A stretch of 64,000 nt of DNA from positions 64,001 to 128,000 of the forward strand of contig CAVWBU010000041.1 in assembly GCA_963753345.1 (NCBI GenBank), given 5' to 3'. Below the pieces are notes generated by a model. It was not told the DNA's origin, did no database searches, and saw only the letters and a list, made by a program, of their open reading frames with translations. The stretch's first letter is position 1. The number at the start of each line of letters is the position of its first letter. The DNA is from an uncultured Fibrobacterota bacterium (GTDB lineage Bacteria; Fibrobacterota; Chitinivibrionia; Chitinivibrionales; FEN-1185). A program made the translations under genes and the position numbers. This document shows positions 1 to 64,000 of this stretch, piece by piece.

Positions 1-936
1 CCGAAACCGACGTTTTTCATGTATTACTTTAACGGCGGGTTTTACAGGATGAACGGTACGCTCATCAAGACCGTTGCCCAGGACGCGGCCACGCCTATCG
101 GGGTCAACGACGTCGACATGGTCTTTGATCCGGCAAACCCGCCGGACGGCTTGTCCAACGTCATCGGCACAGGCTGGGACGTGGCGCTCGACCCGGACGG
201 CAATCCTGTTTTCGTCTATGATATTTATGACAACACAAACGGCGGCCCCAATCACCGCTATTACTATTACCGCTGGGACGGAACAAAATGGAACTCTCAC
301 TTCCTTGTCAATAGCGGAAACCCCATGACCGAAGGCAATGTTGAAGTCGGTTTCGGCGGCGGCCTCATTCTGGACCATGTGAATCCCAACATCGTGTATC
401 TGAGCACGCATGTCAACGGCGTTTTCGAACTCGAACGCTGGGTGACCCCGGACAAGGGAGCCACGTGGACGTATTGGCAGATAACCTCCGGCTCCGCGGC
501 CAAGAACTGCCGTCCCATTGTGCCGCGCAACACTCCCGGCGGAAAGATCGACGTAGTGTGGAATTACGGCACCTACACCACCTGGGGCGGCCCGTTCTCG
601 ATGGACGTGAAAATGTACACGTTCGACTCCACCAAAATCGCGTCCGGCATGACGCCAATCAAATCCGGATTCGAACGCCGCGCGCCGAAGGAAACCGGTT
701 TCAACCTGCTGGCGAGCGGCCTTTCGTTTACGCTCGCCACTCCCGCTTCGTCAACGCTCAGGATTTACAACATAGAAGGCCGGATGGTGTCGGACCTTAC
801 CTCGAGCGTTCGACGCATGCAGGCCGGCGTCAACGCAATGCAATACAAGACGGTTGGCCTCGCCCGCGGCATGTATATAGCCCGGTTGTTCGACGGGGCG
901 CAAAATTATTCGCAGAGTTTTGTAGTTCAGCGCTAA
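1..936 (+). CDS. BNR_4-type beta-propeller secreted protein, paralog 1 (5'-truncated by window)
   Basis: Frame open from base 1 (PKPTFFMYYFNGG). Near-identical to the C-terminal half of 1198..2856. Asp-box TPDKGATW. C-terminal sorting-like tail (IYNIEGRMV...GMYIARL). Confidence 0.85.
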   Translation, partial: PKPTFFMYYFNGGFYRMNGTLIKTVAQDAATPIGVNDVDMVFDPANPPDGLSNVIGTGWDVALDPDGNPVFVYDIYDNTNGGPNHRYYYYRWDGTKWNSHFLVNSGNPMTEGNVEVGFGGGLILDHVNPNIVYLSTHVNGVFELERWVTPDKGATWTYWQITSGSAAKNCRPIVPRNTPGGKIDVVWNYGTYTTWGGPFSMDVKMYTFDSTKIASGMTPIKSGFERRAPKETGFNLLASGLSFTLATPASSTLRIYNIEGRMVSDLTSSVRRMQAGVNAMQYKTVGLARGMYIARLFDGAQNYSQSFVVQR

Positions 937-986
937 GCAAGCGCCGGGGCAAAGGAACCGGCCTTTCTCGATGACGAAGGACGGCA

Positions 987-1026
987 CTTGAGGATTCCCT
1001 GCGGATGAGTGCGGGGAGTCCTCAAG
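987..1026. other. 16-bp hairpin downstream of paralog 1
   Basis: cttgaggattccctgc ... gcggggagtcctcaag pair, including G-U pairs. Confidence 0.5.
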
Positions 1027-1035
1027 CCATAGTGA

Positions 1036-1151
1036 AATATGTTTTCTTTCCATAGGGATGGAAGATTCTTCGCAGGTTCGCTGCCGCGGCTGCTACAACA
1101 GTAGTGTAGTATTGTATGCCGTCCCAGTCGCAGTGCTGCGGGGTTCTTCAA
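1036..1151 (-). repeat. Dispersed palindromic repeat, copy A
   Basis: Reverse complement contains the 22-nt core gaatcttccatccctatggaaa, identical to 43185-43206 and 47320-47341, plus a shared ttgaagaaccYcgcagca flank. Confidence 0.85.
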
Positions 1152-1197
1152 TTTATTGACAGATAGAACTATTCTCAAGATTTGAAGAAAGGCACCC

Positions 1198-2856
1198 ATG
1201 ATTAGGATTTTCAAACCGCTCATGCTTGCAGCATTGACGGCAATGATCTTTGGCGCCGGTTTCACCCAATCGGCCGAATACCCGAAAGCAGGCGCAAGCT
1301 GCGCGACGCTCGCGACGCAAGGCATATGGACATGGTATCATGATTCGAGAGCGATCTATTACAAAGGAACGCATGAGAAGACCTATGTAGGCTACTTCAG
1401 CAGTTCCAGCAATCCCGGCGCTGCGGCAATTGCCTCGTATGACCATGCCACCGGGGAAATCGACACGTTCTCCCTCAAAACCAATTGGGGCTTCGACGAC
1501 CACAACACGACCACGGTCCACGTTCTGCCCAGCGGCCACATCATAACATTCTACAGCGAGCACAACGGCGGAGCGTGGTTCACCCGCACGTCGACGAATC
1601 CGGAGGACATCACTTCGTGGGGCCCGGAATTAAAGGTCAACGTCGCCTGCACCTATCCTAACATCTGTCAATTGAGCGCCGAGGGAATAAACGGCAACAG
1701 ACTCTATATATTCTTCAGAGGAGCATCAACGGAAACCGGCGACTTCGGAATGCCGTATTATCAGACCAGCGACGACGGCGGCGCAACATGGAGCGCGGCA
1801 ATCAGATACTTCTTCGGCGGCCTCTCGTCTGTGGGGGGCGGCATACGGCCGTACTGTAAATACGTTTCCAACGGCAAAGACAAAATTTACATGCTGATCG
1901 AGGGTGACAACCGTAACAACCCGCCGCCCAAACCCACCTATTTTATGTACTACTACAACGGCGGATTTTACAAAATGAACGGCACCTTAATTGAAACAGT
2001 GGCACAGGACAAATCCTCGCCCATCACCACCGCACAACCGGACACCGTGTACGATCCGGCGAACCCTCCGGATGGTTTGAAAGGCACAATCGGAACGGGT
2101 TGGGATATCGCTCTTGATTCCGCCGGGTATCCGGTATTCGTCTATGATATTTATGACCCGTCCGGCGCCAATCACCGGTATTATTACTATCGATGGGACG
2201 GATCAAAATGGAACCACTATTTTCTCATCAACAGCGGCGGGCCAATGACCGAAGGCGGGAATGAAGTCGGCTTCGGCGGCGGGCTCGCTCTCGACCACGC
2301 CAATACCAACGTGGTGTACCTGAGTACTCATGTAAACGGCGTTTTCGAACTCGAACGATGGATAACGGCCGACAAAGGAGCAACCTGGAGAATCTGGCAG
2401 ATAACCTCGGGCTCAGCAGCCAAGAACTGCCGCCCCATTGTGCCGCGCAACACACCCGGCGGAAAAATCGACGTTGTCTGGAACTACGGAACCTATACCA
2501 CGTGGGGCGGCCCGTTCTCAATGGACGTGAAAATGTACACGTTCGACTCCACGAAAATCGCGTCGGGCATCACGCCAGTCAAATCGGGTTTCGAACGCCG
2601 CGCGCCGAAGGAAGCGGGATTCAATCTGCTGGCGGGCGGCCTGTCGTTCACGCTCGCGTCTTCCTCTTCGTCAAGTCTCAGGATTTACAACATGGAAGGC
2701 CGGCTCGTTTCCGATCGTACATCGGACGTGCGCGGCATGCCGGCGGGGGTGAATGCGATTCGGTACAAGTCGCTGGGCCTAACACACGGCGCCTATGTCG
2801 CCGGATTGTTCGACGGAGCGCATTACTATTCGCAGTGCTTCATCGTAGAGCGGTAA
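1198..2856 (+). CDS. BNR_4-type beta-propeller secreted protein, paralog 2
   Basis: Signal peptide; GIWTWY; DDHN...EHNG; YPN; SDDGGATWS Asp-box; LDH; C-terminal sorting-like domain. Confidence 0.88.
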   Translation: MIRIFKPLMLAALTAMIFGAGFTQSAEYPKAGASCATLATQGIWTWYHDSRAIYYKGTHEKTYVGYFSSSSNPGAAAIASYDHATGEIDTFSLKTNWGFDDHNTTTVHVLPSGHIITFYSEHNGGAWFTRTSTNPEDITSWGPELKVNVACTYPNICQLSAEGINGNRLYIFFRGASTETGDFGMPYYQTSDDGGATWSAAIRYFFGGLSSVGGGIRPYCKYVSNGKDKIYMLIEGDNRNNPPPKPTYFMYYYNGGFYKMNGTLIETVAQDKSSPITTAQPDTVYDPANPPDGLKGTIGTGWDIALDSAGYPVFVYDIYDPSGANHRYYYYRWDGSKWNHYFLINSGGPMTEGGNEVGFGGGLALDHANTNVVYLSTHVNGVFELERWITADKGATWRIWQITSGSAAKNCRPIVPRNTPGGKIDVVWNYGTYTTWGGPFSMDVKMYTFDSTKIASGITPVKSGFERRAPKEAGFNLLAGGLSFTLASSSSSSLRIYNMEGRLVSDRTSDVRGMPAGVNAIRYKSLGLTHGAYVAGLFDGAHYYSQCFIVER

Positions 2857-2981
2857 CAATGGCGCCGGTGTGATAGAACCGGTTTATTTCAGATCATGAT
2901 GAATTGGTGAGTGATAGAAATACGTTGTCTATTCGAGGACCTGCCGTAAACCGGCACTTCTTTAACAAGCGGGGGTTCGCC

Positions 2982-4703
2982 ATGTTCAGGAGAAGCGTTG
3001 TTGCTTTCTCGTTGGCGATGATTTGTGCGGGGTTCGTTTCCAGTGTAAGCGCTCAGGGAATTCCAAAGCCCGGCGAGCAGTTCTCGTCCATCACCAAGGA
3101 TGCAATTTACACATGGTATGCAGAGCCCAAGGCGATTTACTACGAAGGAACGCACAAGCGCACCTACATGGCGTGGAACACCTCGACGGGCACCAAGGGC
3201 ATCGCGTACTACGATCACGACACTAAGGACACCCTTGTGACCACGCTGCCGCCCATGCCCTACGGCGCCGACGACCACAACCACCCGGCGATCATAGCCC
3301 GGCCCGACGGCAGGATCGTTATTTTCTGCACCGGCCATGACGGCGGAACCATTACCGAATTGATTTCCAAGAATCCCGAAGACATCACCTCTTGGCAAAC
3401 CGCCATCAATCCGGGCGGCAACGGAGGATACTGCTATCCCAACGCGATCTTTCTCAAGGCGGAAGCGGACAGCGGGCGCCTCTATCTGTTCTTTCGTGAC
3501 AACAGCGGCGGCTATCCGGACGGCACCGTGGTGTGGGAGCCGTGTTTCTGTTACAGCGACGACTGGGGCGTCACCTGGAGCCGGAAGTATCATATGTTTA
3601 CCGGCGGAAGCTACAAACCCTATGTCAAGTACGCTTCGGATGATTCAACCGAAATCCACATGGTCGTTGAGCGCGAAAACCGGCAGGGCGATGCAACCGT
3701 CAAACCGATTTATTTCATGAAATACAAAAACGGAACATTCTATTGTGCAAATGGCAGGCAGCTTGCCACCATGGCCACGCTCCCTGTTCACGACTACAAT
3801 ATGGACACGATTTTTTATGCTCATCTGTCCGGCTGCAGCAACACCTGCTACGACGTCGCGCTCGACGCCAACAGGAACCCGGTGACGGTGATGGACATGT
3901 TCAAGGACACGTCGATAAACATTTACTGGTACCTGCGCTGGACCGGGACCTCGTGGTTCAAAACACCCTTTGTCAACAGCGGCATGTACCGCGGCTGCCA
4001 GAGCGGATTTGCGGCCGGCGTCACGCTCGACCACGAGAACCCGAGCAACGTTTACCTGTGCCGGCAGATGCTCAAGCCCTCGGCCACGCCGTTCAACATG
4101 GCCGACACAAGCTACACCAATTACAAAACCAACCTCAAGGCCACCTGCTGGACCGCGTCGGCGTATCCGCATGAGCTTGAGAAATGGACCACGCCGGACG
4201 GCGGCGCCACCTGGGATACCATGCCCATCACGCGCAATACCAATGCAACCGTCTACATGAACACGAACTGCCTGCCCTGCGTGCCGCGCCACCACAAGGC
4301 AGGCACCAAAATCGAGGTGATGTGGCTCAACGGCATCTATCAGAGCATGAGTCCCACTCCCATCAACGGGACTCCCGGTTATCAACTGGCGCTGCGGGTG
4401 TACCCGTTCCTCGAAACCACGGCGGCGCGGCCTCTGAGCGAAATCCGGACGGCGCACGTCCCCCAATTCATGGTGAGCCGCACCGGGATTTCCTTCACCC
4501 TTGCCGACCCCTCGCGATCGTCGCTTTTGCTGTATTCGCCAGACGGAAAGCTGGCCGGCAATTTCACCGCCAAAGTTCGCGCAATGCCTTCAGGAAGGGC
4601 GCTCGTCCCGTTCTCGGCGCTGTCGAACACCGGCGGGGTTTACCTGATAAAACTGAATGATGGAAAGTCAACAATTGCGGACAAGATAGTCATCTCCCAA
4701 TAG
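2982..4703 (+). CDS. BNR_4-type beta-propeller secreted protein, paralog 3
   Basis: ATG at 2982 after a GGGGG RBS-like run; signal peptide; YTWYAEPKA, DDHNHP, GHDG, SDDWGVTWS. Confidence 0.88.
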   Translation: MFRRSVVAFSLAMICAGFVSSVSAQGIPKPGEQFSSITKDAIYTWYAEPKAIYYEGTHKRTYMAWNTSTGTKGIAYYDHDTKDTLVTTLPPMPYGADDHNHPAIIARPDGRIVIFCTGHDGGTITELISKNPEDITSWQTAINPGGNGGYCYPNAIFLKAEADSGRLYLFFRDNSGGYPDGTVVWEPCFCYSDDWGVTWSRKYHMFTGGSYKPYVKYASDDSTEIHMVVERENRQGDATVKPIYFMKYKNGTFYCANGRQLATMATLPVHDYNMDTIFYAHLSGCSNTCYDVALDANRNPVTVMDMFKDTSINIYWYLRWTGTSWFKTPFVNSGMYRGCQSGFAAGVTLDHENPSNVYLCRQMLKPSATPFNMADTSYTNYKTNLKATCWTASAYPHELEKWTTPDGGATWDTMPITRNTNATVYMNTNCLPCVPRHHKAGTKIEVMWLNGIYQSMSPTPINGTPGYQLALRVYPFLETTAARPLSEIRTAHVPQFMVSRTGISFTLADPSRSSLLLYSPDGKLAGNFTAKVRAMPSGRALVPFSALSNTGGVYLIKLNDGKSTIADKIVISQ

Positions 4704-4712
4704 AAGGAGTTA

Positions 4713-6431
4713 ATGATGGCCTTACACAACAGATTGGTGCTCGTTGGATGCGCGTGCGCGGCGCTGATGGCCGCCTATGTCAATTCACCCGCTCAGCCGA
4801 TCCCGAAACCGGCCGAGCAGTTCGGCGCCGTTTCCATGAATGGCATGTGGACATGGTACGGCGAGCCAAAGGCGGTGTACTACGAAGGCGCGCACCGACG
4901 CACCTACATGACGTGGAACACGCAGAGCGGGACCAAGGGAATCGGCTACTACGACCACGATACCAAAGTTTTGGCTGCCGACTCACTGCCGAAGATGCCC
5001 TACAACGGCAGCGACCACAATCATCCGGCCATCATCATGCGGCCCGACGGCAAAATCGTTACGTTCTGCACCGGGCATGACGGCGGTGAAGTTACCGAAT
5101 ACATTTCCAAGAATCCCGAAGACATATCGTCCGGATGGGACGGACCGTATTATCCCGGCGGCAACGGCGGCTACTGCTATTGCAATGCCGTTTTCCTCAA
5201 GAACGAAGGAACAAAGGGACGTTTGTACATTTTCTACCGCGACAATACGCAATACACCGGAGAAACGACCAATTACTGTCCTGCCTTCTGCACCAGCGAC
5301 GACTGGGGCGTCACCTGGAGCGCCAAGAAACGGCTGTATGTCTATGTAGGCAGCGCCTACAAGCCGTATCTCAAGTATGCATCCGACGGGCTTTCGGAGA
5401 TATACATATCCATCGAATACCAGAACCGGGAAGGCGACGGAAAGGGCAGGCCCGATTATTTCATGAAATACCATGACGGGACGTTTTACACCGTCGATAA
5501 CAGGACGCTCGCCACCATGGCAACGTTGCCGGTTGTCAACACACAGCTCGACACCATTTTCTACCCCTATACCTACGGCGCCGGGTTCAGCAACACCTGC
5601 TGCGACATTGCCATCGACGCCAGCAACAATCCGGTGATCCTGTACTGCGCCTTCCAGAGCACGACGCTGTACGAGTACTGGTATATGCGGTGGACAGGCA
5701 CTTCGTGGTATAAGCGGCCGCTTGTCAACAGCGGCGCCTATCGCGGCGCCCAGAGCGGATTCTTTGCCGGCCTCACCTTCGACCACGAGAACACAAACAA
5801 CATTTACGTGTGCAGGCAGCTCTTGAAGCCTTCGGGCGCGGCCTTCAACCTCATGGATACATCGGTGGCAAACTACAAAACACTTTCCGCCGCCGATTGG
5901 GTGACGGTCGACACGGTGCATGAGCTTGACAGATGGACAACCGCCGACGGCGGCGTCACCTGGGACAGCCTCGCCATCACCCGGGGATCGCTCAACAAGA
6001 ACATGCTTCCGTGCGTGCCGCGCAACCACCTACCCAACATGAAGGTCGACTGCATGTGGCTCAACGGCGTGTATACGAGCATGGACGCCGCCGGTTACAA
6101 TTGCGCAGTGAGAATATTCCCGTATAAAGACGGGGAATCGCTTCCGACTACCGCCGCGCAACCCATGTACCAATCGACGTTCGTGCCGCGGGGAATGGTG
6201 TGCACCAAAACGGGCGTGACGTTCTCGTTGATACATCCGGAAAACGCTTCATGCAAAGTGTATTCGCTGAACGGCAGGATGGTGGCGGACCTGACTTCGC
6301 TTGTACGGGCGATGAACGCAGGCCATGTCACCCTCCCCTTTTCGGCCATGCACGTTTCCAATGAGGCCTGCATCGTTGACCTTGACAATGGAAGTACAAA
6401 AACCGTGGGGAGCTTTATCGTCACCAAATAA
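4713..6431 (+). CDS. BNR_4-type beta-propeller secreted protein, paralog 4
   Basis: AAGGAG RBS; signal peptide; WTWYGEPKA, SDHNHP, GHDG, SDDWGVTWS. Confidence 0.88.
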   Translation: MMALHNRLVLVGCACAALMAAYVNSPAQPIPKPAEQFGAVSMNGMWTWYGEPKAVYYEGAHRRTYMTWNTQSGTKGIGYYDHDTKVLAADSLPKMPYNGSDHNHPAIIMRPDGKIVTFCTGHDGGEVTEYISKNPEDISSGWDGPYYPGGNGGYCYCNAVFLKNEGTKGRLYIFYRDNTQYTGETTNYCPAFCTSDDWGVTWSAKKRLYVYVGSAYKPYLKYASDGLSEIYISIEYQNREGDGKGRPDYFMKYHDGTFYTVDNRTLATMATLPVVNTQLDTIFYPYTYGAGFSNTCCDIAIDASNNPVILYCAFQSTTLYEYWYMRWTGTSWYKRPLVNSGAYRGAQSGFFAGLTFDHENTNNIYVCRQLLKPSGAAFNLMDTSVANYKTLSAADWVTVDTVHELDRWTTADGGVTWDSLAITRGSLNKNMLPCVPRNHLPNMKVDCMWLNGVYTSMDAAGYNCAVRIFPYKDGESLPTTAAQPMYQSTFVPRGMVCTKTGVTFSLIHPENASCKVYSLNGRMVADLTSLVRAMNAGHVTLPFSAMHVSNEACIVDLDNGSTKTVGSFIVTK

Positions 6432-6445
6432 AAATGGGGGGCATT

Positions 6446-8158
6446 ATGAAATGCGGAAAAACGGTTTCTCTGTTCCTGTTTGCGATTGCTCTGGCATTCT
6501 GCGTGTCGAATTCCAGGGCCCAGGCAATCCCGAAGCCCGGCGAGCAATTTGCCGCAATGTCAAACGACGCCATGTGGACCTGGTACGGTGAGCCCAAGGC
6601 GGTTTATTTTGAAGGCGTGCACCGGCGGACCTACATGGCATGGAACAAGAGTACCGGCGACAAGCAGGTCGGCTATTACGATCATGACACAAAGGAAACC
6701 CTGTCGGTGATCATGCCGAAAATGCCCTATGGCGGCGACGACCACGACCACCCCTCCATCATCATGCGGCCCGACGGCAAGCTCATCCTTTTCTGCACCG
6801 GCCATGACGGCAACGAAGTCACCGAATATATTATGAAGAATCCGGAAGACCTTTCGTCCGGATGGGATGGTCCCTATTATCCGGGCGGCAACGGCGGCTA
6901 CTGCTATCCGAATGCGGTGTTCCTTAAGAACGAGGGAACACAAGGGCGATTCTATATTTTCTATCGGGACAATACGCAATACGCCGGAGAAACGGATAAT
7001 TACTGTCCGGCCTTCTGCACCAGCGACGACTGGGGAGTAACATGGAGCGCAAAAAAAAGGTTATACCTGTATGTGGGCAGCGCCTATAAGCCCTATTGCA
7101 AATACGCCACGGACGGTCTTTCCGAAATATATATCTCAATCGAATACCAGAACCGCGAGGGAGACGGAAAGGGCCGTCCCGATTATTTCGTGAAATACAG
7201 CAACGGGACGTTTTACGCGGACGACAACCACGTGCTTGCCACAATGTCCACCCTGCCCATTCTCAACACACAGCTCGACACCGTTTTCTATGCATACGCG
7301 TACGGTGCCGGATTCAGCGGAACCGCGTGCGACATAGCAATCGACCCGAACAACAACCCCGTTATCCTCTATTGTTCCTTCCTCGATACGTCCATTTACG
7401 AATACTGGTATGTGCGCTGGACCGGCACATCCTGGTTCAAGAGACCCATAGTCAACAGCGGGGCCTATCGCGGCGCACAGAGCGGTTTTTTTGCCGGTCT
7501 CACCTTCGACCACGAGAACGCCAATAACATTTACGTCTGCCGCCAGCTCCTGAAACCGGGCGCCGTAAATTTCAACCTCCAGGACACGTCCGTAGCCAAT
7601 TACAAGACCATCAAGGCATCCGATTGGGTAACGGTCGACGCGGTGCACGAACTTGAGCGATGGACCACCACCGACGGCGGCGTCAGCTGGGACACCATTG
7701 CAATCACCCGGGGTTCCGCGAACAAGAACATGCTGCCCTGCGTTCCCCGGAATCACAAGCCCAACATGCAGGTGGATGTCATGTGGCTCAACGGCGTGTA
7801 CACAAGCATGAGCCCCGACGGATACAATTGCGCAGTGAGAATATTCCCCTACAAAACGGGAGAATCGCTTCCGACCACTGCCGCACAACCGGCGGTTCAA
7901 TCAACGTTCGCGCCGCGGGGAATGGTGTGCAACAGCAACGGGGTGACCTTCTTCCTGACACATCCGGAGAAGGCGTCATGCAGAGTATATGCATTGAACG
8001 GCAGCCTGATTGCAGACCTTACATCAATGGTCCGTTCTATGAAAGCCGGCCACGCCGTGCTCCCCTTTTCGGCGTTGCACGTCGCCCGCGGGGCCTGCAT
8101 CGTTTCTCTTGACAATGGCACTTCACGAATGACGGGGAACGTGTTCGTCACCAAATAA
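6446..8158 (+). CDS. BNR_4-type beta-propeller secreted protein, paralog 5
   Basis: ATG 6446 after a G run; highly similar to paralog 4 throughout; DDHDHP. Confidence 0.88.
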   Translation: MKCGKTVSLFLFAIALAFCVSNSRAQAIPKPGEQFAAMSNDAMWTWYGEPKAVYFEGVHRRTYMAWNKSTGDKQVGYYDHDTKETLSVIMPKMPYGGDDHDHPSIIMRPDGKLILFCTGHDGNEVTEYIMKNPEDLSSGWDGPYYPGGNGGYCYPNAVFLKNEGTQGRFYIFYRDNTQYAGETDNYCPAFCTSDDWGVTWSAKKRLYLYVGSAYKPYCKYATDGLSEIYISIEYQNREGDGKGRPDYFVKYSNGTFYADDNHVLATMSTLPILNTQLDTVFYAYAYGAGFSGTACDIAIDPNNNPVILYCSFLDTSIYEYWYVRWTGTSWFKRPIVNSGAYRGAQSGFFAGLTFDHENANNIYVCRQLLKPGAVNFNLQDTSVANYKTIKASDWVTVDAVHELERWTTTDGGVSWDTIAITRGSANKNMLPCVPRNHKPNMQVDVMWLNGVYTSMSPDGYNCAVRIFPYKTGESLPTTAAQPAVQSTFAPRGMVCNSNGVTFFLTHPEKASCRVYALNGSLIADLTSMVRSMKAGHAVLPFSALHVARGACIVSLDNGTSRMTGNVFVTK

Positions 8159-8245
8159 AACAGGGGGAGGAAGTCGTCGGAACGAGGAATATCTTGGTGA
8201 TGCGATAGCCGGAGATTGATTCTTCGAGGCCCTAGACGCACGCTC

Positions 8246-8360
8246 GTCATTGCGAGCACAAAGCGATGCGATCTGATACAGACCGCATCGCTTCTCAGCA
8301 GATTGCCATCATCAAGGTCTGCAGCTAGAGATTGTTTCGTCGAGGACTCCTCGCAATGAC
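8246..8360. repeat. REP-like palindromic element (GTCATTGCGAG...CTCGCAATGAC type)
   Basis: Perfect 11-bp terminal inverted repeats at 8246-8256 and 8350-8360 in an intergenic gap. Confidence 0.7.
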
Positions 8361-8464
8361 ACCAGGCCAATCGCCGAAATTGTTTTTAAACGATTTCGGC
8401 AGTCCTTGATAGACAGCAGGCGCAAAAAAATTCTGCTGCCGGTTTATCCAAAAGGGGGGATCAA

Positions 8465-10044
8465 ATGTCGTTTCGCCACAGGTCAGCCATTCTCATTCCC
8501 AGCCTTCTAATAATTTTTGCCGCCGCCCACCAGTCCCCCGCTCAGACACTCCCCACCTCAGGCGCGAATTTCTCCAACATAACCAGCAACGGCGTGTGGA
8601 CCTGGTACGGCGAGCCCAAGGCGGTTTACTATGAGGGAGCGCACAAGCGCACCTACATAGGCTGGATTTCCAACACAGGGACAGTCGCGGTAGCCTCCTA
8701 CGACCACGAGACCGGCGACACGCTCACGCATGTCATCCGCCTCAACTACGATCTCGACGACCATGCGCACCCGAGTATTATCATGAGGCCCGACGGCAGG
8801 TTGCTGGTTGCCTTGGCCGCGCACGATGGCGCAATCCTGAGCATCTACATAGCCACGAACCCTGAGGACGTTTCGTCGTTCGGACCCGAAAACCAGGTCC
8901 ATGCGGACCCGGGCGCCGGGTTCTGTTATCCCAACCTTTTGTGGCTTTCCGCCGAAGGCGACAGCGGCAGGCTGTACTGCTTTATCCGCGGCCTGGAAAC
9001 GCTGCCCTCTTATTTGTACTCGGACGACTGGGGAACTACGTGGACGCACGCTCGGGTGTTTTTCCACAGCACCGACAGCACGCCCAAGCCCTATTGCAAG
9101 TATGCCAGCAACGGCAAGGATGAAGTCCACATGGTTATCGAGCGCGGCAACCGCCAAGCCAGTTATCCTTCATATTATATGAAATACAAAGCCGGTGTGT
9201 TTTACCAGGCGGATGGGACGCCGTATCGCCGACACGGCACATCTGCCCATCTGGAATTACCTCATCGATACGTTGCACAATCCGGCCCTTGCAAAAGCCA
9301 ATGGATCCGTGTGGGACGTGGCGATTGACGCATTCGGAAGACCCGTCATAGTGTACGATCAATTCCCGGATGGCAACAATCATTACTATATGTATTTTCG
9401 CTGGACAGGGACATCGTGGTTCAAGAAAACCCTGCTCGACGCGGGCATGAACATGGGCGGGCAGGACGGATTTGCCTCCGGCATAACGCTCGATCACGAA
9501 AATCCATCCATCGTTTATCTTGCCCGCCAGATAGGGTCGGTGCCTGAACTTGACAAATGGGTCACGACGGACAGCGGGACCACGTGGGACACCATGGCGA
9601 TAACACGCGGGCTCCGCAAAAAAGAATTGTCGCCCATGCGTGCCGCGCGGCCACAAGGCGGGCGGGAACATCGAACTGATCTGGCTTTATGGGGACTACA
9701 CCACTTATGACGGCGGCGCCTGGAACATGGCGGTAAATGTGTATCCGTTCAGGCAGGCTGTTTCCGCGCAGGCGCCGGTCCGGGAACCAGGATCGTCCGC
9801 AGCAGCTTTGAGAGTCACTTCTTCGGGATTGTCCATGATTATTTCAGAGCCCGGAGCGTCATCGCTGCGGCTGTTTTCCCTCAACGGACAGCTTGCGGCC
9901 GACCTGACCTCGCGGGTAAAGGCGATGCGCGCCGGACAATCGTTCGTTCCTTACAGTGCATTTGGTCATGCAAACGGCGCATTTATTGTTATATTTGCCG
10001 ATGGGAAACGTTTGATTTCAAAAACCATTATTCTTTCAAGGTAG
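8465..10044 (+). CDS. BNR_4-type paralog 6, split by two +1 frameshifts (probable sequence errors)
   Basis: ORFs 8465..9328, 9195..9710 and 9640..10044 join into one paralog. Removing one G at 9215-9217 restores DGRRIADT. Removing one G at 9609-9611 restores ITRGSAKKNCRP. Confidence 0.8.
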
Positions 10045-10059
10045 TCACGGAGGTTTTCA

Positions 10060-11624
10060 ATGCCTTCACGTAAATCAATTGTAACGGGCGCTGTCCTTGT
10101 CGCATCATTCGCCTGCCTGACGTTCGCCCAGTCATTCCCAAAGCCGGCGCGAACTTCACCTCTGCCACGGACAATGGTGCGTGGACCTGGTACGGCAATC
10201 CTGTTGCCGTTTACCACGAGGGCACGTACAAGAAAACCTACATGGGCTGGATCTCCAACACCGGCGTTGTCTCCGTGGCGACGTACGACCATACTGCGGG
10301 TACCATGGCCACCCATGTGATGGGGAGTATGGCGGCCGACGATCACAGCCATCCGAGCCTGCTGATACGGCCTGACGGAAGACTCATGGTGTTTTTCTCG
10401 GGCCACGACGGCGCCACCATGAATCTCTACATTGCCACCCACCCGGAGGACATCTCCGCGTTCGACTCTTTGATAAAAGTTGCGCCCGGCGTCACCTACT
10501 GCTATCCCAACCCGATGTGGTTGAGCGACGAGGGCGACAGCGGCAGGATCTACCTCTTCTACCGCAGCCTCGGACTCAAGCCCTGTTTTTCCACCTCGGA
10601 CGACTGGGGGAAAACGTGGACTCCCACGAAGAATTACTACACAAATCCCGACAGCACGCCCAAATCGTATGCGAATTACTGCTGCAACGGCAAGGATGAA
10701 ATCGATATCGTGATTGAAAAGGGACACCGCGCAGGCTACTGGCCGCTCTATTACCTCAAATACAAGAATGGCGCATTCTGGAAAGTAAACGGCACGAAAC
10801 TGGCAACGATGGACCAGTTGCCTGTCATCAACACCGTATTAGACACCGTAATGGATCCCCAGGCTGCGGGCTGCCACGGCTCGGCCTGGGACATCGCGCT
10901 CGACAACTCCGGACTGCCCGTTATAGCCTACGACCAGTTCAAGGATGCAAACAACCATGTCTACTATTATGTCCGCTGGACCGGAACAACATGGTTCAAG
11001 AAGGCGCTTGTCAACAGCGGCGCCGACATGGGCGCGGAGGACGGGTTCGCGGGCGGAATCACGCTCGACCACGAAAACACCGGCAACATCTACATGTCGC
11101 GCCAGATAAACGGCCTGCATGAGATTGACAGATGGACAACTCCTGACGGCGGGACCAACTGGGATTCAACGGCCATCACGCGCGGATCAGCCAACAAGAA
11201 CACGCGGCCCATTGTTCCGCGATACCACATCCCCTACGACAAGATCGACGTGGTGTGGATGTACGGAAGTTACTCCGCATTCACCGGCACCGGGTACAAC
11301 ACGGCGGTGAAGATGTACCCGTACAATGAGCCTGTGGGCTTGAGACCTTCGGAAAAATCGTCTTTTGTTGCTCATGGCGCGGGCATTACCGTTCAATCTT
11401 CAGGAATTTCTTGTTATCTCGTTAATCCCGGCGCATCGTCGCTCGCCATGTACAGTCTGAACGGAAAGCTTGTTGCAAATGTGTCATCAATGGTTCGGTC
11501 AATGAGCGCAGGGCGGGTATTTGTCCCCTTCTCCAAAATCCGCTGCGCATGCGGCGCCTATCTGCTTGAGTTCAATGACGGGAATTCAAGGACAATGAAG
11601 TACATTACAGTTTCCCGGCAGTAA
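10060..11624 (+). CDS. BNR_4-type paralog 7, one-base deletion near 10137-10147
   Basis: Signal peptide in ORF 10060..10320. The other frame reads GANFTSATDNGAWTWYG into 10242..11624. Confidence 0.8.
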
Positions 11625-11685
11625 GAAAACAGATAGTGCGGACATCCTTGTTTTTCTTTATTATATTGGGTGAATGATCAAGACA

Positions 11686-11714
11686 GGTACCCTGAATCTT
11701 CAGGGTACCCTTTT
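11686..11714 (+). terminator. Probable intrinsic terminator or palindrome
   Basis: ggtaccctga-atct-tcagggtacc followed by ctttt. Confidence 0.5.
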
Positions 11715-11792
11715 GTCAGGCAGCGTTGAAAGATGATTAGCACTTTGTTAATCGGTTAATACGAAAAGACCATCATCAAAAGGGGGAATCTC

Positions 11793-13466
11793 ATGCGATC
11801 CATTAAACTAACGGCTCTTTCGTTTCTATTTCTTGCAGTTGTCTTTGCCTTCCCGCAAAAGCTTCATGCGCAAACCATTCCCCAACCGGGTGAAAACTTC
11901 ACCGCAATCACCAACAACGGCATGTGGACATGGTACGGCGAACCAAAAGCTGTTTACTACGAGGGAGTGCACCGCCGCACCTACATAGGCTGGAACACCA
12001 ATATAAGCAGCGGCGCCCAGTATGTCGGATACTACGACCACGACACCAAGACGACCGCCCAGGTAGAGCTTCCAAGGCATTATCCTGCGGACGACCACAA
12101 CCACCCGAGTGTTATTGTGCGGCCCGACGGCCGTATCATGATCTTCCATACCGGCCACGACGGCAAGGAAATTTCCGAATATATTTCAAAAAACCCCGAA
12201 GACATCACGGCTCTTGATACTTTTACGGTAACCATACTTGACTGGTGCTGCTATCCGAATGTCTGCTTTCTCAAGAATGAAGGCACCCAGGGAAGATACT
12301 ATCTCTTCTTCCGCGACCTGAACCAGGAACCGTGGTTCCGCACCAGTGACGACTGGGGCGTTACCTGGAGCAAGGAACTCAATCTCTACACGAACAACCC
12401 GCACGGCTACAAACCGTATTTCAAATGCGCCTCGAACGGCATTGACGAAATCCATATCGACGTGGAGCGCGAAAACCGCGCCGGCGGCGGCAACATCCCC
12501 ACCTATTACATGAAATACAAGAACGGCTCTTTCTATCAGGCGAGCGGCAAGCTGATCGCCACCATGGCCCAACTGCCTATTGTCAACACCGTTCTCGACA
12601 CCGTGATATATCCCGGCGCCTACGGCGCAGGCGGCACGGTGTGGGACATCATGTACGATAAAAACGACAATCCGGTTATTCTGTACGATATGTTCTTCAA
12701 CAACAACTCGACTCATGTGTACTGGTATTTGCGGTGGACCGGAAGCTACTGGTTCAAAAGGCCGCTGGTGAACAGCGGCAACAACATGGGCGTCGCCGGG
12801 CAGCAGTTCTGCGGCGGGTTTACCTTCGACCACGAAAACCCGAACGTTATCTACGTGTCGCGCCAATTGTTGAAACCCAGCGCCACCCCGTTCAACCTTG
12901 CGGACACGAGCTTTGCAAACTACAAGAAGATTGCCCTAACGAATTTTGTGACCGTCGATTCCGGGTTCGAACTTGACAAGTGGACCACCGCCGACGGCGG
13001 CCTTACCTGGGACTCGATCGCCATAACCCGCGGTTCGGCCGCGAAGAATATCCGTCCCTGCGTGCCGCGCGGCCACAAGGACAGTATGAACATCAACCTC
13101 ATCTGGCTCGACGGCACCTGCACGAGCATGGGCGGCACGGGATACAACATGGCGGTGCGGATGTATCCGACCGACCGGGCCGACAATGCCGCGCCCCTAG
13201 CGAATCCCGTGCGGGCGACATCTTCCGACATCCGCATGGCAGGCTCCGGCATGGTGGTGACCCTTGTTCGCCCTGCTGCCGCATCCTTGAGGATCTACTC
13301 GCTGAACGGGGCTCTTGCCGCCGATCTCACGCCGGTGATACGGAGCATGGCGGCCGGTGCACAAACGGTGCCGATGTCGGCGCTGAGGCTCGGCAAGGGG
13401 ACCTATGTTGCAAGGCTTGACAACGGGAAATCAATAATCGAAAGGAACGTGGTCGTCAACCGCTAG
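11793..13466 (+). CDS. BNR_4-type beta-propeller secreted protein, paralog 8
   Basis: Signal peptide; WTWYGEPKA; DDHNHP; GHDG; C-terminal sorting-like domain. Confidence 0.88.
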   Translation: MRSIKLTALSFLFLAVVFAFPQKLHAQTIPQPGENFTAITNNGMWTWYGEPKAVYYEGVHRRTYIGWNTNISSGAQYVGYYDHDTKTTAQVELPRHYPADDHNHPSVIVRPDGRIMIFHTGHDGKEISEYISKNPEDITALDTFTVTILDWCCYPNVCFLKNEGTQGRYYLFFRDLNQEPWFRTSDDWGVTWSKELNLYTNNPHGYKPYFKCASNGIDEIHIDVERENRAGGGNIPTYYMKYKNGSFYQASGKLIATMAQLPIVNTVLDTVIYPGAYGAGGTVWDIMYDKNDNPVILYDMFFNNNSTHVYWYLRWTGSYWFKRPLVNSGNNMGVAGQQFCGGFTFDHENPNVIYVSRQLLKPSATPFNLADTSFANYKKIALTNFVTVDSGFELDKWTTADGGLTWDSIAITRGSAAKNIRPCVPRGHKDSMNINLIWLDGTCTSMGGTGYNMAVRMYPTDRADNAAPLANPVRATSSDIRMAGSGMVVTLVRPAAASLRIYSLNGALAADLTPVIRSMAAGAQTVPMSALRLGKGTYVARLDNGKSIIERNVVVNR

Positions 13467-13541
13467 GCAAGGCAGGGGTCTTCGGATCAACGTTACGTAA
13501 CACGAACCGTGACATCTGCTCATCCGGGAAGAGGAGCTTGT

Positions 13542-14891
13542 ATGCGCAATCGGATTCTTGTCCTCGTGGCGGCAGTTGTTGCGCTGTGCCTGTCCGCCTG
13601 GGCCCAGCCCGAGTTTTCCCCCGACAGCATCAAGGGCGCCTGCAAACGCGTGGCAAAGGCGCGCCTGAAATCGACCCAGGACAACGGTTGGCAGGGCGGC
13701 ACCTACTACGAGGGCGTGATGGCCCTCTATTACATGACAAAGGAGCAAGGCTACCTCGACACCACCGTAGCATGGGGCAAATACCACAACTGGATTTCGT
13801 CGTCAGGCGACAGCGCACCCACCAACTCGGACAACGTGGGATGCTATCAGGCATACCTTGAAGCCTACATGCAGAACCCGCTCCCTGCAAACGCCGGCTG
13901 GATCGCCGCGCCTATTGTGTATGTCAACAGAAACACCTACCAGATTCAACCGTCGTGGCCCATCGTCGACCAGTACCACATGTCGGCCGCGAACTTTGTG
14001 CGCGTGGCCGCGATCAACCACGACAGCGTAATTCTCGATTCACTGTACAAATTCTGCACGACGATTGCAATGCGCCATTACAACGTGAAGGACAGCCTGT
14101 TCAACAGCAACTGCAGCGACACGTCCCAGCCGCGCGACGCCTACTGGGGCCGCGGATGCGGCTGGGGAGTGATGGCACAGTGCCGTATCCTTCAGATGCT
14201 TCCGAAGTACCACTATTCGGCACCCTGGTACAAGGACAAGCTCCGTGCAGTGCTCTATCGACTCCTGCGACTCCAGAACCAGACCGACGGCATGTGGCGC
14301 AGCGACCTGATCAACCACCCAGAATGGAACAAGGAAGCAAGCTCCACTGGGTTTTTCGCGTTCGGCTATTTCTACGCCATCCGCAACGCAATCATCGATA
14401 GCGCGACCTATATTGGTCCGGCCAAAATGGCCTGGAAAGGACTGCTCGATTGCATCGGCGTTGACCCTGCCCAGCCCAACCTGATCGGCTGGTCCCAGGG
14501 CGTGGGCGGTTCGCCTTCCAACAACTTCGGCATCACCAACCACGACGAATATACCGAGGGCGGGTTCTTCCTTGCGGGCAACGAATTCTACCGGCTGCTC
14601 ACCGAGGGCGTCGACCGGACGGCAACAGGCGTGTCGAACAATCATTTGTCAACAACCGCCGGTGTTACCAAGAGCGCTGCCTGCAGGTTGCTGCTGTTTT
14701 CTTCCGTAAACGGGCGGATTTCGGTCCCCGCGGCCACGCGCAGTTTTGAAGTGTACAGCATGAGAGGACAACTGCTGTACAGACAGGCGGTCGAGGTGAC
14801 CAATAGTGAACAGACTGTCACCCTGCCTGAAGCAGTTCGGCATGCACCGGCGATTGCGGTGAGGTTTACAGGCCGCTCAGCAGGTTGCTGA
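13542..14891 (+). CDS. Secreted GH105/GH88-like unsaturated glycuronyl hydrolase
   Basis: GAGGAG RBS; signal peptide; WQGGTYYEG, NSDN, IVDQYHM, YWGRGCGW, Q..DGMW and EASST motifs typical of YteR-like (alpha/alpha)6 enzymes; C-terminal tail. Confidence 0.8.
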   Translation: MRNRILVLVAAVVALCLSAWAQPEFSPDSIKGACKRVAKARLKSTQDNGWQGGTYYEGVMALYYMTKEQGYLDTTVAWGKYHNWISSSGDSAPTNSDNVGCYQAYLEAYMQNPLPANAGWIAAPIVYVNRNTYQIQPSWPIVDQYHMSAANFVRVAAINHDSVILDSLYKFCTTIAMRHYNVKDSLFNSNCSDTSQPRDAYWGRGCGWGVMAQCRILQMLPKYHYSAPWYKDKLRAVLYRLLRLQNQTDGMWRSDLINHPEWNKEASSTGFFAFGYFYAIRNAIIDSATYIGPAKMAWKGLLDCIGVDPAQPNLIGWSQGVGGSPSNNFGITNHDEYTEGGFFLAGNEFYRLLTEGVDRTATGVSNNHLSTTAGVTKSAACRLLLFSSVNGRISVPAATRSFEVYSMRGQLLYRQAVEVTNSEQTVTLPEAVRHAPAIAVRFTGRSAGC

Positions 14892-14932
14892 AGCGGAATG
14901 TGATTGCGGCAGCGTCCCGAAGCGTTGCAGCA

Positions 14933-14964
14933 GAAAAGGCCCCGACGTCAAGCGGGGCCTTTTC
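14933..14964. terminator. Bidirectional intrinsic terminator
   Basis: gaaaaggccccg...cggggccttttc between convergent genes. Confidence 0.8.
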
Positions 14965-14989
14965 ATTCTTGCTACACCGTATACCGGGT

Positions 14990-16567
14990 TTACCTGAGGA
15001 CAAATTTCTGTTGATGGACCTGGCTGCCCACTGTCACCCGCATCAGATACACGCCCCTGAGCCCGGACGGAAGCGTGAGGCCCACCGAAGTGCCTGACAT
15101 CGAAGGTCTTTCCAGTCTGTAAACGAGCCTGCCGCTCATGTCGACCACGACAATCGAAACCGGCCCGTTGGGCATCTTGCCGAATTCGACCGCCACACGG
15201 TTGCCGCCGAGGAATGTTATCTTGAATTCCTTGACCGCGTCTTTGACGGCGGTTCGCACGGGCGAATACTCGAATATTGCGTTGTTCGCGGGAAGCACGG
15301 GCATGTCGGCAGGCACGACGAAGATCTCACTGGGCAAAAGCGGCGGGACCCCGCCATTCTGCCAGGCAAGAGCATCGGCCGCGCTGAGCGAGTCCTTTTC
15401 AAGAGCGAGAAGGTCCATCTTATCGTCCACGAAACCGAACACCCCGCCGTAGTTTCCGGTGTTTCCGGAGAGATTGTACTTGCAGGCCCAGATGAGGGGC
15501 ACGGACCCTGCAGTCGCAGTAGACGTATCGGGGGAAATCGCCTGGATCATTTGGTACACAGTGGTTCCGTCGTTTCTGTAAAGGCTCCAGTATATGTTGC
15601 GATCCCATGCGTCTGTGGACTTCAGATAAACGCCGAAACAACCGATATAGGGAATATCCGAAATGTAACTCTTGTCGCCGGTGACGACTCTTGCCTCGGC
15701 CGTGTAGCCGGTCAGCTGGAGTTCCTTGATCATGCCGGTAATCGTGTCCGGAAACCCGGCGAAGATCGCGGCATACCATCCACTTGCGTTTGTGGAATCA
15801 ACCTGGTACTGATATGCGCGGTTCAGACTCGTGGAGTCGGGCGCGAGGCTGAGGCTTGAAGAACCGGACGGCGTAACATTGCCGTACCAATCGGTGGTAT
15901 ATTGAACGAGATTGGCAATCGGGACCAGGTAGGTGGATCCGAGCTGAAGGGTTTTCTTCATGGTGCCGTACGTCAGCACGAAGGTGAACGGAACATTGGT
16001 GGCCTTGTCAAACTCGATTGGAATGGTGGCCGGGGTCTGTGCGCACCCGTAGGTAAACGCGGTTTTTATCCCGAATTGCGGTCCCGCGCTGTCTGCGGTG
16101 AGCGGGACAGTATAGAGAATCCGGATCTTCTTGGAATTACCGATGGTGTCGGGAAATATCTTAAATTGATAGATATTGTCGCCCACTTTCTGGAGCAGGC
16201 CAGGGCAAGGAGGACCACCAAGCTGTCCTTCCATGCTCCTTTCCCTCAATTTCGCCTTAAGCAGCACGTTTCCGTTCCACACAAGCATCGAACGGACCGC
16301 CGATCCAGACGTCAGTTCGAACTGGCCCTCAATCACAAGTGTTGTCGGATCGCCGCCCGACTGTACCTGTCCCTGCGCGGATATTACCGCCTCTTCTTCA
16401 ACATCGACATAGAAGGGATGGATGATCATGTGTATAGTGTTTGATTCCAGCTTGCACGGGCCGGACGAACTCCAGTAGGTTGCGTTCGTGGTCTGCCACG
16501 TGATCTGGCCGAAGACTGCAAATGCCTGGGCAAGGACAATGAGGAAAAGGGCGTGTAGAAACCTCAT
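14990..16567 (-). CDS. Secreted protein with VIT-like N-terminal region and C-terminal sorting-like domain
   Basis: Signal peptide MRFLHALF...AVFG; SMLVWNGNVLLKAKL resembles VIT domains; tail VDMSGRLV...GVYLMRV. Confidence 0.7.
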   Translation of the reverse strand: MRFLHALFLIVLAQAFAVFGQITWQTTNATYWSSSGPCKLESNTIHMIIHPFYVDVEEEAVISAQGQVQSGGDPTTLVIEGQFELTSGSAVRSMLVWNGNVLLKAKLRERSMEGQLGGPPCPGLLQKVGDNIYQFKIFPDTIGNSKKIRILYTVPLTADSAGPQFGIKTAFTYGCAQTPATIPIEFDKATNVPFTFVLTYGTMKKTLQLGSTYLVPIANLVQYTTDWYGNVTPSGSSSLSLAPDSTSLNRAYQYQVDSTNASGWYAAIFAGFPDTITGMIKELQLTGYTAEARVVTGDKSYISDIPYIGCFGVYLKSTDAWDRNIYWSLYRNDGTTVYQMIQAISPDTSTATAGSVPLIWACKYNLSGNTGNYGGVFGFVDDKMDLLALEKDSLSAADALAWQNGGVPPLLPSEIFVVPADMPVLPANNAIFEYSPVRTAVKDAVKEFKITFLGGNRVAVEFGKMPNGPVSIVVVDMSGRLVYRLERPSMSGTSVGLTLPSGLRGVYLMRVTVGSQVHQQKFVLR

Positions 16568-16745
16568 ACTCAGCCTTTCTGTTGAATCGGTGGCATAGCA
16601 AAGGCACTTTGATATTAATAATATATCGTCTTGCACGCAGGATTGCCATCCATGCATGATAAAAGTGGTTTCTGACAGAAAACACCATACTCCTGTTTGG
16701 AGACTTGACCATTGATACTGGTGACAAGGTAGATTATGGATGAAG

Positions 16746-16829
16746 ACCCTGTGGCATGGCGCACCGGCAAGGCCTAAGGCGGACCCGAAAGCCTGGCGCC
16801 GTCGCGATAAAGGCTGCAGGGTTGCTGGT
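16746..16829 (+). promoter_or_regulatory. Candidate structured leader RNA (GEMM/c-di-GMP-I-like elements)
   Basis: Three complementary segment pairs. GGCAA...GGACCCGAAAGCC...GGGTTGCTGG resembles c-di-GMP-I landmarks. Lies directly upstream of the radical SAM gene. Confidence 0.4.
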
Positions 16830-16882
16830 TTGAAGCTTCATTAATCATATCAATCAACCATCTCCAACGTAAAGTTCACCAT

Positions 16883-18181
16883 TTGTCAATAACCTCCCCT
16901 ACCCTTCTTCTCATCACGGCATCTTCCCCGGAAATCCAAAGGGTACGGCGGCCGCGCGTGCTCAATTTTCAGCAGATCACCATGCCCTATCTCGCCGCCT
17001 TTGCGCCGCCTCACTGGACTGTGCGCCACGTGGACGAGGCCGTGGAACCGGTCGATTTTGAAGCAGCCGCCGATGTGGTTGCGATCACCCTTCACACGCC
17101 GAGCGCGCCCCACGCATACGGCCTCGCCGACCGGTTCCGCCTGCGCGGAACAACCGTGGTGCTGGGCGGACCCCATGTCACCCTGATGCCCGACGAAGCG
17201 CAGGCCCACGCGGACGCGATCTTTTTGGGAGAGGCCGAAGAGAACTGGCCGCAGTTTCTTGCCGAATACAATGCACGCAAGTTCCGGCAGCGCTATTATT
17301 CCGCCGAGCCTCCTCTGCTCGATCATGCGCCGATGGCCCGCAAGGATCTGTTTCACCGGCGCGATTATACGGCCGGGGTCCTGTTCGCCGGACGCGGCTG
17401 TCCGCACCAATGCGATTTCTGCGCCATTGCGGTGATGTATCACGGCCGTATGCGCATGCGGTCGGTGGATGACATTGCCCGCGAATATGCTTCCTTCCAC
17501 GGCAAAGTGATCATCCTGTGGGACGACAATATCGCGGCTGACATTGAGTTCGCCAAAAAGCTGTTTCGGGCCCTCGCTCCCCACAGAAAATGGTGGAGCA
17601 GCCAGGCAAGCATTCATGCGGCCGACGATGACGAGTTCCTCGACCTGGCCGCCCGCAGCGGATGTAAGCAGCTGTTCATCGGATTGGAGTCGATATGCCA
17701 GGCAAGCATGAATGAAGTCTCAAAAGGATTCAATCGCGTGGACGACTACGGCCGAGCGATCGAGCGGATTCATTCCCACGGCATTGCCGTGCAGGCGGGT
17801 ATCGTGTTCGGATTTGACAATGATGCGGAATCGGTCTTCGGCGAGACCCTCGATTTCCTTGAGGCCGCTGGCGTGCAGAATGCGACATTCAACATTCTTA
17901 CGCCCTACCCCGCGACGCCTTTGTACCGCCGCCTGGAAGCACAAAACCGGATCCTGACCCGCGATTGGACAAAGTATAACGGCCGTGAGGATGTGGTGTT
18001 CTTGCCCCGGCGCATGAGTCCGGAGATTTTGCTGGAAGGGTACCGGTACGCAAACCGGCGGTTCTATTCTCCGAAGAGCATCGGGCGGCGCCTGTCGCGG
18101 TCGCCGGTGGGGCTGTGGTGGACCTTGCCGGTGAACCTTGCATACTCACTTGCACTGTGGTATTCGGGGCCAAAGCCGTGA
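16883..18181 (+). CDS. B12-binding domain radical SAM protein
   Basis: N-terminal cobalamin-binding fold (VVLGGPHVT, GEAE); GRGCPHQCDFC (CxxxCxxC); DDNI; GLES; TPYPATPL. TTG start uncertain. Confidence 0.9.
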   Translation: MSITSPTLLLITASSPEIQRVRRPRVLNFQQITMPYLAAFAPPHWTVRHVDEAVEPVDFEAAADVVAITLHTPSAPHAYGLADRFRLRGTTVVLGGPHVTLMPDEAQAHADAIFLGEAEENWPQFLAEYNARKFRQRYYSAEPPLLDHAPMARKDLFHRRDYTAGVLFAGRGCPHQCDFCAIAVMYHGRMRMRSVDDIAREYASFHGKVIILWDDNIAADIEFAKKLFRALAPHRKWWSSQASIHAADDDEFLDLAARSGCKQLFIGLESICQASMNEVSKGFNRVDDYGRAIERIHSHGIAVQAGIVFGFDNDAESVFGETLDFLEAAGVQNATFNILTPYPATPLYRRLEAQNRILTRDWTKYNGREDVVFLPRRMSPEILLEGYRYANRRFYSPKSIGRRLSRSPVGLWWTLPVNLAYSLALWYSGPKP

Positions 18182-18290
18182 GCACTTCGAACAAATCGCC
18201 GTCGCGTCTACAGGCCGTCTGACGACAGTTCTGGCATCATGCGTTGATTTTTGTGCATGCAGAATGACCGCCGGCCTGCCGAAGAAAAAC

Positions 18291-18319
18291 AAAAGCCGCC
18301 GTGACTTCCCGGCGGCTTT
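18291..18319. terminator. Intrinsic terminator between convergent operons
   Basis: aaaagccgccg-tgacttcc-cggcggcttt. Confidence 0.75.
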
Positions 18320-18339
18320 CTCCGTAATGTCAACCAGCC

Positions 18340-19074
18340 CTATCTCGGCAGCATGGAAAGCGGAGATCGGGGACCGGCAAGCATTTTGGCCGCCGGATTC
18401 TGAAGCTTGTACTCTTGCCAGGTGTTCCACAGGTGGCACGCGCTGCAGAGGCCGGGGTCGAACACTCCGTTGATGTGCGTCGCGGTATCCACGGTGGCGG
18501 ATGCCATGTTGTAGGCGCCGCCGTGGCAATTGTAGCATTTGTTGACATTGCCGCCCACGAGAGGCGTGCCCGTCGCGGGATACCGCTTGAGCGCATGGCC
18601 GAAGTGGAACGTGTAAATGCTTGTGGAATCCGCGGTGTTGGTCGAAAGATTGTGGCACGCGCCGCACGACCTGTCGATCGAGTCGGCGTTCCACGCGACC
18701 GTTGCGTGCGTCCCCTGCGGAATGCCGCCGTGGCAGTACACATTGCTGCACTGCATGGTTGATTTATCGTAAGCCGCCTTTCCGCTGTCGTTCCAGGGAG
18801 GGGTGAAAACAACGTCGGTGTCGCCGTTCATGTGCGTAACGTTATTGACGGAAAAGATGTCACGTGCGCTGTCCGCCTCGTATCCCGCATGGCAATACGA
18901 ACAGCGGTACCCCAGCGAGTCGACATGGTACAGATGCGCCCGGTCCCTGGGAGGCAGGTCGTGGCACAGGCCGCAGGTCCTGGCGGACACTACTTCCGGA
19001 GCTTCCGCGCGCTCGCTGCAGCCGGTGACGGCCAGAGCGGCGACTGCCGCCGCCATGCAAAGTGTTTTTCTCAT
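18340..19074 (-). CDS. Multiheme c-type cytochrome lipoprotein (5 CxxCH + 1 CxxxxCH)
   Basis: ATGA overlap with the upstream gene; lipobox AVTG|C; CGLCH, CSYCH, CSNVYCH, CGACH, CYNCH, CSACH; THMNG/THING motifs of CxxxxCH/CxxCH-domain cytochromes. Confidence 0.88.
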   Translation of the reverse strand: MRKTLCMAAAVAALAVTGCSERAEAPEVVSARTCGLCHDLPPRDRAHLYHVDSLGYRCSYCHAGYEADSARDIFSVNNVTHMNGDTDVVFTPPWNDSGKAAYDKSTMQCSNVYCHGGIPQGTHATVAWNADSIDRSCGACHNLSTNTADSTSIYTFHFGHALKRYPATGTPLVGGNVNKCYNCHGGAYNMASATVDTATHINGVFDPGLCSACHLWNTWQEYKLQNPAAKMLAGPRSPLSMLPR

Positions 19075-19976
19075 CGCAGCCTGTTTTCGTGACATTGAGA
19101 GCAGAAATTCCTTGTCTCGTGACACATTACGCAATTGGAAATCCCCATCCGCACATCGTTGCCGTGCATAAACCGGTATCCCGGCGGATGGATACGGCAG
19201 GCCGTCTGGCCTAGGTGGCACCGGTCGCATTCCTGTTTGTCGTGACACTGCATGCATTCCGCCTTCCCGTACTTGGCCTCCATGCCGTGGCCGTATCGCC
19301 CCACCCACAGGTAGGTGTGCGTCTTCGGCTTGATCTGCGCGACATCGTTGTGGCACACCGCGCACTGGCCCGACGCCTTGCGGTCCTCGTGGCAGTAGAG
19401 GCACGTTTTCATGGGAGGATAGTCGTCGTGCCGCATCCACTGGCCGCGCTGGGGCTCCGCATGGCAGTAGCGGCAGTCCTTTATGCGGGCGTAATGCTTC
19501 GCATGAGAGAATTTAATCTTGAAAAGGTCGGCCTGCATGGACTTTTTTTCCGGAATTTTGTGGCAGCTCGTGCAGCTCATGTCCATGTTGAGCCGGACTT
19601 GACATACGCCGAATCCCTTGTGCATGGTTTCCATGCCCAAAACGCCTTTGTGGCACTGGCTGCATTGCTTGATGCGGCTGTCGTTGCCCTTGCGGTGATG
19701 GCACGTGACGCACGAAATGCCGGCCTTCTCGAACCCCCGGTGCGACATTACGACTGGCCCCGGCGTCCAGCCGACCTTGACGGCGGAGAGACCCGTGTCT
19801 TTTGCGGTCACGAACGAATCCACCGAGGTGACGATGACCGTGTCGGTGGTAATGGAATCGTGGAAGAAGACATCGAGCTGGGAATATCCGGGCCGCGCCG
19901 ACGAAAGCACCATCATGCATGCCGCGAAAGCGACAAAGGAGAACGTCATTGTCGAAGTACAGCTGGGTTGTGTCAT
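19071..19976 (-). CDS. Periplasmic decaheme cytochrome c (c3/c7-like modules)
   Basis: Signal peptide; 10 CxxCH: CVTCH, CSQCH, CTSCH, CRYCH, CLYCH, CAVCH, CMQCH, CDRCH, CVMCH, CSQCH. Confidence 0.9.
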   Translation of the reverse strand: MTQPSCTSTMTFSFVAFAACMMVLSSARPGYSQLDVFFHDSITTDTVIVTSVDSFVTAKDTGLSAVKVGWTPGPVVMSHRGFEKAGISCVTCHHRKGNDSRIKQCSQCHKGVLGMETMHKGFGVCQVRLNMDMSCTSCHKIPEKKSMQADLFKIKFSHAKHYARIKDCRYCHAEPQRGQWMRHDDYPPMKTCLYCHEDRKASGQCAVCHNDVAQIKPKTHTYLWVGRYGHGMEAKYGKAECMQCHDKQECDRCHLGQTACRIHPPGYRFMHGNDVRMGISNCVMCHETRNFCSQCHENRLR

Positions 19977-19977
19977 A

Positions 19978-21276
19978 TCACTTCACTTTGACCGGGACAG
20001 GGGGCTGGCCCGACTGCCAGAACCCGTGAAAATTGAAACGGGACATGAACATGACGCGAAAATCGCTTTTGTAATAGTCGTTCACCAGATACTCCACCTG
20101 CGGCTCCAGCACAAGACTCACCACCGGCGTGAGCCACGGAACGAACCACCGGCAAAAGGCCAGCGTTGTATAGGCATTGCGCCAGTCGGTTACGAGCAGC
20201 GTCTTGTACCGGTCGAACTGGAACGCCGCCCCTATATCGAAGACCTGGGCGTAGGCAAACGTGTAGCCCGGAACGATTTCATAGGTGGTGCCGTGGACGC
20301 CGGTGTTTACGTCGAGCCGCAGCGATGCGCCCTTTGCCAGAAGATTGCAACTCGCCAGGTGGTCTGTTCCCTCGCCGAACGCCCTCAGCGAATACGCGCC
20401 GAGAAACGAAACATCGCGCAGGAAGCCCAGGCCGATCACCATGCCGCCTTCGTTGTACTTGTCAAGGACCAACCGTTCGTAATAGTTGACCGAATCTATC
20501 TGACTTGCCCGGCCCGCGGCATGAATGGCAAGGTGGAGCATGTCCCAGCGCACGAGGCCTGCCTCGAGGTAGTATTCGTCAAGGGTTTGTGACGTGACGT
20601 CATAGCGGACATGGCCACGGACGCCCACGACATGGCCGATGTCGGACCGCAGGCTCGCGGCGGCTCGGTAGTGGCGGTCGAGATCGGAGTCCTGCTTGTC
20701 GGCCGAGACGCCCAATCCCACTTCGGTCCCGCGCAGGAAGCGCGCGCTGCCGTAGAAGCCCGCCTGCACTCTTTTCGGATCGAGGCTCGCGATGCTGTCG
20801 GAATACCTCGACGGCGTGGCCGTGCCCCCGAACGCATAGAGCGAAAGCACCTTGCCCGCATCGTAGCCGAGGCTGAGCCCGTCGAGATAGCCGGCGTCCA
20901 GGGCAAAGGTGTTGACAAACTGTCTGCCGAGGCTCGCGCTGAGTCCCAGCGGTTCGTGGGTCCAGTCGAGGCTGGTTGAGCGGAGCTCGTACTGCTTGGG
21001 CATGCCGCTCGTCTTGTCGTTGGTGACGCTCACATCGGACGAAAACGAAAGCGCCGATGCTCCCGGGTTGCGGACCGCAAGACCCACGTCCTCGTAGAAA
21101 TTGTTCCGCCTGGCCGTTGCGCTGGATACCGTATCTACCCTGTCGTCCCTGGCATAGTAGGTGTTGCCTTCGTAAACGTTGAGCGAAACCCCGAAGACGG
21201 CGGAACAGACGGCAAGAAAAACGGCAAGGACGGCGCCTGGTTTTCCGCGGGTGCAATTGCGGCAGCGCATCAGCAT
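19978..21276 (-). CDS. Predicted outer-membrane beta-barrel (porin-like) protein
   Basis: Signal peptide (VLAVFLAVCSAVFG); alternating amphipathic aromatic-rich strands (LSASLGRQF, LDGLSLGY, YTFAY, FNFHGFW). Start could be 21291, 21276 or 21270. Confidence 0.65.
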   Translation of the reverse strand: MLMRCRNCTRGKPGAVLAVFLAVCSAVFGVSLNVYEGNTYYARDDRVDTVSSATARRNNFYEDVGLAVRNPGASALSFSSDVSVTNDKTSGMPKQYELRSTSLDWTHEPLGLSASLGRQFVNTFALDAGYLDGLSLGYDAGKVLSLYAFGGTATPSRYSDSIASLDPKRVQAGFYGSARFLRGTEVGLGVSADKQDSDLDRHYRAAASLRSDIGHVVGVRGHVRYDVTSQTLDEYYLEAGLVRWDMLHLAIHAAGRASQIDSVNYYERLVLDKYNEGGMVIGLGFLRDVSFLGAYSLRAFGEGTDHLASCNLLAKGASLRLDVNTGVHGTTYEIVPGYTFAYAQVFDIGAAFQFDRYKTLLVTDWRNAYTTLAFCRWFVPWLTPVVSLVLEPQVEYLVNDYYKSDFRVMFMSRFNFHGFWQSGQPPVPVKVK

Positions 21277-21284
21277 GCATGCCC

Positions 21285-22853
21285 CTAGCATACCCTGAAC
21301 CTCGCTATTTCCGCGCCCGCCTTTGCGCAGTGAATGGCGCATGCAAGGCATGGGTCGAATGTCCTCACCACCCTCGCGGCCTCCATGGGGTTTTTCTCGT
21401 CCACTACCGGCGTGCCGGCGAGCGCCTGCTCCATGGGGCCGGCCACGCCATTGTCGTCCCTCGGGGACGCATTCCACGTTGTCGGCACAATGCACTGGTA
21501 GCGGGCAATTTTTCCGTTTTTCACCGAAATCCAGTGGCCGAGCGCTCCGCGCGGCGCCTCGCCCAGGCCCGCCCCCTCTCCGCTTTCGGGAACGGCGCAC
21601 TCCTGTCTCGGTCTTCCGCCTTCTTCTATTTCGTCAAGCCAGCCTGAGATCTTCTTGCACAGGAGCCTGCTCTCCACGGCCCTTGCCGCGTGTCTGCCGA
21701 TTGCGGACTGTAGTTTTGCAAGCGTGAGGCCTGTGGCGGCAAGGAGCGCATCGACCTCTCGCCGTATGTCCACACTGCCTGCCGTGTATCCCACCATCAT
21801 GCGTGCCAGAGGCCCAACCTCCATCGGCTTGCCTCCGTACCGGGGCGCCTTTATCCACGTATATGCTCCGGCCTTGTCGACAGAGGGCTCGGTCTGCCCC
21901 TGCGACGGATGAAGGTTCGTTGCCGAGGAATAGCGCGAGTGCAGGACCTGCTCGGTTATCCTGGTCTGGTCGAATGCCACTCGTTTTCCCTCCGACACGA
22001 TGCCACGCGGAAAGTAAAGGTCTGCAGTCTCGGGACCGTCGGGAAATTCCCCGTAGGCAAGAAAATCGCCGAACCGGCCGAGCTCCGCATACCCGGGAAG
22101 CGACTTCGCGAGCGCAATCACGTCGGGCACATAGGCGAAATTGACAAATTCGCCTATTTCCGCAAGAATGGTCCTGGCGGACGCTACGGCCGCCTTGTCG
22201 GGCGTCTGCGCCACACCGCCGGGCACAAGCCCGATTGCATGCGGGACCCTTCCCGCGAACAGCGCCACGAGCCGGTGCGCCTTCATGCGTATGTCAAGCG
22301 CCTTTACGTAGTGCGCTATCGCGGCGATGTTGAACGCAGTGTCCTTTATGTAGAAGCCTTCTCCGGCGTACCTCGGCAGAAACGGCGCACACGCCGTAGC
22401 AGCTTCGACACCGGTCTTCTTTTCCGAAAGTTCGCTCTTCGCCCATGCCTTGAGATACAGGAGCTTCTCGTCGTTTCCGGAATATGCGAGGATCGCAGTG
22501 ATATCGACGTAGTCGAGCGCGGCTAGATGATAGAAGTGCAGGATATGCGACTGCAGAAAGTTGGACGCCAGCGCAAGGTTTCTCAGGAGCCGCCCGTTCT
22601 TGTTGGGCACGACCCCACAGGCGGTTTCCACGCACCGCGACGATTCGATGCCGTGTGAAACAGGGCATACGCCGCAGATGCGCTGCGCTATCTGCACCGC
22701 GTCGAAGGGATGCCTTCCGATAAGGATCTGCTCGAAGCCGCGGAACATGTCGCCCCGCATGCGCGCCGACGTAACCCTGCCGGCATCAACGTCGAGCTCC
22801 ACCGACAGGTGGCCTTCAATGCGGGTGATGGGATCGATGACGATTTTCGACAT
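21285..22853 (-). CDS. [NiFe]-hydrogenase large subunit (group 1, 1a-like)
   Basis: IDPITRIEGH; L1 RICGVC; EAPRGALGHW; L2 FDPCLACAIH (Cys codon TGC, not Sec) plus a cleavable C-terminal extension. Confidence 0.95.
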   Translation of the reverse strand: MSKIVIDPITRIEGHLSVELDVDAGRVTSARMRGDMFRGFEQILIGRHPFDAVQIAQRICGVCPVSHGIESSRCVETACGVVPNKNGRLLRNLALASNFLQSHILHFYHLAALDYVDITAILAYSGNDEKLLYLKAWAKSELSEKKTGVEAATACAPFLPRYAGEGFYIKDTAFNIAAIAHYVKALDIRMKAHRLVALFAGRVPHAIGLVPGGVAQTPDKAAVASARTILAEIGEFVNFAYVPDVIALAKSLPGYAELGRFGDFLAYGEFPDGPETADLYFPRGIVSEGKRVAFDQTRITEQVLHSRYSSATNLHPSQGQTEPSVDKAGAYTWIKAPRYGGKPMEVGPLARMMVGYTAGSVDIRREVDALLAATGLTLAKLQSAIGRHAARAVESRLLCKKISGWLDEIEEGGRPRQECAVPESGEGAGLGEAPRGALGHWISVKNGKIARYQCIVPTTWNASPRDDNGVAGPMEQALAGTPVVDEKNPMEAARVVRTFDPCLACAIHCAKAGAEIARFRVC

Positions 22854-22870
22854 AATATTCTTTAGCTACG

Positions 22871-23039
22871 AGTTGACAGTTGACGGTTGACAGTTGACGG
22901 CAAGAATCATGTGACAATAACGACCACGTGCAAGCAAGATACACCGCTCCGGTTACAAATTGGAAATTGCAGGAACAACTTCATTCGGAATTTTGTACTT
23001 TGCTTTCAACTGAAAACTGTCAACCGTCAACTGTCAACT
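22871..23039. repeat. Inverted heptamer arrays between hydrogenase subunit genes
   Basis: (RGTTGAC)x4 at 22871-22898 and (GTCAACY)x3 at 23019-23039. 22871-22891 is the exact reverse complement of 23019-23039. Confidence 0.85.
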
Positions 23040-23046
23040 TGTTTGT

Positions 23047-23961
23047 TTATGCCTTCTTCGCCGTAAACAACCCCCGCTCGCCCGTGTCCGGGAACACCGG
23101 CTCAGTGCAGCCGATGCACCCGGCGCCGCACCCCGTGCACGAATTGACGCCGAGCCATTTGCGGACGGGAATGTCGCAGTTCGAATCAATGCCGAGGCAC
23201 CCGAGCTTGTACAGGCAGCCCTTGTCGCCCCAGGAGAGCGCGAACTCGTTCTTCCGGTATTCCTGGAGGTGTTCGCATTTGTCGTGCACCGTGGTCTTGA
23301 AATACAAAAGCGGCCTGCCGTACGCGTCGAGCTTGAGCCTCTTGCCCATAATAAGGTGCACCAGACTGCCGATGATCCAGTCCGGGTGCGCAGGGCAGCC
23401 GGGAATGTTGATCTGTTTTACGCCGGGCAGCACGCCCCACACCGGCATGGCGCCTGTGGGGTTTTCCCCGCCGCTCCGCATGCGCGCCGCGGGAATGCAG
23501 CCGTAGGCTGCGCAGGTCCCCACGGCCACCACCGCCTTCGCGTTCTTCGCAAGGAGCCCGACCCACTCGCGCACGCCGCGCGGTTTTCCGTTCACCTCGC
23601 CGATGGTGCAGAACGTCTCGGATTTTGCCGGAATGGAACCTTCGACCACCAGCACGTAGTTCTTTTTGCCTTCGTCAAGCGTTTTAAGAAGGATGTCGAT
23701 GGCGGTGTCGCCCGTGGCCGTGGAAAGCGTCTGGTGGAAGTGGAGGCTGATATGGTTGGTGATGAGCGTCGCGATGTCCGGGTCGCCGGCGTTGAGCAGG
23801 GACACCGAGTCGCCGGAGCAGCTCTGTCCCTGGAGCCAGATGACTGGGGTCCGCTTTGAGGCCTTGCCCAGGGTGATCTTCGTGCCGGCGAGCACGACTT
23901 CCGGAAACGCCAGAAGCGCGGTTGCGCCGCCCACGATGCGGATGAATTCTCTTCTGTTCAC
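23047..23961 (-). CDS. [NiFe]-hydrogenase small subunit, Tat-exported, no C-terminal membrane anchor
   Basis: GTG start overlapping the upstream stop; NRREFI twin-Arg; WLQGQSCSGD, VEGSIP, GTCAAYG, PGCP, HDKC, CLYKLGC, GCIGC. Confidence 0.95.
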   Translation of the reverse strand: MNRREFIRIVGGATALLAFPEVVLAGTKITLGKASKRTPVIWLQGQSCSGDSVSLLNAGDPDIATLITNHISLHFHQTLSTATGDTAIDILLKTLDEGKKNYVLVVEGSIPAKSETFCTIGEVNGKPRGVREWVGLLAKNAKAVVAVGTCAAYGCIPAARMRSGGENPTGAMPVWGVLPGVKQINIPGCPAHPDWIIGSLVHLIMGKRLKLDAYGRPLLYFKTTVHDKCEHLQEYRKNEFALSWGDKGCLYKLGCLGIDSNCDIPVRKWLGVNSCTGCGAGCIGCTEPVFPDTGERGLFTAKKA

Positions 23962-24464
23962 GTGGCTGAAGTTTCCCCGCCGGTTCCCAGCGTCCCCGTT
24001 GATTCCTGATATTCGGCAATAATCGTTTGAACCATTGCAACGACCCTCGGCAGGACCGCTCTCACCGCCTGCGTCGGCTCCGGGTTCATGCTCTCTGCAT
24101 CGGCCGGGACAATCCCCAGAATCTCCGTACGCGGCCGTTCTCCCAGCAGACGCACGGCGGAAAGCGCATCGCGGATCCCCGCCTCGTGAACCGAAAACAT
24201 GCCGTCTGTTGTATTTGTCAAATACGATGCCGGGAACCTGAAAACGCTGCCGGGCGGCGCATTCGTTTTAAGGGCGTCAATCACCAGAATGCGCACCCTC
24301 CCGGAAATCAAGGCCGGCAGGTCGAGTCCGTTTGCGCCCGCGTCAACCGCCTCAACCCCGTCGGGCAGTCGCCCCGAGTCGAGGAGCAGGTTAACCGCAT
24401 GAACTCCGGCGCCGTCGTCGGAACGAAGCATATTCCCCATTCCCAGGATAAGCACAGGTTTCAT
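23958..24464 (-). CDS. Hydrogenase maturation endopeptidase (HyaD/HybD family)
   Basis: ILGMGNMLRSDDGAG, VIDA, SVHE motifs. Confidence 0.92.
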   Translation of the reverse strand: MKPVLILGMGNMLRSDDGAGVHAVNLLLDSGRLPDGVEAVDAGANGLDLPALISGRVRILVIDALKTNAPPGSVFRFPASYLTNTTDGMFSVHEAGIRDALSAVRLLGERPRTEILGIVPADAESMNPEPTQAVRAVLPRVVAMVQTIIAEYQESTGTLGTGGETSAT

Positions 24465-24601
24465 ACGGCCGCGATGCCATCAAAAATATTTTTCCTGCGG
24501 ACTTTTTCCAATTCTTTTTTCTTACCTGCACGTAATCGGTTATCCCATCCGGGCAAGACCGATCCGAGTTAAGACTTTTTTCACGCCCGTACCGAATAAC
24601 T

Positions 24602-24630
24602 ATAATATCACTTTGCACCATCAGGTGCAA
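24602..24630 (-). promoter_or_regulatory. Sigma70-type promoter for the hydrogenase operon with overlapping 7-4-7 palindrome
   Basis: Minus strand TTGCAC-17 nt-TATTAT. TTGCACC-ATCA-GGTGCAA at 24613-24630 covers the -35 element. Confidence 0.55.
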
Positions 24631-24648
24631 GTCAGAATTGTCCCGCCC

Positions 24649-25746
24649 CTACCTCTGCACCCTCGCGCTCCCGCCCTTCATGATCTTTTCCACTTCCTTG
24701 AGCGTGGCGGTCGACGTATCGCCGGGCGTGGTCATGGCGTGCGCTCCATGCGCCGCACCGCAGTCCACGCAGTACTGCGGGTCCTTCCCGGAAAGGAACC
24801 CGTAGATGCAGCCGGAGGCAAAACTGTCGCCGCCGCCCACGCGGTCGCAGACGGCAAGATCGGGGTATTTGCGGGACTCGTAAAACTTCCCGTCGCACCA
24901 GAGCACCGCGGCCCAGTCGTTGACGGATGCGGTTTTCGCGTCGCGAAGCGTGGTGGCAACCGCCTTGAAGTTCGGGTAGGCCTTCACCGCCTTTTCGATC
25001 ATCCTCTTGAAGCTCGCCGGATCAAGACCGCTCAGGTTTTCGTCCACGCCCTCCACCTCGAATCCGAGCGCCGCAGTGAAATCCTCCTCGTTACCGATCA
25101 TCACGTCGACGTAGTTCGCGATTGCGCGGTTGACTTCCTGCGACTTGGCCTTGCCGCCTATCGACTTCCACAGCGATTCGCGGTAGTTAAGGTCGTAACT
25201 TATCACGGTGCCGTTGGCCTTGGCCGCCTTCATGGCCTCGATCACGACATCCGCCGTGGTGGCCGAAAGCGCCGCGAAAATGCCGCCGCAGTGGAACCAG
25301 CGGGCCCCCTCCTCCTTGAACAGTTTGTTCCAGTCGACGTCGCCCGTCTTCATTTGTGAAGCTGCCGAATTGCCGCGGTCCGACACGCCCAGCGCCGCGC
25401 GTACGCCGAAACCGCGTTCCGTAAAGTTAAGTCCCACGCGGACATTGCGGCCAATGCCGTCGAACGGAACCCATTTGATGTGCGACGCGTCGACCCCGCC
25501 CTGATAGACGAGGTCGAGCAGAAGCTGGCCCACGTCGTTTTCCGGGATCGCGGTGACCACGGAGGTGGCGCAACCGAAGCAGCGCTTGAGCCCCCGCGCC
25601 ACATTGTATTCGCCGCCGCCTTCCCACACCTTGAATTCGCGCGCGCACTTGATGCGGCCCTCGCCCGGGTCGAGCCGGAGCATGATTTCGCCGAGCGAGA
25701 CTTCGTCCCATTTGCAATGGGCCTTTGGTTTGATGGTGAGGGGCAT
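24649..25746 (-). CDS. kdgK: 2-keto-3-deoxygluconate kinase (PfkB family)
   Basis: SLGEIMLRL, GGGEYNVA, YDLNYR, GNEED, DRVGGGDSF. Start at MPLTIKPK. Confidence 0.9.
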   Translation of the reverse strand: MPLTIKPKAHCKWDEVSLGEIMLRLDPGEGRIKCAREFKVWEGGGEYNVARGLKRCFGCATSVVTAIPENDVGQLLLDLVYQGGVDASHIKWVPFDGIGRNVRVGLNFTERGFGVRAALGVSDRGNSAASQMKTGDVDWNKLFKEEGARWFHCGGIFAALSATTADVVIEAMKAAKANGTVISYDLNYRESLWKSIGGKAKSQEVNRAIANYVDVMIGNEEDFTAALGFEVEGVDENLSGLDPASFKRMIEKAVKAYPNFKAVATTLRDAKTASVNDWAAVLWCDGKFYESRKYPDLAVCDRVGGGDSFASGCIYGFLSGKDPQYCVDCGAAHGAHAMTTPGDTSTATLKEVEKIMKGGSARVQR

Positions 25747-25839
25747 CTTGGGAACTCCTGTTGATGAGTTGAAGCGTATTCGCGTATATGCGTGTATGCG
25801 TTGATGAGATGATGGGTTGATTTGCGCAACAGTAGTATT

Positions 25840-25864
25840 GTCACTCCCGCGGAAGCGGGAGTCC
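25840..25864. repeat. REP-like palindrome (GTCAYTCCCGCG..GCGGGA.TCC type)
   Basis: gtcactcccgcggaagcgggagtcc in the eda-kdgK gap. Confidence 0.65.
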
Positions 25865-25896
25865 ATCATCCTTTACTATCATCCATATATAGGGGT

Positions 25897-26544
25897 CTAC
25901 TTCTTCACCCCCGCCGCTTTCGCAATCTCCACCGCGCGTTTCGTGATTTCGGCTATCTGGTCAAACGCTTTGGCGTTGATAAGATCCGCTTTGGCTATCC
26001 ATGTCCCGCCGCAGCACAGCGTCTTTGCAAACGCGAGATACGCGGCGAGGTTCTTTTCTTCTATGCCGCCCGTGGGCACGAACCGCACCTTGCCGTACGG
26101 CGCGCTCATGGCCGTAAGCGTCTTGAGCCCGCCCATGGCTTCGGCCGGGAAGAACTTGAGCACGTCCACGCCCAAGTCCAGCCCCATCTCTATTTCCGTA
26201 GGCGTCGCAACGCCGGGCGTCACCGGGATGTTGTTCTTGATGCAATGCTCCACCACCTTTGGGTTGAACCCCGGCGCTACGATAAACACCGCGCCGCAGT
26301 CAACGGCTTTCTTCACCGTGTCGACGTTCAGTACCGTTCCGGCGCCCACGAGCATGTCGCCCCGCGATGCCATTTTCGTTATCGCGTCCGCAGCCGCCGC
26401 GGTGCGGAAGGTGATTTCGGCGCAGGGAAGGCCGCCCTTTACAAACGCGTCGGCAAGCGGCGGCGCGTCGCCGGCGTCGTCGATCTTGACGACCGGGATC
26501 ACCTTCATCTGTTCGAATTTCCTGAAAAGTTCGTTTTTGTCCAT
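25897..26544 (-). CDS. eda: KDPG/KHG aldolase
   Basis: EITFRT, GAGTVL, PGVATPTE, KFFPAE, FVPTGGI. Confidence 0.93.
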   Translation of the reverse strand: MDKNELFRKFEQMKVIPVVKIDDAGDAPPLADAFVKGGLPCAEITFRTAAAADAITKMASRGDMLVGAGTVLNVDTVKKAVDCGAVFIVAPGFNPKVVEHCIKNNIPVTPGVATPTEIEMGLDLGVDVLKFFPAEAMGGLKTLTAMSAPYGKVRFVPTGGIEEKNLAAYLAFAKTLCCGGTWIAKADLINAKAFDQIAEITKRAVEIAKAAGVKK

Positions 26545-26629
26545 TAAAGCTCCTTGCCGCGAATGTTCCCTTACACGCCCTTGTTCTATGATCTTCAGCA
26601 ATTAAAATCTACAATCTACATTCTACAAT

Positions 26630-28628
26630 CTACAATTTATATATCTCTCCGCTCCGGTACGCCTGCCACGCAGTCTCGAACCACGCATCGGCCTTGGGCA
26701 GCGGCCGGCGGGGCACCCATTGGTGCGAAAAGATTGCTTCTCCGGCCGAAACCACGTCCGTTTCCATCACCTTGTCGCGGAAGCGCTCGTCCAATGGCTC
26801 GAACCGCCATTCGTCGCCGAGGTCCTTGTGAGCGGGCAGTCCGTTTTTGTCAAGCACCACGGCCGATCCCCTGCTGCCCGCGCCGCTGTCCACCGCGAAC
26901 TTCACGGCGTCAAGATACGCCGCGTGCGCAAAACACAGCTGCAGATTGCGCAGGGATTCCACGGCATCTTTGACCGTGCGGCAGGCGTTTCCTTCGGCTG
27001 CGAGGCGCAGGTACTGGTCGCGCGCTTCCGGCACGGACGCGGCCAGCACGGCCGAGCTCCTGATGTGCGCGCCCGCCTTGGTCATGCGGCCCTGGAACTC
27101 CGCGCGCTCGTCCTGCCATCTTCTGTTTCGAACTTTTGCATTTGTCAATCCAGCCGAGCAGCCGGGCCGCGGTCTTCCCCGCCTCTGCAGCGGCAGCGCT
27201 TTCCCCCAGATCCTTTGCGGCATAACGGTGCGCAATGTACTCGGCTGCACGGAACCCGGCAACCTGCCCGGAATTGAGCGCCGAGCCGCCCGGCCGGTAA
27301 ATGCCGTGCGAGCCGTTCACTTCGCCGACCGGAAACAGGTGCTTGACATTCACCGATTCCCACCACAGGTTTCCGGCCAGCCCGCCGTTGTTGTGCTGTG
27401 CGCACACCGCGACCTCAAGCGGTTCCTTCGCGAGGTCTATGCCGTGCTCTTTGTAAAGGTCAATTGCGGGCTGGTTCATTTTCGCCAATCGTTCGATGGG
27501 CGTAGCGAGCAACGCGCCCGATTTCTCCAGGTACTCGCGCGCCTCCTTCGACAACGCCGCGAAATCGAATCCTTCCGGGTTTTTCGTGTAGTCAAGAAAC
27601 ACACGCCGGCCCTTGACAACGGTCTCGATGTAAACGAGGATGTCCACGATGGACGATCCGCCTGCCGCCTTCCGGGGGTCGAACGGCCACTGGTAGCCCT
27701 TGAGGAACACCATGCTGTTCATGGCGCCCGCGCTTTCGAAGAACGGCCTCAAAAATTCCCGCGCGTCGCTTTTCCCGTCGGCGGCGGTGCTTACAAACTG
27801 CGGAATCACCTGCATGTAGGTGCCGGATACGTTCCACCGGAACTTGATGGATGCGAGGCCGTACTGCGATTCGGGCAGGCTCTGCGCCTTTGCGCCGGCC
27901 AGCAAAGCGAGCCCGATACCGCCGGTGTGCACCGTGGGATACACGCTCGTTGCGTACAGGCCGCCCGGACCGCCCGCGGCGAACACTACGTTGTCGGCGA
28001 GGTAGAGCTCGAACGCGGCAGCGGTGCTCTTCGCGGAAGACTTCATCACCACGGCGCCGGCCGCGCGCCTGGCCTCGCCTTCGCCGGTTGTCAACAGCGA
28101 CACCGCAATACGTTTTTCGCGCACCATAATACTTCGGCGTTTCACTTCGTCAATAAGCACGCGGCACATTTCGCGCGAGGTGTAGGGTCCGAACGACGTG
28201 GCGCGCTGGCGCGGGTCGTGGTCGGTCTTGTAGCCCACGAACTGGCCGTACTTGTCCGAGGGGAATTTTACGCCGAGGTTCACAAGGCTGAGGAAGGCAC
28301 GCGCCGACAGCGACGCCTCCACGAGCGCCAGGTCGCCGTGCATGCCGCCGTTGTCAAAGAACGATTCGGCAAGCGCCATGGGCGAATCGTCCTGGCTGCC
28401 GTACATGCCGAGCTTGTAGTAGGTCTGCTTGTCGCTTCCCGTGTTGATGGAGGTCCCCATGCGCAGGCCCTCGGTCACGATGCACAGGTCGGTGATGCCG
28501 TTGGCATGCAGCTGCACCGCGGCATTGAGCCCCGCCGCGCCCGAGCCAATCACCAGCGTATGGACGCGGAAGCTGGGAATGGAAAATTTTCTGCCATTAT
28601 ATTTGACGATTTGTTTGGTGGTCTTCAT
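26630..28628 (-). CDS. FAD-dependent oxidoreductase (SdhA/NadB-like FAD_binding_2), split by a +1 frameshift near 27126
   Basis: VIGSGAAG; GSDKQTYYK; QHNNGG; GEVNGSHG..RPGGSAL. C-terminus continues in 26630..27262 (WQDER...GSRGS). Confidence 0.8.
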
Positions 28629-28699
28629 TTGAGGATTTCCCTTGCGACAAAATTACAATGCGATTTTCCGAGGAACCTTGACCCGTAGTACCGTTTCAA

Positions 28700-28736
28700 C
28701 CTCACCCCCGACCCCTCTCCCACAGGGAGAGGGGGA
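28700..28736. repeat. Intergenic palindromic repeat (CCCTCTCCC..GGGAGAGGG type)
   Basis: cctcacccccgacccctctcccacagggagagggg. Confidence 0.6.
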
Positions 28737-28948
28737 CAGGCACACTGACCCAACCCGGTTTCTTTTCAACTATCGCTCGTGGGTGCCGCCACAACGATGC
28801 ATGGTCTTGCAGCCACTTTATCAAGGCGGTCACCCAGGAGGGGGTAGCGCAGGACCGGCCGTGGACATTTTGAATACTGGTTTGTGAAGTACGCGGCCGG
28901 GCCGGAGCGAGGGGGAAACTTCCCCCCTTGTAAAGCTATCTATTTAAA

Positions 28949-29722
28949 TCATAATCTTGATATCGAAAATCCCCCGTCCACATTCACCACCTGCCCGGTC
29001 GAATACCCTATGTCGCCGCGCGCCATCATTGCGGCGCATTTCGCAATGTCTTCGGGCATGCCCCAGCGCTTCTGCAGCAGGACCCCTTCGGCGATGAGCT
29101 TGTCGTACTTCTCCTTGACCACCGACGTCATATCGGTCATGATGATGCCGGGCCGTATCTCGTACACAGGAATATCTTCCTGGGCAAGGCGCACGGCCCA
29201 CAGCTTTGTGGCCATGCTCACGCCCGCCTTGGAGACGCAGTACTCGCCCCTGCTGATGGACGCGGTCTCCGCCGACGTCGACGATATGTTGATGATGCAG
29301 CCGCTCCACGACTTGTCCGCTTTCTTCTGCTCGATCATCCAGCGGGCCGCATGCTGCGTGAGGAAATACGGACCCTGCAGGTTGATCCGCATGACGCGCT
29401 CCCAGCTCTCTTCCGTTGCGTCAAGCACGTCAGCGCGCACCTTGGGGGCCACGCCCGCGTTGTTGACCAGCACGTTGAGCCCGCCCATGGTTTTTCTTAT
29501 TGCGTCAAGCGTGTTGCTCCTGTCGAGGGCGCTGCTCACGTCGCCCATCCAGTACAGGACCTTCGCGCCCGCGGCCTTGAGCGCGGCCATGTTCTTTGCG
29601 ACATCGTCCTGCGGCAGCACGTCGAACACCGCGACATCGTATCCTTCCATAGCGAACTGCCGGGCGATGGCAAAGCCTATGCCCCGCCCCGCGCCGGTGA
29701 CGAGGACTGTTTTTTTCTTCAT
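28949..29722 (-). CDS. Short-chain dehydrogenase/reductase
   Basis: TGAGRGIG, NNAG, NISS, YCVSK, RPGII, VDGG. Confidence 0.92.
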   Translation of the reverse strand: MKKKTVLVTGAGRGIGFAIARQFAMEGYDVAVFDVLPQDDVAKNMAALKAAGAKVLYWMGDVSSALDRSNTLDAIRKTMGGLNVLVNNAGVAPKVRADVLDATEESWERVMRINLQGPYFLTQHAARWMIEQKKADKSWSGCIINISSTSAETASISRGEYCVSKAGVSMATKLWAVRLAQEDIPVYEIRPGIIMTDMTSVVKEKYDKLIAEGVLLQKRWGMPEDIAKCAAMMARGDIGYSTGQVVNVDGGFSISRL

Positions 29723-29732
29723 AGCAGGCTCC

Positions 29733-32330
29733 TTATCCCTTTAAGAACGCATCCACGCTTTCCGCGGCTTTCATGCCCTCGATAACGCCACGGACCGCGG
29801 TTTCGCCGCCGTTCACACAGTCGCCCGCGGCGAACACGCCCTTCACGTTTGTGGCAAAGGTGACCGGGTCGGCCGCGATGAGTTTGTCCTTGGTGATTGC
29901 CACGTCGCCCAGCGATCCCGCGACCTCGCTCGAAAGCTTCTGGCCTGTCGCTTCAATCACAAAGCCCGCTTCGAGAATGCTCTCGCTGCCGGGCACCGGC
30001 TCAGGCCTGCGCCTGCCGGAAGCATCGGGCTCGCCGAGCATTGTCCTCACCACCCTGAGCCCTTTCAGTTTCCCGTTGTCAATTACATAGCCCGCCGGCT
30101 GGGTGAGGATCATGAGGTGCACGCCCGCCTCGAGCAGGCCGTCGCGCTCGCCTTTCCATGCGGGCATCTGGCCGAATGACCTGCGATAGATAAGGTATAC
30201 GTCCCGGACGCCGAGTTTTTTCGCGGTCATCGCCGCGTCGATGGCCGTGTTTCCGCCGCCGATCACCGCCACGTTGTCCGGAAGTTCCGGCGGATTGCCT
30301 TTTTTCGCCTGCGACAGGAACGACAGCGCATCGATCACGCCGTCGCGCTTCTCGCCGCCGGCATCGAGACCCATCGCAAGGACCAGGGCATCGTGCCTGT
30401 TGCGCAGGTCGTCGAGCTTCTCCTGCGCGCCCAGAGAGTGGTTGACAAGGACTATGCAGCGCTTTTTGTCAATAGCGGGCCTGAGGACGGCGTTCACTTC
30501 GTCCGTTGCATCGCCGAACCGGTGCAGCGGGATGATGTTCGACGGCGTTCCGCCGAGCGTGCCGGTTTTCTCATATATGGTTACCGAATGCCCTGCTTCA
30601 ATAAGCCGGATTGCGCAGGAAATCCCGGCCGGTCCGCCGCCCACGATGCCCACCGACCTGCCGGAGGATTTTTCCGGAACGTCAACGCCGGTTATTCCCT
30701 GGAACCGTGCCGTTTGTGCGACCACAAGCTGTATGTCGGCGACCGATACCGGGTTGAGGCAGAAGATTTTTTCGAGGCATCCTCCCTCGCATTGCTCCTC
30801 GGCAGGGCACACCGACGCGCACATTTCGGGAAGCACGTTCGACCGGCGCAGGATGCGATAGGCTTCCCGGATGTCATTGCGCAAGAACGCCTGGATGAAC
30901 CCCGGGACGTCCACGTGGGCGGGGCACGCCTCAGCGCATGTGGGCTGCGTGCAGTTGCGGCAACGGGACGCCTCGGAAAGGAGGCGGTCGGGCGAAAACC
31001 GGCGCGCCTGGCGGTATTCCGGTCCGTAAACCTCCTTGTCGCGCACCACGCAGCCGGTGCGGCCGCCGTCGCGCATGATCTGGGTGCAGGCCGAACAGGT
31101 GACGCAGCATTTAGCCGGATCCATCGCGCCCTTGGTGAGAATGTCGTTCACCGAATCCGGATACGCGAACATTCCTCTGCCCTGTCCGACAAGCGTCGCG
31201 CTCCCCTCGCGCACAAGGGCTGCGGCGACAGGCGGCATGAATTCCCTGAGCCAGCCCAGACCCGAGCCCACCACGGGAAGCGCAGGGTATTTCTTCTGGA
31301 TGGCACTGTAGACCTCGATGAACCGCACCAGTCCGAAAAGCGGATGCTCGTCGGGCGCCTCGATTCCCTTGATGGGAAAATCGTAGGGCCTGCCCACGTG
31401 CGGATTGAAGTAGGGATTGCCTATCGAAACGTTGAGCGCCGAAATCCCGATCTTTTCGAGCAGGCGCACAAGCTCCAGCGGTTCGGCAAGGTCGGGTTTG
31501 AGAAAATCGTTTTTGTCAACGCCCCATCCGTACGGATACCGGTACGCGTCGAACGCGTTGAGGCGCGTGGCGACGAACACCTGCGGGACCTCCTGCGAGA
31601 TCCTTGCGAGCGTTTCGCGCAGCATGCGCGTGCGGTTTTCAAAGGAGCCGCCGTACCTTCCCTCCCGCGTGTAGCAAGCGAGCATTTCTGAAAACAGGTA
31701 CCCGTGACAGCTCTTGACATCCACGCCGTCAAAGCCCGCGGCGGCGGCAAGCCTGGCGGCCTCAACGTAGCGGTCCTGCAGTCTGTCGAGATACTCGTCG
31801 GTCACCAGAGGATAATCCGGCCCGAGGTTGTGGCGTGAGTCCAGGACGTCGCTGTGGTGCGCGATAATGGGCGCAGGCACCCCCGCGGGCTTGCTGTACC
31901 GCCCGGAGTGGGTGAGCTGCATCACCATCACCGCGTCGCGGCCGCAGGCGCGTCTCGCCGCCTCCTTGACATCTGCAACAAGACGCTTGAACGAATCGGC
32001 GTTTTCCCGGTGGATGTGCATCTGATGCGGATTCGATCTGGCCTCGGGCATCACTGCCGTCGCCTCAAACCAGATGAGCGCCACGCCGCCGCGCGCGTAC
32101 CGAACGTACCTGCGCCACGTAAGTTCCTGCGGGGTCCCGTCGGCATCCGCGTCGAAACCCTCCATGGGCTGGGCCACAAAGCGGTTTGCAACCGAGAATC
32201 TTCCGTTGATCACCCGCCCGCCGAGAATCGACACATCATCGTCGAACGGCAGACGCAGGCCGAGCTCGGCACAATCCGCCTTTAGGTCTTCAATATTCTT
32301 ATAGTGAAAACGACCGTGCTTTGCCGACAT
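29733..32330 (-). CDS. Old-yellow-enzyme (FMN) domain fused to a GltD/PreT-like Fe-S/FAD NAD(P)H module
   Basis: QPMEG, QLTHSGR, GFDGVDVKSCHGYL, YGGSFENR, CVTCSAC; then CRNC..PTC..ACP, CASVCP..QCE..C, GGGPAG, GGGNTAID, FAAGD. Confidence 0.85.
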   Translation of the reverse strand: MSAKHGRFHYKNIEDLKADCAELGLRLPFDDDVSILGGRVINGRFSVANRFVAQPMEGFDADADGTPQELTWRRYVRYARGGVALIWFEATAVMPEARSNPHQMHIHRENADSFKRLVADVKEAARRACGRDAVMVMQLTHSGRYSKPAGVPAPIIAHHSDVLDSRHNLGPDYPLVTDEYLDRLQDRYVEAARLAAAAGFDGVDVKSCHGYLFSEMLACYTREGRYGGSFENRTRMLRETLARISQEVPQVFVATRLNAFDAYRYPYGWGVDKNDFLKPDLAEPLELVRLLEKIGISALNVSIGNPYFNPHVGRPYDFPIKGIEAPDEHPLFGLVRFIEVYSAIQKKYPALPVVGSGLGWLREFMPPVAAALVREGSATLVGQGRGMFAYPDSVNDILTKGAMDPAKCCVTCSACTQIMRDGGRTGCVVRDKEVYGPEYRQARRFSPDRLLSEASRCRNCTQPTCAEACPAHVDVPGFIQAFLRNDIREAYRILRRSNVLPEMCASVCPAEEQCEGGCLEKIFCLNPVSVADIQLVVAQTARFQGITGVDVPEKSSGRSVGIVGGGPAGISCAIRLIEAGHSVTIYEKTGTLGGTPSNIIPLHRFGDATDEVNAVLRPAIDKKRCIVLVNHSLGAQEKLDDLRNRHDALVLAMGLDAGGEKRDGVIDALSFLSQAKKGNPPELPDNVAVIGGGNTAIDAAMTAKKLGVRDVYLIYRRSFGQMPAWKGERDGLLEAGVHLMILTQPAGYVIDNGKLKGLRVVRTMLGEPDASGRRRPEPVPGSESILEAGFVIEATGQKLSSEVAGSLGDVAITKDKLIAADPVTFATNVKGVFAAGDCVNGGETAVRGVIEGMKAAESVDAFLKG

Positions 32331-32584
32331 GTCGGACTTCCTTTACAAAAAAAACACCTTGTGCATGCCGCGTCCTCATGGTAATATTACATTAACTATC
32401 GAAGGCCGGTGCGACGAATGTAACAGGGGCGGCTTGCAGGCGGTCCGAGTTGACGTGAGGTTGTGCCTGCTGCTTGACATAGTACTATATGCCGCCGGTG
32501 AGGATCGGTTTTTCATCGAGCAAGTCGTGCAGGAACCACTAAAAAAATATAAGTTCGTAATATCTTATCGTTCATCAAGATATA

Positions 32585-32601
32585 TCTTACCACAGGTAAG
32601 A
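32585..32601. promoter_or_regulatory. Palindromic operator candidate (TCTTACC-N3-GGTAAGA)
   Basis: Perfect 7-3-7 palindrome; TATATT starts 32 nt after its end; related sites at 39998 and 45238. Confidence 0.55.
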
Positions 32602-32739
32602 AAATACTTTTGGCAAAATGTCCATTTATTCATATATTAAGAGTTGAAAATATGGGGTGTTGTCCTGTTATTGGGTGGTACATGCGTAACCGGTTAATTA
32701 TCAAGACATTATAACTTATTCCAACAAAAGGAGCGCGTC

Positions 32740-33837
32740 ATGGAAAAGAAGAAGAACGATGTGAGCAGACGTCAATTCCTTGCAAGCGCCGCAGCCCTGT
32801 CTTCGGCGCCCATCATTGCTTCATGCAGTGGCGACGGCAAAGCGCCCTTGTCGGCAAACATCCAGGCGCAGGACCCCAACGGTCCGACCGCAAAGCCACA
32901 AGCCTGCCCTAATATCATGCCCACGCGTATCCTGGGCAATACGGGTCTTAAGGTCTCCTGCCTTTGTTTTGGCGGCGGCACAAAGTTCGCCGCACTTTCT
33001 GCAGCCGATAGAATTCTTGCCATGGACGCCGCTATTGACGGCGGCATAAACTACTTCGACACATGCGTTGAATATGGCACGGCCGCCACGTTCGGCACCT
33101 ACTTCACCTCCGCAACTGCCCATACAACGCGGGACAAGGTTATCATCGCCGACAAACTCGACGCGCGTGACTATGCCGGCGCCAAAACATCGCTCGCGAG
33201 CGAGCTTAAGAACCTGCAAACATCGTACGTGGATATTCTTCTGTGCCACAACATCGGCACGGGCGACAGCCTTGCAACGATCTCGGCCACCACGGGTGCA
33301 TGGACGTATCTCAAGGAAGCCAAAGCCGCCGGCCTTTGCAAGTATATCGGATTTTCAAGCATGGACAACACCGCGGCAACCGGAATCCTTATCGATTGGA
33401 TCAATACGCTGCAGCCTGATGTGTGCACTCTCGCAATGAACATCACGGGCTATGGGAACCTCAGGACCACAACCCTTGCTGCGGCAAATGCGAAAAACGT
33501 CGGTGTGACCGCCATCAAGACGGTACTGGGCGTAGTAAGCGCGGCGCATCCCATAGACCAGGTTTTCGGCGGCCTGCTCAATCTCAAGGACGTCAATGGG
33601 AACTATGGCGTCACTGGTCTGATTGTGGGGCATGACGGCGGCGCCGCCCAGGTCACTGCAAACTGCAACACCATGAAGGCCCTTATTCCCACCCCGGATC
33701 CCAGCTGCACAAGCGTGCTGGAGTCCTACAATTGCGAGGAGCTCGAACGGAGCACAAAGCATCTGGCTGGCCCCCACGCGCTTCCGTGGGCGCGGCCTGG
33801 ATTCAAAGATGATGGCAAGCCGTATTTCTGGGCATAA
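32740..33837 (+). CDS. Aldo/keto reductase with Tat (lipoprotein-like) leader
   Basis: SRRQFL, IIASC; MPTRILGNTGLKVS, GINYFDT..Y, DK, LCH, IGFSS. Confidence 0.85.
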   Translation: MEKKKNDVSRRQFLASAAALSSAPIIASCSGDGKAPLSANIQAQDPNGPTAKPQACPNIMPTRILGNTGLKVSCLCFGGGTKFAALSAADRILAMDAAIDGGINYFDTCVEYGTAATFGTYFTSATAHTTRDKVIIADKLDARDYAGAKTSLASELKNLQTSYVDILLCHNIGTGDSLATISATTGAWTYLKEAKAAGLCKYIGFSSMDNTAATGILIDWINTLQPDVCTLAMNITGYGNLRTTTLAAANAKNVGVTAIKTVLGVVSAAHPIDQVFGGLLNLKDVNGNYGVTGLIVGHDGGAAQVTANCNTMKALIPTPDPSCTSVLESYNCEELERSTKHLAGPHALPWARPGFKDDGKPYFWA

Positions 33838-33928
33838 GGGAGAGATATTGTTGACAACGAAATTCCGGGGTGCAGTCATTTTTACTGAACGGTGCTTTTT
33901 CAAATGATCCTCTTGAAAGGGGGCTGCA

Positions 33929-34966
33929 ATGCATAAGTCAAGATTCTGGGGCATGGCTGTTGCCTTGGTGGTAATGGCGTTTTGTGTAGGTGTTTCTTTT
34001 GGATATCCAAGGCAAAATGGTCTCAAGAGCGTGTTGGACCTTTCAGACATGGGCCCTGTGGGACATCCGGTTGCCGACGGTGATACGATGTTAAAACACC
34101 TGTCCCTCAAATTTGGTTTTCAACTCACCATTGTCAAAACCCCCGTGCCAATCACCAGGGCCAATCTCCAGCAGTACGACGTGGTTATTTTTAACCAGAC
34201 ATCATATGCCGGGACAACTCTTAACGCAGATGAACAGCAGGCATTGCATGATTACCTGTTAATTGATCGCGGGAGCTGGATCGGCTGGCACGGCGCAGGG
34301 GCCACTCATGGAAGCTGGACGTGGTACATTGATTCTCTGGTCGGCGCTGATTTTACGAATCACGGCGGTGTTGTAAAAGGAATGATGTACACCAACTTTG
34401 CACAATACGCTACGAACGATACATTTAAAATCTTCTTCGGCAATGTGCCGGATACCTTCTATACCAGCGAGGAATGGTATAATCTGACTCCCAATCCGTA
34501 CAACCTTCCTTTCTTGCATATGCTCCAATACGTCGACGAAGCATCGTATGGCGGCACGGCAATGGGTCCGCATCACCCCGTTACATGGTGCCAGATTTTC
34601 CCTTGTGGGGGGAGAGCTTTTTATTGCAGCCGTGGACATACGTCGGCCTGTTTTACCGAGGTGACAATGGACTCCACGATCTGGGACGCCTTGCAATGGT
34701 GCGGCACACAGGTGCCTGCCACTAATCCCTGTATCACTGAGATTGAACAAAAGCTGCCAAATTCAAGGTTGCTTCAAAATCTTGCAACATGGAATTTTAA
34801 TGAGCCGACGCGTTTGAATTTTTACAACCTTACAGGACAACTTGTAGCCTCAAAATCGGTCAAAAGTCTTGTTGAGGCTCAGAATGCGATGCCTGCGGGT
34901 TGCCATATTGTGCGCATCATGGATGGGTCGGGACGCACTGCGCGGCAATTCACAATAGTACGATAA
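33929..34966 (+). CDS. Secreted ThuA-like (DUF1080/GATase-like) protein with C-terminal tail
   Basis: Signal peptide; YDVVIFN, GWHGA, GADFTNH, EEWY, HPVTW, GGRAFY..GH. Confidence 0.8.
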   Translation: MHKSRFWGMAVALVVMAFCVGVSFGYPRQNGLKSVLDLSDMGPVGHPVADGDTMLKHLSLKFGFQLTIVKTPVPITRANLQQYDVVIFNQTSYAGTTLNADEQQALHDYLLIDRGSWIGWHGAGATHGSWTWYIDSLVGADFTNHGGVVKGMMYTNFAQYATNDTFKIFFGNVPDTFYTSEEWYNLTPNPYNLPFLHMLQYVDEASYGGTAMGPHHPVTWCQIFPCGGRAFYCSRGHTSACFTEVTMDSTIWDALQWCGTQVPATNPCITEIEQKLPNSRLLQNLATWNFNEPTRLNFYNLTGQLVASKSVKSLVEAQNAMPAGCHIVRIMDGSGRTARQFTIVR

Positions 34967-35005
34967 GGTTTTTCAATCGTATTTGATTTTTGTGCATTTT
35001 TTAAG

Positions 35006-35036
35006 GGGAAGCTCCTTGAAGCGGAGCTTCCCTTTT
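35006..35036 (+). terminator. Intrinsic terminator
   Basis: gggaagctcc-ttgaagc-ggagcttccc-tttt. Confidence 0.8.
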
Positions 35037-35279
35037 GTGTTGTTTGATGCTATGCCGATGGCATTTCGCGGATCATCCGCGCGTTCAAGAAATGAAGAGC
35101 GTCGCTGCAAGGACAACAAGAACCTGTGGAAGCATGGCCCGTACTATATTTTCGGTGTGCGTTCAACTAGTTTTCCGATGTGATTGGAACATTATTTCTT
35201 ACTGGATGCGGACAAAAAATCCCGCAGGTTTGAGTTCATACAAAAATCAAACTCCTGTAATTTCCATAGGGATGTATTG

Positions 35280-36846
35280 ATGAGCAGCTTATTACTAAAA
35301 TCCGGCAAAGCGGTTCTTATTTCTCTATTATTCGTGGCGTTGCCGTTTAGTCATGTCTTTGCCCACAATACAAGCTGGAACAAGGCGCTTATCACACAAA
35401 ATGGAAATCAATTAACCTTGAAATTGCGGGTGGTTCAGGTTGATCTTCTGGGCGAGGTGGACAAAGGAATAGACAGCACGGCAGTTCTCAGCGCCAAGGC
35501 ATGGAACGAATTGCTTCCTAAAATCAAGAGCTACGTTTTTGACAATATTACTCTCAACATCGACGGCAGTCCGGTAACGAACGTCGTCGATGAAAGCTGG
35601 AAGCTTGAAGACAACTCGAACGGCGCCGCGGCGGTCGACACTCTCATGCGCGTCATTGAAATCTCCCGATCATGGAACATAACCGGCGTTCCGCACAACG
35701 TTGAATTTAAACCCGATCTGCTGGAAAATGTTGTGCTGCCGGTCAAATGGGTTGTTGTGCTGGTTACCGATAAGACGAAAGGTCAAAAATTGTTCAGGGT
35801 AATTTCACGCGGGGAAACGGTCTGGTTCGATTTTGACAAGAGTGCATTCGTCAACCAATCGGGCAAGTCCTTGTCCGGCACAGACGAAAGTACGTTATGG
35901 GGTAAGATTTCACAGTTCGTAAAAATAGGCTTCAATGCCATCAGCTTGGAAAAGATATTCAAATCAGGCGAAAATCCCCGTATTCTGATTATGTACCTGT
36001 TCCTCGCAATTGTGATCGGCGCGCTCCATTCACTCTCCCCTGGACATGGGAAAGCGCTCATTGGAGCATATATCATCGGGAAAAAAGGCACTGTTGCCGA
36101 TGCCGTTACGCTGGGAATCGTTACGGCGCTCAGCCATACCGTCAGCGTTCTCATCCTCGGCATTATTATTTTGATCGGGTTCAATTCCGTCGTCCCGCCT
36201 CAGATCAATATGTATCTCAATATCGCATCAGGATCGATCATCATCATCATCGGTATTTTCATGTTTAGAAAACGTCTCATGGAATTGAACAACGCCGACG
36301 ATCATCATGGCCATTTCCATGATCATCACCCGCATTCGCATGACCATGACGAGGCACACAGTTCATTCGCATGATCATCATAACGATAACGGGCATTCAC
36401 CTCATGAACTCGACGAGCACCACCATTCTCACCATGATCGTGACGGGCACGTACATTCGCATGACGCACATGACTATTCGCACGCACACGACCACTCGCA
36501 CGGACATCAGCACATCACGATGGAATCGATCCAGAAAAAAGGTTTCACGACGAATGTAATTATGGGGATTTCCGGCGGCATGGTTCCCTGTCCTACGGCT
36601 CTGGTTGTTCTTTTCCTTGCCGTGTCGGTCAAGAAAGTGGCTCTTGGTCTGTTGCTTATCGTTTTCTTTAGCCTTGGCCTGGCCGCAACGTTGACCGTCT
36701 TAGGAATTCTTTTTGTAAAAGGTTCATCGCTCATTAACAGATACGACAACAACAAATTCATACCCAAACTGCCTGTTCTCAGCTCGATACTAATTATGCT
36801 GCTCGGCGCGGCAATCGTGATCAGAGCGATGCTTGCGCATGCATGA
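35280..36846 (+). CDS. RcnA/NiCoT-like nickel/cobalt transporter with N-terminal periplasmic domain and His-rich loop; +1 frameshift near 36350-36362
   Basis: Signal peptide ending FA|H; GALHSLSPGHGK; ALSHT; poly-His/Asp loop; GMVPCPTALVVL..FSLGLA in 36307..36846. Confidence 0.8.
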
Positions 36847-36882
36847 GTATCCCTCCTTGGCGATCCAACGCCGGCCGTATGT

Positions 36883-38631
36883 CTAATCCGGCAGCTTTGC
36901 GAAACGATAGGTTAATGTTGCGCCCAAACTGAAATTTCCGTGGTATCTTGCCACGACGGATTGGCGAAGAATCGGACTATCGTAAAATGCAAAAGCGTAT
37001 GAAGCCTGGATTCTAAGCATATTGGCCCACTCAAGTGCAACAAAAGGAGTGATCATATGCGTATTAACCGCCTCCCTTTCCCACTTTGCAGGATCGTTGT
37101 CGACAAACCCGAAATCGTTTCCATTCGGCTCCAATATCGTATAGTCGTTCACAACCGGCTCGATATCGGGAATATTTGAATGGGCATCGGGGTTAAAAAA
37201 GTGAAACTCATCATAGCGTGCACCAATACGAAAGTTCTTCATGAGAGGATATGAGATTCGAAGCGCGCATTTTATCGCCTTGAAATCCTGGGCCGTGAGG
37301 GTGGCTGTGTCTTTATACCCACCGTATTGGTAGATAGATGCGGAATCCAGGTAATAATAGGTATGATCAAATGCGTAGGTAACGCTGTTTTTTGCCGGAA
37401 TTTGCCATGTCCCGGCTACTCCTCCGTCAACTTCCAGCTTCTTCCATCGCCAATTCGCCCAGTACATGCCGTTTAAGACCGAACTTCCTTCCATTGAGAA
37501 ATTCGGTATCATTTCGTTCCAGTTCCAGCTGTCAACAACAGATCCAACGTTGGCACTGGGTTTGTTTACGTAATCGGGCGATCCGCTCGCCAGGAAAACA
37601 GTCCCGCTGCCATAGGCAAGTATTGCTTTCTGGACCAACCCCTTTGTGTTTAAAACAAGTTCTGTTCCGATGTGCCAGCCGCTTGTTTTAGGCAGGTAGT
37701 ACGTTTTGGTGATGATTGCATTTCCGGGGTAGTCAAGAATATTCGGGTTGCCGATGCTGGTTTGGGTTGAATCTGCCGGGCATTGCTGGTAACCTCCGAT
37801 TAGTTTGAGGCCGAAGGTCCTTTTGTACCCGTATTGAGCCCGCAGGAAAAGGTGATTGAGGTTTCGTATATTGTCAAGTTCTTCAAACAGCAGCTGCTGA
37901 TTGCCGGTTGTGTCGCTGAACCAGAGGGACCTGCCGAGAAACTGCTGGCCGGCTGCGGCTTCCCAGGAAAAAAAGTGGGTCTGCCGGATATCACAGCCGT
38001 AATTGAGAGCCAATCCATCAAAATTCCAATTTTCGAGCGGCATCTGATCAAAAATAGGGCAATAGGAACCCGAAATGTTTATCCGGCCGATTTCTCCGGA
38101 AAAACCTTTAATAAAGGGGGGCGCCCACTTGATTTCGAGCGAGCCGATCTGGACATAATTGCTCACGCTTTGCGCGTTTTCCGCGAGATTGTCCAGATTG
38201 CAATTCAAGGACATGGTTCCCCAGACATCGGGAAGGAAACGATACCGCAACCTTGAGCTGATGGAGTTCCCTTGCCAAAGCGGAATGTACCCGAAATCGC
38301 CCTGTGAAATATAATCATCGGTTCTGAAGGGGGTTGGAGTTTTGCCGGTCGATTCCAAGTAGAGAAAGGAATTATACACATTTGAGATGTCCCCTCCCGG
38401 CCCGAGCGGTTCTCCCCCATGCAGGTCTTGGCTGAGCGAATGTCCCAAATTGGCATACAGGTCGAATGCCAATTTTAGGGAGTCATTGAGATCATAGGTG
38501 GATACGCCGGAAAAGCTTTGGCCGGCTCCCGGCCCGCCGAATGCGCCTCCTTGCCCATTCATGGATTGATGAGCAAATCCTTGATGACACGTGAGAATAA
38601 TCAGCAAACAAAAGAATGCGGCTTTTCTCAT
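36883..38631 (-). CDS. Secreted / probable outer-membrane beta-rich protein
   Basis: Signal peptide; aromatic amphipathic strands; ends LGATLTYRF+AKLPD. Confidence 0.65.
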   Translation of the reverse strand: MRKAAFFCLLIILTCHQGFAHQSMNGQGGAFGGPGAGQSFSGVSTYDLNDSLKLAFDLYANLGHSLSQDLHGGEPLGPGGDISNVYNSFLYLESTGKTPTPFRTDDYISQGDFGYIPLWQGNSISSRLRYRFLPDVWGTMSLNCNLDNLAENAQSVSNYVQIGSLEIKWAPPFIKGFSGEIGRINISGSYCPIFDQMPLENWNFDGLALNYGCDIRQTHFFSWEAAAGQQFLGRSLWFSDTTGNQQLLFEELDNIRNLNHLFLRAQYGYKRTFGLKLIGGYQQCPADSTQTSIGNPNILDYPGNAIITKTYYLPKTSGWHIGTELVLNTKGLVQKAILAYGSGTVFLASGSPDYVNKPSANVGSVVDSWNWNEMIPNFSMEGSSVLNGMYWANWRWKKLEVDGGVAGTWQIPAKNSVTYAFDHTYYYLDSASIYQYGGYKDTATLTAQDFKAIKCALRISYPLMKNFRIGARYDEFHFFNPDAHSNIPDIEPVVNDYTILEPNGNDFGFVDNDPAKWEREAVNTHMITPFVALEWANMLRIQASYAFAFYDSPILRQSVVARYHGNFSLGATLTYRFAKLPD

Positions 38632-38769
38632 GAGTGCCCACCCGTTCTAGAATCATTCGTTTTGAGCAAAGGTTGTTATGAAGCATGAAACCAGGAAATA
38701 TCCGTGCATTGTCCCCTGCCGTCCGGTATGCTCGACCTAAAACCAGGCAGGCAGGCGGCAACGATTTGC

Positions 38770-39648
38770 TTACTTAAGGAGAATCGTATCTTTCTTCTCC
38801 TTTTTCTTCTCGTGTTCCTTATAGTAGAAATAACCCCGCATCTCCGTTTCCGATTTCTTCAGTTCGTCCGTCAACCAAACCAGATCCTGTGTGCTGACCG
38901 CAAATTCTCCAAGGTCAAAATACTGATGTATCTTGGTCGTCTTGTTCTTCAGTTTGTCCACCTCTTCGAAAACCACATTCCACATTTTGGCGCCCGTGGT
39001 ATCGGGAACGATCTCAAATTTGAGCAAATATTTCCGGAACGAGGTGTCTTCCCAGGAGAATGCAAGCGAGGAGACGTTTCCAACGAAGCTGCTGTCTTTC
39101 TGAATCCGTGAAGGATTGAGGTTTTTTAGATCAATGCGGGGGCCTATTGATAACCGTTGTGATGCAGAAGCACCCGACAAATTGCTGGTGTCAATCACCA
39201 TGGTCACCGAGGAGCCATAACGCGTGGAAAGGCTGTCCATGCCGGTTGATATCTTGTAATGAGGTGAACCCGAGCTCCTTTTCAATAATGTTGAATCTAT
39301 TTTCCCGGGGTGGGCGACCAAACTGTCGATGTTATCAAGGGACAGCAGGCGTAATTCATTATAGAGAGAATAGATGATCTTCAAATGGGGATGAACCTTA
39401 TCGAAGTTGAATTCCTCCATGTCATCATTCATTGCCCGTAAAACTGCATTCAGGGCTTCAAAAATCTCCTCAGGGGTCCTCTTTTTGAAATTCTCTTTTT
39501 CAATGTGGCTCGAAGTGGTGGGAGTTACGGATACCTGCGGCTTAAGGGTCTCTTTCGAGGCATTATTTTGCGCTTCGGAGTGCACGGAGAATAGGAAAAG
39601 TAAAACGATTGCCGGAAGCGATTTGCAGAGTCGGGTAACTTTGAACAT
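38770..39648 (-). CDS. Hypothetical exported protein
   Basis: Long ORF; signal-peptide-like MFKV...VHSEA from 39648. Start uncertain. Confidence 0.5.
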   Translation of the reverse strand: MFKVTRLCKSLPAIVLLFLFSVHSEAQNNASKETLKPQVSVTPTTSSHIEKENFKKRTPEEIFEALNAVLRAMNDDMEEFNFDKVHPHLKIIYSLYNELRLLSLDNIDSLVAHPGKIDSTLLKRSSGSPHYKISTGMDSLSTRYGSSVTMVIDTSNLSGASASQRLSIGPRIDLKNLNPSRIQKDSSFVGNVSSLAFSWEDTSFRKYLLKFEIVPDTTGAKMWNVVFEEVDKLKNKTTKIHQYFDLGEFAVSTQDLVWLTDELKKSETEMRGYFYYKEHEKKKEKKDTILLK

Positions 39649-39997
39649 ATATGAAGTCGCATTTCTGAAACACTGGCCGTTCCAACCGACGGACAGGTAA
39701 TCACTTTTTCTGCGAGAGTTTCGCGAGAGTTTTAGGTATATCAAGAGACTTTGTACATGCCACATTGTCATCGCGTTGATACGGTTGGGTGAATTATTCC
39801 CCTCCGGATCCGATGCCACACGAATATCCTCATGGTTGTTTAATTTATCAATATACTTCTTAAGAAACGAAGGTGGCTTTTCAACTTCCGTAAAAGACAT
39901 GTGCATGGGTGACATTGTGGACTAATTCCTGCTATGGTGAATCACTCGTAAAATAAAGGAATACCAAGAAATTCGCGGTAATTCGTGTGGAAACATA

Positions 39998-40014
39998 TCT
40001 TACTTACAGGAAGA
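39998..40014. promoter_or_regulatory. Operator candidate, copy 2
   Basis: TCTTACT-TAC-AGGAAGA; TATATT starts 32 nt after its end. Confidence 0.5.
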
Positions 40015-40217
40015 AAAATGTTTTGGAAACGCAAGTGCGCGTTTTTATATTAACTCATATAAAAAGCCCCTTGTTTTTGCCCTAAATTCTTGACAACTAA
40101 TAGGAAACAGCGCCCGGTTTTTTTGCCGTTGTCATTAGGTTGTAAGAAACCACCGTCACCGGAACATTATCTCTTGACTGCAAATCAAGCAATTTAATTT
40201 CAAAGGAGGGTCTGTAC

Positions 40218-41738
40218 ATGAAGCTTTTCACAAGCATGGTGTTGTGCGTTTTTTGGGCGGTTGCGGCTTTTGGTCAGTCTGCAAGGGACTCATCCGCAGT
40301 TGAGCCCAAGCCTCTTGAGCCTGCAACCGACGCATCTGTCATTGAGCAGAAGCCTCTCCTGTCCGCAACCGACGCATCGGGCATCGAGCGCAAGCCGCTC
40401 AAAATTGCCGCGGGAATGGACGAAGGTCAGATTGTTTCAGGACAATCCAACTATCTGAATCTGCAGTCCGGCGTTAGGCAATGGATTTCCCGCTTAAATA
40501 CGTTTCTGAACGAGGAAGTGGACGTTAATAAGCGCCTGGCACTAAAAGTCGGGGTCGGCGCATTTATCTGGTATCCTTACCCGGAATCAAACACAGACCA
40601 ATATCTCGTCCCAAAATTCTCTCCCGCGGTTTCCGAAGCTTCCGGAACGTACAAAATCGGGGACATTGCCAATCCGTTGTTCGAATTTCAATTCGGCTAT
40701 TTCCCTTTCAAATACAACCCGGACGCATACGACATGGGTGAATATCTCTTAAAATCGGGAGCCTACCCTGGTTACCTGGTGAACGGCAGATGGAACATCA
40801 TCGGTGACAACCTCTACAGGGCGCAGGGAATTCGCTTCAGCAATTATCTTCTCGACAGGACCATACAGCAGCATCTTCTTTTCACCATGGAGCATGATTA
40901 CCCGCCCATGTATGACATATCTCCTTCCTATATTGTAACAGGCAACATTGCAAAGATGTTCAATGTCGGAGCCGGCATCTCGTTTGCCCATTTGATTTCC
41001 ATGAATGAAGCCAAGACAACGCCACAGGATCCGTATAACCGGTACCTTGGCGACAGTGCGCTTGATGGAACCGAAGGTTTCAACAATAAAGGCGTGGATA
41101 CACTCCAGGGCGTTCACTTTTACACCTTTAGAGGCATCAAGCTCATGGGCATGGCCTCATTTGACATTAAACCAGTGATTCCCACCACTATTTTCGGCAA
41201 AGAGGACCTTAAGATATTTATTGAAGCGGCGGTGCTTGGCGTTCAGAATTACCCGTTCTATTACGATGATATCACAAAACGCATTCCGGTCATGTTTGGT
41301 TTCAATTTCCCCACATTCAAAATCCTTGATGTGTTGTCGTTCGAATGGGAATATTATGGGAGCCAATTCGACAACAACATGCAGAACTCTCAGAACGGCC
41401 AATTGCCGACATGGTACATTAATGCAGACTACAATCCTAGAGAATACGACGACACAGCTGCTTTTTCATCTTCGACCAAACCAACCGGTTTTAACGCTAA
41501 CGGCGCCACAACCTGGAGGCAGTATTTCTCCCAGGACAATTGGAAGTGGGCGATCTACGCAAAAAAGAGTCTGGGAAAGTCAATTTCCCTGCATCTTCAA
41601 CTGGCCAACGATCACATGCATATGATAACATACCAGGTGCTTCCGGATTACATCGATGCAACCCATGGAGTAGACAGCTGGTATAAAATGTTCCAAAAAG
41701 ACTGGTATTTCGATTTCAAGGTTCAAATCGGAATATGA
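40218..41738 (+). CDS. Probable outer-membrane protein of unknown function
   Basis: AGGAGG RBS; signal peptide; beta-strand pattern; ends WYFDFKVQIGI; N-terminal 14-aa repeats. Confidence 0.75.
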   Translation: MKLFTSMVLCVFWAVAAFGQSARDSSAVEPKPLEPATDASVIEQKPLLSATDASGIERKPLKIAAGMDEGQIVSGQSNYLNLQSGVRQWISRLNTFLNEEVDVNKRLALKVGVGAFIWYPYPESNTDQYLVPKFSPAVSEASGTYKIGDIANPLFEFQFGYFPFKYNPDAYDMGEYLLKSGAYPGYLVNGRWNIIGDNLYRAQGIRFSNYLLDRTIQQHLLFTMEHDYPPMYDISPSYIVTGNIAKMFNVGAGISFAHLISMNEAKTTPQDPYNRYLGDSALDGTEGFNNKGVDTLQGVHFYTFRGIKLMGMASFDIKPVIPTTIFGKEDLKIFIEAAVLGVQNYPFYYDDITKRIPVMFGFNFPTFKILDVLSFEWEYYGSQFDNNMQNSQNGQLPTWYINADYNPREYDDTAAFSSSTKPTGFNANGATTWRQYFSQDNWKWAIYAKKSLGKSISLHLQLANDHMHMITYQVLPDYIDATHGVDSWYKMFQKDWYFDFKVQIGI

Positions 41739-41781
41739 TTCTGGTTTGTTACCATAATGCTATGCATTGAACAAGAAACTG

Positions 41782-41814
41782 GGCTTCCGGAAGACTTTTT
41801 CGGAAGCCTTTTTT
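41782..41814 (+). terminator. Intrinsic terminator
   Basis: ggcttccg...cggaagcc-tttttt. Confidence 0.75.
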
Positions 41815-41850
41815 CTAATGACTTCTTTGCAAAGAAAGGAACATGATCAA

Positions 41851-43128
41851 ATGACCTCAGCACCAACAGCAACACCTAAAGCCGACACCCCCTGGGTCAA
41901 CCTCACCGTTGCGTGGCTCGGATGGCTGTTTGACGGAATGGAAATGGGGATTTATTCCCTCATCGCGGTCCCTGCCCTCAAGATGCTCTTGCACACCCAG
42001 GACATGGGGCTCGTACTGCCCAAGGTGGGGCTCCTGTTCGCCCTGTTTCTTCTCGGCGCCGCGCTCGGCGGCTACGTGTTCGGCGCGCTTGGCGACAAGA
42101 TCGGCCGGGTAAAATCGCTGGCAGCGACGGTCATCGTGTATTCCCTCTTTACGGGCCTCAGCGCCGCATGCACCGATGTCTGGCAGTTCGGTGCGTGCAG
42201 GTTTCTCGGCGCGCTCGGGCTTGGCGGCGAATGGGGGCTGGGTGTCGCGCTTGTCATGGAATCCTGGTCGAACAAGAGCCGGCCCGCTCTCGCGGGCATT
42301 CTCGGAGCGGCCGCGAACATCGGGTTCCTCGTCTGTGCGCTCATCGGCATCGCAATGGCGAAATATGTTTCCGGCGGCGTGAGCGAGCACTGGCGCATGA
42401 TTCTGCTTATTGGAATTATACCGGCAATCACCGTGCTCTTCATGCTTCTTGGCGTGCACGAACCCGAGGCATGGAAAAAATCCAAGGCTCGCGGCGAAAA
42501 GGCGGAGTTCAAGGCGCTGTGGCAGCCCGGGCTCGGTTACAAGACAATCATGGGATGCTTCATCGCTTCGGTAGTCGTATTGGGAACCTGGGGCGTATTC
42601 CAGTGGATTCCGTCGTGGGTCGACCAGCTCGTGGGCGCCGACAAGACTCCGTTCCAGAAACCAGTGACGCAGATGTTCATGGCGTTCGGCCAGATCACGG
42701 GCGCGTTTGTCGGGGGCTTCATTGCAGAATGGATAGGGCGCAGAAAATCATACGCCCTGTTCTGCACCGGCAGTTTTCTCGCCTCAGTCATTCTGTTCTA
42801 TTTTGTCAAGTCGTACGGTCCGCTGCTCTGGACCCTGGCCGCGGTGGCAGGCGTTTTCAGCACCGCGTTCTTCGGATGGCTGCCCCTGTACCTCCCCGAG
42901 CTCTTCCCCACCCGCATCAGGGCGACGGGCGAAGGCATCACCTACAACTTCGGCCGCATCCTTGCCGCGGTCGGTGTTTTCGCCGGCATAGGAAACCTCT
43001 ACCATTTCTTCGGCACCGGCGCGAGGGCCTTTGCAAAAGCGAGCACCGTCATGGCCACGGTATATATCGTCGGTCTCATTCTCATATGGTTTTTGCCCGA
43101 AACAAAGGGACAGAAACTGCCGGAGTGA
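41851..43128 (+). CDS. MFS transporter (organic/sugar-acid:H+ symporter-like)
   Basis: LGWLFDG, GALGDKIGR, GLGGEW, AEWIGRR, PELFPTRIRATG, LPETKG. Confidence 0.9.
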   Translation: MTSAPTATPKADTPWVNLTVAWLGWLFDGMEMGIYSLIAVPALKMLLHTQDMGLVLPKVGLLFALFLLGAALGGYVFGALGDKIGRVKSLAATVIVYSLFTGLSAACTDVWQFGACRFLGALGLGGEWGLGVALVMESWSNKSRPALAGILGAAANIGFLVCALIGIAMAKYVSGGVSEHWRMILLIGIIPAITVLFMLLGVHEPEAWKKSKARGEKAEFKALWQPGLGYKTIMGCFIASVVVLGTWGVFQWIPSWVDQLVGADKTPFQKPVTQMFMAFGQITGAFVGGFIAEWIGRRKSYALFCTGSFLASVILFYFVKSYGPLLWTLAAVAGVFSTAFFGWLPLYLPELFPTRIRATGEGITYNFGRILAAVGVFAGIGNLYHFFGTGARAFAKASTVMATVYIVGLILIWFLPETKGQKLPE

Positions 43129-43166
43129 TTTTTGGACCTGCCACGCGGCAAAAACACGCCCTTATT

Positions 43167-43316
43167 GACCGCAGCAAGCGCGAGGAATCTTCCATCCCTA
43201 TGGAAAAAAATACGTAGCGCTCGCTAACCCCGAACACACGACTACAACTGCATACAACACTGCAGGAGTAGACGCGATAGCGAACCTTAGGAATGCGCTC
43301 GCTTGGGATCAAAGGG
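43167..43316 (+). repeat. Dispersed palindromic repeat, copy B
   Basis: 22-nt core at 43185-43206; shares cgctcgct.accccgaa and aggaatgcgctcgct with copy C. Confidence 0.85.
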
Positions 43317-43360
43317 GCGCTTGCGTTTGTGCGAGCAACCGGCAACCGGAAGATTGAAGA

Positions 43361-43792
43361 TCATCTGACGACCGTCATTATTTTTGTTTCGGAATAGCCC
43401 GAAGTTCGCAGCCGGTAAAAGTACTGCCCGCTGCGCACTATGGTCGCGGAGAAATGAACCTCGTACCAGGTGCCGCCGGCCGTATTGTTCTCCGGAACCG
43501 CAAAGTATCCCACCTCGCTCCATTTCGCATCGTACAGCTTAAGGCTCACCGGGCCCAGTTCCTTGACAAAGTACCAAATGACGGTGCCGGCCGAGGCAGG
43601 ATTGGGGTTGTTCTGGAGCAGCATGGAACTTGCGGGCCTGTACTGGGTCTTAAAAGGCCGGACGATGGTCGCCCCTGCAGCAGGACCCCGGCATGCGGCA
43701 GAGGAACCCGCGCGCGCCGTGTCGGCGCACGGCGACGATACCGCCCATTCCGCGCACGCTATCGACAGAACGACTGCAAGCGGAAATCGCAT
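43361..43792 (-). CDS. Small exported protein consisting mostly of a T9SS-CTD-like domain
   Basis: Signal peptide; LLQNNPNP...LKLYD...SGQYFYRL...KIMTVVR. Confidence 0.65.
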   Translation of the reverse strand: MRFPLAVVLSIACAEWAVSSPCADTARAGSSAACRGPAAGATIVRPFKTQYRPASSMLLQNNPNPASAGTVIWYFVKELGPVSLKLYDAKWSEVGYFAVPENNTAGGTWYEVHFSATIVRSGQYFYRLRTSGYSETKIMTVVR

Positions 43793-43819
43793 TTGTCTAC
43801 CATGCTTCCGGCGGGAAGC

Positions 43820-43851
43820 AAAGAACCCCGCGGACCGCCGCGGGGTTCTTT
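43820..43851. terminator. Intrinsic terminator
   Basis: aaagaaccccgcgg-accg-ccgcggggttcttt. Confidence 0.75.
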
Positions 43852-43908
43852 GGGGGACGCACTCCGCCTCTTCTCCCTTGCGCCCGATGGATCGGCCTCC
43901 GCTGGCTG

Positions 43909-45087
43909 CTACTGGTAACTTATGACCACGCTGTTAAGGCCGTCGAGCGCCGTGCTCGGGTCCTTGGATGGAATATACGTCACGTGAGGAGTGTAGGAAC
44001 CTGCCGCTCCGCCAAGCGGGATGGTGTCGATGTAGAGAATGTTGTAGACGCCGGAGACATGCGCCTCAAAGCACATCCGGAACGATCCCGCCTGCGCGCT
44101 GATTGAATCTGGATTGCAGTCGATAGACGATTTTCCCCACATGGGAGTGGCGCTGGTCACGGCGTCGACCGCGGGCTGGTTGGTGGCCACAAGATTGTCC
44201 CATTTCGCGGTGTCCACGGCCGTGAGCCATGCGCCGCAGGCGTTGACCGGATCGGTAATTCCCGTGGTGGAGAGCCACGGCGTGACGTACAGGGTTCTTA
44301 TGTATTTCGCGGTCATGTCTTCGGCCCAGATCGCAAGCACCTGGTCGATTGCGTCATGCGAGGAAACGGTGTCCTGAGACAAGTTGAAATTGAAGGTAAG
44401 CAGTTTCTTTGAAGCCTGGGCAGCGGTTTTCATCATAATCACGTGCGTTCCCTGAAAGGAATCCAGCGGCAAACTCACCGAACTGAACCCGCTCGCAGTC
44501 ACGTTAAGAGTTCCGACCATAGCGGCCTTCTTGGCAGAAGGGCTTGCGGCGGCATTGCCCGCAGTCTTGCGGAAAACCGCCTGGCCTGCCGCCAGGCCGC
44601 CTGCAAGCGGTACCCTGAAATGTGACACCTGATCCCCGATCTTCACGCTCATCACATAGGTCTGGGAGACCGAAAGCCCGGCAAACGGGTTGACCCGGTA
44701 GCTGCCGGACGACATCACCCGGTTGCCGACGGTGAGCACCTGCCTGCCCTGCAGCGTGAAAACGTCAATCTTTACAAGCTGCGAAGAAGGCCCCACGAAG
44801 AAGTGAAGGCCGTCGGAGCTGAGCACGGGCCTGGAACCGATGGCGGATTTGACAAGCGGCGTGCGGACGCCCACGGTCGCCAGGGCGTCGAACTTATAGT
44901 TGCCACCCGAATCGGATGTGGTGTCGAGGTTAACCTGGGGGAAGGCTATGGAGGCGCCGAAGATCCCTTTCCCGGTCAGGTCGGTGATTCTTCCGGTAAT
45001 GCCGACATACACGGTGTCTGCGGCGCACGGCGCGCAAACCACGGCCAAGAAGATCGCTGCTGCAAAGAACGCGGTTTTTTTCGACAT
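43909..45087 (-). CDS. Exported protein with Ig/carboxypeptidase-regulatory-like region and C-terminal DUF2271-like domain
   Basis: GGAGGAG RBS; signal peptide; LAIWAED..KYIRTLYVT and VDAVTSAT. Confidence 0.7.
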   Translation of the reverse strand: MSKKTAFFAAAIFLAVVCAPCAADTVYVGITGRITDLTGKGIFGASIAFPQVNLDTTSDSGGNYKFDALATVGVRTPLVKSAIGSRPVLSSDGLHFFVGPSSQLVKIDVFTLQGRQVLTVGNRVMSSGSYRVNPFAGLSVSQTYVMSVKIGDQVSHFRVPLAGGLAAGQAVFRKTAGNAAASPSAKKAAMVGTLNVTASGFSSVSLPLDSFQGTHVIMMKTAAQASKKLLTFNFNLSQDTVSSHDAIDQVLAIWAEDMTAKYIRTLYVTPWLSTTGITDPVNACGAWLTAVDTAKWDNLVATNQPAVDAVTSATPMWGKSSIDCNPDSISAQAGSFRMCFEAHVSGVYNILYIDTIPLGGAAGSYTPHVTYIPSKDPSTALDGLNSVVISYQ

Positions 45088-45237
45088 GTACTCCTCCTTC
45101 GGTTGATCGTTATGTGCTCGGTATAATTATAATTATGCCTTGATTTGCATGTCTTTTTCAACAAGGATCATGATAAAATATACTTGGAGGAACTTACCAT
45201 AATTTATCATTATTTTCCGCGCGGCACCCGCATTTTT

Positions 45238-45254
45238 TCTTACCTGGGGTAAGG
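45238..45254. promoter_or_regulatory. Operator candidate, copy 3
   Basis: TCTTACC-TGG-GGTAAGG; TATATT starts 43 nt after its end. Confidence 0.5.
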
Positions 45255-45331
45255 AATAAGAAAGGGACTTTTGCGCGGAAAGGGTGAACCTGTTTGTATA
45301 TTTAGCTCGGGAACCAGGAAAGGGGCGTTAG

Positions 45332-46204
45332 ATGAAAAACCGATTCTTTTCTCTCATTCTGCTTGCTGCCGGCGCACTGTCGTTTGCCGCTGCCGCACCA
45401 AAACCGGTTGTCGCCCTGGACTGCTACCACAATACCGAAACCCCGGCGCATTATACCTGGCAGAAGGTGGGCCTCGGCGGATATTCGCAGTTTGCCCAGA
45501 TACTGTTGACGCTCGGCGCCGACACCTCCACGATTACGACTCCGCTGGATTCCCCGACCCTCTCGCGAACGAGCGTTCTTATGATCGTTAATCCCGGCAC
45601 CGTGCACCTTATCGCTGCTGCGGAAATCGACGCTGTTGACAAATGGGTCCAGCAGGGCGGGAAGCTCATGTGCTTTGCCAACAATACCGGCCACGTCGAA
45701 TTCGTCAACTACAACCAGCTCATGGCGCGCTTCGGCATCACCTTCAACGACACCACACAAACGGGCGGCTCCAACTTCGGGCCGGTACCGCAGAACGAGG
45801 TGTTCTCGGCCTGCACCACGTTTTACATCGTGGACATGTGCAACCTGTCGATCGTCTCCCCTGCCGTTTCCATTTTCACGTTTCAGGGAAGCGTGCTCAT
45901 GGCAACCTCCCTCAAGGGGGCAGGGAAGGTTTTTGCCGTGGGAGATCCCTGGGTCTACGACGAACATATCGCCGCAAAGGACAACACAAGGGGAATTACT
46001 CAGGTGGTCCAGTGGCTTCTTGGCTTGTCCACCGAAGTCTCGCGGCAACCAATCTCCTCCGCGCTTCGCCCCGAGAAATTCCGTTCGGTGAAGGCCATCA
46101 CGGTCCTCCCCAATGGCAGACTGCTTCCGGCGCAATGGTCCGGCATTGCGGCGCAGGCATCGTACGGTCCCTCCGGCGGCCGCATGAACGTCACGGTTCG
46201 TTGA
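45332..46204 (+). CDS. Exported DUF4350/GATase-like domain protein
   Basis: Signal peptide; VALDCYHN, HYTW, WVQQGGKL..FAN, GKVFAVGDPW. Confidence 0.7.
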   Translation: MKNRFFSLILLAAGALSFAAAAPKPVVALDCYHNTETPAHYTWQKVGLGGYSQFAQILLTLGADTSTITTPLDSPTLSRTSVLMIVNPGTVHLIAAAEIDAVDKWVQQGGKLMCFANNTGHVEFVNYNQLMARFGITFNDTTQTGGSNFGPVPQNEVFSACTTFYIVDMCNLSIVSPAVSIFTFQGSVLMATSLKGAGKVFAVGDPWVYDEHIAAKDNTRGITQVVQWLLGLSTEVSRQPISSALRPEKFRSVKAITVLPNGRLLPAQWSGIAAQASYGPSGGRMNVTVR

Positions 46205-46265
46205 CAAAAACAATTTGCCGGAGCCTCCCACCCCGCGCCCGTTAATTATTTTTGATTTCGCCCCT

Positions 46266-47276
46266 ATGAAACACCGGATTGTCCGAACCTGCCGTGTCGT
46301 CCCCGCTGTCTTCATTCTATTCCTTGACTGCTTCCACGGGTCCCGGGGCATACCGCAGGCGTTTTTCGGGCTTGCCGACGACATCACCCTCGAGCAGGCC
46401 TGCGTGCAGGTCTCGCGGTATTGTGCGCTCTGGCTTGACAATGCGGACACTGGTTCGCTCGGGTCGTTCTACCGAGATCTCGACTCCTCTGCCGACTGCC
46501 TCGGCCGTTCGCTCGGGCCGGCGAGGACGTCTCGTGCGGCCGTCGATTCGATCGTCGCGCTTGTCTACGGCCGCTGGGACATCGGCTTTGACGCACGCGA
46601 CACGGTAGCGGAAACGCTTCTCCCTCATCTCGTGTACAAAAACAGGAAAGGCGCCTGCCTTGGCGTCTCTCTCATCATGCTCATGCTCGCGGAACGGCTG
46701 CAGTGCCCGATATACGGCGTTATGCTGCCGGGCCATTTCTTCTGCAGATTCGACAACGGGAAGATCCGCGTCAACATCGAACCGAACAAATCGGGGTTTT
46801 GCCACCCCGACGAATACTATCGGGAACGCTATCCCTTCGCAACCATGCCGTGGTACGACCTGGCGAACTTGACAAAAAGTCAGACGGCGGGCATGCTATG
46901 CTACAACGCGGGGGTCCTGTGCCTTACAAAAGGCCGCAGCCGACCTGCGGTTTCCCTGTTTGCGGAAGCGTCGCGCCGCCTGCCGGCGTTCGCCGAGGCG
47001 CAGGGCAACCTCGCGCTCACCTATGCGTTTACCGGCATGCTTGATTCGTCGCTGGCAGTTTTTGCAACCCTGTTTGCCGCCCATCCTGATTTTGTCAACC
47101 TTGCCGCGAATTACGGCAACGTTGCAATGGCCGCAAGACAGTTCGAAAAGGCGGCAAACATCTTTCGCAAAGGCCTTGATTATTTTCCCGAGGATACAAT
47201 GCTCTTGACCGGTCTGGCGCAGGCATATGAGGAGTTGGAGGGCGGAAAAAACAGCCCCTCGAGTCCGAGGGAGTAA
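46266..47276 (+). CDS. Transglutaminase-like (SirB1/Transglut_core2) plus TPR protein
   Basis: RKGACLG, AERL, GVMLPGHFF, NIE; TPR-like C-terminus. Start uncertain. Confidence 0.75.
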   Translation: MKHRIVRTCRVVPAVFILFLDCFHGSRGIPQAFFGLADDITLEQACVQVSRYCALWLDNADTGSLGSFYRDLDSSADCLGRSLGPARTSRAAVDSIVALVYGRWDIGFDARDTVAETLLPHLVYKNRKGACLGVSLIMLMLAERLQCPIYGVMLPGHFFCRFDNGKIRVNIEPNKSGFCHPDEYYRERYPFATMPWYDLANLTKSQTAGMLCYNAGVLCLTKGRSRPAVSLFAEASRRLPAFAEAQGNLALTYAFTGMLDSSLAVFATLFAAHPDFVNLAANYGNVAMAARQFEKAANIFRKGLDYFPEDTMLLTGLAQAYEELEGGKNSPSSPRE

Positions 47277-47292
47277 TGGGCTCATGAATTCA

Positions 47293-47412
47293 TTGAAGAA
47301 CCTCGCAGCAAGCTGCGAGGAATCTTCCATCCCTATGGAAAAAGAACATACTTCTAGTCGCTCGCTTACCCCGAAGCAAGCTTCGAGGAATGCGCTCGCT
47401 ATGGGATTCAAG
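47293..47412 (+). repeat. Dispersed palindromic repeat, copy C (compact form)
   Basis: Hairpins cctcgcagc-aa-gctgcgagg and ccccgaagc-aa-gcttcgagg flank the 22-nt core. Confidence 0.85.
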
Positions 47413-49098
47413 TATTACATTCCCATAGCGATGTGCGCGGCGCTTGCCGCGTTCTTCTGCTGGTTTCCCATCACCGACACCGACATCTTCTGGCACCTTA
47501 GCGCGGGCAGGGAGATCGTGCGCACCGGCCATTTCCTGTACACCGACCCGTTCAGCTTTACAAATGCGCTGCCGCAGTGGACCGATATCCACTGGCTGTT
47601 TCAGGTGGCAATGTACGGCCTCTATGCGCTCGGCGGTTTTTATGCGCTCATCTGGTTCAAGCTTCTGGCGGTGGCGGCGGCCTGCGTACTCCTGTGCGGA
47701 GCGGTCCGCTCGCAGCGGTATGCTTGCGCAAGCGCGTTTGCGTGCGCGGTCCTTTTTTATGCGGCACGCTACCTTGTGTGCGAGAGGCCCGTGCTCGTCA
47801 CCATGGTCTGCATGGCCGCGTACATCTATCTCTTCGAGCGCGCCCGCGAAGGCATGAACGCGCGCTTCCTGTGGCTGTGCGTGCCCCTGCAAATGATCTG
47901 GGCCAACTCGCAGGGCCTGTACCCCATCGGCATTTTCGTGATAGGCGCCTACTGGATCGAACTTTTGATTTCCCGGCTGCAAAAGCGGGAGCGGTTCCCT
48001 CTTGTCATGACGGGCGTACTTATCGCGTGTGCCGTTTCATGCGTCGCAACACCCTATGGAATCCAAGGGCTCATCCTGCCGTTCAGATTATTCACCGGTA
48101 TAGCGCCAGCGGCCCGCAGCCTTTACTCACTCACCATTTCGGAGAACGTGCCGCTGCTCGCGCTTTCCGGCTACGACGCGACCTACCGCGCCGCGGTGAT
48201 CGTTGCGGCGCTCGCCGCCTGCACGCTGTTCTTTGTCAACAGGCGCCGCGTGCGGCCCGCCCACGTTGTCCTGTTCCTCGGGTTCCTGTTTCTGGCCTAC
48301 AGCGCGGTGCGGAACGTTCTACTGTTCTTCCTCGTGCTTGTCCCTATCGCCGGATACGGCGTGACGCAACTTGAGGTGCCGGCCCGACTCCTTGCGCTGT
48401 TCGCCGCGCGAAAGCGGCAGGCAGCGTTTGTCGCCGCGGCATGCGCCGCTCTGCTGCTCGCGTTTCCCGTTGCGCAACACGCCTCGGTGGCCGCCGTCTA
48501 TCCGCCGCACCGGGCCCTGTCGCCGTTTCGGTTCCCCGAAAAAATCGCCGACTACCTCGATGCGCACCCCGTGGCCGGCGAGATGTTCAACGACATCCGC
48601 TACGGCGGCTACCTTATCTGGCGGCTTTCCCCGGCTCATAAGGTGTTTGCCGACGGCAGGATCATGATTCGGCGGCCGCGGTTCTTCGCCGACTACCTTG
48701 CGATATGCGAACAGCCGCTCCTGTTCCCCTTTGCGGCAGCGAAATTCGACATCACGTACGTGATCGTGCCGTCGGCGGTGTTTTCGCAGTACCGCAAGCT
48801 TATCCGGTTCCTGTATCGCTCGCCCGACTGGCACCTGGAATACACCGACGGCACGTCGTTCCTTATTGTTAAGAACAGCGCCTCGACAAGGCCGGCCGTG
48901 GACCTTGCCGATCCGACAACCGTTGCCGCGATCGCCGACAGCATGTGCGTCCAGTGGCGCGACGCGCCCTATGTGCGCAGCGAGGCGCTGGGGTATTTTG
49001 CGGACGAGCTGGAGGACCTGGGGCTGGCAAGGTCGGCGCTGAAGGTGAAGGAACAAAACTTCACCACAGAGACACAGAGGTCACGGAGAAAAGAATAG
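47401..49098 (+). CDS. Multi-pass membrane protein, possibly GT-C glycosyltransferase-like
   Basis: DIFWHLSAG, DPFSF, WLFQ, ERP, WANSQG, FNDIRYGGYLIW, FADGR; many hydrophobic segments. Confidence 0.7.
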   Translation: MGFKYYIPIAMCAALAAFFCWFPITDTDIFWHLSAGREIVRTGHFLYTDPFSFTNALPQWTDIHWLFQVAMYGLYALGGFYALIWFKLLAVAAACVLLCGAVRSQRYACASAFACAVLFYAARYLVCERPVLVTMVCMAAYIYLFERAREGMNARFLWLCVPLQMIWANSQGLYPIGIFVIGAYWIELLISRLQKRERFPLVMTGVLIACAVSCVATPYGIQGLILPFRLFTGIAPAARSLYSLTISENVPLLALSGYDATYRAAVIVAALAACTLFFVNRRRVRPAHVVLFLGFLFLAYSAVRNVLLFFLVLVPIAGYGVTQLEVPARLLALFAARKRQAAFVAAACAALLLAFPVAQHASVAAVYPPHRALSPFRFPEKIADYLDAHPVAGEMFNDIRYGGYLIWRLSPAHKVFADGRIMIRRPRFFADYLAICEQPLLFPFAAAKFDITYVIVPSAVFSQYRKLIRFLYRSPDWHLEYTDGTSFLIVKNSASTRPAVDLADPTTVAAIADSMCVQWRDAPYVRSEALGYFADELEDLGLARSALKVKEQNFTTETQRSRRKE

Positions 49099-49115
49099 CC
49101 TAACGAAAATCCCAA

Positions 49116-49149
49116 TCCACACACTCCAATGTGTTATATTGTGTGTGGA
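49116..49149. promoter_or_regulatory. Probable TA autoregulatory inverted repeat around a -10 element
   Basis: tccacacac-N16-gtgtgtgga enclosing TATATT, just before the GGAGG RBS. Confidence 0.6.
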
Positions 49150-49161
49150 AAGGAGGTTGTC

Positions 49162-49359
49162 ATGGCAACAAATCTGGCCTTAGACGACAACCTTATAATT
49201 CAAGCGCGAAAAATCGGTCATCATCGCACCAAAAAGGAAGCGGTGACGATTGCGCTCAAGGAGTACATAGCACACAAAAAACAACAGAAAATCCTTGACC
49301 TGTTCGGGCGCATCGATTTTAATGAACGGTATGACTACAAAAAAGCGAGAACACGATGA
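49162..49359 (+). CDS. vapB: Type II antitoxin, VapB family
   Basis: MATNLALDDNL...TKKEAV..AL; ATGA overlap with the PIN gene. Confidence 0.88.
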   Translation: MATNLALDDNLIIQARKIGHHRTKKEAVTIALKEYIAHKKQQKILDLFGRIDFNERYDYKKARTR

Positions 49360-49754
49360 AAGTCCTGGTCGATACCTGTATTTGGTCCTATGCGCTTCGC
49401 CGTAAAAATCCAAACGTAGAAATAGAGACGGCATTGAAGGAAATTATCAAAGATGGTCGTTTGGCAATCATTGGCCCTATCCGCCAGGAAATCCTTTCCG
49501 GCATATCTAAGGAATCCCAATTTGAGTCCCTCAAAGAATACCTCTCTGCTTTTGAAGACGTCCCATTGATTTCCAGCCATTTTGTCAAAGCGGCGGAATT
49601 CAGCAATATCTGCATGAAAAAGGGCGTGCAAGGCTCAAACACCGATTTCCTGATATGTTCCGTAGCACATTTGGAAAACATAGCAATATTTACCACAGAT
49701 CTGGATTTTAGGAATTATCGAAAATACCTGCCGATAGAACTATTTGAAAAGTAG
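49356..49754 (+). CDS. vapC: VapC PIN-domain toxin
   Basis: VLVDTCIW, QEILSG, DFLI, TTDLDF. Confidence 0.9.
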   Translation: MKVLVDTCIWSYALRRKNPNVEIETALKEIIKDGRLAIIGPIRQEILSGISKESQFESLKEYLSAFEDVPLISSHFVKAAEFSNICMKKGVQGSNTDFLICSVAHLENIAIFTTDLDFRNYRKYLPIELFEK

Positions 49755-49965
49755 TAGGACGCCAGTTCCGTGTCCCCAAAAAGAAGATGCCCATGTCCGT
49801 TCGTGCTGAGCCTGTAGAAGCATGGATGCCATAGTGAAGACTTTAAAATACGCCTGTAAAAGTCCCTGCGAAATCATTCCTAAGATTTTTGATTGACTTC
49901 TTCTTCCGCCATCATTTAAACTATGAGAGGTGTTACATGCCTTTCCTTCTATGCCGGGTGGCCCT

Positions 49966-50196
49966 ATGATTACAGATAAGATCACCATTCGTGTCAAGCC
50001 TTCAATTGCCAAGGCTTTCAGGAGGGCGCCCGCCCGCCAGAGAAGGAAATTCGAGACGCTTGTCAACCTACGGCTGCTGGAAGCAACGAGCGCTCCATCT
50101 TCTCTCAGCGAAATCATGCGTCAAACAAGCCGAAATGCCAGCGCAAGGGGCTTGACGCCTGAAATCCTGCGGGAAATCCTCAATGAGAAATGCTGA
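49966..50196 (+). CDS. Putative antitoxin
   Basis: Small ORF ending ARGLTPEILREIL, overlapping the PIN gene. Confidence 0.7.
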   Translation: MITDKITIRVKPSIAKAFRRAPARQRRKFETLVNLRLLEATSAPSSLSEIMRQTSRNASARGLTPEILREILNEKC

Positions 50197-50599
50197 CCGT
50201 TTCGTTTTCGATACGAATGTGCTCGTCAGCGCGTTGTTGATCGATGGTTCAACTGCAAACAGAGCCTTTCGGCTCGCCTTGGACATCGGCTCAATTCTCG
50301 TATCTTCCGCCACTCTCCAGGAATTGAATGAAGTTTTAAGCCGGAAGAAATTCGAAAAATATATTTACCCCTATGAACGCGACGAATTCATTGAGTCATT
50401 GATTTCGGAAGCGACACTGATTGATATCACGAATGAATTGCACATTTGCCATGACCCGAAAGATAATATGTTCCTAGACCTTGCAGCTTCCGGGAACGCC
50501 GCATTCATCGTAAGCGGCGATGTCCACTTGCTGGAATTGAAGACGTTCCGTAAAACGCGAATAGTAAGGCCTGCTGAATTTATTTCCATCTGCCAATAA
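50183..50599 (+). CDS. Putative toxin, PIN family (PIN_3-type)
   Basis: VFDTNVLVSA, EL..VL.R.KF, CHDPKDN.FL, IVSGD.HLL. Confidence 0.88.
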   Translation: MRNADRFVFDTNVLVSALLIDGSTANRAFRLALDIGSILVSSATLQELNEVLSRKKFEKYIYPYERDEFIESLISEATLIDITNELHICHDPKDNMFLDLAASGNAAFIVSGDVHLLELKTFRKTRIVRPAEFISICQ

Positions 50600-50801
50600 C
50601 TGCCGGGCCAGAAAATTTCCCTTTCTTCCTATTCCTGAGGCGATCGAGGTTAACTTGCGCCCCGCGTGGCTGAGGGTCTAGGACGCATCCCTTTTTGAAA
50701 CGGCGAAAACAGCCCATCTTCCAAGGTCGGGGCGGCCGGCAATAAAAAGGGGGAGTTCGGTTGAACGCCCCTTGCTTTTTAGGAAATACCGGCGTCCCGG
50801 T

Positions 50802-52762
50802 TCAATTGATGTTCCCGTAGCTCCGGCGCCAGGAAATCTGCTGGCTTTGGGCCGGTACATAGAAAAGCATGTTGGTGGTGATTTTGATGTCCGAATTCGA
50901 GGAATGGCGCTCGGCGTAGAAAAAGTCGAAATTATAGGTCTGGTAGTTCACCATCGTGTCCGCAGGAACTAGTGCTCCCAAGGCACCTGTGTGCTTGAAA
51001 CAGGTATCAATAAGGACCGTCGCTTGCCCGTTAGTCGCAGTATTTTCATGAGGGCCTCCAAGGTCCATCACGAGCCTGTTGTTGAGAAACAGCCATATGT
51101 CGTCGTCTCCGATGAAATAAAACGTGTCATTCGGCGTCTTGACAAAGGTGCGGCTCATTGTCATGGTGAATGCGAAGTTATGGGGCCATACCCCCGGCGG
51201 CAAGTGGGTCTTGCTTGTGTCTGGATCCGGAAATGTATCGTTCGTTTTCTGATAGGCTGCGGCCCACTCAGTCCCGAAACCTCTGCCATCCAAAGGCCAG
51301 AAACCTGACTGGTCATATTTGTATGTGCCTGTTGCGGCGTTTACGAGGGTAAATGTCAGACTGTCATTAAACATGATATTCTTAAAGGCCGTGTCATTGG
51401 GGGGTGACGTTCTTTCAAATATAGGGTGTCGAAAATTGTCACTCCCTTCCACCTCACTTGCAGATGCGTTTCCCCATTCCCCCGAACACCCTGCTTTCCC
51501 AGCGTCTGAAGTCCCATTGTTTACTGGACAGTCCCAGGGTTCGAAGGGGGAGCAACGCCTCCACCGCTTGAGGGTCTTTCCACAGGCGGAGCTGTCCACC
51601 GTGGTATATTGCAAAGTCGTGTTGTGATAAACCGGTATTATTGTATCTGCCAATGTATCTCTCGATTTCCAGGGACGGAACCATTTCGCGATATTAGCGC
51701 ACAAAACAGTATCTGGTCCACAAACCGGTTTACGGTCCGAATCCAGGAAAGTTCCGACCATGTTCTTATTATTAGTATCCGTACATGGCTGCTCAAACTC
51801 AGGGTTTGTCCTGTCGGAATGAAAATCGTAGTAGGTCACCGCCACTTCTGCCGTGGCTCCGGGGGTTGTGAATCCGCCCCCATACGACCGGTCGATATCC
51901 TGTGTAAGCGGTGTCTCGAAAATGCTGCCCCACTTAGAATTCAATTGGAGGGACCTCACATTGATGGTATAGTCGTTTGGATTACCAGCGTTCCCGGCTA
52001 TTGTATAGAATACATAAAAATTGCCAACAGTTACGGTGCAGGGAGCAGCACTGAAAGTAGGAGGAGTGAGACACGGTCCTTCATGATTGTTAAAAGCTTT
52101 AGTCCCATAACATACGTTAGGTGCCGAACCTGATACTAGAGTGATCGAGAGACGCAAACGCTGATTGGAAAAGGCTATTGAGCTGGCACTTGTTGTCAAA
52201 GGACACCTAGGTTGTGTCCGGTACCGGTGCATGTCAATTGGGCTGCGGTACCAATCTGTGTTGGACTAGTCCCATCACTAGCAGTTTGATAGAGGTCAAC
52301 TTCCATTATTCCTTAACCACTCGGCTCAGTGTAAGTTAGAGAATCTATCCAAGTTCCTGCAGAATAAGTTCCGTTTAAAACGTTTGAGTACCAATGGGAG
52401 GCGTGCCGAGGGAGTAAAAATTTGCCAGCCGGTTGTAAAGCCAGAAGTGTCTGCTTTCAAGATACCTTTTGCACTGGGACTGACTCCCGTAGGAGGAGTC
52501 GCGCCGATGTACAATGTGGTGCCGAGTGTCCCCGTCCAGTTCGACATCTGCGAGTCTATTACCGCCTGCGAAAGCACGGTCATCATTCCGTCCGCAGCGT
52601 AAAACGACTGAAGCTTGCTTCTGTAATTTTTCGCGATGGTGAGTTCATGGCCGCACTGGTGATCATCCCGATGCCAACCGCGACAACGGCCAGCATGATA
52701 AGCATGGCCACCACCATGACCACACCCGGTGAATTTTTCAGGGTTTTGAATAAGGATTTCAT
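50802..52762 (-). CDS. pilX: PilX-like pilin N-terminus plus C-terminal fibro-slime domain; fragmented by several indels
   Basis: 52762: MKSLFK..PG|VVMVVAMLIML. One added base near 52642 gives TIAKNYRSKLQSFYAADG. C-terminus has YYDFH, HNFAFTM, FIGDDDIWLFLN..LVMDLGGPH, FDFFYAERH. Further breaks at 52200-52420. Confidence 0.7.
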
Positions 52763-52787
52763 CGTCTTCCTCCCCACGTTGGAAATG

Positions 52788-53582
52788 TCAGAACCTGTTC
52801 CTAAATCTTAAGACCATGCTGAGCGCAAGCCGGTGATACCCGTCGCCAAAGCCGGGGCACTTGTACTTGGGATCCTGGGACGCGGTTCGCGCGCGTACGT
52901 AAAGTGAACAGGAGCTCATATGTGCCCAGTCGGTTGTTGCCACATGGGTGGAGTCGAAAAAGGCCATGGCGAGCAAATCTATGTTTTCCGCCAAGACCGT
53001 GGATGTTGAATTAAGGCAGAAGTCCGTATTGTTTGTGAAAAAACGTTCTGTTGAGGCTGCATAAACAATATCACCGGATTTGAGCGTTGTGGTTGCCGGG
53101 GATTTGAGGTACACCGTATCGGGTGTTGATGAGGTTTTGACACTATCGATCTGTTTGGTGACTGGAACTCCCCTGCCCGTATCGACGACTACGGAATCCG
53201 CGCCTATGAAACTGGTTCCGCTGTCAACAGGAATTTTTGCCGACCCTGATAAGGAAACGACCATCTGCTGCGCTGCGCCTTTTCTATTCACCCTGAGCGT
53301 TACATCATTGGTGGGCGAACTGGACGCATAGATTACTGTGTAGAGTGAATCCGGCAGTGCACCGCCAGCCTGGGACATTTCCTCGGTTAGTTTTTTAATT
53401 GTGTACGTCGCGTTCTGGTACATGTCGGTCATCTGTTCCTGTAGGTTATAGCTCCACAAACTCTGGGTCAGCAAGCGGTACACGCCGAGAATGACAAGCG
53501 CTCCGGCGGCCATGGTAATGAGGAGCTCCACCAAGGTAGTTCCACGCGCTGCTTGTTTCCCTTTTTTCGCCGCACCGCTCAT
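52788..53582 (-). CDS. pilW: PilW-like minor pilin
   Basis: Prepilin site RG|TTLVELL; EEMSQAG; C-terminal LRFRN. Confidence 0.8.
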   Translation of the reverse strand: MSGAAKKGKQAARGTTLVELLITMAAGALVILGVYRLLTQSLWSYNLQEQMTDMYQNATYTIKKLTEEMSQAGGALPDSLYTVIYASSSPTNDVTLRVNRKGAAQQMVVSLSGSAKIPVDSGTSFIGADSVVVDTGRGVPVTKQIDSVKTSSTPDTVYLKSPATTTLKSGDIVYAASTERFFTNNTDFCLNSTSTVLAENIDLLAMAFFDSTHVATTDWAHMSSCSLYVRARTASQDPKYKCPGFGDGYHRLALSMVLRFRNRF

Positions 53583-53607
53583 CTGTCAAGCTCCGGCGAT
53601 CTTGTGA

Positions 53608-54055
53608 TCAAAAATTCTTTGCAATGCGAGTTTCCACTTTCAAGCTGTCGGTTGGCTTGCACCCCGCCCACCATGCAGTAAGATTCACCTTGAATACATC
53701 GGTAATCAAATGCCCGTGTGGATCATGCAATGTGTCGTATGCATGCCATCTCACCGACATCCACGGGATTACACTGTTGTCAACGACAACCGAATCCCTG
53801 TTATCAAAGCCCGTTTTGAACGTCGTGAAATTTGTTACCGGGATTCTTGGCGATGAACATTCTCTGCTTTTCGATCTGTTTTTCCACCACCTGGCCCGCC
53901 AGAATAAGCTTGTTCGTGGCCGACGACTGGGACCACGAAGTCTTTTGCCACATGAGAACGGCAACGGCGCTTGTCGCGATTATTATCATTGCGAGAAGCA
54001 CTTCCACCATCGTGAACCCGTTTGCTCCCTTGGGGACGGCGTTCGTCATTTCCAT
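53608..54055 (-). CDS. pilV: PilV-like minor pilin, +1 frameshift at 53840-53842
   Basis: AGGAGG RBS; NG|FTMVEVL; continues in 53608..53964. Confidence 0.75.
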
Positions 54056-54068
54056 TGTCTGTTTCCTC

Positions 54069-54576
54069 CTATTGCACTTTATACCGACCAGTGCTCGGCA
54101 AGACACTTATGGTACGGATGGTTCCCAGCGAGTTCTTTACGATAATTGAACCGCCGTTCTTTGCGGACCCGTCGCCGCGGAACACCACCACGCTGTCGGT
54201 GATACCTCCTGCGGCGACCGGCGGCAGGCTGTCCACTACTCCGTTGGGAGCATTGTATTGACCCATGTACATAGGATCGCTGTTCCAATCGTAATGGTTC
54301 AGTATGCCGGCAGGAAGGTCCAAGAAGACAAACGACCTGTTCGGTGTCACCCTCCTGTCAATATAAACTCCAACATGTATGTTAGGGTCCGCAATGGCAC
54401 GTGTTCGCGCAATTATAAGCTGACGTTTGATGGCGTTGGCTGCCGTACGCAGCTTGATGGTTCCGACCATTACGGACATCTTCGGGAGTGGCAAGCGCGG
54501 CAAGCAAGCCGATAATGAGAACAATTACAAGGAGTTCTACAATAGTGTACCCAAAACTTCCGTTGGCAGGTTTCAT
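54069..54576 (-). CDS. fimT: FimT/GspH-like minor pilin, +1 frameshift at 54484-54486
   Basis: FG|YTIVELLV..IIGLLAALA.P; ARTRAI; VVFRGDG; TGR at the C-terminus. Confidence 0.75.
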
Positions 54577-54902
54577 ATCAGACCACCCAGCACCAGACAT
54601 TCGGGACGTATTCTCCCATTTTATTACCAAATAATTATACCGCTAAGCCTGCCTTTATTCAACAAGATAATCATATATTTTATGGCTTCTTTGGGAACAA
54701 ATACCCAATATTAATCATATTTTCAAAGTATTCCTGATGTTTTTTCAATATATTTAGTGTGAAACGGGATCTTTTAACGCGTTTTAATTGAAGCGATTAA
54801 GCGGTATTCGCAAAAGGCAATCAACGAAAAAAGTTGCTTCATTTTGCAATGGTTAAGCGATAAAGCCAAATGTCCAGTTCTCTTCCCAGGAGGCGATCCA
54901 CC

Positions 54903-57299
54903 ATGAAGTTGATGCAACAGCTCTTGCTTGCGGCCACCACCATCTTCATCTTTGCAATTGCCCCCGCGTTCCCGCAGGTCCAGGTCGGCGCCGGGTCCTA
55001 TGTGACAACAGGGAATTTCACGGTGCCGGACCATTCCCCTTTCATTACCTCGGATTTCTCGCAAAAAGTGATCTGCGACAAGTGGTGGGTAACGCTCATA
55101 AACCAGCAGTTCTCGTCCCCCATGTGGGCGCACCCGATATCCTACCAGACAAACGCCGGCGGGCTCGACATGGGATACCCGGGCCCAGCCGTCAACACCG
55201 GCGGCGGGTACTCCAATTCGCACAACAGGGACATCACCGTGGGAATCGACGGCCTTAACGCGACCTCGTCGCCGGTCGCCGGTTACTCGCATTTCAGCGT
55301 GACCGCGCGGTGGACTTCGGGCGCGCTCACCATGGAAGCCACCATGCCCCAGGGAATACCGTTCGCCTATTTCAAGATAACGGGCGGCAACGCGAAGATC
55401 ACTTTTGCCGGCACCCCGACAATCTGGTACAATCAGGGAGCCGTGGTGGCGGCGACCGTAAACGGCCACAACTACGGCATCTTCGCGCCCACGGGCGCGA
55501 CCTGGAGCGGAACCGGGACTATGACGTCGTCGCTCGCGGGCAAGGACTACCTTTCCGTGGCGCTCCTGCCCGACAACACCCCGGCGACGCTCACGTTCTT
55601 CCTGAGCTACGCATACACTTTTGTCAAGGAAACGCGGGTGAACTGGGTGTACAACGAACCGGCCGCGATCCTCACCTCCACGTTCAGCATTGTTCCGGAC
55701 ATCAAGGAAGGGTCCGAGACGGGAACGATTTTCGCCGTGTTCCGCCACCAGTGGATCAGCATGCCCGGGCCGTTTCTGAGCTACACCTATCAGAGCGCAC
55801 GCGGGATCATGAAGGTGGTTTCGGGGCCGAGTTTTTCCACGCAGATGAAATTCAACGGCATTCTCACGACAATGCCGGATGTCGGCGTCGACATGCCCAC
55901 CCTCAACGGGCTCGTCCAGGGCGAAGGCGTGCCCACTTCCGTGGGCTCCGGCGGATGCACCTACAACAAGGACATGGGCAGGTTTGCGCAACTGTGCGAA
56001 GAGGCGAACCTCGCAGGCAACACCGCCAAGCGCGACGCGATACTCGCCGGCCTCAAGGCAGGCCTTCAAAACTGGTTTACTGCCGACGGCAACCCGGAGT
56101 TCTATTACCACAAGCCGTGGAACAGGCTTATCGGGTATCCCGCTTGCTATTACTCGGATACGCGTCTCACCGACCATCATTTCCACTACGGTTACTACCT
56201 CCGCGCGGCGGCCGTGGTTGCGCAGTACGACACCACATGGGCCAAGCCGTCGAACTGGGGCGGCATGGTGCAGATGCTCATCCGGGACGTCAATTCGTGG
56301 GACGACAACGACTCGCTGTTCGGCCGTTTCAGCTACTTCGAGCCCTATGAGGGCCACGGATGGGCCGACGGCATAGGCTTTACAACCGGCGACAACCAGG
56401 AGTCGTCGTCGGAGTCCATGAACTTCAACGCAGGACTTATTCTCTGGGGAGCCATGACCGGCAACAAAACGCTCCGCGACCAGGGGATTTTCATGTATGT
56501 CAATGAAGCTCGCGCCATCGAGCAATACTGGTGGGACGTGGATCATGTCACCTTTCCGACGGGATACACCCACACGTGCGTCGGCATGGTGTGGAGCAAC
56601 GGCGGCGCCTACGGAACGTGGTTCTCCGGCGGGGGCAGCGCGATCCACGGCATCAATTTCCTGCCCAATACTGCGGGGCACATGTATTACGGTCGATGCC
56701 CCGACTACATCCCTCTCAACTACAACGAAGGATTTGACGGCGGGTGGTCCGATCTCTTCTACGAATTCCTCGCCTATTCCGACGCTGCGACCGCAATGCA
56801 GAAGTACAACGCCGGCACGAGCATCGAAGGCGGCAATACCAAAGCCGCGTGCTACAACGAGATTGCATCCCTCAACACTGCGGGAAGGCTTGACACAGCG
56901 GTAACCGGCAGCACGCCCACCTATGGAGTCTTTGACAAGGGAAACGTGCGGACCTATTGCGCCTTCAACCCGGACAACGCCGACAAAACCGTCGTGTTCA
57001 ACGACGGCTTCACCATGGATGTGCCTGCAAAAAAACAATTGTGCACCACGGGGCCGGTCAGGCCGGTTTCGGTGCGGAACAGGGTGATGGAAGGGCAGTC
57101 GATTATCCCGGGGCTGGAGAGAATCTTCTGTTCTACCGGTGAAATCCGTCTGCCCCGGCTCAATGCGCAAACAAAGTCGGCCGTACTGTTCGATGCGCAA
57201 GGAAGGGCGGTATGGATGTCCGGCGTGCGTTCGGGGATACCGCTTTCGGAACCGCAATCGCTTGCAAACGGCGTGTACCTGCTCAGGCAGTTCAAGTAA
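54903..57299 (+). CDS. Secreted GH81 endo-beta-1,3-glucanase
   Basis: AGGAGG RBS; signal peptide; QVQVGAGSY; DHHFHYGY; GHGWADG; NQESSSE; C-terminal tail FDAQGR..GVY. Confidence 0.9.
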   Translation: MKLMQQLLLAATTIFIFAIAPAFPQVQVGAGSYVTTGNFTVPDHSPFITSDFSQKVICDKWWVTLINQQFSSPMWAHPISYQTNAGGLDMGYPGPAVNTGGGYSNSHNRDITVGIDGLNATSSPVAGYSHFSVTARWTSGALTMEATMPQGIPFAYFKITGGNAKITFAGTPTIWYNQGAVVAATVNGHNYGIFAPTGATWSGTGTMTSSLAGKDYLSVALLPDNTPATLTFFLSYAYTFVKETRVNWVYNEPAAILTSTFSIVPDIKEGSETGTIFAVFRHQWISMPGPFLSYTYQSARGIMKVVSGPSFSTQMKFNGILTTMPDVGVDMPTLNGLVQGEGVPTSVGSGGCTYNKDMGRFAQLCEEANLAGNTAKRDAILAGLKAGLQNWFTADGNPEFYYHKPWNRLIGYPACYYSDTRLTDHHFHYGYYLRAAAVVAQYDTTWAKPSNWGGMVQMLIRDVNSWDDNDSLFGRFSYFEPYEGHGWADGIGFTTGDNQESSSESMNFNAGLILWGAMTGNKTLRDQGIFMYVNEARAIEQYWWDVDHVTFPTGYTHTCVGMVWSNGGAYGTWFSGGGSAIHGINFLPNTAGHMYYGRCPDYIPLNYNEGFDGGWSDLFYEFLAYSDAATAMQKYNAGTSIEGGNTKAACYNEIASLNTAGRLDTAVTGSTPTYGVFDKGNVRTYCAFNPDNADKTVVFNDGFTMDVPAKKQLCTTGPVRPVSVRNRVMEGQSIIPGLERIFCSTGEIRLPRLNAQTKSAVLFDAQGRAVWMSGVRSGIPLSEPQSLANGVYLLRQFK

Positions 57300-57330
57300 G
57301 ACGGATGGTCGGGAACGATGTTGACATGAT

Positions 57331-57365
57331 AAGAGCCGTCCCGCGCTGGGACGGCTCTTCATTTT
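57331..57365. terminator. Intrinsic terminator between convergent genes
   Basis: aagagccgtccc-gcgct-gggacggctctt. Confidence 0.8.
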
Positions 57366-57390
57366 TCGGGCAGCACTGCCGCGCTGTTCG

Positions 57391-57729
57391 CTATGCGGCG
57401 ATCTCAACCGCCGACTTGCGCAGGTTTCTCTTGAGAAAATGTATCCTGCGGCGGATGTGCTTGAGGTCCTGGTGCTTTCCTGCCTTGACCGCTTCTTCAC
57501 GCTTCGCCTTGAGGGCCTTGATTTTTTCCTTGAGCCTCACCTTGACTCCGCCAACGGCGACCTTGTGATGGGCCAGCATGGGAATCGAAAGAGCCGTGCA
57601 GAGCTTCTCGAGGAGATGCTCTTTGTTAAGCTGGGAATACCCCTGCAGCGCATCGTGCTGGATGCCTGCTGCGATGTCGCGAAGTTCGGCCACCGTCTTC
57701 TTCTTGAGTTCCTCGTACGTGTGGGACAT
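57391..57729 (-). CDS. Small basic protein with Rho-N-terminal-like helix-extension-helix
   Basis: GAAGGAG RBS; LKKKTVAELRDIA...GYSQLNKEHL. Confidence 0.75.
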   Translation of the reverse strand: MSHTYEELKKKTVAELRDIAAGIQHDALQGYSQLNKEHLLEKLCTALSIPMLAHHKVAVGGVKVRLKEKIKALKAKREEAVKAGKHQDLKHIRRRIHFLKRNLRKSAVEIAA

Positions 57730-57920
57730 GCGTCGTTCTCCTTCGTGCTGGTGTGCGGCCGGCATGGCCGGAATCTGTGCATTAAAAGTAAGATTTGCGA
57801 CCGGCGAAAACAATACCTTCTGAGGCAAAAAAAATGCCGGCCCGCGTTTCCCGGACCGGCCCGGTCATCCTGTTGCGCAAAAGTGACAAAGTAACAGAGT
57901 GACAAAGTAATTCTTTGTTT

Positions 57921-57960
57921 TCAACTTCTCAACTTCTCAACCTCTCAACTCCTCAACTTC
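57921..57960. repeat. Octamer tandem repeat (TCAACTTC)x5
   Basis: tcaacttc tcaacttc tcaacctc tcaactcc tcaacttc. Confidence 0.85.
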
Positions 57961-57961
57961 T

Positions 57962-60900
57962 TCACGGCAAATACGTCATTCTCTTCTCAAAGATCCCGCC
58001 GGGCCTATTGCTTTCGTCAAGCGCGGTCATCCGCACCACATACATGCCCGCCGCCACACGACGCCGGTCGAACGAACGGCCGTCCCAGTCGATCTCACGC
58101 ATCCCAGCTCGGCCGCGCTCGTCCACCGTCTGCTGCCACACCATTCTGCCACGAAGGTCGTATATCGCAAACTTCACGCTGCTCACCCCGGAGCCGGGAA
58201 CCGAGTATCTGATCCGCACCAGCGAGGATGCCGGGTTCGGAGAAATTCCCACAAACGCCAGCGTCGCGCTCCTCAGCACAAGCGCGGCTTTGGCCAGGTA
58301 CGCAGGCGTGCCCACGGCCAGAACCCTCAGTTCCATGCCGCCCGCGGCTACGGTCACCGTTGCCGCGCCTGAGGAGAAATTCTCAACCGAACCGGTCTTC
58401 TCGTTGAATGCCCGCGCCACCAGACCCTTGGGAAGCGGGCTCTGGTTCGCAAGACGGTACGAAATGGCGGCCGCCTGATCGCCGTCGTTGACAAACGCAA
58501 GCGTGAACATGCTGCCCCCGCCCGCTGTACCGTGCGCAAGAGCGTGGCCGTACACCTTGTTCTTTGTGCCGTCGAGCACGCCCACATATGCCTTCTCGAA
58601 CGTCGGCGGCACCGGGAAATAGCTCGTCGCGGCGCTCTTGGCCTCGCTGTACCCGCAGAAAACAGGGCTCAATTTCGAACCGTCGGAAAGATTTGACGTG
58701 ACCGAAACAACCCAGCCGCTCCCGGCGGTCCGCTTTGCCACGCCGTAGCTGGACATGGTTTTCGGGATGGGCGGCACCTGGAGCGTCACCGGGACCGACA
58801 ACGGGTTGAAAACCGTATAGCCCGTAAAGTCCTGCGAGCTGAGCACCACACTCTTGTCCACTATTGCAAATGCCTGGAAGAAAATGGGGCTCGAAAGGTA
58901 CCGGTGGCTTGCCGAGTCCTGCACCCACGAATAGATCTGGAGGGTGTCCGCGACCGCGCCCGTTGAATCGATGATCTCGCCCACCCGGACGTCGAACCGG
59001 TACGGAACCGTAAAATCGGCCCAGCTGTTCGCAGGAAGCTGAATCGCGTACGACGCGCGGAGCGTGGGCGTCACGCCGGAACCGAAATTCACCGGCACGC
59101 TCGTCCGGCCCTTCTCCCACACCAGCGTGCCCGGGCTCATGGCGAAATCGTTTGCCGTGGCGTCCGAATATTCCACCCAGTTCAACGTGCTCGAAGGGTT
59201 TGTCTGGCCGGGATTCCACCGGAACAGCCGCATCTGTTGCTTGTCGTACTTCCACCCCGCCCCGAACGCCGGCGCGAGCGCGCTGTCCTTGAGCCACGCC
59301 GTCACCCGAAGCGGCATCCACGCATTCTGGAGGGTCATGATAAAATCCGAACTGTCGGGCCGCAGCACCTGCCGCGAAACGTTCTGCGTGACGGTATTGA
59401 CGCCGTCGCTCACTACCACCATCGCGCGCAGACCGTTCTCCTTTGTAACGTACGGGCTGGGAATCACCACGGGAATCGTAGCCTGCAGGGCGGCAAGCGT
59501 GCCGCTGTCCGCGTCCCCATTGGAAAACGCATCCCCGCCCCTCGTGAACGAATACGCATACGTCACGTTGGCGCAGTTGTCGCTGATGTAAAGCGTGTCG
59601 AACACATCGGTCAATGGCGGCAGCGTATCGGCATGGAACCCCCGTTTCACCGTGGGCGCCACGGTGTCGATAAGCGCAACGTAGGTATACGAGAGCGTGT
59701 CGGCGGGTTTCGTTCTCGTCGACGCAAAGGCGCTGTTGGCGCTCGACGAGCGGTCCACGTACCACAGCCCGTTCTTGAGTTGATAAATGCGAACCGATGA
59801 CGCGGTGTAGTTCGCGGGAAACGCGAAGAGCTTGAGATCGATGGTGAACGGCGCCGTCGACTGGTATTTCGAGAAGTAGAACGGCACGCTCATCTGCACA
59901 AAGCCGGGGAGGCTGGCCGGGGTGAGCCCGCTAAAGTAGCGGATGACCCCCACCGTGGGCGTCACGTCGGCAACCGCAACCGAATCGGTGACGATGAGAA
60001 TGTTGCCGTTGAACACCGAGTTCGTGTCGCCCGGCGATTTGGTGAAATAGGTGACCTGCTGCCAGTTGTACGTCGGGCTCGCCACTCTCATCTCCGAGCT
60101 GTCGGTCGGATCGGTGAGCGTCCCGTTGACCCGCCTTTCCCACAGCGCAACATAATAAAACGTAGTGTCGGCAGTGCTCGCGCTGAACACGAGCGGCTCG
60201 CGGAGCTTGACAACCGTGTCGCCCGTCGGTGCATTGACGGACACTATCTGGTGAACGCTCGTGTCCGCCGTGGGATACCCGCTCAGGGAATACGAAATGC
60301 CGATTTCCAGAGTATCGAGAACCGTCTTGGTCACATTCCATTTTACGTGGATCGCGTTGTTCACGGTGTCGAACGTGAGACTTGTGATCTTGACGGTATT
60401 AACGGGAAGCTTGCCCGAGGGGGGCGGCGTGGTGGCGCTCGCGCTCGCCGAGTCGGTCACAAAGGACCATTGCCCGTCCCAAAACACCTGGCCGCCGAAG
60501 TAGTACGTCGTCGGGCCGGTAAGATTCGAAACCGCAAGCTGCGTATCGAGCACCGAAACCGCGCTTATAGAATCGTACGGCGGCGACGTGAAATCGGTCT
60601 GGTTCACCGGCACCTTTCCTGTGGTGCTGTACCAGAAGCGTATGCTGCTCACCGAGTTGCCGACCGGCCTCCAGGATAGAAGGATCACAGAGGGGCTCAT
60701 GGCCTTTGCCGTGAGGAAAATCGGATTTGCCGGGCGGTTCTCTCCCGCAAGGAAGTAGGAGGTATTCGCTGAGCTTTGCTTGTGATTCTTTCCTTTAAGG
60801 GCAACCGCGCAGAGCAGCTTCTTCTGCGTACCGGTATTGAACAGAGCATTTGCGACGCCGATGGTGTCGTGGCCGCCGTTGGCGGTTATCATGGCAGACA

Positions 60901-63307
60901 GTGCGCTCAGCTTGAACCACCGGGTGTTTGTTGCATTGCCGAAATTCGGCACCGTATCGGTGGTGCTTGTGCCGAACCATATGCCGAAGGAATCAATGCT
61001 CGCCGCGTCAAGGCCGTTCAGGCCGGATAGGGAAAAATTCACCGAGTTGGTCCCCTGGAGCCAATTCCCGGCAATTGAGACGATGTTCACCGGCGTGGCG
61101 GTGTCGCTCATGATCACGAGCGTGCCGTTTCCCGGATCGAAATTGCTCCAGTACCACGTGGTTCCGTCGTTCCAGTGCACCTGCGTCATGAACCCGGCGG
61201 CGGTGTCTGATCCGGCAAGCGTGACCGGCACGGTGTCCTTGAATGGCACCGGCGCCGCCTGCATGGCGGCGATGCTCACCTCGGCGCACGGCGTTGCTCC
61301 GGTCGCGGAGGTCGGGACCGAGCCGGACAGGTACCATAGTTTCATGCTGTCGGCGTAGGGAAAAGAACCGATTCCGGTGGAAATGAGCTGGCTGCCGTAA
61401 TTCGAAAAGGTGATTTCCGCTTTCCCCGAAGGCACATATCTTCCCTGAATTGCAATCGGGTTGTCCTTGTGGGCCTTGACATACCGGATCATGCTGTCCT
61501 GGCGCACAGCGCCCTTCATAACGACGAGCTTTACGGTAAACACGCCCGTTGAATCATACTCGTGCGTGGGGTTGAGATCGATCGAGTCAACCGCGCCGTC
61601 GCCGAAGTACCATATCCTCTTTGTAATCTGCGCCCCTCCCGTCGACTGGTCGGTGAAGGTGATCACTTTCGGCACCTTGATAATCGAGTCGCTCATGATG
61701 AATATCGCCTTGATCGGCGTATTGACGACCAGAACGCCTCCGCTCGAGGTGGTGCTGCCGGCGGCATTGGTCACCACCGCCGTGTAGGTGCCGGCGTCCA
61801 GCAGGACCGCCGAGGCAATGGCGTATGTCTTGGCAGTCTGTCCCGGGATGGTGACGTCGTCTTTCCGCCACTGATAGGTAAAGGGACCCGTGCCTATGGC
61901 GGGGTTGACCGTGAAGGTGACGCTGCCGCTCACCAGGAGCGTGTCGAGTGCAGGGGTGACCGTTGCGTTTGCCGGCTTGGCAATGACCGTGACCGTCGCC
62001 TGCTGGCTCTCTACGCTGTCGGTGGCATTCTTGACCATCACCGTGTAGGTGCCCGCGTCGGAGACGGCAACGGGGTTCTTTGTGTACGTTGTGCCTGTTG
62101 CTCCGGCGATTGCGACACCTGCTTTTTTCCACTGGTATGCGGTGGCATTCGTGGCTGTCACCGACAGCGTGAGAGTCGCGCCTTCGTTGACGGTAACCGA
62201 AGCAGGGTTGGTCTGGATCGCCGGAGTGTTTGCGTTCGCGACCTGCACCGTTGCCGTGGCGGAAAGAGCGCTGTACGGAGTCACCGTTCCGTTCGGCGCC
62301 ACAATCTGGCCCACGCTTCCGTTGGCCTTGCCGTCGGTCTGGTTCCATGCCCGGAAAATAAAGGTTGACGGACCGGAATACGCGGCAGCGGGCACGAACC
62401 GAACCTGGGCCGCGGCGTTGAGGAGCGTGGCTGAATTGTCGGAAAGCGCGCCGAACGGCGTCCAGGTGGTTCCGGCATTTGTTGAGAACTGCCACGCGCC
62501 GTTGGTGTTGTCCGCGCCGGTGACGGCAATGCCCCGGTCGGCGAAGCCGGTGACTTGCACATTGTCAATGAGAACCGAGTCGATGGTGCCGTCGGGCCCC
62601 TGGATCACCCACGAAAGCCTCATGGCGAGCTTCTTGCTCGCGGCGCTCACCGGACTTACCACGCCGCTCCCGTAGTTGACGCTATGGAGCGAGTCCCAGG
62701 TGAAAACAACCAGCTTCCATGTCGCAGACGCCGGAACGCTGTCCTGATAGTAGCTGGCCGCGCCCGGATTGATGTCGGAGGTTTCCATTTTGAAGTAGTG
62801 CTTTCCGCCCTTGAACCAGTACTGGAAACCTGTTGCTTTTGTCAAGTCAACCGGCAGCGTGGCGGTGGGATTAAGGTTGACGGTCAATCCGACATACGGA
62901 TTGTATCCCACGATGAGGCCCTGGTGAAGCGCCGCAGTGACCTTTCCGCAGTACGCCGAATTGTAGCCCGGGGCCGAAGCCGTGAAGGTAAGCACGGGAG
63001 GCGTCACAACGCTGAGCCCTCCGCCCCCGGCGTCGTTGAACGTGAGCCACGTTCCGCCCCACTTGCTCACTGCGGTGTTGTTGTCAAAATTGTCGAGCAG
63101 CGTGCCGTCGGTCACAATGGGATTGAGGAAGGTTGAATCGGTGTATCCCGGAGGGTTTGGGTTCCCCATGGCAATGGACGGCGTGAGCGTCGGGTTCACG
63201 CCGGAAAGCACGGGCGCGCCCGCGAAGACGGTGACCGGAAGAATCAAGACGACTGCCGCCCGCAGGAGCCGGGAGGAGACATTCGCGCGCCGGTTCGCTT
63301 TTTTCAT
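57962..63307 (-). CDS. Large secreted multi-domain protein (CBM11/CIA30-like, Ig x2, PKD, FN3-like, C-terminal FlgD-Ig/CTD)
   Basis: Signal peptide; LLDNFD...DLTKATGFQYWFKG; YQWKK/YQWRK...DAGTY Ig repeats; FTDQS..WYFGDG..PTHEY PKD; PNP..IYDLRGR..WDGR..GMY. Confidence 0.85.
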   Translation of the reverse strand: MKKANRRANVSSRLLRAAVVLILPVTVFAGAPVLSGVNPTLTPSIAMGNPNPPGYTDSTFLNPIVTDGTLLDNFDNNTAVSKWGGTWLTFNDAGGGGLSVVTPPVLTFTASAPGYNSAYCGKVTAALHQGLIVGYNPYVGLTVNLNPTATLPVDLTKATGFQYWFKGGKHYFKMETSDINPGAASYYQDSVPASATWKLVVFTWDSLHSVNYGSGVVSPVSAASKKLAMRLSWVIQGPDGTIDSVLIDNVQVTGFADRGIAVTGADNTNGAWQFSTNAGTTWTPFGALSDNSATLLNAAAQVRFVPAAAYSGPSTFIFRAWNQTDGKANGSVGQIVAPNGTVTPYSALSATATVQVANANTPAIQTNPASVTVNEGATLTLSVTATNATAYQWKKAGVAIAGATGTTYTKNPVAVSDAGTYTVMVKNATDSVESQQATVTVIAKPANATVTPALDTLLVSGSVTFTVNPAIGTGPFTYQWRKDDVTIPGQTAKTYAIASAVLLDAGTYTAVVTNAAGSTTSSGGVLVVNTPIKAIFIMSDSIIKVPKVITFTDQSTGGAQITKRIWYFGDGAVDSIDLNPTHEYDSTGVFTVKLVVMKGAVRQDSMIRYVKAHKDNPIAIQGRYVPSGKAEITFSNYGSQLISTGIGSFPYADSMKLWYLSGSVPTSATGATPCAEVSIAAMQAAPVPFKDTVPVTLAGSDTAAGFMTQVHWNDGTTWYWSNFDPGNGTLVIMSDTATPVNIVSIAGNWLQGTNSVNFSLSGLNGLDAASIDSFGIWFGTSTTDTVPNFGNATNTRWFKLSALSAMITANGGHDTIGVANALFNTGTQKKLLCAVALKGKNHKQSSANTSYFLAGENRPANPIFLTAKAMSPSVILLSWRPVGNSVSSIRFWYSTTGKVPVNQTDFTSPPYDSISAVSVLDTQLAVSNLTGPTTYYFGGQVFWDGQWSFVTDSASASATTPPPSGKLPVNTVKITSLTFDTVNNAIHVKWNVTKTVLDTLEIGISYSLSGYPTADTSVHQIVSVNAPTGDTVVKLREPLVFSASTADTTFYYVALWERRVNGTLTDPTDSSEMRVASPTYNWQQVTYFTKSPGDTNSVFNGNILIVTDSVAVADVTPTVGVIRYFSGLTPASLPGFVQMSVPFYFSKYQSTAPFTIDLKLFAFPANYTASSVRIYQLKNGLWYVDRSSSANSAFASTRTKPADTLSYTYVALIDTVAPTVKRGFHADTLPPLTDVFDTLYISDNCANVTYAYSFTRGGDAFSNGDADSGTLAALQATIPVVIPSPYVTKENGLRAMVVVSDGVNTVTQNVSRQVLRPDSSDFIMTLQNAWMPLRVTAWLKDSALAPAFGAGWKYDKQQMRLFRWNPGQTNPSSTLNWVEYSDATANDFAMSPGTLVWEKGRTSVPVNFGSGVTPTLRASYAIQLPANSWADFTVPYRFDVRVGEIIDSTGAVADTLQIYSWVQDSASHRYLSSPIFFQAFAIVDKSVVLSSQDFTGYTVFNPLSVPVTLQVPPIPKTMSSYGVAKRTAGSGWVVSVTSNLSDGSKLSPVFCGYSEAKSAATSYFPVPPTFEKAYVGVLDGTKNKVYGHALAHGTAGGGSMFTLAFVNDGDQAAAISYRLANQSPLPKGLVARAFNEKTGSVENFSSGAATVTVAAGGMELRVLAVGTPAYLAKAALVLRSATLAFVGISPNPASSLVRIRYSVPGSGVSSVKFAIYDLRGRMVWQQTVDERGRAGMREIDWDGRSFDRRRVAAGMYVVRMTALDESNRPGGIFEKRMTYLP

Positions 63308-63823
63308 GAAAATCAATCCTTGTGTGGAGATGACGACCGATCGCCCTTCGGAATGCTTATTGACATGAGGGAAGCCTCCGCCGCCCTACAAGCGGTTCTG
63401 CTCAAAGGGACAAAGCCCGCTTAATCGCGTAAGCTTCCGCGGAACCCGAAGTCATCAAGTTCCTAAGTTATAGTCGTTTAAAGGCATTCCAGGGTTCTCG
63501 AAATCCGGAAAGATACCGTAACCCATAAAAGAAGAAGCCTCACAATTGCACGGTTTCGAAGTCTTTCAGGTTCCGGCTGACGCGCAAAATTCCAACAGCG
63601 CAACACCATCCAGCCCCCTAAATATATATATAAAAAAACGCAATACTTAATAAAAAAGTGACCTGTGGAACACAGTAAACAACCACCGCCACAGGACATG
63701 TCCGCGCAGGAAGATCCCGAAGGGTTTTCAGACCGCAACACTCCGGCGCCTAACTAATTATATAGGCTCCCGGCGGCTAATTCAAGATAAAATCCAATTG
63801 ATCGACAATATTGTGGGATCTGA

Positions 63824-63867
63824 AGGGTTGAGAAGTTGAGAAGTTGAGGAGTTGAGAAGTTGAGAAG
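63824..63867. repeat. Octamer tandem repeat (GAAGTTGA)x5
   Basis: Reverse complement of the unit at 57921-57960. Confidence 0.85.
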
Positions 63868-64000
63868 AAAAAGCCTTGAAAAGTTGAATGGTTGAAACAT
63901 CGAAAAGTAGAAAATGCAAAGAACAGCTCTGGCTGATTATTGCGGATGCCGATTGGCGCGAGAAGAACTAATTGACTGAATAGAATTCCGTTACCGCGCG

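Follow-up and report, generated by a model that had tools for sequence, protein, structure and literature searches.

A periplasmic [NiFe] hydrogenase gene cluster that continues into a predicted outer-membrane cytochrome conduit in an uncultured Fibrobacterota bacterium

Soluble periplasmic hydrogenases of Desulfovibrio reduce cytochrome c3, and in sulfate reducers the electrons then travel inward through transmembrane complexes (Hmc, Tmc, Nhc) to cytoplasmic sulfate reduction. The MtrCAB conduit of Shewanella is fed from the quinone pool via CymA, and its barrel, MtrB, has 26 strands. Quinone-free wiring is known from the Hup-OmeAB-RdhAB system of Dehalococcoides, in which a periplasm-facing hydrogenase is connected to a terminal reductase. 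The conduits of Geobacter are defined, in the available excerpt of one study, by a periplasmic multiheme cytochrome, an integral outer-membrane beta-strand protein and an outer-membrane redox lipoprotein; the same excerpt describes small 5-heme lipoproteins (ExtC, ExtF), barrels with 18–21 transmembrane domains, and an extEFG transcriptional unit shared with a Hox-like bidirectional NiFe hydrogenase (PMC6148476). According to an excerpt of a second study, every porin-like gene has a periplasmic cytochrome gene as its partner, and the cluster is ordered orfS-ombB-omaB-omcB (PMC4245776).

The locus described here lies in a window of 64,000 nucleotides, the whole stretch of DNA that was analysed, from an uncultured Fibrobacterota bacterium. 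Between 18340 and 24464 on the minus strand it carries six co-oriented genes, in the order maturation protease, hydrogenase small subunit, large subunit, family-less barrel protein, cytochrome with 10 CXXCH motifs and lipoprotein cytochrome, with the following features:

23958..24464, minus strand: HyaD/HybD-type hydrogenase maturation endopeptidase, 168 aa, first gene (HycI, TIGR00072)
23047..23961, minus strand: [NiFe] hydrogenase small subunit, 304 aa (Oxidored_q6, NiFe_hyd_SSU_C, TIGR00391 hydA)
22854..23046, minus strand: spacer of 193 nt between the small and large subunit genes, two inverted arms with GTTGAC[AG] heptamer repeats
21285..22853, minus strand: [NiFe] hydrogenase large subunit, predicted periplasmic c3-coupled type, 522 aa (PF00374, NF033181)
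19978..21276, minus strand: predicted 22-strand outer-membrane beta-barrel, predicted conduit sheath, 432 aa (437 from 21291; AF2 model)
19071..19976, minus strand: periplasmic multiheme cytochrome c, 301 aa, 10 CXXCH (Cytochrom_CIII, Cytochrome_C7)
18340..19074, minus strand: lipoprotein cytochrome c, 244 aa, candidate outer-face terminal reductase (TIGR01904, lipobox)
18291..18320, minus strand: intrinsic-terminator-like hairpin closing the cluster, 11-pair stem with 7 G-C pairs followed by a T run, GTTTTTCTTC

All six open reading frames are intact, with no frameshift and no internal stop, and both an ORF check and a reading of the sequence place them at the coordinates reported in a preliminary description of the window. 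The co-oriented order and closing terminator given there agree with the ORF coordinates, the junctions and the 11-pair hairpin, and the gene identities are all supported by Pfam and NCBIfam profiles. The protease stop overlaps the GTG start of the small subunit as GTGA, a single nucleotide separates the barrel TGA from the start of the decaheme cytochrome, and the latter overlaps the lipoprotein gene as ATGA. The barrel had been said to start within about 15 nt of the large-subunit stop; its ATG at 21276 indeed lies 8 nt past the TAG, and a second in-frame ATG, at 21291 and overlapping the stop, yields the 437-aa form, as in the protein collection (P0001). Co-transcription of the six genes is predicted, purely from these 1–8-nt gaps and overlaps. 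The hairpin begins 20 nt past the last stop of the cluster (18320–18291). A scan of the region found 10 terminator-like sites against 8.1 expected from shuffles and is thus weak on its own; position and stem length make this hairpin stand out.

The preliminary description leaves out the 193-nt gap, with its inverted repeat, that parts the two subunit genes. Its heptamer-repeat arms lie at about 22870–22907 and 23005–23044, and these arms are the only part of the spacer that recurs elsewhere in the genome (57 sites). Among relatives the length of this spacer ranges from about 9 to 206 nt.

The hydrogenase is well supported at the level of its components. The protease scores 59 bits with Pfam HycI and 117.8 bits with TIGR00072 (cut-off 47.45), the small subunit 209.4 bits with TIGR00391 hydA (cut-off 179.5), and the large subunit 492 bits with PF00374 (NiFeSe_Hases) and 631.8 bits with NF033181 (cut-off 600). 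Both nickel-binding motifs are found in the large subunit, RICGVCPVSH (RxCGxC) and DPCLACAIH (DPCxxCxxH), and the 14 residues that follow the latter would be removed by the protease. Its best solved relatives are the periplasmic [NiFe] and [NiFeSe] enzymes of Desulfovibrio and Desulfomicrobium, at about 390 bits (1frf, 1h2a, 1cc1, 4kl8). The enzyme therefore looks like a group 1 periplasmic, cytochrome-c3-coupled [NiFe] hydrogenase of HydDB type 1a or 1b, the top PDB scores of the two types being tied (1b-type 1frf, 391 bits; 1a-type 4kl8, 390.5 bits). A [NiFeSe] identity was ruled out, since DPCLAC has a Cys codon and not a selenocysteine TGA; NF045518 HysA gave 507 bits with the large subunit, under its cut-off of 780. 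As first described, the small subunit has a Tat leader and no anchor: judged by eye, the N-terminus MNRREFIR is a twin-arginine signal and the C-terminus (...ERGLFTAKKA / ...PDTGERGLFTAKKA) is hydrophilic and free of a membrane anchor. The reported lack of a hydrogenase cytochrome b also holds, as the cluster contains no HyaC/HybB-type membrane subunit, and Ni_hydr_CYTB reaches at best 21.1 bits (cut-off 30.1) in the organism's own 94% complete genome (G000) and exceeds the cut-off in none of five relatives with the cluster.

The protein encoded at 19978..21276 has no match at E ≤ 0.01 in Pfam or NCBIfam, MtrB_PioB included, and membership of the MtrB-PioB family was accordingly rejected. Structure prediction bears out the proposal that it is a beta-barrel: the AF2 model (pLDDT 76) has a signal helix and 22 strands, and the Foldseek matches listed for it are all outer-membrane barrels. 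VIA-align scored FimD best (Z 17.8), followed by BtuB (Z 17.1, rmsd 3.8 over 331 residues) and, lower, MtrB (6r2q_B; Z 14.5, rmsd 4.8 over 325 residues). An Atlas feature search, to be taken as a lead only, found that the barrel adjoins unnamed clusters of about 425 aa that are commonest in Myxococcota and Thermodesulfobacteriota.

The adjacent cytochrome has a hydrophobic leader, judged by eye, and a c3-like N-terminal region (Cytochrom_CIII, 47 bits, residues 71–147); it matches no MtrA-type model, and assignment to the MtrA/DmsE decaheme family was rejected. Its earlier designation as a decaheme protein is right for the 10 CXXCH motifs present, but alignment shows an 11-heme family with one site gone in this species. 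Hydrogenase-linked members of the family form one clade (support 99/97) and have in common an extra heme site, CSQCH at 105–109.

Prediction of the complex between barrel and cytochrome, which the preliminary description had proposed to examine, encloses the cytochrome in the barrel, with a score of 0.62 against 0.00 for the best control. Of 157 solved complexes 116 attain this mark, as do 2 of 215 mismatched pairs, counts that hold only roughly with custom alignments; the score may partly reflect learned likeness, because a solved porin-cytochrome complex (Mtr, 6r2q) exists. The runs have at least 72% of contacts in common, with a partner pLDDT of 54–56 and a model without hemes. In the predicted interface, cytochrome residues 198–296 (the C-terminal third, hemes 6–10) lie inside the lumen and meet alternating lumen-facing residues of nearly all strands, including the invariant barrel residues Y266, R298 and D305; the cytochrome also contacts residues taken as external loops from the strand order in the AF2 model. 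The barrel is thus predicted to sheathe the cytochrome.

The last gene encodes the lipoprotein with six heme motifs that had been announced, namely 5 CXXCH and 1 CX4CH behind the lipobox VTGC (VTGC|S). It scores 53.3 bits with the CxxxxCH/CxxCH domain TIGR01904 (cut-off 27), whose Pfam twin, PF09698, is entitled "Geobacter CxxxxCH...CXXCH motif". All 7 homologues that extend to the N-terminus keep the lipobox Cys, and the +2 residue is Ser or Asn. The first reading had counted sorting to the inner membrane against an extracellular role; judged only from the sequence, such sorting is not indicated. We infer that this cytochrome may be placed on the outer surface; with it the genes would comprise the three elements of the MtrCAB/Pcc architecture first recognised here.

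Compared with the Pcc and Ext conduits of Geobacter (OmbB-OmaB-OmcB, ExtABCD, ExtEFG), as far as the excerpts describe them, the locus has the same three predicted elements in the same gene order. The likeness is one of architecture, with the TIGR01904 domain of the lipoprotein as the only indirect sign of sequence homology. The locus differs in that the present cluster tightly includes the protease and both subunits of a periplasmic [NiFe] hydrogenase of group 1, and in that the present genome shows no inner-membrane quinol-oxidising cytochrome. The Hox-like hydrogenase linked to extEFG, which we take to be cytoplasmic, could for this reason not touch its conduit directly. With MtrCAB the locus shares, by prediction, a decaheme-class cytochrome in a large barrel and a surface lipoprotein cytochrome, whereas the barrels are alike at the fold level only (22 strands here against 26 in MtrB) and the lipoprotein of 244 aa with 6 heme motifs is far smaller than MtrC. 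Desulfovibrio provides the nearest solved large subunits, and its hydrogenases are likewise soluble, Tat-exported and free of cytochrome b; the present partner cytochrome has a class III region as well. In contrast to the sulfate reducers, the only visible route here leads outward via the outer-membrane barrel, and unlike the [NiFeSe] enzymes the active-site motif has Cys in place of selenocysteine. The Dehalococcoides system is similar in the concept of direct hydrogenase-to-reductase wiring; its proteins are unrelated, without multiheme cytochromes or barrel, and at the cytoplasmic membrane it delivers electrons to an organohalide.

A search for the barrel family in 296 genomes of the phylum gave a match in 21. 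The full six-gene block is found in 6 of them (G000, the organism's own genome, G002, G004, G005, G029 and G044; families f1, f4 and f5), so that five other Chitinivibrionales genomes, over three families, have the same order and tight junctions at 26–88% protein identity. Because the same six genes recur in this way, the arrangement is more than chance, and the linkage of hydrogenase and conduit seen in the window extends to relatives. In 4 of the 21 the cluster is broken off by a contig end (G001, G024, G038, G077), and in the remaining 11 the barrel-cytochrome-lipoprotein trio occurs without hydrogenase. The barrel-cytochrome pair is also present in other phyla, and 27 loci outside Fibrobacterota have the trio or the cytochrome with no hydrogenase nearby, which indicates that the conduit module works with other donors elsewhere.

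Within the 94% complete genome, the two cytochromes of the cluster are the only ORFs with at least four CXXCH motifs, and only 5 ORFs have at least two. The genome encodes ResB, CcsA, TatC and Rnf, along with an Ech-like hydrogenase of group 4 and, with HypA and HypF, one of 3b-like type; [FeFe] hydrogenase, NrfD, cytochrome bd and MqnA were not found there. MenA reaches 21.6 bits at best in this genome (cut-off 102), while two cluster-bearing relatives give 104.4 bits (G002, at the cut-off) and a weaker 80 bits (G004). Quinone independence, as originally proposed, fits the organism's own incomplete genome and is not secure given the matches in these relatives. The organism's gene content suggests a fermenter of sugars and uronates that would evolve H2 through an Ech-like complex. 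The stretch is present in peat, freshwater-sediment and soil metagenome runs, with no RNA run among those listed.

We consider, with moderate confidence, that the cluster encodes an H2:extracellular-acceptor oxidoreductase, in which a Tat-exported periplasmic [NiFe] hydrogenase is joined to a Pcc/Ext-type conduit and disposes of the electrons of fermentative H2; translational coupling of the conduit genes to the hydrogenase genes is part of this reading and shares its standing. H2 would be oxidised in the periplasm, and its electrons would enter the multiheme cytochrome at its N-terminal c3-like hemes and run along the C-terminal hemes threaded through the 22-strand barrel. On the outer face they would reach the small lipoprotein cytochrome, which would pass them on to acceptors that are insoluble or polymeric, for instance humic matter or Fe(III). 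The H2 would most likely come from the organism's own cytoplasmic Ech-like and 3b-like hydrogenases, so that H2 itself would be the electron carrier that crosses the membrane. The device would then serve as an electron sink that holds H2 low during polysaccharide fermentation, not as a proton-pumping respiration. By our reasoning the benefit to the cell would be indirect, because oxidation of H2 outside the inner membrane with electrons flowing outward conserves no energy itself. We infer, too, that hydrogenase and cytochrome touch and that electrons flow outward; the acceptor and the physiological role stand on the same footing.

The trios without hydrogenase raise the question of whether hydrogenase and conduit are mere neighbours, linked by co-regulation only, with the multiheme protein serving as a soluble c3-like pool for another acceptor or the conduit being fed by other donors. 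The 193-nt spacer with its long inverted repeat, which splits the hydrogenase genes, points the same way. We consider this unlikely, as the large-subunit/barrel junction (8 nt or overlapping) is tight throughout three families, the hydrogenase-linked cytochromes are a clade with their own extra heme, and the genome has no other multiheme cytochrome, NrfD-type or cytochrome-b partner, or cytochrome bd, and no other visible feeder or drain for the two cytochromes. The flow could also be reversed, external electrons from reduced humics, Fe(0), a partner cell or a cathode driving H2 formation for the cytoplasmic 3b-like hydrogenase, which could take it up. In principle, [NiFe] hydrogenases can work either way, as can multiheme conduits, and no gene of the cluster fixes the direction. 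This seems decidedly unlikely to us: the closest solved relatives are uptake-type periplasmic enzymes, an apparent sugar and uronate fermenter with an H2-evolving complex has surplus reductant, and making H2 from humic-level potentials is, we reason, thermodynamically unfavourable.

The small size of the lipoprotein would suit a protein that faces the periplasm, attached either to the inner membrane or to the outer membrane's inner leaflet, with the barrel only anchoring a network of periplasmic cytochromes or acting as a channel with another use, and no conduit across the outer membrane. Such an arrangement is quite improbable in our estimate, given that the predicted complex threads the cytochrome through the lumen to the presumed external loops, that the three-element pattern equals the excerpted definition of the Geobacter conduit, and that the small 5-heme lipoproteins ExtC and ExtF belong to those conduits (PMC6148476). 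There is finally the state of the cytochrome itself, in which C122F and H126Q have removed heme site 3, kept in 15 of 16 aligned homologues; both changes are identical in contigs from four runs of three studies. The loss falls in the c3-like entry region and could have weakened or re-routed the wire. That it disabled the wire and left the cluster a relic is, however, very improbable, with six intact ORFs, the other 10 heme sites and all family-invariant residues retained, and a heme number that varies from 9 to 11 among homologues anyway.

The reading of the cluster as an H2:extracellular-acceptor oxidoreductase can be carried one step further, and here we are only tentative: H2 made in the cytoplasm may be the sole carrier that crosses the inner membrane, re-oxidised by a periplasmic hydrogenase docked on the conduit, in what would be an H2-shuttled form of extracellular electron disposal. 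If this is true, these polysaccharide fermenters of peat and sediment would themselves be reducers of Fe(III) and of organic matter, humic or particulate, needing neither quinones nor cytochromes of the inner membrane, and would keep H2 from methanogens.

Six minus-strand open reading frames lie between positions 24464 and 18340 of the window according to the ORF and DNA reading, and the last of them is followed by a hairpin:

23958-24464 (-), hydrogenase maturation endopeptidase, HycI (TIGR00072 117.8 bits)
23047-23961 (-), [NiFe] small subunit, Oxidored_q6 and NiFe_hyd_SSU_C (TIGR00391 209.4 bits, cut-off 179.5)
21285-22853 (-), [NiFe] large subunit (PF00374 492 bits; NF033181 631.8 bits, cut-off 600)
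19978-21276 (-), 432-aa protein, no Pfam or NCBIfam family
19071-19976 (-), 301-aa cytochrome with 10 CXXCH, Cytochrom_CIII at residues 71-147 and Cytochrome_C7
18340-19074 (-), 244-aa lipobox (VTGC) protein with 5 CXXCH and 1 CX4CH (TIGR01904 CxxxxCH/CxxCH domain 53.3 bits, cut-off 27)
18320-18291 (-), hairpin of 11 pairs, then a T run

Both the gene order and the junctions confirm the preliminary description. Protease and small subunit genes overlap in GTGA, the large subunit gene is 8 nt from that of the 432-aa protein (the two overlap when the latter starts from the ATG at 21291), the cytochrome gene follows after 1 nt, and cytochrome and lipoprotein genes overlap in ATGA. Absent from that account is a spacer of 193 nt between the small and large subunit genes, whose arms consist of inverted GTTGAC[AG] heptamer repeats (22870-22907 and 23005-23044) around approximately 100 nt of unique sequence. 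Tandem heptamers of this type (2-4 units), which may represent regulator sites, REP-like elements or RNA stems, are found at 57 sites genome-wide; the spacer, whose inverted arms are 25 nt long, could influence transcription or the stability of the mRNA. An inserted mobile element is ruled out, because only the heptamer arms have further copies in the genome, the middle being unique.

The small subunit starts with MNRREFIR, and its C-terminus is hydrophilic. The large subunit ends with DPCLACAIH and 14 further residues, and therefore its active-site residue is Cys and not selenocysteine. Its nearest solved relatives are the soluble periplasmic enzymes of Desulfovibrio and Desulfomicrobium, which are known to reduce cytochrome c3. 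In every one of the six genomes that carry the block, the gene for the maturation protease (23958-24464, -) comes first, before that for the small subunit, while such proteases are more usually placed downstream.

The structure of the unannotated 432-aa protein was predicted by AlphaFold2 from an alignment of 21 homologues, and the model consists of a signal-like helix followed by 22 beta-strands (mean pLDDT 76, pTM 0.64). Every match listed by Foldseek against the PDB is an outer-membrane barrel, including MOMP, FimD and AlgE, and VIA-align over 48,161 chains returned FimD (Z 17.8), BtuB (Z 17.1, with an rmsd of 3.8 across 331 residues) and further TonB-dependent barrels of 22 strands, with MtrB from the solved Mtr complex at Z 14.5. 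On the strength of this model the protein is an outer-membrane barrel, as had been proposed from the sequence, and its fold matches to 22-strand barrels imply a lumen that would be wide enough for a polypeptide plug. At the sequence level the barrel matched no MtrB model, and by sequence the trio of barrel, periplasmic multiheme cytochrome and lipoprotein cytochrome is not a member of the Mtr family. Word-indexed protein searches with the barrel sequence and with the alignment gave 19 and 21 close relatives, the single taxon-bearing name being a “Chitinivibrionales bacterium” hypothetical protein, and 172 representative clusters came up at E <= 0.001 in an exhaustive profile search. These searches established no connection with a named Geobacter protein, all ten clusters looked up (150 listed of 172) being unnamed or “hypothetical protein,” and an Atlas feature search with the barrel returned unnamed clusters and nothing else. 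The labels on close barrel homologues and related loci are Chitinivibrionales, Fibrobacterota or Fibrobacteres.

A complex of barrel residues 27-432 and cytochrome residues 34-301, predicted from our own alignments, scored 0.62 (runs 0.56, 0.62, and 0.70) vs. 0.00 in all three controls. The 0.62 mark is reached by 116 of 157 solved complexes and by 2 of 215 mismatched pairs, counts that apply only roughly to predictions from our own alignments. The runs share at least 72% of contacts, with a partner pLDDT of at least 54. On the barrel side the interface is formed by alternating residues on nearly every strand (31/33/35/37/39, 61/63/65/67/69, through to 405/407/409/411/413) and by several loops, and it includes three of the five invariant residues (Y266, R298, D305). 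On the cytochrome side it is formed by residues 198-296, which bear hemes 6-10, while the N-terminal half, which contains the class III region, remains outside. This heme-free model supports the binding of barrel and cytochrome as a sheath-and-wire complex, and the score may in part reflect learned likeness, a solved porin-cytochrome complex being known. For the lipoprotein cytochrome, a PDB sequence search gave as its best match an unrelated protein (E-value 0.023).

Cytochromes of this family in hydrogenase-linked relatives possess 11 CXXCH sites. Here the third is lost through C122F and H126Q (cytochrome residues 122-126; window 19599-19613, -), so that KGFGVCQVRL stands in place of the KGCGVCHVRR of the closest homologue (locus L020); the site is kept in 15 of 16 aligned homologues. 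An assembly artefact is ruled out, since the contigs covering this position, in four runs belonging to three studies, carry no alternative letter, the differences listed in those contig records covering every other letter counted, and the loss is therefore real and fixed in the species. An extra heme site, CSQCH at residues 105-109 in the class III region, is confined among the 16 aligned homologues to the hydrogenase-linked clade. A complete c3 domain is not exclusive to the hydrogenase-linked cytochromes, as Cytochrom_CIII matches 12 of the 16, and the clade-specific feature is the extra heme 2 only.

How widely is this linkage conserved? The barrel profile matched in 21 of 296 Fibrobacterota genomes, and the flanks of all 21 were searched with the six cluster proteins. 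The linkage noted in the window does recur in relatives: the full six-gene block is found in six genomes of three families, namely the source genome (G000) with G002, G004, and G005 of the same genus, G029 of family f4 and G044 of family f5, with protein identities of 26–88% and a tight junction between large subunit and barrel. In four others (G001, G024, G038, G077) the view is cut by a contig end, and in eleven (G003, G006, G075, G076, G078, G079, G237, G238, G242, G291, G295) the trio occurs without hydrogenase, where G006 shows the barrel alone before a contig end and G295 has only about 3 kb upstream. Hydrogenase-free trios often adjoin further multiheme cytochromes. Beside four of them (loci L015 in G003, L060 in G242, L064 in G078 and L065 in G291) lie very large ones, with open frames of 19, 22, and 28 CXXCH and one of 1257 aa with 12 CX4CH, and some Fibrobacterota may thus possess extensive extracellular electron-transfer gear.

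Outside the phylum, a related-loci search was run with an 8-row cytochrome alignment, and 27 loci with distant cytochrome relatives (23–41% identity) in Myxococcota, KSB1, Bacteroidota, Kuenenia, Neomarinimicrobiota, and others were examined. With flanks of at most 7 kb, not one of them showed a hydrogenase match. Eight of these loci contain an ORF that fits the barrel profile (E <= 0.011), and in seven of the eight no more than about 300 nt separate its end from the cytochrome match downstream. In a maximum-likelihood tree of 20 cytochromes, the deeper order of which is unsafe owing to long outgroup branches, the six hydrogenase-linked sequences and two at contig ends form one clade (support 99/97). 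One hydrogenase-linked clade with its own extra heme points to a single joining event; from these sequence comparisons the trio appears to be an older module, a pre-existing conduit to which the hydrogenase was joined once, with a change at the entry end of the cytochrome as well.

Completeness of the source genome is 94% and contamination 4.8%. Four or more CXXCH occur in the two cluster ORFs alone and two or more in only five ORFs, and nothing else visible in the genome could feed or drain the two cytochromes. The genome has TatC and a ResB-CcsA pair for system II maturation, along with Rnf/Nqr-family genes and two other [NiFe] enzymes, an Ech-like six-subunit membrane complex and a 3b-like cytoplasmic enzyme adjoining HypA and HypF; no [FeFe] hydrogenase was found in the genome. 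The preliminary description saw no hydrogenase cytochrome b, and indeed none scored over the Ni_hydr_CYTB cut-off either here or in the five relatives with the cluster. Its proposal of a quinone-free wire fared less evenly: in the source genome MenA reached 21.6 bits against a cut-off of 102, and no MqnA, NrfD or cytochrome bd was detected in this 94% complete assembly, where absence is not proof, but among the cluster-bearing relatives MenA reached 104.4 bits in G002, at the cut-off, and 80 bits in G004.

The rest of the window is rich in polysaccharide and uronate catabolism (GH88, KDPG aldolase, SDR, GH81, and a PfkB-family kinase that we read as KdgK). In three other genus members with flanks, too, the cluster lies between the kinase, aldolase, FAD protein and SDR genes and GH88, and in G044, of another family, a PfkB-family kinase homologue (77% identity) directly follows the lipoprotein gene, a recurring link between the cluster and uronate/KDG catabolism (window 24649-29722, -, and 13509-14891, +; loci L012, L013, L014, L059). 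Eight tandem BNR_4 paralogues of 287-599 aa, followed by GH88 (19-13466, +), look like an expanded polysaccharide-degrading gene family. Between cluster and GH88, here and in G001, lie a B12-binding radical SAM protein (DUF4070; 16883-18181, +) and a 555-aa protein of no family (14990-16657, -), both missing at that position in G002, G004, and G005. At 35184-36374 (+), about 11 kb from the hydrogenase, a membrane protein matching the NicO nickel transporter (31.5 bits, cut-off 27.7) is encoded in a stretch where third-position G+C (0.47-0.57) is below its surroundings. The window was found in peat, freshwater-sediment and soil metagenome runs, and contigs of two studies besides the possible source study lie on it, many at 99% or more; no RNA run is listed among those containing it.

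To our knowledge, known outer-membrane conduits are fed from the quinone pool via inner-membrane cytochromes, and known soluble periplasmic hydrogenases send their electrons inward. Here both halves are joined in one cluster, in an organism without any other multiheme cytochrome. Hox enzymes are cytoplasmic, and for this reason the extEFG-Hox link is no direct wire. It is nonetheless the nearest precedent for a hydrogenase-conduit link: PMC6148476 remarks that extEFG shares a transcriptional unit with a NiFe hydrogenase of Hox-like type and that Hox complexes are encoded in some clusters of OmcBC homologues. With its lipoprotein as a putative outer-membrane component, the trio has the three elements by which that paper defines Geobacter outer-membrane conduits, and it agrees with the pattern given in PMC4245776 (section 6), in which every porin-like gene forms a pair with a gene for a periplasmic cytochrome. 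Full-text searches of a collection with few subscription journals turned up no paper in which a periplasmic hydrogenase shares a cluster with a porin-cytochrome conduit, and none on multiheme conduits in Chitinivibrionales. What is new is a Pcc/Ext-type conduit with a c3-type periplasmic hydrogenase in one cluster, conserved in three fermentative Chitinivibrionales families.

We cautiously favor a mechanism in which the c3-type periplasmic hydrogenase is wired to the outer-membrane conduit and electrons travel outward; the architecture is surer than this whole, and the direction and physiological role are less sure. The original interpretation is partly supported. The lost third heme site, which may or may not be tolerated by the wire, and the 193-nt spacer count against the mechanism. 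H2 would be oxidized in the periplasm by an enzyme presumably in contact with the cytochrome, and electrons would enter the class III end, pass via hemes 6-10 inside the barrel and reach the lipoprotein cytochrome, probably exposed at the surface, before leaving the cell. Flow may well be outward, and habitat alone suggests humic matter or Fe(III) as acceptor. Oxidation of H2 outside the inner membrane with export of the electrons moves zero net charge across that membrane, and so by our reasoning the device alone would conserve no energy. It could instead serve as a sink that removes H2 from the cell's own fermentation: when H2 is low, its formation from ferredoxin and NADH through Ech, Rnf, and the 3b-like enzyme would become more favorable, and more acetate and more ATP could be made.

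If true, this would be a minimal H2-to-exterior route built from about five proteins, whose carriers are abundant fermenters instead of classical metal reducers, and a compact module for bioelectrochemical H2 oxidation or production. It would also provide a testable mechanism by which polysaccharide degraders in peat could dispose of electrons onto organic matter or iron and rival methanogens for H2, and it would bear on the still unexplained surplus of CO2 relative to CH4 in peat, a question raised in the abstract of 10.64898/2026.05.27.727921.
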